In this document: positions 1 to 32,000 of the stretch, one piece after another
Numbering within the stretch: position 1 is the stretch's first letter
Layout of the letters: every line of letters starts with the position of its first letter
Source: Gemmata obscuriglobus
GTDB taxonomy: Bacteria > Planctomycetota > Planctomycetia > Gemmatales > Gemmataceae
Assembly: GCF_008065095.1 (NCBI RefSeq)
Contig: NZ_CP042911.1
Span: forward strand, 8,460,001-8,492,000
Length of the DNA stretch: 32,000 nucleotides
Direction of reading: 5' to 3'
Translations under genes and position numbers: made by a program
Notes under the pieces: model-generated
Databases searched by the model: none
What the model was told of the DNA's origin: nothing
Seen by the model: the letters and a program-made list of their open reading frames with translations, nothing else

Positions 1-748
1 TCCTGAGTTCCTCGTCGAACAGCCGGAAGTAAGCTTGGGTGTTACGTTCCGGGTCGGACACCGTGTCCCACCCGAGCCCAAACCATCTCCGATCGCCCTC
101 CGTCGCGCGCGGGTCGGTGATGCGCTCGCCGTTGCGGTCGCGGTTGCCGAAGTTGTCCTCGACCCACTTTGCCAGATCCGCGAGCGCCGACGCCACGGTC
201 TGCACGGCCCCGATGAACGTCACGAGCACGGGAATGCCGAGCCCGATGATCGTCGTCAGGAACCCTTCCAGGCCCGGCCCGATGGCGTTGGTGAGTACGG
301 CCGCCGCGGACGTGAACGCGGTGGCGAGTAGCACCGTCGCCGGGAGCAGCACGGGCGCGACGGTCGCGGCGAATAACTGCACCGACTTGCCGAGGGTGCC
401 AAACCCGCTGGTGACCGACCCGAGCGCGGCCCCCAGGACCGCCATCGGCCCGGCGACAGCAGCGAACTTGGCGAGCACGGGCGCAAACATGCTCCCGAGG
501 CGACTGGGGGCAGGGTCAGCCGGGCCGGCCGGGGTAGGCTGTGGCGGTGCGCCGCCGGCGACACCGCTGACCGGAAGCGGTTTTGGGCCGACGACGATTA
601 CGGGTTGCGGCCGGTCGTGGATCGGCAACCAGCCGCCGTCGTTGGTATCGCGCTCGGCCTGCTGGTTGGCGAAGATAATCGCCTGGGGCAGCCCGGAGAT
701 TGCCCCGGCGAGGAGTTGCAGCGCGGCGGCAAGTGCGGGGTCGTTCAC
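1..748 (-). CDS. Tape measure protein, N-terminal part (3' end truncated by window edge)
   Basis: Not in the ORF track because no stop lies in the window. Hand translation from GTG (complement of 746-748) gives VNDPALAAALQLLAGAISGLPQAIIFANQQAERDTNDGGW...FAPVLAKFAAVAGPMAVLGAALGSVTSGFGTLGKSVQLFAATVAPVLLPATVLLATAF..., with hydrophobic A/G/L/V-rich segments typical of tape measures. The GTG overlaps the TGA of the chaperone -1 frame (GTGA). It sits directly after the G/GT pair. Confidence 0.75.
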   Translation of the reverse strand, partial: MNDPALAAALQLLAGAISGLPQAIIFANQQAERDTNDGGWLPIHDRPQPVIVVGPKPLPVSGVAGGAPPQPTPAGPADPAPSRLGSMFAPVLAKFAAVAGPMAVLGAALGSVTSGFGTLGKSVQLFAATVAPVLLPATVLLATAFTSAAAVLTNAIGPGLEGFLTTIIGLGIPVLVTFIGAVQTVASALADLAKWVEDNFGNRDRNGERITDPRATEGDRRWFGLGWDTVSDPERNTQAYFRLFDEELR

Positions 749-1466
749 TGTTGCACCCTTTTCTCGCGTTCCTCACGCGCGGCCCGCTTGGCTTGCTCCT
801 CGGCCCACCCCCGCGCGATGCGCTCGGGGTCCGTGATGCCGAGGTAAAAGCACCGTGTTGCGAAGAGGGCCATCTCGCCCGGCTTGCGCGGCCCCGCTGG
901 CAGCGCCAGCTCCGGCCGTCCCTCGCCGTCGCGGTGGTGCGCAAACAGCGCTGTTAGCTGGTCGTCGGTGAGCCCGGCGAGGTAGTCGATTCGGTGGTTG
1001 AAGGGCGGGTTGGCGAGCTGGACGAGAAGAAGTCGCTTGGCAATCCGAGCGTCACCCGGACTGCCTCTAAGACTTTTGGGTCGTTGGTCGCCCTGCTCAC
1101 CATGAGTGCGGCGATTTTCTTGGCCTCGAGTTCGACGAGCCGCTCGGCCAGCTCGAACGTGAGCCCCTGATCGCGGCACATGATCGTCAGCAACTTGGCC
1201 AGCCCGAGCGGTGTCATCAACCGCTTGACGACGATCTCTCCGCCCCATTCATACACGCCTGCGGCAACGTCCTGCCCGTGAAAGCGCTCGGCCCGCTCGC
1301 GGGCGGCGTCGTCCTGGTAGCGGCGGCGCGCAATGCCATCGTAGGCGAGTTGCTCGAGCCACACTTGGTACTCGCCCTGATGCGCATTTGTGGGCTTGCC
1401 GATCCGGTAGGTTTTCCCGTCGAGAACGAACTCGGTCGGGGCGTTGACGAAGTCTGCGAGTGTCAC
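745..1466 (-). CDS. Tail assembly chaperone, GT-like product made by -1 programmed frameshift at 1074-1080
   Basis: The -1 frame (ORF 745..1248) is open from the slippery site and only looks protein-like downstream of it (...LLLVQLANPPFNHRIDYLAGLTDDQLTALFAHHRDGEGRPELALPAGPRKPGEMALFATRCFYLGITDPERIARGWAEEQAKRAAREEREKRVQQ). It ends at a TGA overlapping the tape measure GTG. Confidence 0.7.
954..1466 (-). CDS. Tail assembly chaperone, G-like (zero-frame product)
   Basis: 170-aa ORF (MTLADFVNAPTEFVLDGKTYRIGKPTNAHQGEYQVWLEQLAYD...) between tail tube and tape measure. Its ATG overlaps the stop of the tail tube gene (ATGA). The C-terminal ~30 aa (S/T/P-rich) look non-native, consistent with a frameshift partner. 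Confidence 0.8.
   Translation of the reverse strand: MTLADFVNAPTEFVLDGKTYRIGKPTNAHQGEYQVWLEQLAYDGIARRRYQDDAARERAERFHGQDVAAGVYEWGGEIVVKRLMTPLGLAKLLTIMCRDQGLTFELAERLVELEAKKIAALMVSRATNDPKVLEAVRVTLGLPSDFFSSSSPTRPSTTESTTSPGSPTTS
1039..1080 (-). promoter_or_regulatory. -1 ribosomal frameshift signal: slippery heptamer C_CCA_AAA, 8-nt spacer and 9-bp stem-loop
   Basis: On the minus strand, CCCAAAA (complement of 1074-1080) is phased as gaC CCA AAA in the G frame. After the spacer gtcttaga comes the stem GGCAGTCCG (1057-1065) / CGGATTGCC (1039-1047), with one G-U pair and a 9-nt loop. Confidence 0.7.
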
Positions 1467-1864
1467 CCGATGTTCTCCGTGAACGCGCCCTGGCTCTTAA
1501 CCGTGCAGTCGTACATGACGCGGCCCTTGACTTCCCCGCCGTACTTGGCCCGAAACACCTTAGCGTTTGGGAAGTGGTACGCCGGCACCACGTCGTTGAG
1601 GTTCGTGTACAACTTCAAATCTTGGAGAGCGGTGCCGGTCGCCACGCCGCTGAAGTCGCCGTCCACAATGTCGACGACGAACGTGATGTTGACTGTTGCC
1701 CCGATGACCCCACCTTCCGGCCAGTCGTAACCTTCGTCCTCGCCGGTAGTCGCGTCCAATTCCTGTAGCTCTGGGCCCACGCTCCACATCTGTGCCCCGG
1801 GCACCAGCACGGGACTCATGCCACCCATCTTGACGGCAATGTGACTGCCTGAAATTGGGGGCAT
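1463..1864 (-). CDS. Major tail (tail tube) protein
   Basis: 133-aa ORF immediately upstream of the G/GT chaperones. It is beta-rich (…GATVNITFVVDIVDGDFSGVATGTALQDLKLYTNLNDVVPAYHFPNAKVFRAKYGGEVKG…), starts at ATG, and has a GGAGGAG Shine-Dalgarno inside the end of the upstream gene. Confidence 0.75.
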   Translation of the reverse strand: MPPISGSHIAVKMGGMSPVLVPGAQMWSVGPELQELDATTGEDEGYDWPEGGVIGATVNITFVVDIVDGDFSGVATGTALQDLKLYTNLNDVVPAYHFPNAKVFRAKYGGEVKGRVMYDCTVKSQGAFTENIG

Positions 1865-1867
1865 GTC

Positions 1868-2152
1868 TCAGCTCCTCCACCGCGCGCAGGTGATCGGGTA
1901 TTTGTCGTCCGCCAGTTCGCCGACGGCGGTCGCGCGCCACCAGCGCCCGGCGGTGTCGCGCAGGTAGTCGGTTTCGGCTTGCGGCACGAGGTCGCGGAGC
2001 CCATGGGAATCCACCAGCCACGTCACGGATTCGCTGGCCTCGTCGTCGCCGGGCTTCAGCGCCGCGGACAACCCGGCGATCTTGCGCGAGGGCGGCGCAC
2101 CCGGCGCGGGCAATCGCTGGAACAGCGGGATGTATCGCGTTTCTCGGCTCAC
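1868..2152 (-). CDS. Hypothetical head-tail joining / tail terminator-slot protein (94 aa)
   Basis: The track ORF 1868..2281 is trimmed to the GTG at 2152, which forms a GTGA overlap with the stop of the upstream gene (2149). The sequence before that start is Arg-rich overlap noise. Function is assigned by position only. Confidence 0.55.
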   Translation of the reverse strand: MSRETRYIPLFQRLPAPGAPPSRKIAGLSAALKPGDDEASESVTWLVDSHGLRDLVPQAETDYLRDTAGRWWRATAVGELADDKYPITCARWRS

Positions 2153-2622
2153 GTGCGTGTCTCCAAAACCTCGACGGTAAACACCTGTGTCGAGAAGTTG
2201 AACGCCTTGCTTAGCGCGCCCGGGTCGAACGGCGCCTTGCCCACGGTGGTGACGGTGTTGAAGTCGGTCACGCCCGCCCAACTGCCGACCGCCTGCAACT
2301 TTTTCCGCACCCGATCGAGCCAGTCGCGCACCGCCGGATCGTCGCCGGCCTTCTCGCCGCCGGCGGTCACGATCGTGACGGCGCAGGGGTACTTCACCAG
2401 GTCGGTTTCGGCGTCGATCTTTTCGACGGCCCCGAACTCACCCACGCTCACCACGACCTGGGGGAGCCCCTTGCGGTCGCCATCGGGTACGCTCGGCGTT
2501 TTCCGCTTGGTGACCGGCACCGCCGTTGTGAGCGGTTCACCCGCGGCCGGGCGCGTCAGCCCCAGCGCTTCGACCGCGGCTTTCGCGGCATCACCAACAG
2601 CCTCGCTGACGCTCAGTGCCAC
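2149..2622 (-). CDS. Hypothetical neck/connector-module protein (157 aa)
   Basis: Clean 157-aa ORF (MALSVSEAVGDAAKAAVEALGL...KYPCAVTIVTAGGEKAGDDPAVRDWLDRVRKKLQ...) with a GTG start, lying between capsid and tail tube genes. Confidence 0.65.
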   Translation of the reverse strand: MALSVSEAVGDAAKAAVEALGLTRPAAGEPLTTAVPVTKRKTPSVPDGDRKGLPQVVVSVGEFGAVEKIDAETDLVKYPCAVTIVTAGGEKAGDDPAVRDWLDRVRKKLQAVGSWAGVTDFNTVTTVGKAPFDPGALSKAFNFSTQVFTVEVLETRT

Positions 2623-2628
2623 GGCCCG

Positions 2629-2991
2629 CTACCTCTTGATCACCACGTTCGCGGTGTACACCTGACCCATTGCGATCTGTTCCAGGTCCGTTACCACCCA
2701 CACGGTTCCGCTGGCCTCAGTGATGGTGTCTTTCGCCTTCAGCGCCCACGTGACCCGGTCTGCTTTGATCACGAATCGCGTGGCATCAGAACCCACATCG
2801 CCACCGCCGCCCACGCCGAAGGGCTGACGCCGGCGACCGCGTTTCAGCGCCGGCACCGCTGCTACTGTTGTGACAGCGGTGCCGGCGTCCGCATCGGCGC
2901 GGGTGACGGTGACCGGAGCGAGCAGAGGCGCCATCAACTGCTCGAAGTCCGCGCCGATGTTTGCGAACGCTTCGGCCCACGGATCGGCCAC
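2629..2991 (-). CDS. Hypothetical head-tail adaptor-slot protein (120 aa)
   Basis: 120-aa ORF with a GTG start preceded by GAGGT, in the connector module. Function is assigned by position only. Confidence 0.6.
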   Translation of the reverse strand: MADPWAEAFANIGADFEQLMAPLLAPVTVTRADADAGTAVTTVAAVPALKRGRRRQPFGVGGGGDVGSDATRFVIKADRVTWALKAKDTITEASGTVWVVTDLEQIAMGQVYTANVVIKR

Positions 2992-2994
2992 GGT

Positions 2995-3219
2995 TTACCT
3001 CGCAACGCTGCGGTGCGTGAACACAGGGTTGGTTTCCGGAGCGGCCCCGGGAATCGCGCGCAGGCTCTTCTCTTGCTCCAACAGGCTCTCGTAATAGCTC
3101 TTGCGGTCTATGCTCACGCCGTCGATCGTGTAGTTCGGCAGTGGATTCGCAAGCACTTCCGCGATCTTCGCTGTCACGTCGCGGTAGGCGGCTTGCAAGT
3201 TCTGGAGCGGGGTCGGCAT
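2995..3219 (-). CDS. Hypothetical small head-completion/connector protein (74 aa)
   Basis: ATG start with AAGGAGA 8 nt upstream. The helical sequence (MPTPLQNLQAAYRDVTAKIAEVLANPLPNYTIDGVSIDRKSYYESLLEQEKSL...) is plausible. One copy of the junction motif lies just upstream. Confidence 0.65.
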   Translation of the reverse strand: MPTPLQNLQAAYRDVTAKIAEVLANPLPNYTIDGVSIDRKSYYESLLEQEKSLRAIPGAAPETNPVFTHRSVAR

Positions 3220-3235
3220 CGGCTCGTTCTCCTTT

Positions 3236-3251
3236 GCCCGGCCGATGTCAC
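3236..3251 (-). repeat. Junction motif copy A (coding strand GTGACATCGGCCGGGC)
   Basis: The 16-mer gcccggccgatgtcac is identical to the copy at 11918-11933. It lies between the stop at 3253 and the ATG at 3219. Confidence 0.8.
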
Positions 3252-3252
3252 G

Positions 3253-3534
3253 TCAGTCCGGCAGAGCCAGCGATGCGCCGCTGAGCAGGCGGTCCCACAG
3301 TGGCGCGCGAGGCTCTTCGGCGGCCATCTTGTTCCGCATCCACATGACGGCCTGTTGCATGCGGAGCGAGGTCGCATCGTCCGGCACGGCCAGGCCATAA
3401 CGTCGGCCGCCCAGGTGCGCCACCAGAACGGTGGCTTCAACGCCGTTCACGTCACGTCTGGTGGCGGTGACCTTCTCGGGCAAGGTCACTCGCGTCCCGT
3501 CCGGATGCACTAAATCACGTCCGTCAATCCGCAT
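3253..3534 (-). CDS. Hypothetical protein (93 aa)
   Basis: ORF with an ATG start and a GAGGGG SD, in the structural operon. Confidence 0.6.
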   Translation of the reverse strand: MRIDGRDLVHPDGTRVTLPEKVTATRRDVNGVEATVLVAHLGGRRYGLAVPDDATSLRMQQAVMWMRNKMAAEEPRAPLWDRLLSGASLALPD

Positions 3535-3546
3535 CGTGGTTGCCCC

Positions 3547-3957
3547 TCAGTCCGGCAGCTCGGTAACGACCAGGCGGACGGCCTTGCTGTCGATGTCCTC
3601 GGGATCAACCTTTTCGGCGCGCAGGTATTCCGCTTCGGCCTCCGCGCGGTCCGGTGCGAGGACATACCGTTGGGTCCGCACGCCCGAGGGGTGCCCTTCG
3701 AGGCGCAGTTTGAAGCGCTTCAGCCCGCCGCCGGCGCGGTCTGACGGTTCGCACAGTCGCGCGAGGCCCGAGGCGGGCGCGGTCTCTTCGGCCCCTTCCT
3801 CCGATTCCTTCGCCTTGCCGGCGCCCTGGCGCCCCGCTCTGCCCGGAGTTTTCCCGGTGGCTTTCGGTGGCGTCGGGGCTTTGCTCTCGGTCTGGCTGCC
3901 GCCGGCCGCGAGCGCTGCCGCGGCGGCCTGAAGTTCGCTGGTCTGGCTCTCGGCCAT
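3547..3957 (-). CDS. Hypothetical protein (136 aa), low-complexity N-terminus
   Basis: ORF directly downstream of the major capsid gene. It has an A/G/K/E-rich N-terminal half and a structured C-terminal part (…RFKLRLEGHPSGVRTQRYVLAPDRAEAEAEYLRAEKVDPEDIDSKAVRLVVTELPD). Confidence 0.6.
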   Translation of the reverse strand: MAESQTSELQAAAAALAAGGSQTESKAPTPPKATGKTPGRAGRQGAGKAKESEEGAEETAPASGLARLCEPSDRAGGGLKRFKLRLEGHPSGVRTQRYVLAPDRAEAEAEYLRAEKVDPEDIDSKAVRLVVTELPD

Positions 3958-4021
3958 GATCGTTGCCCTTTGTGGTCAGGGTGTCAGACAGGGGCCGCCC
4001 GGCGCGCGAGCGGTCGCGCTG

Positions 4022-5227
4022 TCACGCGGTGCATTTCACCATCTTGCGCGGCTGGACGGTGCTGAACGTGCTGCGCTTGGACACCTTGCTCTGGAAGATG
4101 ATGTCCTGATCGAACTCGAGTTGGCTGCCGGCGCCCATCGTGGTGACCGTCAGCGGCCAGTTCTCGATCTGCTCGAACGCGGCGCCGATGTCGCCGATGA
4201 ACCAGGTGGTGTCGGAGCCGGACACGGCCCGGAACAACTGGCTGCTCATCGCCTGGATCTGGCCGACGATATCCCCGGTCGGGTTGGGGATCTCCGCGGA
4301 GGCCGGGTTGCCCGAGGTCGCGAACCCGGGCGCGGTGCGGCGCACCATGCCCTTGAGGGCGAACGGCACGGTGAAGGCCAGCGCCGGGGGAACGCAGATG
4401 TGCTTCACGGTCACGTTCTGCGGCTCGCCGGTGGCGGGGTCGAGCATCTCCACAAGGCACTGCCACGCGGCCTGAACGTCGGTGTAATCGACGAGCGCGT
4501 TGGACGCGACGAGGTTATCCCAGGAGTGGAGCCCGCTGTTGTCGCCGTAGGTCGGCAACGGGCCGTAGTTGCGCCAGCGGTAGCGATACTGGTTCTTCGG
4601 GGTCTCCCCCGCGTCCACGATGCAGGTGATGGCGCGCTTCTCGTCGCTCACGCCCTGCCACTCGCCCAGCGAGTCGAGCTTGGTCATGAACTCGCCGGTC
4701 TGGTCGAAGAACACGGCTTCCTTCGTCGCCCGCGCGACCATCCCGCGCTTGCGGGTTTCGGGCGTGTCGGTCCAGTCCTCGCCGACGCCCACTTCCGGGT
4801 ACGGCTTCCCCTCCTCGACCACATCGCTTTCGTCGCCCACGTGGGTAACGCCCGGGATGCGCTCGAACTTGAACTTACTCGGACGGGTCGGAATGGCGTT
4901 CACGAACACGCGGGCAGGCACATCGTAAGCGGCGAGCACGCGCTCGTAGGCGAACTGCTGGGTGATGTTGAGGAATGCGGTGGTGCTGTTCGCGCCCGCG
5001 GACTCCTCGACTCGCGCGGCACGTAGCACCCCGTGCGCGCGCTCGGCGCAGTCGCCCAGGTTCTGGCGGCAGTGGCGGAAGTTGTTCCACCCGAAGCACT
5101 CGACGAACAGGTCGCCGAGGTCCAGGTCATCCGTGCGGATCGCGCCCCCGCGGAGCGAGGCCCGCAGCCCGGCCTCCGTTTCCGCCGGGTGGCGTTTGTA
5201 CGATTCAACCAACTTGGCGGTGTTCAT
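4022..5227 (-). CDS. Major capsid protein (putative HK97-fold), 401 aa
   Basis: The track ORF 4022..5578 is trimmed to the ATG at 5227 (MNTAKLVESYKRHPAETEAGLRASL...), because the upstream 117 codons are Arg/Pro-rich noise. It is the largest head-module ORF after the protease, with a sequence typical of a structural protein. Confidence 0.75.
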   Translation of the reverse strand: MNTAKLVESYKRHPAETEAGLRASLRGGAIRTDDLDLGDLFVECFGWNNFRHCRQNLGDCAERAHGVLRAARVEESAGANSTTAFLNITQQFAYERVLAAYDVPARVFVNAIPTRPSKFKFERIPGVTHVGDESDVVEEGKPYPEVGVGEDWTDTPETRKRGMVARATKEAVFFDQTGEFMTKLDSLGEWQGVSDEKRAITCIVDAGETPKNQYRYRWRNYGPLPTYGDNSGLHSWDNLVASNALVDYTDVQAAWQCLVEMLDPATGEPQNVTVKHICVPPALAFTVPFALKGMVRRTAPGFATSGNPASAEIPNPTGDIVGQIQAMSSQLFRAVSGSDTTWFIGDIGAAFEQIENWPLTVTTMGAGSQLEFDQDIIFQSKVSKRSTFSTVQPRKMVKCTA

Positions 5228-5277
5228 TGCGTCGGTCCCGGGTGGTCTGTGGTGGGGGCGTTGTTCGGGGTCGGGTG

Positions 5278-5991
5278 TTAGCGCGCCTGCCAGCAGCCGA
5301 TGTAATCGACCAGCGTGGTTTCGAGGCTCGTGCTGCCGTTCTTGCCGCCCACGAACAGGTTGACGTTCGCGATCGCGGTGAGCAGCAACTGGTGGCGGAT
5401 CGGCTGACCGGTCGCGGCCGAAATCATGAGCCGGCCGTCGATCGTGGGAACGCAGGTCGCGTAGTTGCCGAACGCGTCGAGGATCTCGATGCCGAGCTGC
5501 TGGTAACTCGCCCCGCCGGCCGCTTCGACGCTCTGGCTGACGGTCACGTCGGTCCCGTTGCGGGTGACGAACCGCCACACGTTTTCCCCGTCCACCTTGT
5601 AAATCGCGATCACCGCGCCACTGGCGCGCATCCCACCGCCGTTGTCGACGATCAGGTCCGCCGCCGGCGACGAGGCCAGGCCGAACGCGACGTTGGCCGC
5701 CGCAGTGTTCGCCTCGGTGAACTGGATCAGCGCTTCGGCGTACAGCGGTTTGTTGGCCGCCGGCTTGAACAAGGCGTTGGTGGTGGCGAGGTACGCTTCG
5801 TCGTTGTCGGCTACGCTTCCGTCGGAGTTGGTGAGCGTGGCGATCCCGCCGACGCCGGCGGCGGCGATCGACCCGGCGTCGGTGAGGACGGCTGTCCAGA
5901 GGTGCGGACTGATGTACCAGGGGAAGTCATCGTAGACCCCGTGCAGGTCCTTCGCTTCCTTCAGGACTTGGGCCATGCGAACGATGTTCAT
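5278..5991 (-). CDS. Putative capsid decoration / auxiliary head protein (237 aa; alternative TTG start at 6030)
   Basis: Beta-rich ORF (…DFPWYISPHLWTAVLTDAGSIAAAGVGGIATLTNSDGSVADNDEAYLATTNALFKPAANKPLYAEALIQFTEANTAAANVAFGLA…) between protease-scaffold and major capsid. This is the slot held by decoration protein D in lambda-like gene order. The function is positional. Confidence 0.6.
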   Translation of the reverse strand: MNIVRMAQVLKEAKDLHGVYDDFPWYISPHLWTAVLTDAGSIAAAGVGGIATLTNSDGSVADNDEAYLATTNALFKPAANKPLYAEALIQFTEANTAAANVAFGLASSPAADLIVDNGGGMRASGAVIAIYKVDGENVWRFVTRNGTDVTVSQSVEAAGGASYQQLGIEILDAFGNYATCVPTIDGRLMISAATGQPIRHQLLLTAIANVNLFVGGKNGSTSLETTLVDYIGCWQAR

Positions 5992-6050
5992 GGTCGCGGT
6001 CTCGTGTGGACGGGTTAAGTGGACGGGCAACGGGCGGCGGGCTCAGCCGA

Positions 6051-7223
6051 TCAGGCGATCCACGCCGCGAACTCTTTCGGGTCCGACGGGGGCGCCCCCT
6101 CGGTGGCCTTCTTCGGCGGCGTGATGGCCTCGGTGGTGATGCGCCCCCGGCCCGCGCTGCTCGGCCGCTCGGGAACGTCGGCCGGGGCACCACTCGCTTT
6201 CTTGAGCCGCTCGGCAACGGCTTTACGCCGCTCTTTTGGAGCCGCTGCGATCGTGTCCAGGTCGGCGCGATCGGGCCGGTAACCGATCGAATCACACACG
6301 TCCAGCGCCTCGCTGATCGCGTTGCTCGCGGGCCGCCGGCTCTCCGGCGTGGTGTCGTCGCCGTCGTCGCCGCCCCCGGTTTCCGGGTCGCCGTCCTTAT
6401 TCGGGGTGCCGTCCGTGTTCACCTTGGCGTGCGCGGCGAACATCTCTTTCAGCTTGCCGAGCACCTCTTTGGCTTTCGCCGGGTCGTCGAGACCCTGCTG
6501 AACCAGGCCCATGCACGCCTGATTAAAGGCCGCGGTGATGCCCTCGCTCGGGTCCGCATCCCCCGCAGGCTCGTCGACCGGTGAATCCATCAGGCCGCCC
6601 ATCGCCGCGTCGTCCTCGGCGACCAGTAGCAGCTTGCGCGCGGCCCGCTGGCGCGACTCGACGAGTCGCCCGCGGAGTCGATCGATTACGGCCCGGAGCG
6701 TCGTCTTCACGGCGGTTCCCTCGAATAAGCCTTTGGTGGTGGCAGGTTGAGCGACGAGATCGATCGACTCGACGGAGCGGATGGCCTCGACCATTTCGCG
6801 CCCGCCGGTGCCGGGCCGGGTGTCACAGAGCGCGACGTGGCTGAAGCCGAAGAGCGCGGGGTTGCGCTCGGCGGCCTCCATGACGCGCTCGTACATCGGA
6901 TGCGATTTGAGGAGGTTCAAGGTGCCGCGCGGGCGGCCGTCGGGTCCGGGGCGGACGTTGGTGAACCACCCGAGCCGGCGCTCAACAGTGCTCTCGCGGC
7001 TGTGGTCACAGTTGACGGGCCGGCCCTCGTACTTCGCGCAGTCGCGCTTCAGCACGGCAACGGGGTAATCGCGCCCGTTGGCGCTGCTGGTGCCGCAGAT
7101 GAGCACGCCGTCAATGGTGCCCGCGGTGCGGTTCGGCTTGGCGCCGCGGAGTGGCTCCGCGGTCCACTCGCGCACGAGTTGTTGGGTGGTGGCCGCTTCC
7201 GCGACGCGCTTTTTCTTCGCCAT
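6051..7223 (-). CDS. Prohead protease fused to a scaffold-like C-terminal region (390 aa)
   Basis: The N-terminal part has an S78-like prohead protease pattern (…YEGRPVNCDHSRE…RLGWFTNVRPGPDGRPRGTLNLL…SIDLVAQPATTKGLFEG). The C-terminal half is helical and charged (…AKEVLGKLKEMFAAHAKV…). It sits between portal and capsid genes. Confidence 0.7.
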   Translation of the reverse strand: MAKKKRVAEAATTQQLVREWTAEPLRGAKPNRTAGTIDGVLICGTSSANGRDYPVAVLKRDCAKYEGRPVNCDHSRESTVERRLGWFTNVRPGPDGRPRGTLNLLKSHPMYERVMEAAERNPALFGFSHVALCDTRPGTGGREMVEAIRSVESIDLVAQPATTKGLFEGTAVKTTLRAVIDRLRGRLVESRQRAARKLLLVAEDDAAMGGLMDSPVDEPAGDADPSEGITAAFNQACMGLVQQGLDDPAKAKEVLGKLKEMFAAHAKVNTDGTPNKDGDPETGGGDDGDDTTPESRRPASNAISEALDVCDSIGYRPDRADLDTIAAAPKERRKAVAERLKKASGAPADVPERPSSAGRGRITTEAITPPKKATEGAPPSDPKEFAAWIA

Positions 7224-7224
7224 G

Positions 7225-7250
7225 CCCCGGCCGATGTCACGCGGCCGGGG
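7225..7250 (-). repeat. Junction motif copy C embedded in a perfect 9-bp hairpin
   Basis: The sequence ccccggccg-atgtcacg-cggccgggg carries the 15-mer cccggccgatgtcac at 7226-7240. It ends 2 nt from the protease ATG (7221-7223) and contains the TGA of the 49-aa ORF. Confidence 0.8.
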
Positions 7251-7386
7251 TTGCGTTGCTCTGGAGGTGTTTCAGCAGCTCGGCCAGTTGCTCGGGATCG
7301 TCCGCCATCGCCTGAAGGCGCTCCGCGGTCGCGTCGTCGCCCTCGTCGCGGGCCTGAAGGATGGCGGCGGTGAGTACGTCGTTCAT
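7237..7386 (-). CDS. Small acidic hypothetical protein (49 aa; below the ORF-track cutoff)
   Basis: Hand translation gives MNDVLTAAILQARDEGDDATAERLQAMADDPEQLAELLKHLQSNATPAA. A GGAGA lies 12 nt upstream of the ATG, and the TGA stop lies inside the junction motif upstream of the protease gene. Confidence 0.4.
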   Translation of the reverse strand: MNDVLTAAILQARDEGDDATAERLQAMADDPEQLAELLKHLQSNATPAA

Positions 7387-7519
7387 CGGTGTTTCGGTCT
7401 CCTACGCGAGCCGCGCGTTCGCCTGCTCGTCGGGCGTTTGCGGGCTGTGCGGTGGTTTGTGCTGTTTGTTCAACTCAACTTCCCTCAGCGCGTCAGTGAT
7501 CCAGGCGGCCTTCTCAGCC

Positions 7520-10500
7520 TCACTCGCCGGGGCGTCGGGTGAGGTTGTCGAGCGTGCTTCGGATCGCTTTCTTTGCGTTTTCGAGCGTTTCGGCGCGGGC
7601 ACGGTCCTTCTCCTTTTTGGTCTTGGCTTTCTTCATCTGCACGGCGCCGGCGTCGAGCGCATCGGAGATCGCACCCTTGCGGTTCGCCAGCAGGTCGTAT
7701 GTGTTACTGTGCGACTCCAACTCCTGAGCGCGGCGCCTGTTCTCGTCGGTGTTGAGCGAGTTGCCCGCGTCGGCTACGCGACCGGCCCGGCGCGTGCTGG
7801 CGACGGCGCGGAAGTCGTTCAGCTCCTGGGCGAGGGCGCTGCGCACGTGTCCGGCCAGCTCGGCGCGCTCGACGAAGGTATCGTCCTCGCTCTCCTCGTC
7901 ACCCCACAGCGTGCTGTTGACGGTGGTGACGGCGGGCACGGCCGCCATCTGTCGGGCCAGTTCTTCGACGGTCCGGTTCGACAGGTCCTTGCCGCTCTCT
8001 TCTCGCTTGTCGAGCAGCTTGAACAGCTTCTCTTGCCGGTCCGGGTTGTCGAGGTGCTTTGCTACGGCCAGAGCCTTTTCCGGTTCCAGCGTGCCGCGTG
8101 CAACGCGATCAAACGCCTTGTCGTTGAGCTTGGTCATGGTGGCCGCATCCTCGGCCAGCTTGCCTTTCAGGCTCACCCCGTGCTTCTCCAAATCGGCCGG
8201 GCTGACCCCCATGTCCCGCATGAACTTCGCCGCATCAACGGCGGTGCCGCGGCCCTCCGCGATGTTGATCAACGCCCCTTTCGCGCGAGCTTCGCGCGCG
8301 TCCTTGGCTTGGAGGTAACGCACAGCCAGATCCGGGTGACCGGTGCGCGCCGCGAGCTCGTGCCGGTGGTGGCCGTTGACGATGTACGTTTCTCCGTCCG
8401 CCGGATCGCGCCACACGCTGACCACCCCCGCGAACTCGGGGTTGAACGATTTCACCCCTTCAAGTTCCTTCGTCACGCCGGCCGGGTTGTTGGTGTTCAG
8501 CTTGAACTGAAAACGTCCCGGGTCCACCTTCAGTTCGTGGGTCGGCACAGTCCGCACCTCGCCGGGCTTCGGCGGCGCGTTCGCCGGTGCGGCCGGAGCG
8601 GTCTGCGCGCCCTGCTGGCGGACGTGCTCGACCAGTCGGCTTGCGAGCGCGGCTTTGCTGCCGCCGATCTTCTGCCGGAACTCCAGGTTGAGCGCCCGCA
8701 GGTCTTCTTTCGACAACCCGGCCGCGTGGTCAGCCAGCGCTTTGACGTCTGCCGCGCTCAGGCTCGACGGATCGGCCAGCGCGCGCGAAACGACGTGATC
8801 CGCGCCGCGCTGCTGTGGCTGAGTGTTTTGAGCCACTCCCGCCCTCACCCAGCGCTTCACCTGATTGCCGTTGCGATCGGTGATGGTCATCAGCGTGAGA
8901 CCGGCCCGGGCCTCGGTGCTGAGCAGCGCGTACAGCGCCTCACTCACCCACTCGTGACCTTCCGCGGTGCGGCCGATGTGCTCGCTTGCGACCGATTCTT
9001 GATGACCGGTCTTCACGAGCCCCTTGATTGCGAGCTGCCGATCCGGCCCGCGCACCGGCTGACGCACCACTACCACCGCGTCACCGGTCCAGGCCGATGC
9101 GCCGTCAGCGGTGTGGTATAGCGCCCCGTCAAACTTCGTCGTCTGGCCGGCCTCCGGTCCCTCGAACGTGCCACCGAACCAGCGGATCACGTTCGCCAGA
9201 TGCTCGGCGACTTCGGGCTTGCCGTCTTTGATCGCGTCGCGGTGAACGGCTGCAAGGCGCTCGACGGTCGCGTGCCGCCGAGCTTCGGGCGAGAGCGGGA
9301 CCTGCTCGCCCGGCACGTTCCACGCGGCCGTTTCAAGGTAATCCCGCACGTCCTGTGTGGGCGCGGCCTCGGCAAGATGGTTCAGGTACTGTTTGTCAGC
9401 AGTGGGATGCTTTTTCAGCACCGCAGCGCTCGGTGCGCGGCTCGTGTTGCCGGTGTCCTTCTGGGGCGCCGGCGCGGGTACAACGTGGCCTTTCTTCAAA
9501 GTGAACCAGCGCCCGGAATCACCTTGCCAGGTCTCCCCCTCGCTCTTGGCCTCGGTGGCGATCTCGCTTTGCTCGGCCAGCGCGGACCGCAACCCTTGCT
9601 CGACGGTCGCGGCATCCGGTGTGGGCGCCTGCACCCCGAGCTGCTCGTGCAGGTGCGCGAGCAGCTCGGCGATAATCTCCGCCCACTCGTTCACGCCGTC
9701 GGTCTCGACGGCTTCCGCCCGACCGCGCACCTGACCCGCCGCCCACGCGCCGGCCTTCACGATCAGTTTCGACGCGATCGAAGCCACCAGATGCCCGGAG
9801 ATCCCCACGCCGATCGTGTCGGCGAGGTTGGCACTGACAAAGTCGGCGTTGCGCGGGTTCGCGGTGCCGCTCGATGTGTTGGGGTTGTACCCCAACTTCC
9901 CGAGATCGCTGGGCGTGTCGAAGATGTCCGCCAAGAGGCTACCGAGCGCCGCGGTCTTGGGGGAGTTCGCGACCTTGACCGCCCAGATGTACGTTTTCGC
10001 CGCGGCGGTCAGAGCGACGTCTTTCGCCTTCGCCACCACAGACGCCGCCGGCCGCTCCGCTTCCGGCAGCGCGGCAACGGCCTGGTCGATGCCGCCCGTG
10101 ATGTCGGCGCGGTCCTGGTCGGGCACCTGCTCGACGGTGCCATCTGCGCTGGGCTTCGTGCCCGCATCCGAGTTGCCCGCCTGGGGTTGGGCGACCTGCT
10201 TCCCGTCCACGTAATGCCGCTTCCGCCCCGCGGCGTCGGTGATGTCGCCGGTGAACTTCTCGCGCAGGATCTGCTCACCGAAGATGTCCGTCGGGTTTGG
10301 GCTGCTCCCATCCCCGCCGGCGCTGCCCGGCGGTGTCGAGGTCGGATCGGTGGGCGCGGGAGGTGCGCCCGGGGGAGGCGAGGCCGGAGGTAGTCCCCCG
10401 CCGCCCTGGTCTGGGAACTTGGCCTGCCACTCCGCGATGTCCTTTGCCACCTGATCGGGCTCGGCACCCGTCGATCGCATGAATTCGAGCGGGCTGGCGC

Positions 10501-11917
10501 ACTTCTGCTGGTACAGCGAAAGGAACGTCCGCGCCTTCTTCTCCTCGTCCGCGATCACCACCGGGCCGGCAGTGGCGACCGGTTTGACGCGCTTCGAGGT
10601 TCCCCGCGCTAACCGGCCCGAGCGCTCGCAGAACTCGAGTACGCGCGTCGCCACCCGGCACGCGAACGCCTTCACCCGTTCCTGCCGCCCCTGTGTCAGC
10701 CGCACGAACGGCGACCCCGTTACCAGCACGCTGGCGAAGCTCGCGTCCCCTTCGCCGCTGAAGTAGCTCGGGCACCCCCAGCGGAACCCGACGCCCTTCA
10801 ACACCAACCGCTCAACGGTCTCGAACCCGGCCGTACCGCTCGACACCGGCCCCGGTTTCACCTCGCGCCCGCCCTCGGTGCGCACGACGGTTCCCGCCTC
10901 GTAACCCGTCACACTGGTCGATGAGCCGGGGTTGCCCGCGGGCTTAACGCGGCTGTAGTCCTCGCCCATCCGAACCGAGTTGATGACCTGATCGAGAGTC
11001 GCGTTGGGGTACTGCTCCCACCACGCGATGGCTGCTTGCACCCGGGCCACGTGGGCCATGTTGTCGAGCAGCCCCAGCACCTTCCGCAACTGCTCGCCCA
11101 CCGGGAAGAAATCGGACAGCCCCCGCTTCACCGTGCGGTCCACGTTGGCCTTCATCCGCACGTACTCGGACGACGCCACCTGCCGCCCCCGTGACACGTT
11201 GGCCGGATCGCAGAGCCAGAGGCCTTCTTCGCGCTCGTCGTCGCCCTCGGCGGTGATCACTCCCCACCCGAACGGGTCCAGCGTGCTGTGACCGTCGGGG
11301 GTGCGGATCAACTCCGGCTCGATGTGACGCACATAGGGCAGCCCGTCCGATGTGTCGTCGCCCACAAAGAACCGCAGCGTCGTTTCACCCTCCACGATGA
11401 GCCGCCGCCGACATTCCTCCTCGCGATCCTCTTCACCTTGCCCCCACTCTGCGAACTCGCACCACTCCTCCCACAGCGCGAGGCACGCTTTCGCCACCGC
11501 TTCGGCCTGCGCGTCGCCCCGCCGGCGCGGCACGAACGCCAGTTGCATCGAGCCGACGAAGTTGGAGATGTGGTCGCGGAACCCGAGCGCGAGGTGATTG
11601 CGGATGCACAGGTCACGGGCCAGCGCCACATGCTGCCGCCACTCGTCTTCGTTCAGGTACGAGAGGGGCGCTTTGGTGCGGTCCTGGGTGCGCTGCGCCG
11701 GGCGGTTCACACGCCACGAGCCGTAGCCGGGGAAGCCATCGCCGGCGTCCAGCCAGTCTTGAGGCGAGAGTAGGTTGTCGAGTGACAGGAGGGTTTCTTC
11801 GAGCCGCCGCACCTTGGCCGCGTGCTCACGCTTCAACTGCGCGAGCGATGCCGACTCGACGGCCGGAGCGCCGGGGAAGTGATCGGATACGCTCAGCGTG
11901 ATGGCGGCAGGGTACAT
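7520..11917 (-). CDS. Giant portal-fusion (polyvalent-type) protein, 1465 aa: portal-slot N-terminus, low-complexity linkers, SAP-like motif, ParB/Srx-like domain, charged helical tail
   Basis: A single uninterrupted ORF with its ATG at 11917, in the portal position between the terL region and the protease. The C-terminal region has a ParB/sulfiredoxin-fold signature (…HELKVDPGRFQFKLN…FAGVVSVWRDPADGETYIVNGHHRHELAARTG…, about nt 8263-8563). This is preceded by LSKEDLRALNLEFRQKIGGSKAALASRLVEHV (about nt 8621-8716). P/G/A-rich linkers such as GGGGLPPASPPPGAPPAPTDPTSTPPGSAGGDGSSP separate the parts. Confidence 0.8.
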   Translation of the reverse strand: MYPAAITLSVSDHFPGAPAVESASLAQLKREHAAKVRRLEETLLSLDNLLSPQDWLDAGDGFPGYGSWRVNRPAQRTQDRTKAPLSYLNEDEWRQHVALARDLCIRNHLALGFRDHISNFVGSMQLAFVPRRRGDAQAEAVAKACLALWEEWCEFAEWGQGEEDREEECRRRLIVEGETTLRFFVGDDTSDGLPYVRHIEPELIRTPDGHSTLDPFGWGVITAEGDDEREEGLWLCDPANVSRGRQVASSEYVRMKANVDRTVKRGLSDFFPVGEQLRKVLGLLDNMAHVARVQAAIAWWEQYPNATLDQVINSVRMGEDYSRVKPAGNPGSSTSVTGYEAGTVVRTEGGREVKPGPVSSGTAGFETVERLVLKGVGFRWGCPSYFSGEGDASFASVLVTGSPFVRLTQGRQERVKAFACRVATRVLEFCERSGRLARGTSKRVKPVATAGPVVIADEEKKARTFLSLYQQKCASPLEFMRSTGAEPDQVAKDIAEWQAKFPDQGGGGLPPASPPPGAPPAPTDPTSTPPGSAGGDGSSPNPTDIFGEQILREKFTGDITDAAGRKRHYVDGKQVAQPQAGNSDAGTKPSADGTVEQVPDQDRADITGGIDQAVAALPEAERPAASVVAKAKDVALTAAAKTYIWAVKVANSPKTAALGSLLADIFDTPSDLGKLGYNPNTSSGTANPRNADFVSANLADTIGVGISGHLVASIASKLIVKAGAWAAGQVRGRAEAVETDGVNEWAEIIAELLAHLHEQLGVQAPTPDAATVEQGLRSALAEQSEIATEAKSEGETWQGDSGRWFTLKKGHVVPAPAPQKDTGNTSRAPSAAVLKKHPTADKQYLNHLAEAAPTQDVRDYLETAAWNVPGEQVPLSPEARRHATVERLAAVHRDAIKDGKPEVAEHLANVIRWFGGTFEGPEAGQTTKFDGALYHTADGASAWTGDAVVVVRQPVRGPDRQLAIKGLVKTGHQESVASEHIGRTAEGHEWVSEALYALLSTEARAGLTLMTITDRNGNQVKRWVRAGVAQNTQPQQRGADHVVSRALADPSSLSAADVKALADHAAGLSKEDLRALNLEFRQKIGGSKAALASRLVEHVRQQGAQTAPAAPANAPPKPGEVRTVPTHELKVDPGRFQFKLNTNNPAGVTKELEGVKSFNPEFAGVVSVWRDPADGETYIVNGHHRHELAARTGHPDLAVRYLQAKDAREARAKGALINIAEGRGTAVDAAKFMRDMGVSPADLEKHGVSLKGKLAEDAATMTKLNDKAFDRVARGTLEPEKALAVAKHLDNPDRQEKLFKLLDKREESGKDLSNRTVEELARQMAAVPAVTTVNSTLWGDEESEDDTFVERAELAGHVRSALAQELNDFRAVASTRRAGRVADAGNSLNTDENRRRAQELESHSNTYDLLANRKGAISDALDAGAVQMKKAKTKKEKDRARAETLENAKKAIRSTLDNLTRRPGE

Positions 11918-11933
11918 GCCCGGCCGATGTCAC
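11918..11933 (-). repeat. Junction motif copy B
   Basis: The 16-mer gcccggccgatgtcac fills the whole gap between the stop of the TIGR02996 gene (11934-11936) and the portal ATG (11915-11917). Confidence 0.8.
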
Positions 11934-12653
11934 TCACGCCGGCAGCTCGAACGTGACGCCGGGCCAACGGCGCTGAAAGAGCAAGCGGTTCAAAAAGCAG
12001 TTCATTTTCCAGTACGTGTCGGGCGGATCGGCAACGTCGATGTCGTCGTCGCAAAAGTTCACCCACCGATCGGCAATCAGGAACGAATCAAGCGGGGGCG
12101 GGGCCGGGTTCACGATGTGCGTCACGGTGTCCATGCTCAATAGCGCCGTCAGGCGAACGCGCGCGACCGGGTGGCTCGCGCGGGCCTCGTCGCCGTAATT
12201 GAACCACGCGCCGGGCGAACAGACGACCTCGTCGACAAAGCCGCGGCGCCAAACCACCTCGTCGGGCCACCGCCACACCTCGCGCGGCCACAGGTCTCGT
12301 TCGCGCGCGAACAGCGCGGGCAGATCGCCCGACACGTCACCACGGGCAACCGCCGCGATCCGGCACTGCACGCGAACGAACTCCGCCCGCCGCTCGTCCC
12401 CGTGCTGCGCGAGCCAGTCGGCGTACACGAGCCGCGGCGTGTCCTCGTCGGGCTGCGCGATGATGGCGGCGAGCAGGGCCGTTTCGTCGGAGGTGACCGG
12501 CGCGGGCACGAGGCCCGTGCCGTTGCAGACGTGGCATTCGAGGGAGAACGGTAGGGTTGGCGTGTGCAACCGCCCGCCCTCACATGGGCGCCCCATGTGC
12601 GGCCCGACCGCCGTGCAGGCGACCATGAGCCCGCTGCCCGGTGTACCGGTCAC
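11934..12653 (-). CDS. TIGR02996-like (Gemmata repeat-companion domain) protein with N-terminal CxxCxGxG knuckle, 239 aa
   Basis: …ECHVCNGTGLVPAPVTSDETALLAAIIAQPDEDTPRLVYADWLAQHGDERRAEFVRVQCRIA…WRRGFVDEVVCSPGAWF… matches the TIGR02996 signature from memory. The GTG start overlaps the terL stop (GTGA). Confidence 0.75.
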   Translation of the reverse strand: MTGTPGSGLMVACTAVGPHMGRPCEGGRLHTPTLPFSLECHVCNGTGLVPAPVTSDETALLAAIIAQPDEDTPRLVYADWLAQHGDERRAEFVRVQCRIAAVARGDVSGDLPALFARERDLWPREVWRWPDEVVWRRGFVDEVVCSPGAWFNYGDEARASHPVARVRLTALLSMDTVTHIVNPAPPPLDSFLIADRWVNFCDDDIDVADPPDTYWKMNCFLNRLLFQRRWPGVTFELPA

Positions 12654-14266
12654 GTTCCGCCTCCCACCAGCTCCTGGAGCCGAATCACTGCCGTCGCCAG
12701 CGCGTCGGGGCCGTCGTCGTGGTCGCCGTTGAACAGGTCGCGCAACTGGTCGACCAGCATCCGGCCCCCGACGGTGTTCCGAACGCGCAACTGGCCGCGG
12801 CGCAGGTAATCGTTGAGCACGCGGATGCGCGTCTCCTTCTTGATGACCTGTGTGCGTTCGGTGTAGGTGAGCATGACCGGGCGGCCAGCCTCGCGCCGCT
12901 CACGCAGGATCTGCTCCGCGGTCGGCCGAAACAAGCCCATCGTGTTATTCACCTCGGCGACCAGTTCCAGCGGCCCCCAGCTCGCGGCGAGGTCGATGGC
13001 GCGCTCCACCCAGCCCGGCTCGCGGCGCATCTCGCAGTCCACGTACAGCAGCCCGAACCGGGACAACCCGAGTTGCACGTGAGCCTGAAAGTCGCTCTTG
13101 TCCGAGTTGCCCTTCGACGGGTCGAGGGACTGGAGTTTCAGAACGATGTCCGTGGGCCACTGCTCGAACCAAAGGTCCGTGCGGTCGAACAGCTCCGCGG
13201 GCCACTCGGCCCCCTCGATCGTGCCCGGAACGCCTTGGTACTCCGTCTCGAAGCCGGACGCCCCGATCGTCGCGCGCAGCAACATCAGCTCGACCAGCGG
13301 CCAGCGCTGCGGCCAGTACACGCGCGCCCCCCGGTCCATCGCCGCCTTGCGTGCGGCGTAGTACGCCCGGGCGGTCTCTTCGCGGTTGGGGTCGGCGAGG
13401 TTCGATGCAAGGCGCGCGAACTCCGACCAGCTTTCCATGTCATCGGGCCAGCGGTGAACGGCTCGGAACGTCCGGCCGGTCCACCCGGGCAGTTGCCCGA
13501 TGCGCACCGCGACGGCCTCACGATGGAGCGCGCTGCCGACCGCCAAGAAGTTCGTTCGCTCGTCGCCCGCGGGCATCACCTCACGCGTCGCCCACTGCCA
13601 CGCGCGGGCGCGCTTCACGGGGCTGGTCACGTCCTCGTTGTTCTGAATGTCGTCGAAAATGATGAGGCTCGGTCGGTTGCTCCGGTTGCGGCGCCCGCGC
13701 ACCTTCTTGCCGGAGCCGAGGGCCTCGATCAGCGACCCGTTGCGGAGCCTCAAACGCGACTCCTTCCACTCCGGGCCGGTGCCCGTTGCTGTGGGGTAAG
13801 CCGCGCGAAGCAGGTCGTTCTCTTCCAGTTCCTTGCGGATGTGGCCCAACAACAGATCGGCTTGGTCGCTCGAATCGGACAGGATGAGCGTATAGGGCTC
13901 CCACTTCTCCAGGGCCGCGCGGAGCGGATAGGCTAGCGTGTTCCAGGTGCTCTTCGCCCCCCCACGGGGCGCAATGTAGCTCAACCGCGAACCGCGCCGC
14001 GTGTGCAGGCCGTCCAGGTCGCGCTCGAAATCGGCATGGAAATCGGCCGGGGGGAACCGACCGAAGTATTCCGGCAGAAACTGGCGGTTCCACGCACCGG
14101 GGCTAAGTGTCCCGGCCTCCCACTGCCGCAGCGCGGCGACGAGGTCCGCGACGGCGTCAGGTGGAAGGGCCGACAATTGCTCGTCGAGCTGCTGCGAGGA
14201 CAGCGCGCTTATCGGCGTCGGTGAGCTTCGACGTGTCGATTTTGGGCCGGTCCTGGTGCGGGCCAT
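12650..14266 (-). CDS. terL: Terminase large subunit
   Basis: Walker A (YIAPRGGAKST) and Walker B (PSLIIFDD) motifs, plus a C-terminal nuclease-like region (…LDPSKGNSDKSDFQAHV…GDHDDGPDAL). It follows terS. The start is uncertain: the ATG at 14266 overlaps terS by about 110 nt, and a TTG at 14176 is an alternative. Confidence 0.85.
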   Translation of the reverse strand: MARTRTGPKSTRRSSPTPISALSSQQLDEQLSALPPDAVADLVAALRQWEAGTLSPGAWNRQFLPEYFGRFPPADFHADFERDLDGLHTRRGSRLSYIAPRGGAKSTWNTLAYPLRAALEKWEPYTLILSDSSDQADLLLGHIRKELEENDLLRAAYPTATGTGPEWKESRLRLRNGSLIEALGSGKKVRGRRNRSNRPSLIIFDDIQNNEDVTSPVKRARAWQWATREVMPAGDERTNFLAVGSALHREAVAVRIGQLPGWTGRTFRAVHRWPDDMESWSEFARLASNLADPNREETARAYYAARKAAMDRGARVYWPQRWPLVELMLLRATIGASGFETEYQGVPGTIEGAEWPAELFDRTDLWFEQWPTDIVLKLQSLDPSKGNSDKSDFQAHVQLGLSRFGLLYVDCEMRREPGWVERAIDLAASWGPLELVAEVNNTMGLFRPTAEQILRERREAGRPVMLTYTERTQVIKKETRIRVLNDYLRRGQLRVRNTVGGRMLVDQLRDLFNGDHDDGPDALATAVIRLQELVGGGT

Positions 14267-14786
14267 CTTCTTTGAGCAACCCAAAGTGCTTCGAGAGGAT
14301 TTCGAGCGCCCGCAACTTGTCCCAGCGCTTCACCTTCACCGTCCGGACGATGTTGACCTTCAAGCGCGCCCGCTTCAACTCGCCACCGTGGGCCTGCGGC
14401 TCGCGGCTTTCTTCCGGCTCTGAGTCGTCGGCCGCGAACTCCTCCTCGGTCTCGACCGCCGCAACGGTGGCGTCCGTTGCCTCGTCCCATTCGGTCGGCG
14501 GCTTGAAGGTGCCGTCGTCGCGGTACAGCGACTTGTTGCGCTGGAACGCGATCAGGCCAAGCTCTCGGATGACGCGCTGAGGGGTGATGCCGTCCGCCGC
14601 GGCCGCGGCATCGAACAGTTCGGCCACCCTCTTCGAGATGTCATCATTTGCTAGCAAACGTGGGGCATTCGCACGCGCCGCCGCACGGCTCGCTTTCGGG
14701 TACGCGTCCTGATAAGCATCGGTCGCGTTGAACTTCCGCGCGATGTACCGGACACAAAACAACTCTTGCTGTGCTGTGAGGGCCAT
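14157..14786 (-). CDS. terS: Terminase small subunit (Terminase_2/P27-like)
   Basis: The N-terminus MALTAQQELFCVRYIARKFNATDAYQDAYPKASRAAARANAPRLLANDDISKRVAEL fits the conserved terS HTH pattern (Q..F...Y....N...A...AGY). It has an ATG start with a GGAG SD. Confidence 0.85.
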   Translation of the reverse strand: MALTAQQELFCVRYIARKFNATDAYQDAYPKASRAAARANAPRLLANDDISKRVAELFDAAAAADGITPQRVIRELGLIAFQRNKSLYRDDGTFKPPTEWDEATDATVAAVETEEEFAADDSEPEESREPQAHGGELKRARLKVNIVRTVKVKRWDKLRALEILSKHFGLLKEDGPHQDRPKIDTSKLTDADKRAVLAAARRAIVGPST

Positions 14787-14790
14787 TTCG

Positions 14791-15531
14791 TTACTCCGTT
14801 GCGGCCTCCGCTTCGAGGTCCGCCAGGACCGCCAGCAACGAATCCATTAGCGGCCAGGAGTCGCCGCTAAGCGGCACCCCGTGACGGGACGCGATCCGTT
14901 CCAGGCGTGCGCGGTGGGGGCTGCGCAACAGATCCGGTAGCACGCCCGTCGGCTGCGGCGGAGCCGTTTTCGACGGCCGCTTCATGCACACGAGCCGGCG
15001 CATCGACTGCTCGAACGCCTTCAGCGTCCGGTCGAGCGGGGCAAGTGAACACCCCTGTTCAGCGGACATGTCTGTCGCCTTTGCCAGATCCTGAATCACC
15101 CGCGTCTGGCTTACACCTTCGGCGCGGGCAATGTCCCGCGTGCTGGCTCCGGCGGCGCGGGCGGTAACGACGCGTTGCAGCCGCCGGGCGCGCGAGGCTT
15201 CCTGCTCCTCGCGTGTGAGCTGCCGCCGGTCCACGTTGAGCGCCAAGCACTCCGCACGGGCCTGCTCGTCGGTGAGTGTGCCGCGGTGCTGAACCGGCAG
15301 GTCCAGCCCCATTTCGGCCGCGATGGTGATGCGGTTCGCCCCGTCAATGACGCACCGTTCACCCCAAACGGGGCTGTCGTACGTCACCACCCGCACCAGC
15401 ACTTTCTTGTGCTGGCCGATGGACACGCGTAGTTCCGCGGCCTCGCGCTCGGTGAGGGGCCGGATCAGGTCCGCGAAGGGCAACTGATAAAGCAGCCCGC
15501 AGGCGCGGACAATGGGCAACGAGTGAGCCAT
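14791..15531 (-). CDS. ParB-like nuclease/HTH domain protein (246 aa)
   Basis: ParB N-terminal pattern (…LPFADLIRPLTEREAAELRVSIGQHKKVLVRVV…CVIDGANRITIAAEMGLDLPV…) followed by an HTH (ASTRDIARAEGVSQTRVIQDL). It lies directly upstream of terS and next to the repeat block. Confidence 0.75.
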   Translation of the reverse strand: MAHSLPIVRACGLLYQLPFADLIRPLTEREAAELRVSIGQHKKVLVRVVTYDSPVWGERCVIDGANRITIAAEMGLDLPVQHRGTLTDEQARAECLALNVDRRQLTREEQEASRARRLQRVVTARAAGASTRDIARAEGVSQTRVIQDLAKATDMSAEQGCSLAPLDRTLKAFEQSMRRLVCMKRPSKTAPPQPTGVLPDLLRSPHRARLERIASRHGVPLSGDSWPLMDSLLAVLADLEAEAATE

Positions 15532-15556
15532 TGGCTTCCGGTTCGTACAGGGGAGG

Positions 15557-15745
15557 TTAGTGCCCGTTTGACGGGGCTGGCTTCACTTTGGTTCGTCGTC
15601 CGGCGGTGGGGTGCCGGTTGCCTTCAATGACCAGGAAATCGCCGCTGCCGCTCATCAGGGCCGTTGCCGCTGCCTCGGTCGGAGCGTCGCCCACCCGCTC
15701 CCAGCGGGCTCGCTTCACGTGGAGCTTCCGCCAGAGCACAAACAC
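15557..15745 (-). CDS. Possible small protein (62 aa); N-terminal part of track ORF 15557..15841 removed because it is built from 9-mer repeats
   Basis: Third-codon positions are mostly G/C by eye, which fits coding. The first 32 codons of the track ORF (MTAVTAMT…VTTAVTT) simply translate the GGTCACAGC repeats. The start used is a GTG at 15745. Confidence 0.3.
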   Translation of the reverse strand: MFVLWRKLHVKRARWERVGDAPTEAAATALMSGSGDFLVIEGNRHPTAGRRTKVKPAPSNGH

Positions 15746-15751
15746 CGGGGT

Positions 15752-16058
15752 GGTCACAGCGGTGGTCACAGCGATTTTTTCGCTATGGACACTCGGAACC
15801 CTTTGTTTTCTAGCCTTGGTCATAGCGGTCACAGCGGTCATAGGCTTTTAGAAGAAAGAGCTAAACACTTCCGTGGTCCGGTGCTCTCGGTCACCTCAGC
15901 CGAGACGACCGAGACGGCAGGCGGGCGGCGCCGTGTGTTCTCGGGGATAAGGAACGCTGCGCCCGCTGTGACCGCTGTGACCACCCCTTGCACCGCAAGC
16001 ACTTGCGGTGTCCATAGCGAAAAAATCGCTGTGACCGGGGAGCCGGTTCGGTGTGACC
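15752..16058. repeat. Iteron-like repeat block: 9 copies of GGTCA(C/T)AGC in two opposed clusters, a 29-bp perfect inverted repeat, an AT-rich patch and a 9-bp palindrome; candidate ori or ParB/terminase binding region
   Basis: Forward copies lie at 15752, 15764, 15818, 15827 and 15836. Reverse copies (GCTGTGACC) lie at 15965, 15974, 16028 and 16050 (one mismatch). The 29-bp inverted repeat ggtcacagcgattttttcgctatggacac is at 15764-15792 and 16008-16036. The AT-rich patch ttttagaagaaagagctaaacactt is at 15846-15870, and the palindrome caccgcaag-ca-cttgcggtg is at 15991-16010. Confidence 0.85.
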
Positions 16059-16059
16059 A

Positions 16060-18801
16060 CTACGGTGGAACGTCCTGATCGGGACTCCACCCGGACGAGT
16101 CCCGGCGCTTCCGGTCGTACTCACCAAGCAAGATGTCCGGCCGGCCCCCCTCGCCCCAGGACACGCCGGCGTACACCTGCTCGCGGTCCCGGCCGACCCG
16201 CTTCCGGACTTTGGTGACGCCCTTGAACACCTTCCGCAGCTCGACGCCGAAGTTCGCGTCGTTGAGCGAGAGGAACTTGCGGGCGCGGCACCACTCCACG
16301 TAAGCGGCGTACACCTCAGTGGTCCGAACCGTCTTGTCCGCGTCCGCGAGCTGGAGATGATCCTCCAGAAACTGCCGATGCGGGTTGCAGATCTCCCGGT
16401 GCTCAGCCTTCGCCGTCTCGCCAACCTTGGACGACGAAAACCCGCCCTGCTGGTACAGCCGGTGCAGCCCCGCGAGCGCCCAATTCAGCACGCCGGGCAG
16501 CTCGCCGGACGCGATCCACCAACCGGGGTCGCTCATCCCGTGAACCTTCTCGCCGTCGGTGATCACAGTCGTGAACGGCACCAACTGGTAACGCCGCCAA
16601 ACGCCCTCCGACCGGTCCGCGAACCGCGGCAGGGTGTTCGTCGAGAGGAGCAGCCGGGCCGTGGGCCGGGCCGAAATCGGGGCCTTGTTCTTCCGGTCGA
16701 AGCTCATCAGGTCCGCGCCGACGAAGCTCTTCAACTTCGCCTCCGCGACCTTGTCCAGTTCCCCGACCTCGGCCACCGCATTGACCAGCTTCCCGAGCGT
16801 GACGCCGAGCGCGAACCGCTCGCCGAACTCCTCCAGCGGCACCGACGCGTAGTTGTGGTCACCGATCAGCGCCCGAAGGACCGCCAGGAACGTGCTCTTC
16901 CCGTTCGACCCCTCGCCGGTCAAAACGAAGAACTGCTGGAATCGGGTGTCGAACCGGAGCAGGTAACCGGCGATCTCCTGCAGAATCAGTTGCCGCTCGC
17001 GGTCCCCGTCAGTGACGCGCTCAAGGAACGAATCGAACCGCGGGCACTTCGCGGAAGCGTCAAAGGCAACCGGGATCGCGGCCGGCGTGAAGTACAGCGG
17101 GGTGGCGGGCACGAGTGTCGGGGCGCCGCTGGCGAGCAGCTCGGCCACGTCGAGCAGCCCGTTGGCGCACGCGATGTACTCGCGCTGCTCGGCGGCCGGA
17201 CGCACGCGCGGAATCCGGTTCGGCCGGGGCGGATCGGCCGACAGCATCGCCGGCCAAGTGGTGTCAGCTTCGAGGTGAACCATCGACGCCGCGGCCGTCA
17301 CCGCGTTGCTGATCTTCCGCGTGTCGAGCTTCGGCACCGCGGGCCGGGCGCCCTGCCGGCCGCCGTGCTCCCAAGCCGCGACCGCGACCAGGTGCGCCGC
17401 CTCGCACTCGGCCCGCAGGATGTTCCAGCCGCGAAGATCGAAGTCGTTGTCCGCAACGGTGACGTACTTGCCCGCCCGCCATTCCCACCACTCGCCGCGG
17501 TGGTAAATGGCGGTCGGCAAGTCGCCCTGTCGGGGCACGAGCAGCCGCCCGAGCCGGTGCGGGTCCATGAACTCCTCGTGAACCGGTTCCTCGTCGCCCT
17601 CGCCGGCGGCCGCCCCGCCCTCCGGAGGGGCGGGGGAATCCGGTCCACCGACGACAGGGGCGGCCGGGCGCACGCGGCGCGGGGCATACCCCTCGTCGCG
17701 GAGCCGCTCGGCCAGGCGGGCGAAGTCGCCCCCAAACTCCAAATGGCAGCGGAGCCAGCTCGGGTTGAGCCCCTGGTTAAACGGGATGCCGGCCGCGTCG
17801 GTGAAGCCGTAAAAGAGCGGCACACCCGACACGACCATGATGTTGCCGCTCTTGTCGCCACCCTTGCCCGGACGGCGAAAGTCCCAGCGGGCACCCCGGC
17901 GCCCCGCATCGACCCAACCGTTTCTCTCCAGCATGTCCGCAACCGACCGCTCGGTAGCAGCCGCGTTGAACGCCGCAAACACGTCCGGACCCGAAGCACC
18001 TCCCGCGGCAACGGCGGTGCGGGTCACGCGGGCGGCACGAGGCGCCGGGGCGGGCCGGAGTTGCGGCGCCTGCGGGACTTCGAGCGCGTCCGGCGGGATC
18101 AGGTCCGTCGGGTCGCCGGTGAGCGAAAGCACGTGATCGACCGCCCGGGCACCGTCGAGCCAGTTCGAGCCGTCATACACCCGCGGCCAGAAATTGCGCT
18201 TGTGGTGCCGGCCCACCAGCCGGAGCCAGTTCCCGTACTTGGTGCTCTCGTTGATCTCGGTTTGCTTGGGGAACGTCTCCGGCATCTTGCCGAAGCCGAA
18301 CTGCGCGTAGTCGCGGACGAGCCAGCGCCCGAACGCGAACAGCGAGCTCCCGGCCACCGGATCGGCGAACAGGGCGAGCAGGTGATACCCGCCGGAGCCG
18401 TTGGATTCCGCGAGCACCGGGCGGAACCGCAACTCGACGAGTTGCGCGTAAACGGACAGAGCGAACCGCTCGTTCGCGGCCGGGTCGCACGGCTGACCGG
18501 GGTGCGCGTCGATGTCCACCCCGACCCATTTGCCGGTTCCGTCCGGCCCGATCGCGTGCAGCCCCATCACGTGCGGGGTGTCGATCGCACCGAAGTGACG
18601 GACGAGCCGGGCGTGATCAACGAACCCGGCCTGCGCCCCTCGGCTCGGCCGCGTCGTCCGCTTCACCTCGCCGTCGTCGCCGATGTAACACCCGCCGCAC
18701 CGGTCCGTGCGGTTCACGATGCGGAGCATCGCCCACCGGGCCAGGTCGTCGGCCCGCTGGCGCCACGCGGTCGCGTCGCTGCTTACCGTTTCGGTCACCA
18801 C
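16060..18801 (-). CDS. Bifunctional prim-pol / P4-D5-type primase-helicase (913 aa)
   Basis: The N-terminus is prim-pol-like (…HVMGLHAIGPDGTGKWVGVDIDAH…GSGGYHLLALF). The C-terminal part matches the P4-family primase NTPase region (…FFVLTGEGSNGKSTFLAVLRALIG…LVNAVAEVGE…FVGADLMSFDRKNKAPISARPTARLLLSTNTLPRF…WRRYQLVPF). The start is GTG. Confidence 0.85.
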   Translation of the reverse strand: MVTETVSSDATAWRQRADDLARWAMLRIVNRTDRCGGCYIGDDGEVKRTTRPSRGAQAGFVDHARLVRHFGAIDTPHVMGLHAIGPDGTGKWVGVDIDAHPGQPCDPAANERFALSVYAQLVELRFRPVLAESNGSGGYHLLALFADPVAGSSLFAFGRWLVRDYAQFGFGKMPETFPKQTEINESTKYGNWLRLVGRHHKRNFWPRVYDGSNWLDGARAVDHVLSLTGDPTDLIPPDALEVPQAPQLRPAPAPRAARVTRTAVAAGGASGPDVFAAFNAAATERSVADMLERNGWVDAGRRGARWDFRRPGKGGDKSGNIMVVSGVPLFYGFTDAAGIPFNQGLNPSWLRCHLEFGGDFARLAERLRDEGYAPRRVRPAAPVVGGPDSPAPPEGGAAAGEGDEEPVHEEFMDPHRLGRLLVPRQGDLPTAIYHRGEWWEWRAGKYVTVADNDFDLRGWNILRAECEAAHLVAVAAWEHGGRQGARPAVPKLDTRKISNAVTAAASMVHLEADTTWPAMLSADPPRPNRIPRVRPAAEQREYIACANGLLDVAELLASGAPTLVPATPLYFTPAAIPVAFDASAKCPRFDSFLERVTDGDRERQLILQEIAGYLLRFDTRFQQFFVLTGEGSNGKSTFLAVLRALIGDHNYASVPLEEFGERFALGVTLGKLVNAVAEVGELDKVAEAKLKSFVGADLMSFDRKNKAPISARPTARLLLSTNTLPRFADRSEGVWRRYQLVPFTTVITDGEKVHGMSDPGWWIASGELPGVLNWALAGLHRLYQQGGFSSSKVGETAKAEHREICNPHRQFLEDHLQLADADKTVRTTEVYAAYVEWCRARKFLSLNDANFGVELRKVFKGVTKVRKRVGRDREQVYAGVSWGEGGRPDILLGEYDRKRRDSSGWSPDQDVPP

Positions 18802-18849
18802 CGGCCGCCCTCGCCCACGTGCCCCACGTCCGGCCCACCGCCGCCCCCG

Positions 18850-19620
18850 TCACGCGTCGCCCGCGAGGTATCCCGGCACCTCCGCCAGCCCCAGCGCGTC
18901 CGCCACGCGCTGCCGACCGATCGCCACGTACGGCGCCTCGCACTCGATCGCCAGGCACCGCCGCCCTTCGAGCGCGGCCGCAACGGCAGACGTGAACGAG
19001 CCGGCGAACGGGTCCAGCACAAGCCCGCTCGCCGGCGCGATCTTCACCAACTCGCGCAGCAACTCGGTCGGCTTACCGGTCAAGTGGTGCTTATCGGCCT
19101 GCTTCACGCCGACCGAGTAGAAGCCCGGTAGCGGTGCGCCTTCGAGCGGCCGCGGCCCTTTCGTGCCCCACACCAGATACTCACACGATGACGTGAACCG
19201 CCCCTGTGTCGGCCTCGCGCCCGGCTTGTGCCACGGAACGATGCCGCGGTAGACCCACCCACCCGCCTGGATGGCGTCCACGGTCACGGGAAGCTGGCGC
19301 CAGTCGGCGAACACGCCGCAAATGGTTCCGGGCCGGGCCGCCCGTAAGCACTGAGCGAGCCACAGCGCCGACCAGTACCCGTAGGCGCGCTGGTCGCGGG
19401 TGTCGCCGGCAAACGCCGGGTACTCGCGCCTGGTGCCGGTCTGCTGGTACTTCTTGCGGACGCCGCTGATCTTGTCCCCGCGGGTGAACCCGCCGCTCGA
19501 ATACGGCGGGTCCGCGAGGACCAAATCGAACGCCTCGCTCGGCAGGTCCACCAGTACCGCCAGCGACTCGCCCTGAACGATCCGCACCGGTTCGGCCGCC
19601 GTTGGCAACTCGATCTTCAT
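18850..19620 (-). CDS. DNA methyltransferase, beta-class N6A/N4C (orphan)
   Basis: The DPPY catalytic motif comes early (DLVLADPPYSSGG) and the SAM-binding motif late (LVLDPFAGSFTSAVAA). No restriction endonuclease partner was recognised in the window. Confidence 0.85.
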   Translation of the reverse strand: MKIELPTAAEPVRIVQGESLAVLVDLPSEAFDLVLADPPYSSGGFTRGDKISGVRKKYQQTGTRREYPAFAGDTRDQRAYGYWSALWLAQCLRAARPGTICGVFADWRQLPVTVDAIQAGGWVYRGIVPWHKPGARPTQGRFTSSCEYLVWGTKGPRPLEGAPLPGFYSVGVKQADKHHLTGKPTELLRELVKIAPASGLVLDPFAGSFTSAVAAALEGRRCLAIECEAPYVAIGRQRVADALGLAEVPGYLAGDA

Positions 19621-19757
19621 GCCGTCCCCTGGTTCGCGTCAGTCGGGCGTGTCCGCCGCACCCGAGCCACAAGCAGATTGCACGCGGCCCCGCGGGCGGC
19701 CTCACGCCGCTCCGGTATCTCGATCGCGCGGGGAACACGGGTGGTAAGCGAGTGGGG

Positions 19758-20480
19758 TCACTTGGAAGCGACCGCCCGCCTCTTGCGTCGGTGCCGCAGT
19801 GCCCTGACGGCATGGGGATGAACGGATTGCGGCGTCACGTACGCAACGCTCTTCTCGCCAGTCGTTGAGCCCTCGCGGGCCTGAAGCATCTTGGTGGCGC
19901 CCGAGAGCATCAGCGACACCCACGACTGGCCGCGCCCCAGGTGCTCGGCCACGTCGTAGGTGCGGCCGTGCAAATCGGCGCGCAAGAGGTACGCGCGGAG
20001 TGCCTCCCCGTAGGCGGCGGGTACTCGGGTGCTGTACACCAGCACGGTATCCTCGCTCTCCACCTCCCAGCCCACCGGCAACTCGTCAGCCGGCAGCGTG
20101 TCGGCCACGGTCAGGTCACGCCAGTCGGCGGAACCCGAGGCCGGGGCGCTCGCATGCACCACGCTCGGCGCCCGGCCTTCGTTCCGGAGTCGCCGCGGAA
20201 TGCCCATGCCGCGACCGAGTTCGGTGCGGGCCATGTCGATCACGCGGCCGGTTGCGATCTGACGCGCCCACGATTCCCAGGTGCCCGATTCCGGCCGGTA
20301 CGACGCCGCCGCCTCGCACAGGGCGTACAGCGCCTCGGCCCGGTACTCCTCGACCAGCCCCGGGCACTTCCGGGCCATGCGGTTCGCCACCGACAACGCC
20401 AGCGCGATGCTTTCCGGCGCGCCGGCCAGATCCCGTTGCTCCGGCGTCAACGGGGGGCGTGTGTTCTGCGGCCATCCCAT
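19758..20480 (-). CDS. Sigma-70 family (group 4/ECF-like) sigma factor, phage-encoded (240 aa)
   Basis: The track ORF 19758..21047 is trimmed to the ATG at 20480, which has a strong GAGGAGGGTGAAT SD. It has a region 2-like segment (…YRAEALYALCEAAASYRPESGTWESWARQIATGRVIDMARTE…) and a region 4-like HTH (…GRTYDVAEHLGRGQSWVSLMLSGATKML…). Confidence 0.65.
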   Translation of the reverse strand: MGWPQNTRPPLTPEQRDLAGAPESIALALSVANRMARKCPGLVEEYRAEALYALCEAAASYRPESGTWESWARQIATGRVIDMARTELGRGMGIPRRLRNEGRAPSVVHASAPASGSADWRDLTVADTLPADELPVGWEVESEDTVLVYSTRVPAAYGEALRAYLLRADLHGRTYDVAEHLGRGQSWVSLMLSGATKMLQAREGSTTGEKSVAYVTPQSVHPHAVRALRHRRKRRAVASK

Positions 20481-20491
20481 ATTCACCCTCC

Positions 20492-21070
20492 TCAGATCCT
20501 GCGAACCAACGAGAAGACAACGAACGACCGCGGCACTTCGGGGAACTTCCCGGGCCTTAAGTGAACCGAACTCCAGATGTGGAGCGGCTCGAGCACCTTG
20601 TCCGGGATGAGCCTCCCGATCCGCGCCTCGGCGAGCGTGCCGGCGGTGAGCCGGTAGCCGTCGCGGACGTGCTCGGCGAGGACGCACCCGGCCGGGAACT
20701 TGCCGTCCTTGTCCCACTGCTCGAACAGCGATAGGACCGGCTCGCCCGGGGGCAGCTCGACGAACTTCCGAAGCGGCTCGCCCTGCGGCCGGCCGCGCGG
20801 TGGGGGCGTGTTCTCGTCGAAGTCGTCGGCCGGCTTCGGCGGGGGAGCGGTGACCGGCGCGGGTGCGGACGCCCGACCCGGGGGCGGGTCGTCGATGCCC
20901 GCGAGCAGGTCCGGAACGAACTGGCCGACCGACTTCGAGACGGGCGGCGGGGTCGCACCGGCGGGCACCCGCTCGGCGCAGGTGCGTTTGTGCTTCCCCC
21001 CTTTGGTCCGGCACACGTCGCCGGACGAAGAGCCGCACTTTGGGCACGAGATCAGGATGGGGTCACTCAT
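20492..21070 (-). CDS. Zn-ribbon protein (192 aa), hypothetical
   Basis: MSDPILISCPKCGSSSGDVCRTKGGKHKRTCAERV, then a Pro-rich linker and a C-terminal domain. Its ATG overlaps the stop of the upstream gene (ATGA). It ends 11 nt before the sigma factor gene. Confidence 0.65.
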   Translation of the reverse strand: MSDPILISCPKCGSSSGDVCRTKGGKHKRTCAERVPAGATPPPVSKSVGQFVPDLLAGIDDPPPGRASAPAPVTAPPPKPADDFDENTPPPRGRPQGEPLRKFVELPPGEPVLSLFEQWDKDGKFPAGCVLAEHVRDGYRLTAGTLAEARIGRLIPDKVLEPLHIWSSVHLRPGKFPEVPRSFVVFSLVRRI

Positions 21071-21477
21071 TTCGCACCGGCCCTCCGCTCTTGTTCTTCG
21101 CGCTCCAATTCCGCACGCGCCGCGGCGAACTCCTGATCAGTGGGCCACCGCCGACCCGTCACCTTCGCGCAGATCCGCTTGAGGTGCGCGAAGCCGCGGT
21201 CCACCACACCGAGCCCCGCCGCATCCCCCGCGAACTCCCGCCGCATCAGGTCGTACCAGTCGAACAGCAGCCGGGGGAACAGCACCGCCGCGCTCTCCGC
21301 GCTCGGCTCCGGCCCGTCGTCCACCGGGTCAAGCCCGAGGTGCTTGCGCGCCAGCTCCCGCCACACGGACGGCACCTGATCGCTCCCCGCCAGCCACACC
21401 ACGTAATCGGGCGGGCACTCCGCGAGCGTCTCGCCCTGGTGCTTGCCGAACGACAGCCGGGGCGCGGGGCGCGTCAT
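21067..21477 (-). CDS. DUF3820-like protein (136 aa)
   Basis: The N-terminus …LSFGKHQGETLAECPPDYVVWLAG… matches the FGKHKG…Y..W motif of DUF3820-type domains common in phages. It has ATGA overlaps at both ends. Confidence 0.6.
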   Translation of the reverse strand: MTRPAPRLSFGKHQGETLAECPPDYVVWLAGSDQVPSVWRELARKHLGLDPVDDGPEPSAESAAVLFPRLLFDWYDLMRREFAGDAAGLGVVDRGFAHLKRICAKVTGRRWPTDQEFAAARAELEREEQERRAGAK

Positions 21478-21806
21478 GCGTCGTACCCCAGCCGGGCCGG
21501 AGCAACGGCCCGCGGCCGCAGGTCCGCCACGACATCACAGAACACCGTGCCCGCGAGCCGTCCCGCGGTCTCGGCCGTGCGGATGCGAGACACCCGCCTG
21601 ACCGAGTGAACCGCGATTGCGCCGGGATTGTCCCCGCCGCGAACCGCCCGCCAAGCCGCATCGGTGTCCGGCGGCTCGCTCGCCGATAGCGTCACGGCAA
21701 AGAAGGTGAACGTGTGCTGCGTCCGGAACTCGATTGCGGTGATCTCCCAGAGCGCCTTCCGCGACTGTGCGTCGGGCGCGGGTAGTGCGGCAACGGTCAG
21801 CATCAT
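21474..21806 (-). CDS. Hypothetical protein (110 aa)
   Basis: The track ORF 21474..21974 is trimmed to the ATG at 21806, which overlaps the stop of the upstream gene (ATGA). The sequence begins MMLTVAALPAPDAQSRKALWEITAIEFRTQHTFTFFAVTL…. Confidence 0.5.
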   Translation of the reverse strand: MMLTVAALPAPDAQSRKALWEITAIEFRTQHTFTFFAVTLSASEPPDTDAAWRAVRGGDNPGAIAVHSVRRVSRIRTAETAGRLAGTVFCDVVADLRPRAVAPARLGYDA

Positions 21807-22159
21807 TCGCCCCTCCGGTACTTGGCCGACGGCTCGGCTTGGCCGATTTCGATGCCCGACGAGTACACGTCGTCGAGCCAGTCGCACAGCTCGGCGGGGC
21901 TGCTGGCGATGAACATCACCTCGCCCGCGAGCCCCGGCGATTTGCAGCCCGGTGCGAAGTACGCCACGGGGCACTTGCGACCGACGTAGATGCCCGCTGC
22001 CAGGTACGCCACCGGCTCCGCTCCGTACACGAGGACAACGGCGTCGATCCGGGTGACCACCCCGAGCGGCACCGGGGTCATGCCGAGCCGGCGGATTTGC
22101 CGCTCGGCGGACTGGTCGGCGCGGTGGTCACGCCCGTTTGGCAGCAGGAGCACGTTCAC
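21803..22159 (-). CDS. Hypothetical protein (118 aa), alternating beta-alpha (Rossmann-like) pattern
   Basis: The GTG start overlaps the upstream stop (GTGA). The sequence reads MNVLLLPNGRD…AVVLVYGAEPVAYLAAGIYVGRKCPVAYF…VMFIASSPAELCDWL. No family was recognised. Confidence 0.5.
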   Translation of the reverse strand: MNVLLLPNGRDHRADQSAERQIRRLGMTPVPLGVVTRIDAVVLVYGAEPVAYLAAGIYVGRKCPVAYFAPGCKSPGLAGEVMFIASSPAELCDWLDDVYSSGIEIGQAEPSAKYRRGE

Positions 22160-22311
22160 GCGCGGCCCTCACGCGTGCGCTGTTGGAGTCGCACCCGGAA
22201 CCGTTCGAGCACCGCGTCCGCTCGCGACCCGCCCGACGGCTTCGCGAGCGCCGCACGGGCGCACACGCCGATTCGTTCCTTGGCCCGCGGCTTGGCTGAC
22301 TTGATGCCCAT
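22156..22311 (-). CDS. Small basic hypothetical protein (51 aa)
   Basis: The ATG at 22311 shares one nt with the RNase H stop (TGATG). The sequence is MGIKSAKPRAKERIGVCARAALAKPSGGSRADAVLERFRVRLQQRTREGRA. The rest of track ORF 22156..22512 overlaps the RNase H gene. Confidence 0.35.
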   Translation of the reverse strand: MGIKSAKPRAKERIGVCARAALAKPSGGSRADAVLERFRVRLQQRTREGRA

Positions 22312-22781
22312 CACGTACCCCCTTTGACTCTCTTGGGTCGAACCGGCACGGGCTTCCCCGTCCGGCCCACGTAAGCGGCCTGACTCAACAGGTCCGCGTG
22401 CGTGTTCTGCTCGCGCGGCACCCACACCGCTTTCCACCGGCACCCGAGCGTTGTCAGGTACTCCAGGCACCGGTCCCGGCACTCGCGTAGGCGCTCGTCC
22501 CGGCACTCCCAATCGCCCGTGAGCTGGTTAATCACGAGTTGGGAGTCACCGAGGATCGTGATCCCGTCCGGCCTGATCCCGAGCGCGACCAGCGCGCCGA
22601 TTCCTTTCCCGCACGCCACCCACTCGGCGAAGTTGTTGGTCATCCGGGCGCCGGCCCCGATCACCCCGCACCCCGCGAGTGATTCGAGCGGCGCGTCGAG
22701 CCCCTGGGCGATCCACCCGAAGCACGCGACGCCCCCGGGGTTGAACGGCTCACACAGACCGTCGAAGAAAATCGTGATCAC
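22311..22781 (-). CDS. RNase H (type 1-like), 156 aa
   Basis: …ITIFFDGLCEPFNPGG…NNFAEWVACGKGIGAL…ILGDSQLVINQLTGDW…VPREQNTHADLLSQ fits the DEDD arrangement of RNase HI-like domains. The GTG start at 22781 overlaps the RHH gene stop (GTGA); the alternative start is at 22829. Confidence 0.75.
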   Translation of the reverse strand: MITIFFDGLCEPFNPGGVACFGWIAQGLDAPLESLAGCGVIGAGARMTNNFAEWVACGKGIGALVALGIRPDGITILGDSQLVINQLTGDWECRDERLRECRDRCLEYLTTLGCRWKAVWVPREQNTHADLLSQAAYVGRTGKPVPVRPKRVKGGT

Positions 22782-23002
22782 CCGCCGGCCTCCCGCTCCT
22801 GTTGCAACTGCTTCTTCCGCCGCCGCCACGTCCGCGACCGCTCCCGCTTCGCGCGCCCCTCCTCGACCAATTGCACGAGCAGGCTGGAAATCGTGTGCTC
22901 GCCCTGGAACCGGGTGCGGCTCTTCGCAACTTGCTCCTCAAGCCACGCGAGCAACTCACGCGGACAGCGGAACGTCACCCGGGGGCTACCCTCGCTCGGC
23001 AT
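22778..23002 (-). CDS. Ribbon-helix-helix (CopG/Arc-like) DNA-binding protein (74 aa)
   Basis: The track ORF 22778..23164 is trimmed to the ATG at 23002. MPSEGSPRVTFRCPRELLAWLEEQVAKSRTRFQGEHTISSLLVQLVEEG is a typical beta-strand plus two-helix RHH layout, followed by a basic tail. Confidence 0.6.
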   Translation of the reverse strand: MPSEGSPRVTFRCPRELLAWLEEQVAKSRTRFQGEHTISSLLVQLVEEGRAKRERSRTWRRRKKQLQQEREAGG

Positions 23003-23043
23003 TGGGCGTTCTCCGGCGGGGGTGTCAGACACCCCCGCGTATC

Positions 23044-23292
23044 TCAGGTGCCCAACGCGATCGTCAGGAGGAACGTGGCGGAAGCGGTGGCGGCCGCCGC
23101 GACGAGCGCGATGAGCATCGCGTCGAGCAGGGGCGCGGGCCGCACAAACATCACCGGCCCGCACTCACCGCATTGGAGGTTCGCGCTCACGAGCCCGCGG
23201 ACGTGGAGCAGCTCCCCAAACTCATCACGGCACTTGGCACACATCACACGGCTCCGGGGAACGTGGGTACGTAGCAGCCCCACGGCGTTCAC
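23044..23292 (-). CDS. Small Zn-ribbon protein with C-terminal transmembrane helix (82 aa; alternative ATG at 23244 gives 66 aa)
   Basis: CAKC…CGEC cysteine pairs are followed by the hydrophobic stretch LLDAMLIALVAAAATASATFLLTIALG. Confidence 0.5.
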   Translation of the reverse strand: MNAVGLLRTHVPRSRVMCAKCRDEFGELLHVRGLVSANLQCGECGPVMFVRPAPLLDAMLIALVAAAATASATFLLTIALGT

Positions 23293-23389
23293 GCCGCCAG
23301 AGGCAACTCGGACTTATCGCAGTGGATTCATGCCCCACCCGGGGAGCGCTGCCGCGCTCATCAGCCGCGCTCGACCCGGGCAGGTGCTC

Positions 23390-23716
23390 TCACACCTTCG
23401 CGAACTCGGCGCGAAGTGCTTTCATGGCTCGATCCGCCGCACTGTTTCGCGCGGCGGGAGTACGTGCGGCAGGTTGCTCGACTCCGGCGGATGCGGTCTC
23501 GAAGAACCTGGCGATCGCTTCCTTACTGGTCACCCGGCGGCCGCCGATGCGGGCAGTCTCCAGCTTGACGCGGTCGCCGCTCATGAGCAGGCCGGTGTCA
23601 GCCCACCCGTAAATCGTCTTCGGTGACGGCCTCTTCCCGCCGATCGCGGGGCACGCCGCGGCGGCTTCGGCAAAGGTCAGCACTGACTCAGTGAGTACAC
23701 GCGGCATGGGCGTCAT
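23390..23716 (-). CDS. Excisionase-like / DUF1580-like HTH DNA-binding protein (108 aa)
   Basis: …LTFAEAAAACPAIGGKRPSPKTIYGWADTGLL…LETARIGGRRVTSKEAIARFFE resembles MerR/Xis-type winged HTH proteins, and the planctomycete DUF1580 pattern as recalled. It is the second gene of the leftward early operon. Confidence 0.6.
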   Translation of the reverse strand: MTPMPRVLTESVLTFAEAAAACPAIGGKRPSPKTIYGWADTGLLMSGDRVKLETARIGGRRVTSKEAIARFFETASAGVEQPAARTPAARNSAADRAMKALRAEFAKV

Positions 23717-23719
23717 GGG

Positions 23720-23968
23720 TCACTCCCCCGCCGGAACGGGGGCACCAGCGAACGACTCCGCTCGCTTCGCTAGTTCCTCGGACGCGAGTCGTTTAGCTGG
23801 TTCAAGAAAGTGCATGTCGAGATAGACAGCAACGCTCACGCCCGCGCCGAACGCGGCAGCTCCAACGGCGTCCGCAAAGGCACGCGAGGAACTCACGGTC
23901 GTGACTTTAGGGCGATCAGGGGGTGCCGCTTGAGTCGCGTGCGTCTGCTTTACGGTGTGGCTCGCCAT
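23720..23968 (-). CDS. Small hypothetical protein with one hydrophobic segment (82 aa), first gene of the leftward early operon
   Basis: The track ORF 23720..24439 is trimmed to the ATG at 23968, which has a GGAGGGG SD. The upstream part of that ORF crosses the AT-rich intergenic region and the plus-strand gene. Confidence 0.5.
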   Translation of the reverse strand: MASHTVKQTHATQAAPPDRPKVTTVSSSRAFADAVGAAAFGAGVSVAVYLDMHFLEPAKRLASEELAKRAESFAGAPVPAGE

Positions 23969-23980
23969 CAACCCCTCCGC

Positions 23981-24018
23981 TTCAGCTATGTCATATACAC
24001 ATATATGCCATAGCTGAA
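23981..24018. promoter_or_regulatory. Operator-like palindrome in the divergent switch region
   Basis: TTCAGCTATG (23981-23990) and CATAGCTGAA (24009-24018) are perfect 10-bp inverted repeats. They flank the AT-rich core tcatatacacatatatgc, which has TATA-like hexamers on both strands. The element lies in the lowest-GC stretch of the window (23969-24127), between divergent genes. Confidence 0.6.
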
Positions 24019-24127
24019 TTCCGGTCAATATACGCCGTAGCAAAATGTGCGGATTGTAGACGCGAAGATTGAGAGGCGGTACAGTCACAATCTTGGCCCT
24101 GGCGCGGGTGCGCCGGGAAGGGTGCCT

Positions 24128-24430
24128 ATGAGTGCGGTAAATACGATGGCGAAGGGAAAGAACAGTGGCGGCAAGCCCACGCCGCCGCCACCCGACCAGC
24201 AATCCTCGCGAGCGCCAGAGGGCGCCGGCGAGGCAGAAGAAAAGAAGGCGTACACCACTCTGCGGGTGCTGATTCCTGACGCGGAAGATATCGCCGAACT
24301 CGCAGACCGCCTCGGTATGAATGTCGCCGAGACTTACAAAAAGCACGCTCGCCCTATTGTAAGAAAGTTGCTTATCGATTTGGCTAAGAAGCGGCTGAAA
24401 GAGTTGGAGGAACGGCCAGATGATGAGTGA
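24128..24430 (+). CDS. Candidate prophage repressor / small DNA-binding protein (100 aa); the only plus-strand gene in the prophage
   Basis: It is divergent from the early operon. It has a disordered K/P/G/E-rich N-terminus and then …KAYTTLRVLIPDAEDIAELADRLGMNVAETYKKHARPIVRKLLIDLAKKRLKELEE, a strand plus helices that looks RHH-like. The start may be the ATG at 24128 or at 24146. The repressor role is inferred from position only. Confidence 0.5.
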   Translation: MSAVNTMAKGKNSGGKPTPPPPDQQSSRAPEGAGEAEEKKAYTTLRVLIPDAEDIAELADRLGMNVAETYKKHARPIVRKLLIDLAKKRLKELEERPDDE

Positions 24431-24480
24431 CGGCCACAAGCCTGACCGTCATGCCATGCGGAACCTGTTTGCGGCCGAGA

Positions 24481-24855
24481 TTAGCAGGCGCGAGCTGGCG
24501 TTTCTTCTTCTGGGATGCGAGTCAACCCGTGCGGCACGTCTATGACCTCGATTAGCTGCCGGTCCCGACCGCGCACGGTCAGGCAGAACGCATCCTCGCT
24601 GGTGGGGTCGAAGTCGCACAAGTTCTCGGTACTCTCCGCCAAGACCTCTGCGCGCCCGTCTGGGGCCGTGTAGATCAGCTGAAGGAGTCCCCCTTCAGGT
24701 ACGGCGACGTTGCCACCTCTGCTGGTAGATCCTTTCACCGCGCCTTCTCCGAAAGCCGTGCCTCGCGCACCAATCTGTTGCCGGTCTCCCGGGATGCGGT
24801 CGAACACGAGACCTGAGCACTGCGCGTCCATGCGGTGTATCCTCGATCCACACAT
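24481..24855 (-). CDS. Hypothetical moron protein (124 aa; alternative ATG at 24831)
   Basis: ORF with visibly lower GC than its neighbours, lying between integrase and switch, with its own upstream region (24856-24960). No family was recognised. Confidence 0.5.
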   Translation of the reverse strand: MCGSRIHRMDAQCSGLVFDRIPGDRQQIGARGTAFGEGAVKGSTSRGGNVAVPEGGLLQLIYTAPDGRAEVLAESTENLCDFDPTSEDAFCLTVRGRDRQLIEVIDVPHGLTRIPEEETPARAC

Positions 24856-24960
24856 AGCACCGACCCAAAGACCCCCACAGGAAATTATTGACTGATTTCC
24901 GTGCGCGTTAGTTCACAAAACCTGACTTTTTGTTCACTGCGCATGTGGTGCCTTTGGGAA

Positions 24961-25009
24961 CGCAAAACACCCCCGCACTCCGAGAATTATGCCTGGAGTG
25001 TGGGGGTGT
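24961..25009 (-). terminator. Intrinsic terminator downstream of the integrase gene
   Basis: The minus strand forms a 15-bp stem with 14 pairs (24995-25009 with 24967-24981) and a 13-nt loop. The stem is followed by UUUUGCGUU (complement of 24959-24967). Confidence 0.65.
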
Positions 25010-25103
25010 CGAAAGGCTGGAGGGCACAAAGGCGCTGACGATTTTGACGATTCCGCGGGGCGCGCTGTAAATTCCGCGGGTTCTGCCGGATGCGCTGCGC
25101 TAC

Positions 25104-26306
25104 TCAGCCTATCTTGCGCGCGATTGCTGAAGCGAGCTCTAGGTTGCGTTCCGCGTACACCTGAGTGACGTCGGCTTTTGAGTGGCCGAGCAGTACCTGG
25201 GCGGCCTCCAACCCGAAGATTCTCCGGATCTCGGTGCCGTAAGTGTGCCGCAGTTGGTTCGGGTGCCAGTGTGGCACACCGGCCTTTATGCACGCCGCAC
25301 GCACCGACTTTCCGTAGGTGTGTCGGGTGTAGATCTCCGGCGTCTTGTGCTTCAGCTCCGCAGGCTTCTTCTTCCGGCTCTCTTGCGACGGCTGCACCTT
25401 CGTTTTGCGTTTCGCGCGCAGGGCAGCATACCGCTCAGCTTTGGCCCGCACGGGACTGAATACCACGTCGTCCGGTTGCAGTTTGTCGAGGATCGGCCCG
25501 AGGATTTCGGCGGCTTCCGGCCCAAAGAGGATTGTTCTGGTGGCCCCCTTGTAATCGGTCTTATGCCGCGGCGGCCGGTACACCCACGGCAGCGCAGTGC
25601 GATCGACCTGGCCGGCGCGCATCCGTTGCACGTCCTGGGGCCGGCACCCACTCAACCGCTGCACGAGAGCCATCGCGCGCACCGTCGGATTGAGGAACGG
25701 CAGGGCCGCCCCGACGTGCAAATCGAGAACAGGGCCGACGGGCTCGGACTCGCGTACTTTGGTGCGCCCGAGTTCAAGGCCAGCGACTGTGGTGAGCGCG
25801 GTGTACGTCGTGATCGGCACAAGTTCCTCAGATGCGGCCCACTTGAACACACGCCGCACGCGGTTCGCGCGTGCGTTGATAGTGCCGCGACACAGATCCA
25901 ATTCCGGACTCATCCACTTTTTGCGCACCGCCTTCAGCGCGAGCGGGCCGAACTCGACGGCTGGCTTGTGGCCGTACAGCTCGAGAACCTCCGCCAGCGA
26001 CTCCTTCAGCCACCGGATTTCGCTGGTCGGGTTCCCGTCGCGGTCACGGTAGTGCTCTTTAGCGTGCCCCCAGAATGCAAGCACCATTTCGGCTACCGTC
26101 AGCGAGCGGGGAGACTTGGTCGTGGGAGCGGCTGCCACGGCCGGGGCCTGCGCCGCCAGTTCCGCCAGGACGCGTTCGTATTCCTTTTTCGATTCCGCGG
26201 AGCCGTATGGTCCGAGGTAAACGTCTCGCCCGGCAACGCGAACACGGGCCTGTCCTGACGGTTTGTGGAGGAGGTACTTCGGAACGGGGTTTCGTGGGCG
26301 CGCCAT
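25104..26306 (-). CDS. int: Tyrosine recombinase / phage integrase (400 aa)
   Basis: C-terminal catalytic motifs …HPNQLRHTYGTEIRR…LLGHSKADVTQVYAE (H-x-x-R, then GH…Y). The N-terminus has an arm-binding-like pattern (KPSGQARVRVAGRDVYLGPYGS). It is adjacent to the tRNA 3' end. Confidence 0.9.
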   Translation of the reverse strand: MARPRNPVPKYLLHKPSGQARVRVAGRDVYLGPYGSAESKKEYERVLAELAAQAPAVAAAPTTKSPRSLTVAEMVLAFWGHAKEHYRDRDGNPTSEIRWLKESLAEVLELYGHKPAVEFGPLALKAVRKKWMSPELDLCRGTINARANRVRRVFKWAASEELVPITTYTALTTVAGLELGRTKVRESEPVGPVLDLHVGAALPFLNPTVRAMALVQRLSGCRPQDVQRMRAGQVDRTALPWVYRPPRHKTDYKGATRTILFGPEAAEILGPILDKLQPDDVVFSPVRAKAERYAALRAKRKTKVQPSQESRKKKPAELKHKTPEIYTRHTYGKSVRAACIKAGVPHWHPNQLRHTYGTEIRRIFGLEAAQVLLGHSKADVTQVYAERNLELASAIARKIG

Positions 26307-26343
26307 TCGTGACCTCGGGTTTCGTGGTAGCTTACCACGAAAC
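26287..26343. promoter_or_regulatory. Three copies of GTTTCGTGG / CCACGAAAC around the integrase start (candidate arm-type or operator sites)
   Basis: GGGTTTCGTGG occurs at 26287-26297 (inside int codons 4-7) and at 26317-26327, 30 bp apart. The inverted copy CCACGAAAC is at 26335-26343. The last two form an 11-bp palindrome, gtttcgtggta-gct-taccacgaaac. Confidence 0.55.
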
Positions 26344-26414
26344 TAGACAAATCACGACGGTACTACAAGTTCAGAAGTGACGGAAATCGACAGGGAAACC
26401 AAGCATTCGGCGAA

Positions 26415-26486
26415 TAGGTCGGGTGGGAATCGAACCCACGGTTGCGCGCTCATCAGACGCGTGCCTTACCACTTGGCTACCGACCT
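26415..26486 (-). tRNA. tRNA; hand fold gives anticodon GAU (Ile), isotype uncertain
   Basis: Cloverleaf on the minus strand: AGGTCGG-TA-GCCAAGTGGTAAGGC-A-CGCGT-CTGATGA-GCGCG-CAACC-GTGGG-TTCGATT-CCCAC-CCGACCT-A. It has a 7-bp acceptor stem, a canonical T-arm, and no encoded CCA. G at position 37 and a Gln-type D-arm are atypical for Ile. Confidence 0.85.
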
Positions 26487-26501
26487 GTGTATCTCAACCG
26501 C

Positions 26502-27698
26502 ATGTCACGAACACTCACGGCCCGCTGGGTCTTCCCCGTGAGCGGCCCGCCGCTCGCGAACGGCACCGTCACAGTGACCGGCGACCGTATTAGCGCGGTG
26601 CTCACCCGCGGCGAGCGCTCCGCCGACGAGGACCTCGGAAACGTTGCGCTCGTCCCCGGTCTGGTGAACCCGCACACGCACCTCGACCTGAGCGGCGCGC
26701 GCGGGCTGATCCCGCCGACCGATCCCGACCACTTCACCGACTGGCTGAAGGGGGTGATCGCGTACCGGCGCACGCGAAGCACCGAACAAACGCAAGCGGA
26801 CATTCGCGCCGGTTTGGCCGAGTGCCTGAAACACGGCACCACCCTCGTCGGCGACATCGCGAGCGAGGGCGCGAGCTGGGACGCACTCGCACAAGCGCCG
26901 ACGCGGGCGGTTGTGTTCCGCGAACTCATCGGGCTCTCGGGCTCGCGCTTCACGGAAGCGCACGCCGCCCTCAATCGGTGGCGGAAGGATCACGTCACGC
27001 CGGCCACCTGCCGGGCGGCGGCCAGCCCGCACGCGGCTTACAGCGTGAGCGGCCCGCTCATCCGTCTCGTTGCCCACCAAGGGTGGACCATGACGGTTCA
27101 CCTCGCGGAATCACCCGCCGAGATGGAACTGCTCGAGCACCACTCCGGCCCGTTCCGCGACTTCCTGGCGTCCATGAACCTTTGGGAGCCGGGGCAGCTC
27201 GCCGATTCGCTCCGGTTCATCCTGTGGCGGACGCGGCGCGCGCCGCACGTCCTGTTCGCACACGGGAACTACTTGCCGCCGGACACCCGGCTCCGCGACA
27301 ACCAGTCCGTTGTTTACTGTCCGCGTACGCATGCCGCATTCGGCCACCCGCCGCACCCCTTCCGGGCGTTCCTCGCGCGGGGCGTCCGTGTGTGCCTCGG
27401 CACCGACGGGCTCGCCTCGAACCCGGATCTCGATGTCCTGAGCGAGGCGCGGTTCGTGCGGTCACGTTACCCAGACATTCCGGCGGCGCAACTGCTGCGG
27501 ATGGTCACACTCTCGGGAGCCGAAGCGCTCGGCTGGGCCGACGAAGCGGGCAGCCTCGAACCCGGCAAGAGTGCCGATCTCGTCGCCGTACCACTTCCGA
27601 ACACGGATCACGCCGACCCACATGAGCTGCTACTCGCGCAACACCCCGGCGAGCGCCGAACGATGTTCCGCGGCGCCTGGAGGTCGAGCACCCCGTGA
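26502..27698 (+). CDS. Amidohydrolase-family metallo-hydrolase (deaminase/chlorohydrolase-like), 398 aa
   Basis: The track ORF 26442..27698 is trimmed to the ATG at 26502, because its 5' extension overlaps the tRNA. It has an HxH metal motif (LVNPHTHLDLS) and later …VHLAES…, …FAHGNYL… and …LGTDGLASN… motifs typical of the superfamily. Confidence 0.8.
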   Translation: MSRTLTARWVFPVSGPPLANGTVTVTGDRISAVLTRGERSADEDLGNVALVPGLVNPHTHLDLSGARGLIPPTDPDHFTDWLKGVIAYRRTRSTEQTQADIRAGLAECLKHGTTLVGDIASEGASWDALAQAPTRAVVFRELIGLSGSRFTEAHAALNRWRKDHVTPATCRAAASPHAAYSVSGPLIRLVAHQGWTMTVHLAESPAEMELLEHHSGPFRDFLASMNLWEPGQLADSLRFILWRTRRAPHVLFAHGNYLPPDTRLRDNQSVVYCPRTHAAFGHPPHPFRAFLARGVRVCLGTDGLASNPDLDVLSEARFVRSRYPDIPAAQLLRMVTLSGAEALGWADEAGSLEPGKSADLVAVPLPNTDHADPHELLLAQHPGERRTMFRGAWRSSTP

Positions 27699-27758
27699 GG
27701 GCGGCGGCCGCACCTTGTCGCTTTGTGAGGCCGTTACAGGGCAGAACCGCGACCAAAG

Positions 27759-27827
27759 TACACCGTGCTGGAGTCGAACCAGCCAACCGGGTTTCGTAGA
27801 CCCAGCGCCGCAACCGTCGGACGGTGC
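27759..27827 (-). tRNA. tRNA-Arg(ACG)-like element with a shortened, non-canonical D-arm (possible pseudo-tRNA)
   Basis: Minus strand: GCACCGT-CCGACGGTTGCGGCGC-TGGGT-CTACGAA-ACCCG-GTTG-GCTGG-TTCGACT-CCAGC-ACGGTGT-A. The anticodon loop CTACGAA matches the E. coli tRNA-Arg(ACG) loop as recalled, and the T-arm is good. The 8-26 region is only 16 nt and lacks the usual D-arm sequence. Total length is 69 nt. Confidence 0.5.
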
Positions 27828-28019
27828 CTCTCGGGGCAGCACGAGCCCCGAACCGGTCGAGTTAGGGACAGCCGTTGGGAGGGGAGGTTCGTGCCCGGTG
27901 AGGATTTATTCCTGAACGGCTTCTACCGCCCGTGTGAAGGAACCCGCGCAAGCACTCACGACCGGTGCGTTTGAAGTACGAAACGGCTGGACGGACCCGG
28001 CCCGCCGAGGAGAATTCCC

Positions 28020-28271
28020 GTGCTCCGCAAGCTCGTACTGGTCTGGGTGATCGCAGCCGGCTCGGTTGGTGGATTCAGCGCGGCCGCGCAGCCGGCACAC
28101 GCCGGCGAGTCAGTAAAAGTTCAATTCCAGGTGCTTGTCCAAAACGGATCGGGCTGGCGTGTCTGTGGCACATACCCTGACCAGAGCGAAGCCCGGCGGA
28201 ATGCCCTTCGCCTGTGGCAGGAGGGAAATCGGGTACTGATTCAAGAGGTTGAGATCGGTCGCAAGAAGTGA
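28020..28271 (+). CDS. Small secreted protein (83 aa) with signal peptide
   Basis: GTG start with a GAGGAG SD. MLRKLVLVWVIAAGSVGGFSAAAQPAHA-GE is a classic signal peptide with an AxA cleavage site. Confidence 0.6.
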   Translation: MLRKLVLVWVIAAGSVGGFSAAAQPAHAGESVKVQFQVLVQNGSGWRVCGTYPDQSEARRNALRLWQEGNRVLIQEVEIGRKK

Positions 28272-28691
28272 ACGAAAAAAGGACCGGCAGCTAAATTACC
28301 GCACCGTCGCCCATTCAGTGCGATAACCGCTGCCGGCCCGAAGGAAGTATACGCACCTGTGTAGCTCATGTCACGTGCGGATTGCGGCAATTATTGATAA
28401 TCGATAAGCCCGTCAGGAAATCCGACACCTCTGCGGTAACAATTCGCGGCGGGGTCACAAACGTATTATCAGCGAACAAACAGGCGGAATCTCAAGCCTC
28501 GCAGAAGAACGTTTGCTAGTGTTTATCTGCCAAGACCACCTTTGCCACACGAAACACCGCTGCTCAGTTCCGGTTCGCCTTCGGAACCCCGCCTCGGGTC
28601 GGGTGAGGCCGTTCGACGCGCCCTCGCTTCTCCGCCCGGGCGGTCGCCCACCGCGGCCGTGATCCGTTCGCACCGCACACCCGAGGTTCCA

Positions 28692-28991
28692 ATGTCCCAG
28701 CAACCCAGCTCCGCGGCGCTGACCGAACGCGCGGGCGAACTCAAAGTGTGCCCATCACACGAGAAGAGCGGCTGGCGCGAGGAGGGGATTCGCGCGCGGG
28801 TGCTCGCGGCGCTCGGGCGCCCGGCGGGGCTGTTACAGGTGTCGGTTAAGAACCTTTGGGGCAACAACTTTCGGGTCAACGTGTGGGCCGGCGGGAGCGC
28901 TGGAGCCGCAATCCCCAACAGCTATTTCGTGACGGCCACCGAGGACGGAACGATCGTGCGGGCCGAGCCGCCCATTCAGCGGCAGTACTGA
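28692..28991 (+). CDS. Hypothetical protein (99 aa)
   Basis: The track ORF 28542..28991 is trimmed to the ATG at 28692 (MSQQPSSAALTERAGELKVCPSHEKSGWREEGIRARVLAALGRPAGLLQVSVKNLWGNNFRVNVWAGG…). The upstream codons are P/S/R-rich noise. Confidence 0.5.
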   Translation: MSQQPSSAALTERAGELKVCPSHEKSGWREEGIRARVLAALGRPAGLLQVSVKNLWGNNFRVNVWAGGSAGAAIPNSYFVTATEDGTIVRAEPPIQRQY

Positions 28992-29045
28992 TGCCAAATC
29001 CGACTGATCCGTAACTGCCGGTCGGAGCCGTGGTCCAGGTAAAGC

Positions 29046-30294
29046 CAGGGCCGTTCCTTATTTCATCTTGGCGCGAGTGGCCTGTTGGGTACATGGGGCA
29101 CTCATTCGACCCGAGGTGCCCGATGCCCGCGCGCTGGCAGTATGAGGAGTAGTCGACGGTCCCCAACCCGCGCGGGTTGCAGGGCCGGATCCACCCGCTG
29201 CCGGCGGTCCTCGGGTTGGTCGCGGTGGCGGTGCTGGTGTGCCGCACCGGGCTTCAGGGGATCGCCCGGTTCGGGCGCCAGTACGGGACCCCGTTGGCTC
29301 ACGCGCTGGGGTTCCGGCGGGGCCCGACGCCGTCCGCGTCGACCCTGTCCCAGACCTTGCGGCGGATCGACCCGCAGCAACTGGAGGCGGCCCTGGGCCG
29401 GTGGATCGCGGGCCGCCTGACCCCGGACGCCCGCGCGCATGTGGCCCTGGACGGCAAGTGCCTGCGCGGGAGCCGGGACGGGGACGTGCCGGGCCCGCAC
29501 CGGGTGGCCGCGTACGCCCCGCACGCCGCGGCGGTGCTCGGCCAGATCCGGGTGGACGCCCAGACGAACGAGCACCAGGCCGCCCTGGCGTTGCTCGGGA
29601 TCGTCCCGGTGGGCGGCTCGGTTTTGACCGGGGGTGCCACGTTCTGCCCGCGGGACGTGGCCGCGGCGGTGGTCGACGGCGGGGGCCATTACGTGCTCAC
29701 GGCCAAGGACAACCAACCCGGCCTGGTGGCCGACATCGAGGCCGGGTTGGGGTTCGAGGACGCCGCCCGAGGGCTCGCGGCGGCCACGTCCCCCTGAGCC
29801 GGTCCCGACGCCCGAGCAACTGGGGCGCCCGGCCACGTCGGTGGACCCGGGGCCCGGGCGGATCGAGACGCGGACCGTTCGGGCCACCCCGCTGCTGACG
29901 TGCCACGATCGGTGGACCGGATTGAAGCAAGGATTTCGGCTCACCCGCACCCGGACGGTGAAGGGTGTGACCACCGTGGAGGTGGTGCACGGGATCACCA
30001 GCCGGCCGGTCGAGCGGGCCGACGCGCGAGCACTTCTGGGCCTGGTGCGGTCCCATTGGCGCATCGAGAACCAACGCCACGACGTGCGCGATGTGACCTT
30101 GGGCGCGGATGCGTGCCGGGTCCGCAAGGGGGCCGCACCGCAGGTGCTCGCGGCCCTCCGCAACGCCGCCATTCACCTGCTCGCCACCGTACCCGCCGAC
30201 CGCACGCCCGAAGAACTCGAATGGCTCCAGCGACACCCCGAACACGCACACAACCTTATCGGCATCACCCAACGTGAATAACGGAATGGCCCTG
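29046..30294 (+). mobile_element. ISAs1-family insertion sequence, decayed (about 1.25 kb)
   Basis: Imperfect terminal inverted repeats: cagggccgttccttatt (29046-29062) against the reverse complement of aataacggaatggccctg (30277-30294). They match at 11 of 12 positions, then one indel, then 5 of 5. The transposase stop TAA lies inside the right repeat. Confidence 0.7.
29123..30281 (+). pseudogene. ISAs1-family DDE transposase pseudogene
   Basis: Family motifs are present: VPNPRGLQGRIHPLPAVLGLV, VALDGKCLRGS, YVLTAKDNQP, GRIETR and SHWRIENQRHDVRDV. Three lesions are visible: an in-frame TAG at 29150-29152 (codon 10 from the ATG at 29123); a frameshift between about 29770 and 29840 (ORFs 29177..29797 and 29634..30281 are in different frames); and the expected second catalytic D replaced by G (LTGGATFC). 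Confidence 0.75.
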
Positions 30295-30574
30295 CTGGGA
30301 ACCGGAGGACCGATAAACGGAAGCGCGGCGCGGCTGCGTAACTGTTACCCGCGGAGCGACCCGCGCTGTTGAGATGATCGGGTGGGCGCGCGTAAACTGG
30401 AGATGAGGCGGTGTCCGACAGACTTGGGGTGCGAACCTCGCTCCCCGGCCGCCCGTAGAAATAGAAGCCGGCTCGGTTGCCAATTCGCCGCCGGTAACAA
30501 TCCACCGCCCACCCGCAGCAGTGCCCCGCGAAACGGGGCCGGGCGGCTCACGCACCAAAGGAGGTTGCGCAGTT

Positions 30575-31480
30575 ATGTCCGTGCTCGGAAAGCGAATCGT
30601 GGCGGCCGGCGTGCTCGGCGCCGCCGCCCTGTCCGTCGGCATCGGGGTGTCGCTGTCGAACGCCGATGAGCCGAAGGCAACGAAGCCGCAGCCCGCTCCG
30701 CTCGTCGCCCCCGGCGAGTTCGGTCCAGCGCAGGACCAGTTACGGCGAGCGATGGAAGCGCTGGCCAAGGACCCGAACGACCCGGCCGCGCGGCAGTTGC
30801 TCGACGAGGCCTGGGGCCGGATGATGAAGGGGTTCCCTGCCGGACCCGGCGGGTTCCCCGGGCTCACGCCCCCCGCTCCCGCCACACGGCCGCGCCTGGG
30901 CGTCCAACTCGAGCCGCTGAGCCCAATCGTCCGCGATCAGCTCGGCCTGGATGCGGGCGTCGCCATCGCCGGCGTGCTGGAGGGCTCGGCAGCCGAGAAG
31001 GCCGGGTTCAAGGTGCACGACATCGTGGTCGAGTTCGCCGGCCAAGCGACACCCGACCCGGCGGATTTCATGCGGCGGGTGGGCGAGGCCAAGGCCGGCG
31101 AGAAGGTCGACGCGGTCGTCGTCCGTAAGGGCAAGAGGGTCGAGCTGAAAGGGATCGAGCTGCCCGCGGTGACGCAACAGCCCCGAGCGTTCGAGTTGCC
31201 GCTGAACCCCCGGGCGTCGGACAAGGGCCGGGCCGGGAACTCGGCCTCGGTGTCGGTGTCGGGTGACACGTTTACCATCGACGCGACCCAGGACGGCGTG
31301 TCCTACCTCATCACCGGTAAAGTTGGACCGGACGGGGTGACTGCCGAAAAGGTGAGCGTTAAGGCGGGTGACGAGGCGATCGAGGCGGCCGAACTCGGGA
31401 AGGTGCCCGAGAAGTACCGCTCGACCGTGGAGCGGCTGCTGAAGCTCGTCGGGAAGCCCCGCGGGAAGGTCATCGACTGA
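30575..31480 (+). CDS. Secreted PDZ domain protein (301 aa)
   Basis: ATG at 30575 with an AAAGGAGG SD and an N-terminal signal/anchor (MSVLGKRIVAAGVLGAAALSVGIGVSL). The PDZ-like core is …LGVQLEPLSPIVRDQLGLDAGVAIAGVLEGSAAEKAGFKVHDIVVEFAGQ…. Confidence 0.75.
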   Translation: MSVLGKRIVAAGVLGAAALSVGIGVSLSNADEPKATKPQPAPLVAPGEFGPAQDQLRRAMEALAKDPNDPAARQLLDEAWGRMMKGFPAGPGGFPGLTPPAPATRPRLGVQLEPLSPIVRDQLGLDAGVAIAGVLEGSAAEKAGFKVHDIVVEFAGQATPDPADFMRRVGEAKAGEKVDAVVVRKGKRVELKGIELPAVTQQPRAFELPLNPRASDKGRAGNSASVSVSGDTFTIDATQDGVSYLITGKVGPDGVTAEKVSVKAGDEAIEAAELGKVPEKYRSTVERLLKLVGKPRGKVID

Positions 31481-31501
31481 GCAACATATGGACTGTTTGA
31501 G

Positions 31502-31530
31502 CGGCCCCGGCTCATGGCCGGGGCCGTTTC
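31502..31530 (+). terminator. Intrinsic terminator after the PDZ gene
   Basis: A perfect 10-bp GC stem, cggccccggc (31502-31511) with gccggggccg (31517-31526), has a 5-nt loop. It is followed by tttcgctgtt. Confidence 0.65.
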
Positions 31531-31762
31531 GCTGTTCGGCCACCGCGGGCGTTCCGGTGCCCGTGTTTTCGCGTTGTCGCACTCGAATTTGCCAGACGGC
31601 ACTCGGCCGCGGCCCGACTTCTGAAATTGCTTTTGCGGTGGACGCGGCTCATCACTCGGGTTTACGCTCCTCGAAGCGGAGAAACGGACCGCCCCGTTGC
31701 TCCCGAGCCTGCGGGGCGTTGCGAAGCTCGGCGATTGTAACGACGGGCTCGAGAGGTGACCG

Positions 31763-32000
31763 ATGACGGACGCGATGAGCGACCAGTACCGCCGCTGGTT
31801 CGAGTACGAGCGGGACGCAAACGCCAAGGTGCTGGCGTCCCTGGAAACCGTTCCCCCGGACCGGCGCGACGGACCAGAGTACCAGCGGGCGGTGTCCGTT
31901 TTGGCGCACGTGGTGGCCGCGCGGCGCGTGTGGCTGGAGCGGCTCGGCGTGCTCCCGCCCGGCACCGCCACGTTGTTCCCCGACGGCGCCGGGTTCGAGC
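31763..32000 (+). CDS. DinB-family protein, N-terminal part (runs off the window)
   Basis: Not in the ORF track because no stop lies in the window. Hand translation from the ATG at 31763 gives MTDAMSDQYRRWFEYERDANAKVLASLETVPPDRRDGPEYQRAVSVLAHVVAARRVWLERLG…, which fits the DinB/YfiT-like helical-bundle N-terminus. Confidence 0.6.
   Translation, partial: MTDAMSDQYRRWFEYERDANAKVLASLETVPPDRRDGPEYQRAVSVLAHVVAARRVWLERLGVLPPGTATLFPDGAGFE

Follow-up and report, generated by a model that had tools for sequence, protein, structure and literature searches.

The portal-fusion gene and its surroundings

The window, a stretch of 32,000 nucleotides of Gemmata obscuriglobus DNA (contig NZ_CP042911.1), contains a phage head module in which the minus-strand order is terS, terL, a 239-aa ORF, a 1465-aa ORF, a 49-aa ORF, a 390-aa ORF and the capsid gene.

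14157-14786, minus strand: terS (PF03592)
12650-14284, minus strand: terL, terminase large subunit (phrog_38, E 8e-77)
11934-12653, minus strand: 239-aa ORF, between terL and the portal-fusion gene
7520-11917, minus strand: whole gene for the 1465-aa portal-cargo fusion, ATG to TGA (ORF and translation)
Between the portal-fusion gene and the 390-aa ORF, minus strand: 49-aa ORF
6051-7223, minus strand: 390-aa gene in the protease/scaffold slot (phrog_29592, unknown function)
4022-5578, minus strand: major capsid protein (PF25209, E 9e-9)

An initial annotation had described a stop-free 4.4-kb ORF in the portal slot, and this frame is present on the minus strand, encoding a protein with a computed mass of ~158 kDa, ~101 kDa of which is extension past aa 515. 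The slot assignment is borne out by the position of the gene, which comes behind terL and the 239-aa gene and ahead of the capsid gene, but the "protease" label given to the 390-aa gene is unconfirmed, as searches of Pfam, NCBIfam and PDB sequences gave no match to its product.

The GC3 of the ORF lies between 0.77 and 0.91 in every 100-codon block (0.83-0.86 in the adjoining genes) and the pattern is reversed in the long antisense ORFs, which together indicate a single genuine frame rather than one that GC-rich DNA leaves open by chance. The four accessions AWM41755.1, QEG32291.1, VTS11647.1 and WP_010038311.1 are 100% identical over all 1465 residues, and the same sequence recurs across three G. 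obscuriglobus genomes that were submitted independently, making the frameshift artefact considered earlier unlikely. That the long ORF arose by such an assembly error, or is a decayed or accidental fusion without function in a dead prophage, is a very improbable reading: it would fit the observation that the exact five-module order described below occurs in no close database relative, with 60-70% identical homologs for the portal part only, but it is opposed, beyond the identical submissions and uniform GC3, by the conserved homologs found elsewhere for every module of the extension, by analogous fusions in other phyla, and by the intact head module surrounding the gene.

The N-terminal third is supported by sequence comparison as a lambda-family portal, in agreement with the portal proposed there initially. 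When aa 1-560 were scanned alone against Pfam, PF05136 matched over aa 90-383 (E 6e-9, 35.9 bits; cutoff 32.9 bits). Gemmataceae proteins of 900-1000 aa that have precomputed PF05136 matches are 60-70% identical to the N-terminal part across their first 510-570 aa, and many homologs carry the same match. The likeness to the lambda portal gpB consists of a family-level sequence match and gene position; gpB is about 533 aa long without cargo, whereas the Gemmata protein is 2.7 times longer and carries cargo. The C-terminus faces the capsid interior in all known portals, so the cargo would be positioned inside the head above the channel, rather than at the outer DNA exit channel where it had first been placed.

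Linkers and shuffled modules of the extension

The protein is composed of a portal domain, two linkers, four middle modules (M1-M4) and a C-terminal unit of three domains, and the fusion of a portal with a ParB-like part is confirmed.

10406-11917, minus strand: portal domain, aa 1-504, lambda family (PF05136, phrog_21 "portal protein", homolog identity)
10286-10405, minus strand: P/G-rich linker, aa 505-544 (composition)
9548-10285, minus strand: M1, aa 545-790, with FTGDITDAAGRKRHYVDGKQV as a short hairpin-like motif ahead of an all-helical domain that carries FDTPxDxxKLGYNP
9443-9547, minus strand: M2, aa 791-825, motif of about 30 aa, GETWQGDSGRWFTLKKGHVVP
8993-9442, minus strand: M3, aa 826-975, with independent matches elsewhere
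8618-8992, minus strand: M4, aa 976-1100, SAP-like helix-extended-helix at its end
8558-8617, minus strand: P/A-rich linker, aa 1101-1120 (25% P, 30% A)
8315-8557, minus strand: ParB/Srx-like N-domain, aa 1121-1201 (DPxRFQ(F/Y)K and NGHHR motifs, AF2, Foldseek)
7940-8299, minus strand: helical domain, aa 1207-1326, aligned to the ParB Box III-HTH DNA-binding region (Foldseek)
7538-7933, minus strand: C-terminal beta-hairpin and long-helix domain, aa 1329-1460 (model secondary structure)

Both P/G/A-rich linkers proposed earlier, aa 505-544 and aa 1101-1120, are evident from composition, and the wider block aa 516-555 contains 22% P and 15% G. The first linker holds PPGSAGGDGSSPN (aa 529-541, window 10295-10333), which is nearly invariant among portal homologs regardless of the cargo behind it and may be a hinge or processing site.

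Residues 545-1100 form four independently shuffled modules, none of which is covered by an LPD model. In an exhaustive search, M1 was found in homologs either alone or C-terminal on lambda-type and Mu-type portal proteins; its AF2 model is all helical (pLDDT 75) and has no match among PDB folds (best E 0.9). M2 is an independent unit found directly behind the portal in homologs P0004, P0008, P0010, P0015 and others. Many proteins of 120-2500 aa match aa 815-970, representing M3, independently, though M3 has no Pfam or PDB-sequence match. M4 occurs directly behind the portal in P0003, P0029, P0111, P0114, P0142 and others. The SAP-like helix-extended-helix reported for this protein is located at aa 1068-1099 (window 8621-8716) and is assigned by transitivity, since aa 1045-1121 align with residues 1000-1075 of P0026, in which Pfam SAP matches at 1020-1051; further Pfam SAP matches are found among homologs of the C-terminal ParB-like module.

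A ParB-like C-terminal unit

The AlphaFold2 model of aa 1121-1460 (pLDDT 92) supports a ParB fold for the C-terminal ~340 aa, predicted to form a complete ParB-like unit. The best 30 PDB matches to this model in Foldseek are all ParB/Noc/KorB/Spo0J/PadC, with E values down to 6.6e-6 over ~207 columns that span the ParB N-domain plus HTH chains; top matches include ParB (6t1f, 7bnr, 6sdk), Noc (7nfu), KorB (8qa9), Spo0J (1vz0) and sulfiredoxin (6ky4). In a viral structure library, the 365-aa C-terminal piece is matched best by proteins entered as "large polyvalent protein associated domain". The motifs quoted in the initial annotation all lie at the positions given for them, among them KVDPGRFQFK (aa 1130-1139) and YIVNGHHRHELAARTG (aa 1178-1193). 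Numbered within the 365-aa piece, residues N81-G82-H83-x-R85 do not vary among 46 homologs, and the domain at aa 1329-1460, which may mediate dimerisation, is conserved throughout this 46-member family.

The evidence for the fold is structural: Pfam gave no match on the C-terminal unit even at E<=1, and a PDB profile search of the unit was likewise empty. The ParB/Srx-like C-terminus claimed at the outset is therefore upheld by predicted fold but not by the profile searches that had been suggested for it. Alignment by hhalign with a single ParB sequence gave E 0.09, with NIAEGRG opposite ENLQRED and the following helices opposite the HTH. As no sequence profile ties the module to ParB, a working nucleotide pocket would rest on the conserved positions. 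In the predicted register, part of which comes from the hhalign alignment and is without significance, DPxR corresponds to Box I, NGHHR to the GERR of Box II, and N-IAEGRG to the ENLQR of Box III.

ParB, Noc and KorB are CTP-dependent DNA clamps. The likeness of the Gemmata module to these chromosomal and plasmid proteins lies in the predicted fold of the N-domain and following helical domain. It differs from them in having GHHR where Box II has GERR, in sequence similarity below significance, and in belonging to a virion protein without ParA/parS context.

Cargo on related portals and its proposed role

All 33 portal homologs in the first homolog search (33/33) carry a C-terminal extension, with total lengths of 810-2560 aa and varying cargo, including an ADP-ribosyltransferase (P0029), a TGL transglutaminase (P0028), a 2H/Acb1-like phosphoesterase (P0019) and SAP (P0026); judging by these sequences, the extension is a family trait. 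The ParB-like module is also fused to Mu-type portals (PF06074) in five other genomes (L010, L011, L032, L046, L070), so the fusion arose with two portal families. Split arrangements, which the initial annotation had recommended looking for, were found as well: in L003 the ParB-like module is a separate gene immediately behind the Portal_Mu gene, and in L007 the N-domain only, together with M1, is encoded by a separate 763-aa gene behind Portal_Mu. The proposed link to polyvalent proteins is likewise substantiated, as ORFs of 1500-3570 aa contain the module beside ART-PolyVal, PBECR5, SNF2, 2H, RelA/SpoT or LPD38. In Prochlorococcus phage P-SCSP1 it is part of a 2563-aa protein encoded after gp11, gp12 and three more genes, in the T7 gp16 slot, and in Ruegeria phage 45A6 a homologous module lies in a giant protein whose length, cut off by the locus edge, is 3900 aa or more.

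We propose, with a probability of roughly 0.55, that the protein is a prophage portal with capsid-internal polyvalent cargo that is early-acting and DNA-associated, and that would be released and enter the host with the genome. The protein would serve as the portal of an integrated tailed prophage with its C-terminus pointing into the capsid, and the extension of ~950 residues would form a polyvalent repertoire of M1, M2, M3 and M4 with its SAP-like motif, followed by the ParB-like unit, in which a nucleotide-pocket domain is predicted to precede an HTH-like helical domain and a tail of helices. Being covalently fused to the portal would take the place of non-covalent docking of the MuF/gp7 type and would guarantee each procapsid 12 copies of the cargo, or about 1.2 MDa, an estimated mass per virion comparable with that of the T7 internal core. 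The SAP-like and ParB-like parts are predicted to bind phage DNA, and the pocket formed by the conserved NGHxR, DPxR and N-IAEGRG hints that binding or nicking is gated by a nucleotide. Cleavage by a protease, at the conserved linker or close to it, might then allow host entry together with the DNA. Protection of the genome ends and a counter to host defence, both suggested initially, would be conjectural roles.

It is possible, though on the unlikely side, that the extension is never released and that twelve SAP and ParB-like units stay on the portal crown and act on the packaged genome, where they might anchor or clamp the DNA end, organize the first spool layers, or gate and retain DNA in the manner of SPP1 gp7 or the P22 portal barrel. 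The terminal unit's complete ParB layout (N-domain, HTH-like domain and helical tail), shared with the DNA clamps, is consistent with such a role, as are the SAP-like motif preceding it, the reach to DNA around the channel that long flexible linkers would give, and the repeated co-occurrence of the module with portals, whether by fusion or in the gene that follows; a DNA-binding unit, unlike the enzymes of the relatives, could equally act inside the head. Against tethering, the ART, 2H and transglutaminase-like enzymes found at the same position in relatives act in the cytoplasm and make sense only on host targets, and the ParB-like module occurs within giant polyvalent proteins and in the podovirus gp16-slot protein, which by analogy with T7 would be ejected. 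It seems improbable that the cargo acts in the producing cell, with excess or unassembled fusion protein supplying ParB-like or other activities late in infection, such as the nicking or silencing of host or rival DNA, and the fusion merely a convenient vehicle for late expression. Portal and cargo would automatically share late-gene expression, but the modules on two unrelated portal families, the next-gene placement and the internal-virion-protein slots would be left unexplained.

The preferred reading, that of a released and injected cargo, can be compared with several known systems. Variable portal-associated C-terminal cargo is shared with MuF/SPP1 gp7 and the MuF polymorphic toxins (Jamet et al. 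2017, PMC5576092), and the cargo gene of the split-gene relatives, directly downstream of the portal gene, takes the classical muf position. In contrast to these proteins, a MuF domain is not detectable in the Gemmata protein and attachment is covalent, which would give 12 copies versus the 1-2 reported for gp7. The T7 gp16-type ejection proteins are linked to it through the homologous module in the P-SCSP1 gp16-slot protein; here, however, the carrier is the portal itself, within a lambda-like head module, and no homology of the Gemmata protein to T7 gp16 was found. The P1 DdrB/Dar system comprises head-internal proteins in which a DdrB-like ParB domain occurs; it differs in that DdrB, a giant protein ending in a metallopeptidase, is made separately, without portal fusion, and tblastn gave no match to phage P1.

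Iyer, Burroughs, Anand, de Souza and Aravind (2017, PMC5512222) describe effector domains (PBECR, 2H, InPase) fused to portal domains, portal- or MuF-fused effectors that include BcepF1 gp124, ParB-superfamily domains as a hub in the network that polyvalent-protein domains form, and head-packaged ParB-containing proteins such as P1 DdrB. The Gemmata protein resembles the polyvalent proteins of that survey in the many unrelated linker-joined modules per polypeptide, shuffled between relatives, and in the location of its gene within the virion module of a phage that has terminase and portal; it differs in that the portal-fused cargo described there is not ParB-like, as far as that survey's account of such fusions goes, and in that its own ParB-like module matches no Pfam model. 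The novelty is thus smaller than the initial annotation implied: joining a portal to ParB-like cargo is new as a combination, but the theme was already known from comparative genomics.

A lambda-family portal in a prophage head module

The region is a prophage whose head module is read on the minus strand in the order terS, terL, 239-aa ORF, portal fusion, 49-aa ORF, 390-aa ORF and capsid. Scanned ORFs in the window gave matches to terminase, capsid, primase, sigma-like, integrase and amidohydrolase families. The integrase/tRNA-Ile(GAT) site (25104-26486, minus strand) is the probable attachment site and prophage end, and an amidohydrolase gene and a tRNA-Arg lie beyond it.

Features of the prophage around the portal fusion (window coordinates)
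25104-26306, minus strand: tyrosine integrase, abutting tRNA-Ile
26415-26486: tRNA-Ile(GAT), adjoining the integrase
16060-18801: D5-type primase-helicase
terS, minus strand: PF03592
terL, minus strand: phrog_38, E 8e-77
11934-12653, minus strand: 239-aa ORF between terL and portal, TIGR02996 'rpt_mate_G_obs', E 5e-24
7237-7386, minus strand: 49-aa ORF, acidic and helical, occupying part of the 296 nt that separate the portal fusion from the 390-aa gene
4022-5578, minus strand: capsid gene, PF25209

There is a 4-nt overlap between the terL stop and the start of the 239-aa ORF; TIGR02996 is a Gemmata-specific, host-type paralogous domain, found here within the head module. The 390-aa gene had been taken for a protease in the initial annotation, an assignment that is unsupported, as Pfam, NCBIfam and PDB searches all returned no match. 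The longest capsid ORF (4022-5578) opens at GTG and its first ~115 arginine-rich residues look non-coding; translation probably begins at the ATG that precedes MNTAKLVESYKR.

The portal fusion occupies 7520-11917 (minus strand) as one ORF of 1465 codons, from ATG to TGA. GC3 in the annotated frame is 0.77-0.91 per 100-codon block, and neighbouring genes have values of 0.83-0.86. Four Gemmata obscuriglobus records from three separate genome submissions (AWM41755.1, QEG32291.1, VTS11647.1 and WP_010038311.1) are 100% identical to the protein and are named either 'Phage portal protein, lambda family' or 'ParB/Sulfiredoxin domain-containing protein' at source. The initial reading of a single ORF is borne out by this uniform coding GC3 and by the identity across submissions, which makes a merged-frameshift artefact very unlikely, and every motif quoted in that annotation was found at its reported position. 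No near-identical DNA was found among GenBank phages, and an exact-sequence contig lookup with the protein gave no match. Two antisense ORFs lie opposite the portal gene (7361-9121, plus strand, 586 aa, and 9200-10393, plus strand, 397 aa), both with the inverted codon-position GC that shadow ORFs typically show in DNA of 67% GC; a 924-aa ORF without family matches (16357-19131, plus strand) lies opposite the primase gene.

When aa 1-560 were scanned alone, the lambda-family portal model PF05136 matched aa 90-383 (E 6.1e-9; 35.9 bits against a curated cutoff of 32.9 bits), spanning model positions 20-323 of 354. A Pfam scan of the full-length protein gave no match and missed PF05136, so that only sub-pieces yield matches. 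The protein is the sole portal candidate and sits between the terminase and capsid genes. The earlier proposal that the N-terminal third is a lambda-family portal is therefore upheld at the level of sequence, by a score above the curated threshold and by gene order. A PDB search with the portal-family profile recovered no portal, the profile being polluted by variable extensions, and PDB chain sequence searches with each third of the protein returned nothing meaningful. The full-length phrog_21 score (E 0, 2331 bits) was rejected as independent evidence for a 1362-position portal family because the protein, or a near-identical one, is most likely in the PHROG seed.

A portal with a modular extension

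The protein consists of a portal followed by an extension whose modules belong to the polyvalent-protein repertoire. Most of the 33 relatives recovered in the first homolog search come from Gemmataceae or metagenomes; 31 of the 33 share with the query only the first 510-600 residues, at 28-69% identity, and the remaining two (P0032 and P0034) match the ParB-like module only. All 33 are 810-2560 aa long, so that this portal clade is characterised by a C-terminal extension. The cargo differs among the portal relatives, with Pfam identifying an ADP-ribosyltransferase in P0029, a TGL transglutaminase in P0028 and a SAP domain in P0026, and P0019 carries a 2H phosphoesterase with weak Acb1 similarity.

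Portal and extension are joined by the linker motif PPGSAGGDG(S/T)SPN (aa 529-541; window 10295-10333, minus strand), which takes the form PPGSAGGDGSSPN in the query. Within a proline-rich, apparently low-complexity linker, it is conserved almost without change in 27 of the 31 portal homologs, whatever unrelated cargo comes after it. The motif may be a processing or hinge site and is put forward as a candidate; a cleavage-type motif common to the conserved linker and the neighbouring head proteins was sought, with nothing convincing found.

Exhaustive searching with aa 561-1100 yielded 148 matches, compared with only 6 from a word-based search of the middle region, and these matches split the region into four independently mobile modules. 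Each also turns up by itself, in a different order or as the last part of a portal protein, and in P0101 M1 is joined to a Mu-type portal. None of the four has a Pfam match.

Modules and short motifs of the extension
M1: ~aa 545-790
M2: motif of ~30 aa, GETWQGDSGRWFTLKKGHVVP
M3: ~aa 826-975
M4: ~aa 976-1100, with a SAP-like motif at its end
Hairpin-like motif, first copy: aa 555-575 (window ~10193-10255)
Hairpin-like motif, second copy: aa 794-814 (window ~9476-9538)
Hairpin-like motif, third copy: aa 1010-1028 (window ~8834-8890)

Global MAFFT alignment of the middle region put the M3 and M4 homologs in the wrong place, whether whole proteins or excised segments were used, and for this reason M1 alone was modelled within it. 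The M1 model is all-helical at moderate confidence (pLDDT 75); one of its helices is moderately hydrophobic, and comparison with PDB structures gave no fold match. The three hairpin-like copies follow the pattern [TD]xxGxxxx[WY]Vx[GD]xxV, and the cargo of many relatives, as well as stand-alone M1 proteins, starts with the same motifs.

A ParB-like unit tied to portals of two families

The C-terminal module (aa 1101-1465) has 60 homologs, with identity up to 59%, most of them stand-alone proteins of 430-620 aa. In a 46-sequence alignment N-G-H-x-R, D-P and the N...G of NIAEGRG are invariant, and DPxRFQxK is nearly so. Pfam returned no family for this module even at E<=1, and across all 46 family members gave no ParBc and a single HTH_ParB match at E 0.043; the family profile retrieved no ParB from PDB sequences, only spurious coiled-coil matches. 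An hhalign comparison of the family with one B. subtilis Spo0J sequence was non-significant (E 0.094) and placed NGHHR against GERR, NIAEGRG against ENLQRED and the next helices against the HTH, a register that agrees with the structure match. For the DdrB-like ParB family there was no ParB-type Pfam match and no tblastn match to P1.

The AlphaFold2 model of the module (pLDDT 92.1, pTM 0.81) has ParB, Noc, KorB, Spo0J and PadC exclusively as its 30 best PDB structure matches. The top match, 6t1f_D (E 6.6e-6), covers ~207 aligned columns and spans the N-domain and HTH domain, and sulfiredoxin (6ky4) and the serine-kinase/SbnI members of the ParB/sulfiredoxin superfamily appear lower in the list. 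In the model the N-domain has the alpha/beta fold of this superfamily, in which a beta-strand leads into a Gly-x-x-Arg pocket motif; the pocket-equivalent residues are conserved, and a beta-hairpin and long helices come after the N-domain/HTH part. The ParB/Srx identity first assigned to this segment thus holds at fold level, in the model and its PDB matches, but not in the sequence-profile searches (Pfam, PDB and hhalign). As modelled, the unit resembles an entire ParB-type protein rather than an isolated Srx-like nuclease domain. Compared with the viral structure library, it most closely matches (E 5e-29 to 1e-17) parts of proteins named 'large polyvalent protein associated domain', with ordinary phage ParB proteins next in rank.

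Scanning species-representative genomes located the module at 64 loci in at least six phyla (Planctomycetota, Acidobacteriota, Gemmatimonadota, Cyanobacteria, Proteobacteria, Bacteroidota and others), and it occurs besides in marine cyanophages. ORF/HMM analysis plus Pfam resolved three arrangements: fused to a Mu-type portal (PF06074), embedded in giant ORFs, and stand-alone. The giant ORFs, of 1500-3570 aa, combine the module with ART-PolyVal, PBECR5, SNF2/ResIII, 2H, RelA/SpoT or LPD38.

Fusions of the ParB-like module to a Mu-type portal (PF06074)
L010: 1562 aa
L011 (Fimbriiglobus): 1588 aa
L032: 854 aa
L046: 856 aa
L070: 1212 aa

Split portal and ParB genes, which the initial annotation had suggested looking for in related prophages, do exist. 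At locus L003 a Portal_Mu, the ParB-like module and an M1 protein are three consecutive genes, and at L007 a 763-aa protein (ParB-like N-domain plus M1) begins at the Portal_Mu stop codon. The ParB-like unit thus recurs with portals from two families, in some cases fused to them and in others encoded by the following gene. Among GenBank phages, Prochlorococcus phage P-SCSP1 carries the module inside a 2563-aa protein whose gene comes after gp11, gp12 and three further genes, the slot of the T7 internal virion protein gp16, and in Ruegeria phage 45A6 it is part of a giant protein that runs to at least 3900 aa before being truncated by the edge of the locus.

Proposed role of the portal-borne cargo

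Polyvalent proteins, as defined by Iyer et al. 2017 (PMC5512222), combine 2-15 unrelated domains in a phage virion module or conjugation context; the query combines a portal, M1-M4/SAP and a three-part ParB-like unit, which linkers connect into one chain encoded within the head module. Its domains are also shared and shuffled in the polyvalent network, the ParB-like module occurring with ART-PolyVal and others and M1-M4 being shuffled; the ART-PolyVal, PBECR5 and LPD38 models of that study, in the same Pfam library, match domains neighbouring the ParB-like module. MuF toxins are encoded immediately downstream of portal genes (Jamet et al. 2017, PMC5576092). MuF/SPP1 gp7 head proteins are defined by the MuF domain; no MuF-type Pfam match was found in the query or in the precomputed Pfam annotation of the stand-alone homologs P0036 and P0110. 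Portal or virion fusions are not mentioned in a 2025 survey of the ParB-CTPase fold, and our literature search found no paper on a portal-ParB fusion. What is new is the combination of a portal with a full ParB-like unit, together with the unmodelled ParB clade; the underlying principle is already known. The initial interpretation was largely right on architecture and class but overstated the novelty.

The portal ring has 12 subunits, and the portal C-terminus (the crown, and in P22 the barrel) faces the capsid interior. The fusion would accordingly load 12 cargo copies (12 x ~101 kDa) per head, which would then be released and injected, with the conserved linker motif as a candidate processing site. 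Release and injection are argued from the cargo enzymes in relatives and from the gp16-slot homologs, and we give cargo delivery a probability of about 0.55; action of the cargo in the producer cell instead appears improbable. A serious rival, unlikely but to be reckoned with, is that the cargo stays tethered and acts as an anchor or gate on the packaged DNA, and in its favour this particular cargo is predicted from the model to be a DNA-binding ParB-like unit. More doubtful is an extended proposal in which the unmodelled clade of complete ParB-like proteins, each with a nucleotide pocket, an HTH-like domain and a helical tail, would be a dedicated portal partner, fused or adjacent. At the inner portal mouth as many as twelve nucleotide-gated DNA clamps would then be arranged in a ring and, through packaging, storage and injection, would keep the genome end in place, accompany it or shield it. 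Such a ring would be a structural and mechanical use of the ParB switch in the virion, unlike partition and classical injected effectors.

To our knowledge, no portal-fused cargo has been studied experimentally, and knowledge of how defined numbers of internal proteins are loaded, and of their role in the first seconds of infection, comes largely from T4, T7, P1, P22 and N4. A covalent portal fusion would set both the copy number, at 12, and the location, which would make it a tractable system in which to follow how cargo is loaded, processed and ejected. Current domain models do not detect the ParB-like module, and annotating it would therefore relabel many 'hypothetical' virion proteins.

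2H phosphoesterase domains weakly similar to anti-CBASS Acb1 are present in the portal-fused and giant polyvalent proteins P0019, L044:3044-12355, L021:3449-10903 and P0166, and this sequence similarity suggests virion-delivered degradation of cyclic-nucleotide signals. The L070 fusion (L070:5318-8953), from Pirellulaceae bacterium SH449, joins a Mu-type portal and the ParB-like module to a weak Zeta-toxin kinase match, and with a complete genome under a strain name it may be a more tractable system.

Follow-up and report, generated by a model that had tools for sequence, protein, structure and literature searches.

A mirrored iteron array at the 3′ end of a primase-helicase gene, a candidate replication origin in a Gemmata prophage

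Introduction

The origins of the SaPI satellites contain a central AT-rich region of about 80 bp, the α protein of phage P4 uses its C-terminal domain for binding to short octamer iterons, and in SV40 and the papillomaviruses inverted short elements direct two hexamers of the initiator (large T antigen and E1, respectively) around the melting region. The SaPI Reps bind their iterons via a winged helix at the C-terminus. There are six to twelve of these iterons directly downstream of rep, divided equally between the two flanks of the AT-rich region, and each flank has two or more, oriented opposite to those of the other (PMC9371898). The origins of Gram-negative PICIs have the same layout, which has been functionally tested (PMC6092414). 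In the Sulfolobus plasmid pRN1, the origin is a stem-loop located just 3′ of the gene for ORF904 (PMC4234260).

Here, a repeat array of ~307 bp (15752-16058) is described from the window, by which the whole 32-kb stretch of Gemmata DNA that was analysed is meant. Judged from the comparison of sequences, the array probably serves an integrated tailed phage as its replication origin, to which the adjacent 913-aa primase-helicase would bind. This origin most likely belongs to a known kind, found here in an unstudied phylum.

Architecture of the repeat array

The word GGTCAYAGC occurs in eight exact copies in the 32-kb window, for which shuffling gives an expectation of 0.41 (not one shuffled sequence in 100 had as many as eight), and seven of the eight are crowded into 285 bp (15752-16036), namely at 15752, 15764, 15818 and 15827 on the + strand and at 15965, 15974 and 16028 on the - strand. 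The sole exact copy outside the locus, at 11285, is found within an ORF of 1465 aa. The repeat cluster reported in an earlier note on this DNA is thus real, and of the nine copies counted there seven proved exact, while those at 15836 (GGTCATAGG) and 16050 (GGTCACACC, - strand) are variants with one mismatch. The remaining features and the neighbouring genes are listed in Table 1.

Table 1. Positions in the window of the parts of the array and of the genes beside it
Feature	Position	Strand	Remarks
TerS gene	14157-14786	-	~1 kb downstream of the array
246-aa HTH protein	14791-15531	-	HTH-like only, weak match
Small ORF after the array	15557-15769	-	70 aa in the public gene call; GTG start inside an iteron
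Outermost distal iteron GGTCACAGC	15752-15760	+	exact copy
Distal 29-bp arm	15764-15792		composite palindromic site P2; 54 bp from the distal tandem, mirrors the proximal side
Distal inner tandem GGTCATAGC, GGTCACAGC, GGTCATAGG	15818-15844	+	9-bp phasing; inverted relative to the proximal tandem
AT-rich patch	15846-15870		28% G+C vs ~66% in the window; directly adjoins the distal inner tandem
Variable G+C-rich centre	15871-15930		dyad of the whole array at ~15900
Conserved box GTTCCTTATCCCCGAGAACACACGG	15931-15955	-	adjoins the proximal tandem; 24/25 positions identical in L001
Degenerate third copy of the proximal tandem	15956-15964	-	GGGCGCAGC
Proximal inner tandem	15956-15982	-	9-bp phasing; GGTCACAGC x2 (15974-15982, 15965-15973) + degenerate copy
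Hairpin/palindrome, 9-bp	15991-16010	-	CACCGCAAG-tg-CTTGCGGTG; between outer and inner proximal iterons
Proximal 29-bp arm	16008-16036		carries composite palindromic site P1
Outermost proximal iteron GGTCACACC	16050-16058	-	one mismatch; L001 has exact GGTCACAGC at the same offset
Primase-helicase, 913 aa	16060-18801	-	AEP primase, D5_N, SF3 ATPase (DUF5906), C-terminal winged helix

All motif positions obey a two-fold symmetry about ~15900. The iterons converge, with four or five copies per side in opposite orientation, and each half of the array consists of an outer iteron, a composite palindromic site, a gap of 54 bp and a 9-bp-phased tandem triple, the other half being its mirror image with the same outer-to-inner gap. 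Counted from the stop codon of the primase-helicase gene, the offsets are 2, 24, 78, 87 ... 216, 225, 234, 288 and 300, the iteron at 16050-16058 beginning one base past the TAG stop (16060-16062). The 29-bp perfect inverted repeat, with its T6 tract at 15775-15780 and A6 tract at 16020-16025, was found as the earlier note had described it; its arms are separated by 215 bp, no other inverted repeat in the window is as long, and the four that rank highest there all come from this locus. Each arm contains a second half-site variant, GTCCATAGC, so that the arm is a composite palindrome of the form GGTCACAGCGA-N5-TCGCTATGGAC; the - strand of P1 reads GGTCACAGCGA-TTTTT-TCGCTATGGAC (16036-16010).

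Two further elements seen earlier, the AT-rich patch and the palindrome at 15991-16010, were confirmed as well. In 100-nt windows the G+C content over the AT patch is 51%, the lowest of the region, and the rest of the array centre has 63-70%, the patch itself being 25 nt long and off-centre. It is a candidate unwinding element, and a promoter for the downstream genes could also be located there. Among relatives of low G+C content that share the iteron (L138, L145, L148 and L071), the corresponding position is strongly AT-rich, e.g. tttgttattttaattatttaaaaaag. The centre holds a local short inverted repeat (15885-15897 / 15902-15914). The palindrome, which appears on the forward strand as CACCGCAAG-ca-CTTGCGGTG, forms a hairpin with eight predicted pairs in four sequences, including two compensatory pairs and one wobble, and occupies the same place in L001, L006 and L008; it may act as terminator of the replication operon or as an auxiliary element of the origin.

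As a single strand, the region 15745-16065 folds at -95.4 kcal/mol (z = -11.4), which is an automatic result of the inverted iterons, and the potential stem is broken by non-complementary 25-nt spacers. A scan of 15300-16500 against Rfam, with E up to 1, gave no match; the array is therefore not a known RNA. Coarse GC and AT skews across the window were uninformative for an origin because all genes are on one strand.

The array is located at the junction of early and late genes, and the genes flanking it (for the primase-helicase, the 246-aa HTH protein and TerS) are those described earlier, all on the - strand. The 5′ end of the small ORF following the array overlaps the two outermost distal iterons, an overlap that counts against an origin, and an ORF of 94 aa is open through the distal half. 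The small ORF is 53% identical to its counterpart in L001, the conserved part of the protein starting no earlier than VFVLW (~15741); it has no conserved counterpart in the other array-bearing loci and gave no family match in Pfam, PHROG and NCBIfam scans, and the small proteins downstream in L001, L006, L009 and L012 belong to no Pfam or PHROG family. A coding feature of a conserved protein, named in the earlier note as what would refute a binding array, was rejected on both residue and frame changes: the residues before VFVLW vary with the iteron variant (VTTAVTT vs MDSAMDK), and in L006 the frame containing the iterons differs from that of the called gene.

Domains and fold of the primase-helicase

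The 913-aa protein matches DUF5906 (3.9e-17), D5_N and, weakly, AEP-TOTE in Pfam, the PHROG DNA primase family at 1.8e-76, and the C-terminal domain of P4-family primases (TIGR01613) with 183 bits at a cut-off of 108.7. A Toprim primase domain was searched for in the protein without a match. In correction of the earlier note, which drew on P4 α, the primase is of the AEP rather than the Toprim type. The only sequence match in the PDB obtained with phmmer was SaPI5 PriRep5 (7OLA, 3.9e-14), and the top Foldseek matches were ASFV PrimPol, PriRep5 (TM 0.69) and poxvirus D5/E5.

At the C-terminus, residues 809-870 match RFX_DNA_binding with 27.7 bits (cut-off 27). The AF2 model of the protein, with a pLDDT of 80.6, has a helix-helix-β-hairpin arrangement at 826-877, in which the predicted winged helix is formed by helices 826-840 and 847-857 and the β-hairpin 862-877 (pLDDT >80). 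This domain (about residues 800-885) can be aligned across all relatives. It is 75-86% identical within one iteron type and is the least conserved folded domain between iteron types (51-52% vs 79% for the ATPase), although the agreement of the C-terminal domain with iteron type is confounded by phylogeny.

Comparison with described origins

The closest resemblance is to the SaPI and PICI replicons, whose origins are proven by experiment (SaPIbov1, SaPI1, SaPI5 with PriRep5, and EcCICFT073 of E. coli), which likewise have an SF3 initiator with a C-terminal winged helix, and in SaPI5 the primase is fused to a self-loading SF3 helicase as in the window protein. Furthermore, the iterons lie immediately 3′ of the rep ORF, two opposed sets flank the centre, and an AT-rich stretch is a candidate melting site; the iteron sequence also varies between allelic Rep types (PMC9371898, PMC6092414). 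Several features are nevertheless particular to the window. Its iterons are 9 bp long as against 5-6 bp; in each half, 54 bp separate an outer composite palindrome from an inner tandem, and the array also includes a hairpin and a 25-nt box, both conserved. SaPI origins are AT-rich at the centre, whereas the centre of the window array is rich in G+C and its short AT patch lies to one side, which speaks against an origin. Moreover, the element is a complete tailed prophage, equipped with genes for terminase and capsid, rather than a satellite, and its host is a planctomycete.

With P4 α, the window protein shares membership of the P4 family (TIGR01613) and the union of primase, SF3 helicase and putative origin-binding protein. 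The P4 primase, however, is Toprim-type, and P4 requires a second cis element, crr, kilobases away, whereas no second iteron cluster was found in the 32-kb window. Toprim primases are present in some distant relatives with the same 9-mer (L138 and L145). In pRN1 ORF904, and in the BIP-1-type phages discussed with it, the same order of AEP prim-pol, SF3 helicase and winged helix is found in one protein, and a small terminator-like hairpin followed by a larger foldable structure lies 3′ of the gene. The pRN1 origin, however, is a stem-loop of ~100 nt whose sequence is not conserved and in which no iterons were identified (PMC4234260), whereas the conserved feature of the window is discrete iterons and its stem is broken by 25-nt spacers. 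SV40 and the papillomaviruses also use SF3 helicase initiators at their core origins, but the origin-binding domains of these are unrelated and N-terminal to the helicase, no primase is fused, and the origins are much smaller (about 64 bp).

Conservation of the array among relatives

Thirteen relatives were picked by protein similarity alone (23-77% identity), and 11 of them have opposed repeats at the 3′ end of the helicase gene. Together with the SaPI/PICI-like layout, this association makes a phage replication origin, the interpretation already preferred in the earlier note, appear the best supported. In L001, L005, L006, L008, L009, L012, L157, L158, L159 and L160 the opposed repeat sets begin within ~35 nt of the stop codon; the region of L004 ends at the contig end, and in L007 no array was found downstream of the helicase gene. 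Nor is there a comparable array downstream of the 29%-identical primase gene of the cultured phage 9NA, so the rule cannot be extended to all P4-family primases. The lack of an array in L007 and 9NA counts against an origin.

The repeat word differs by helicase clade and the architecture is constant. GGTCACAGC is used in the window and L001, GGTCACCC in L006 and L008, GGTCCWRGC in L009, GGTCCARGC in L012 and other words in L157-L160, while L005 has palindromic units of 61 nt. The offsets from the stop codon in L006 (4, 12, 67, 76, 85 ... 169, 187, 242, 251) are nearly superimposable on those of the window, and three GGTCACCCY copies occupy the position of the proximal inner tandem in L006 and L008. 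The box GTTCCTTATCCCCGAGAACACACGG is largely kept in these two loci despite their different iterons; within it, TTATCCCCG resembles a DnaA box at 7/9 positions, which is a lead only.

The comparison with L001, whose protein is 77% identical, yields a footprint in which, as the earlier note had proposed for such a comparison, the repeats are kept while their surroundings diverge. Iterons are 85-100% identical (26/27 positions in the distal inner tandem, 85% in the proximal one), the centre is 34% identical, with length changes (15866-15930), and the A/T spacers 0-29%. The half-sites of P1 are 100% identical, whereas its 5-nt A/T spacer is 0% identical, being flipped exactly from T5 to A5.

Beyond the sampled proteins, the same 9-mer is present in the IMG/VR contigs L138 and L145, whose helicases are only ~25% identical (P-loop region) and carry a Toprim primase, while Gemmata proteins of 65% identity use GGTCACCC instead. 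Specificity is not cleanly explained, the 9-mer being shared with these distant loci and not with the closer proteins, and this too weighs against an origin. A DNA search with 14700-18900 against 50,697 phage records gave no match, and no relative was found in an IMG/VR locus search with the primase-helicase protein. The 18-mer pattern was found at 141 loci, most of which have a single tandem pair and no opposed partner.

What follows the array changes from locus to locus: in the window and L138 it is terS, in L006 a pair of defence genes (AAA_21/RloB), in L008 and L160 an integrase gene and in L145 an endolysin gene. Among the loci compared, the helicase is the array's only constant partner.

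Alternative explanations

It is very unlikely that the array is purely regulatory, its repeats being operators through which a phage repressor or activator governs a late-operon promoter and its hairpin the early-operon terminator, with no role in replication. Such a role would suit the position between replication and late blocks on one strand, the conserved hairpin with compensatory changes after the helicase stop codon, the presence of TTCTAAAAG ahead of the distal triple and of the start codon that comes first downstream, and the sigma-like protein encoded by the prophage. However, a scan for sigma-70-type promoters was negative, and the downstream genes are unrelated between array loci, leaving no common regulated target. 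No candidate regulator besides the helicase co-occurs with the array, and two-fold symmetric arrays of at least nine sites over 300 bp are atypical of operators. The single terminator-like match (+ strand) consists of two iterons pairing before the T6 tract.

A pac or cos-binding region, with TerS bound to the clusters of repeats and the terminase cleaving in the interval, on the model of P1 pac or SPP1 pacL/pacR, is very unlikely. In the pac site of P1, two clusters of short repeats flank the cleavage site, and the array of the window is placed at the start of the late block, with terS and terL ~1 kb downstream of it; in L138, only ~190 nt separate an array of this 9-mer from the start of a Terminase_2 gene that follows it. 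Against this stand the lack of terS in the fetched flanks of arrays of the same architecture (L006, L008, L145 and L160), the TerS proteins of the window and L138, which are not detectably similar despite the identical iteron, and the anchoring of the array to the helicase stop codon rather than to terS. Since the array is located at the early/late junction and ~1 kb upstream of terS (directly upstream in L138), it may still serve in packaging or in late transcription, either additionally or instead.

Highly improbable is a parS-like centromere bound by the 246-aa protein, which the earlier note had called ParB-like. The gene is nearby, inverted-repeat arrays are typical of parS sites, and the protein has a weak HTH match as well as a DG-x-NR stretch recalling the N-terminal motif of ParB, but Pfam and NCBIfam scans returned no ParB model. 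Its homologues (52% identical) were confined to L005 and L007, where the array is of another kind or missing, and were absent from the fetched flanks of L001, L006, L008, L009, L012, L138 and L145. Binding by this protein or by TerS, both offered earlier as alternatives, is accordingly disfavoured, as neither protein co-occurs with the array across relatives. A selfish MITE-like palindromic insertion with 29-bp terminal inverted repeats and no phage function, suggested by the perfect repeats 215 bp apart, was rejected as hardly credible, there being no target-site duplication at the arm ends and no further copy in the window, with iterons lying beyond the arms (15752, 16050) and the position from the stop codon being fixed across relatives with differing repeats.

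Proposed mode of action and implications

If the array is the origin of the prophage, the C-terminal winged helix of the primase-helicase would bind the GGTCAYAGC iterons, and each of the mirror-image halves would nucleate one SF3 hexamer, so that the two hexamers would flank the centre and be oppositely oriented. The duplex would then open at the AT patch (15846-15870) beside the distal triple, and the N-terminal AEP domain would prime the exposed strands for extension in both directions by a host polymerase.

The 9-mer GGTCATAGC and the 2+3 / 3+2 layout accompany AEP-primase fusions in planctomycete prophages and Toprim-primase fusions in low-GC phage contigs. Furthermore, the two perfect 29-bp arms seem to change jointly in evolution, as the A/T spacers are flipped together between the window and L001, and such concerted evolution would suggest extrusion of a cruciform or hairpin in vivo. 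A bolder extension of the origin reading, which we regard as possible though rather doubtful, is that winged helix and origin form an exchangeable cassette predating the attached primase, and that the array extrudes as a cruciform or hairpin and may switch the phage from early to late functions. The last point is suggested by the late genes, which begin inside the distal half of the array.

The gene and its site of ~300 bp would together make up a candidate compact replicon of ~3 kb from a Gemmata prophage, defined by comparison alone. A replicative vector for Planctomycetes, which have none, could be developed from it, a self-loading primase-helicase with its own origin being an obvious starting point for vector building. 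The layout of SaPI/PICI type, known from satellites of Firmicutes and Enterobacteria, would also be extended to complete tailed prophages of a distant phylum. The iteron variants GGTCACAGC, GGTCACCC and GGTCCARGC, together with the alignable winged helices, provide material for studies of origin specificity and replicon compatibility. One Gemmata chromosome harbours two elements of this type, L005 and L006, whose repeats differ.

Repeats and organisation of the array

The 9-mer GGTCAYAGC, referred to as the iteron, is found eight times without mismatch in the 32-kb window, where dinucleotide-preserving shuffles predict 0.41 copies; none of 100 shuffles gave as many, and seven of the eight fall within 15752–16036. 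Of the nine copies that the earlier note placed in the array (the opposed repeat cluster of about 307 bp at 15752–16058), these seven are exact, and those at 15836 and 16050 are one-mismatch variants. The 29-bp perfect inverted repeat was confirmed and is the longest in the window; in a whole-window scan the top four inverted repeats all lay at the array locus. The AT-rich patch (28% G+C versus about 66% for the window) and the palindrome at 15991–16010 were present as described, and the observation is thus correct apart from the two near-matches. The sole copy of GGTCACAGC outside the array lies within a large ORF downstream of the terminase genes, for which no Pfam match was found, and is probably a chance occurrence.

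Since all genes here are on the minus strand, the array is most readily described along that strand, away from the primase-helicase gene. The stop codon is followed by the first iteron, the proximal 29-bp arm, which is a composite palindromic site (P1), a 9+9 hairpin, a proximal inner tandem of two exact iterons and one degenerate iteron in 9-bp phasing, a 25-nt box, a G+C-rich centre and the AT patch. The distal half mirrors this order: a triple of phased iterons, now oppositely oriented, is separated by a 25-nt spacer from the second composite palindrome (P2, in the distal arm), and one further iteron closes the array. Iterons start at offsets of 2, 24, 78 and 87, and then 216, 225, 234, 288 and 300, from the stop codon; the outer-to-inner spacing is 54 bp in both halves, and all motif pairs are symmetric about position ~15900. 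As the two 25-nt spacers hold matching positions in this symmetry but are unrelated in sequence, the placement of sites is conserved, rather than the halves being a simple duplication.

Features of the array and its surroundings (window positions)
Feature	Position	Strand	Remark
Copy of GGTCACAGC	11285	minus	inside 1465-aa ORF 7520–11917
246-aa HTH protein gene	14791–15531		
Exact iterons	15752, 15764, 15818, 15827	plus	motif match
Distal arm (P2)	15764–15792		
One-mismatch iteron	15836		GGTCATAGG
AT patch	15846–15870		
25-nt box	15931–15955		GTTCCTTATCCCCGAGAACACACGG
Exact iterons	15965, 15974, 16028	minus	motif match
Palindrome	15991–16010		
Proximal arm (P1)	16008–16036		GGTCACAGCGA-TTTTT-TCGCTATGGAC
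One-mismatch iteron	16050	minus	GGTCACACC; one base past stop codon
TAG stop codon of 913-aa ORF	16062–16060	minus	first element
DNA methyltransferase gene	18850–19620		just upstream of primase-helicase gene
Genes in early region	19758–21047, 22311–22829		
Tyrosine integrase gene	25104–26306		adjoins tRNA-Ile
tRNA-Ile gene	26415–26486		
Amidohydrolase gene	26442–27698	plus	probably a host gene
tRNA-Arg gene	27758–27827		

Linkage of the array to the helicase gene

The loci of 13 primase-helicase relatives (23–77% identity; loci of relatives carry L-numbers), retrieved with their surrounding DNA, provide the key test of the link between array and helicase, because they were picked without regard to any repeat. 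Opposed repeats were found at the 3' end of the gene in 11 of the 13. L001 (77% identity) shares both the iteron and its offsets with the window, L006 and L008 (64–65%) have a superimposable architecture with the iteron GGTCACCC(Y), and the iteron is GGTCCWRGC in L009 (47%) and GGTCCARGC in L012 (31%). In L005 (65%) a 61-nt unit, itself containing a palindrome, is present twice in direct and twice in inverted orientation, and L157–L160 (about 30–44%) have opposed repeats, each of its own sequence, straddling or past the stop codon. L004 ends at a contig edge; no array was present in L007, which has a convergent host gene. L005 and L006 share one Gemmata chromosome (ENA ERZ26867449 contig_1, 9.2 Mb), and while their primase-helicases are 65% identical, their 3' arrays are wholly different (61-nt palindromic units versus GGTCACCC), as would be expected for compatible replicons. 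In L005 (564–6706) and L007 (2132–6694) the primase-helicase is the final gene of a short block headed by a gene for a LexA-like (S24 peptidase) repressor, with host-like genes beyond the block; rather than full prophages, both seem to be small elements of satellite-like or remnant character.

When two tandem copies of the 9-mer were used as the search pattern, most matches were single, with no opposed cluster, and are probably unrelated. Where opposed clusters were found, they again lay at the 3' end of a helicase gene, both in L027, L037, L083 and L108, with proteins 27–30% identical to that of the window, and in the IMG/VR contigs L138 and L145, in which DUF5906 is fused to a Toprim primase and the protein is just ~25% identical to that of the window across the P-loop region. 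The lower-GC genomes found by motif have a strongly AT-rich stretch beside the distal inner triple, the position of the AT patch in the window. The window's 9-mer GGTCATAGC, in its 2+3 / 3+2 opposed layout, was seen in L138 (6800–7060), L145 (5470–5735), L148 (120–200) and L071 (370–600), in low-GC IMG/VR phage contigs, following Toprim-primase/DUF5906 helicase genes with proteins just ~25% identical to that of the window; this implies that the origin-plus-winged-helix module is very old or that the iteron sequence is constrained.

Beyond the array the neighbours change. The window has a small ORF (70 aa, public gene call), the 246-aa HTH protein, TerS and TerL; L008 and L160 have an integrase, L138 terS, L145 an endolysin, and the remaining protein-chosen relatives genes of no recognised identity. 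In L006 an AAA_21 ATPase and RloB pair (7480–9514), a candidate anti-phage defence system, stands directly past the origin-like array. Of all neighbours, only the helicase is constant. A packaging site, the terS alternative of the earlier note, is disfavoured, as most array-bearing loci lack TerS in the flanks retrieved, and the window and L138, identical in iteron, encode TerS proteins with no detectable similarity. The other alternative, a parS-type site of the 246-aa protein, is likewise disfavoured, since among the loci compared its homologues are confined to L005, where the array is different, and L007, where there is none; no ParB model in the Pfam and NCBIfam scans matched this protein, termed ParB-like in the earlier note, and its HTH matches are weak (PHROG 686; RovC_DNA-bd below cut-off). 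Around its residue 63, a DG-x-NR stretch recalls the ParB/Srx fold. Comparative data also speak against an operator and a MITE.

Conservation of the sites

Segment-wise comparison of the window with L001 gave 100% identity for the P1 half-sites, 96% for the 25-nt box, 90% for the hairpin (both changes compensatory), 85–96% for the inner tandems and 70–91% for the P2 half-sites, with 53% for the adjacent small ORF, 34% for the centre and 0–29% for the 5–7-nt A/T spacers within the palindromic sites. Eight hairpin pairs are kept in four sequences, with compensatory changes in two pairs and a wobble in one. A coding origin of the repeats was rejected: the overlapping part of the open frame varies with the iteron variant, not conservatively, and in L006 the iteron-bearing frame differs from that of the called gene.

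The 25-nt box is kept in L006 and L008 despite their different iteron, and TTATCCCCG within it shares 7 of 9 positions with the DnaA-box consensus TTATCCACA; the box could represent a site for a host factor, or else a fourth iteron in decay. The 5-nt A/T spacer (15775–15779 and 16021–16025) is T5 proximally and A5 distally in the window, and flipped in L001 (6841–6845 and ~7087–7091) to A5 proximally and TTTCT distally, between unchanged AGCGA/TCGCT stems. Both arms are flipped together and stay near-perfect inverted copies in each genome, which looks like hairpin-loop inversion with concerted evolution of the arms.

The primase-helicase and comparison with known origins

The 913-aa protein comprises D5_N and DUF5906 (SF3 helicase), an RFX-type winged helix (809–870) and a weak AEP primase match, and exceeds the threshold of the NCBIfam model for the P4-family primase C-terminal domain. 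Its close relatives are all from Gemmata. An AlphaFold model (18 relatives, pLDDT 80.6) has a helix-helix-beta-hairpin winged helix at 826–877, and Foldseek retrieved ASFV PrimPol, SaPI5 PriRep5 (TM 0.69) and poxvirus D5/E5; the sole PDB sequence match, 7OLA, is also PriRep5. The winged helix, alignable in all motif-chosen and window proteins (ELyAAYxxWC ... FGxxLRk ... RKxRpR ... vY.G), is the folded domain most diverged between iteron types (51–52% identity versus 79% for the ATPase) and is 75–86% identical within one type. This fits an iteron specificity set by the C-terminal domain, in a pattern not independent of phylogeny, and leaves unexplained the window's 9-mer in L138 and L145.

SaPI Reps bind iterons through a C-terminal winged helix and are self-loading, probably as two hexamers; their 6–12 iterons directly follow rep and are divided equally between the two flanks of an AT-rich region, at least two on each flank pointing in opposite directions (PMC9371898). 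The same two-set layout occurs in PICIs of Gram-negative bacteria, of which a pri-rep-ori segment was functionally tested (PMC6092414). The window array differs from SaPI origins by its 9-bp iterons, its bipartite half-origin with a 54-bp gap, its G+C-rich centre, where the AT patch is short and off-centre, and its position in a full prophage. ORF904 of pRN1 has the AEP, SF3 and winged-helix order of the 913-aa protein, and a small terminator hairpin comes before its origin, a stem-loop directly 3' of the gene (PMC4234260). The window array is predicted to fold very stably as a single strand (z = −11.4), although the inverted iterons by themselves account for this. The element departs from the P4 replicon type in its primase, which is not of the Toprim type, and in having no crr-like second iteron cluster in the 32-kb window.

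The earlier note took the array most likely for a phage replication origin, and the repeats, symmetry, conservation pattern, helicase-gene linkage and domain make-up observed here support it. From these features and the analogous systems, we consider it likely that the array is an origin recognised by the adjacent primase-helicase. By analogy, the protein would bind the iterons, a double hexamer would load, the duplex would melt at the AT patch and priming would follow. An additional role at the early/late junction is possible. The main value is practical, since the array and primase-helicase form a candidate minimal replicon; the phylum Planctomycetes is without replicative vectors (PMC11958385). 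The iteron variants among relatives offer a natural series for the study of origin specificity.

Prophage context

The window is identical to a stretch of chromosome record CP025958.1. With a capsid gene, and an integrase gene beside a tRNA-Ile gene, the element is a complete integrated tailed phage, and the integrase/tRNA region is likely the prophage end and attachment site. Products of the prophage early region include a 240-aa protein (public gene call) that matches sigma-70 region 2, and a protein with an RNase H-like RVT_3 domain.
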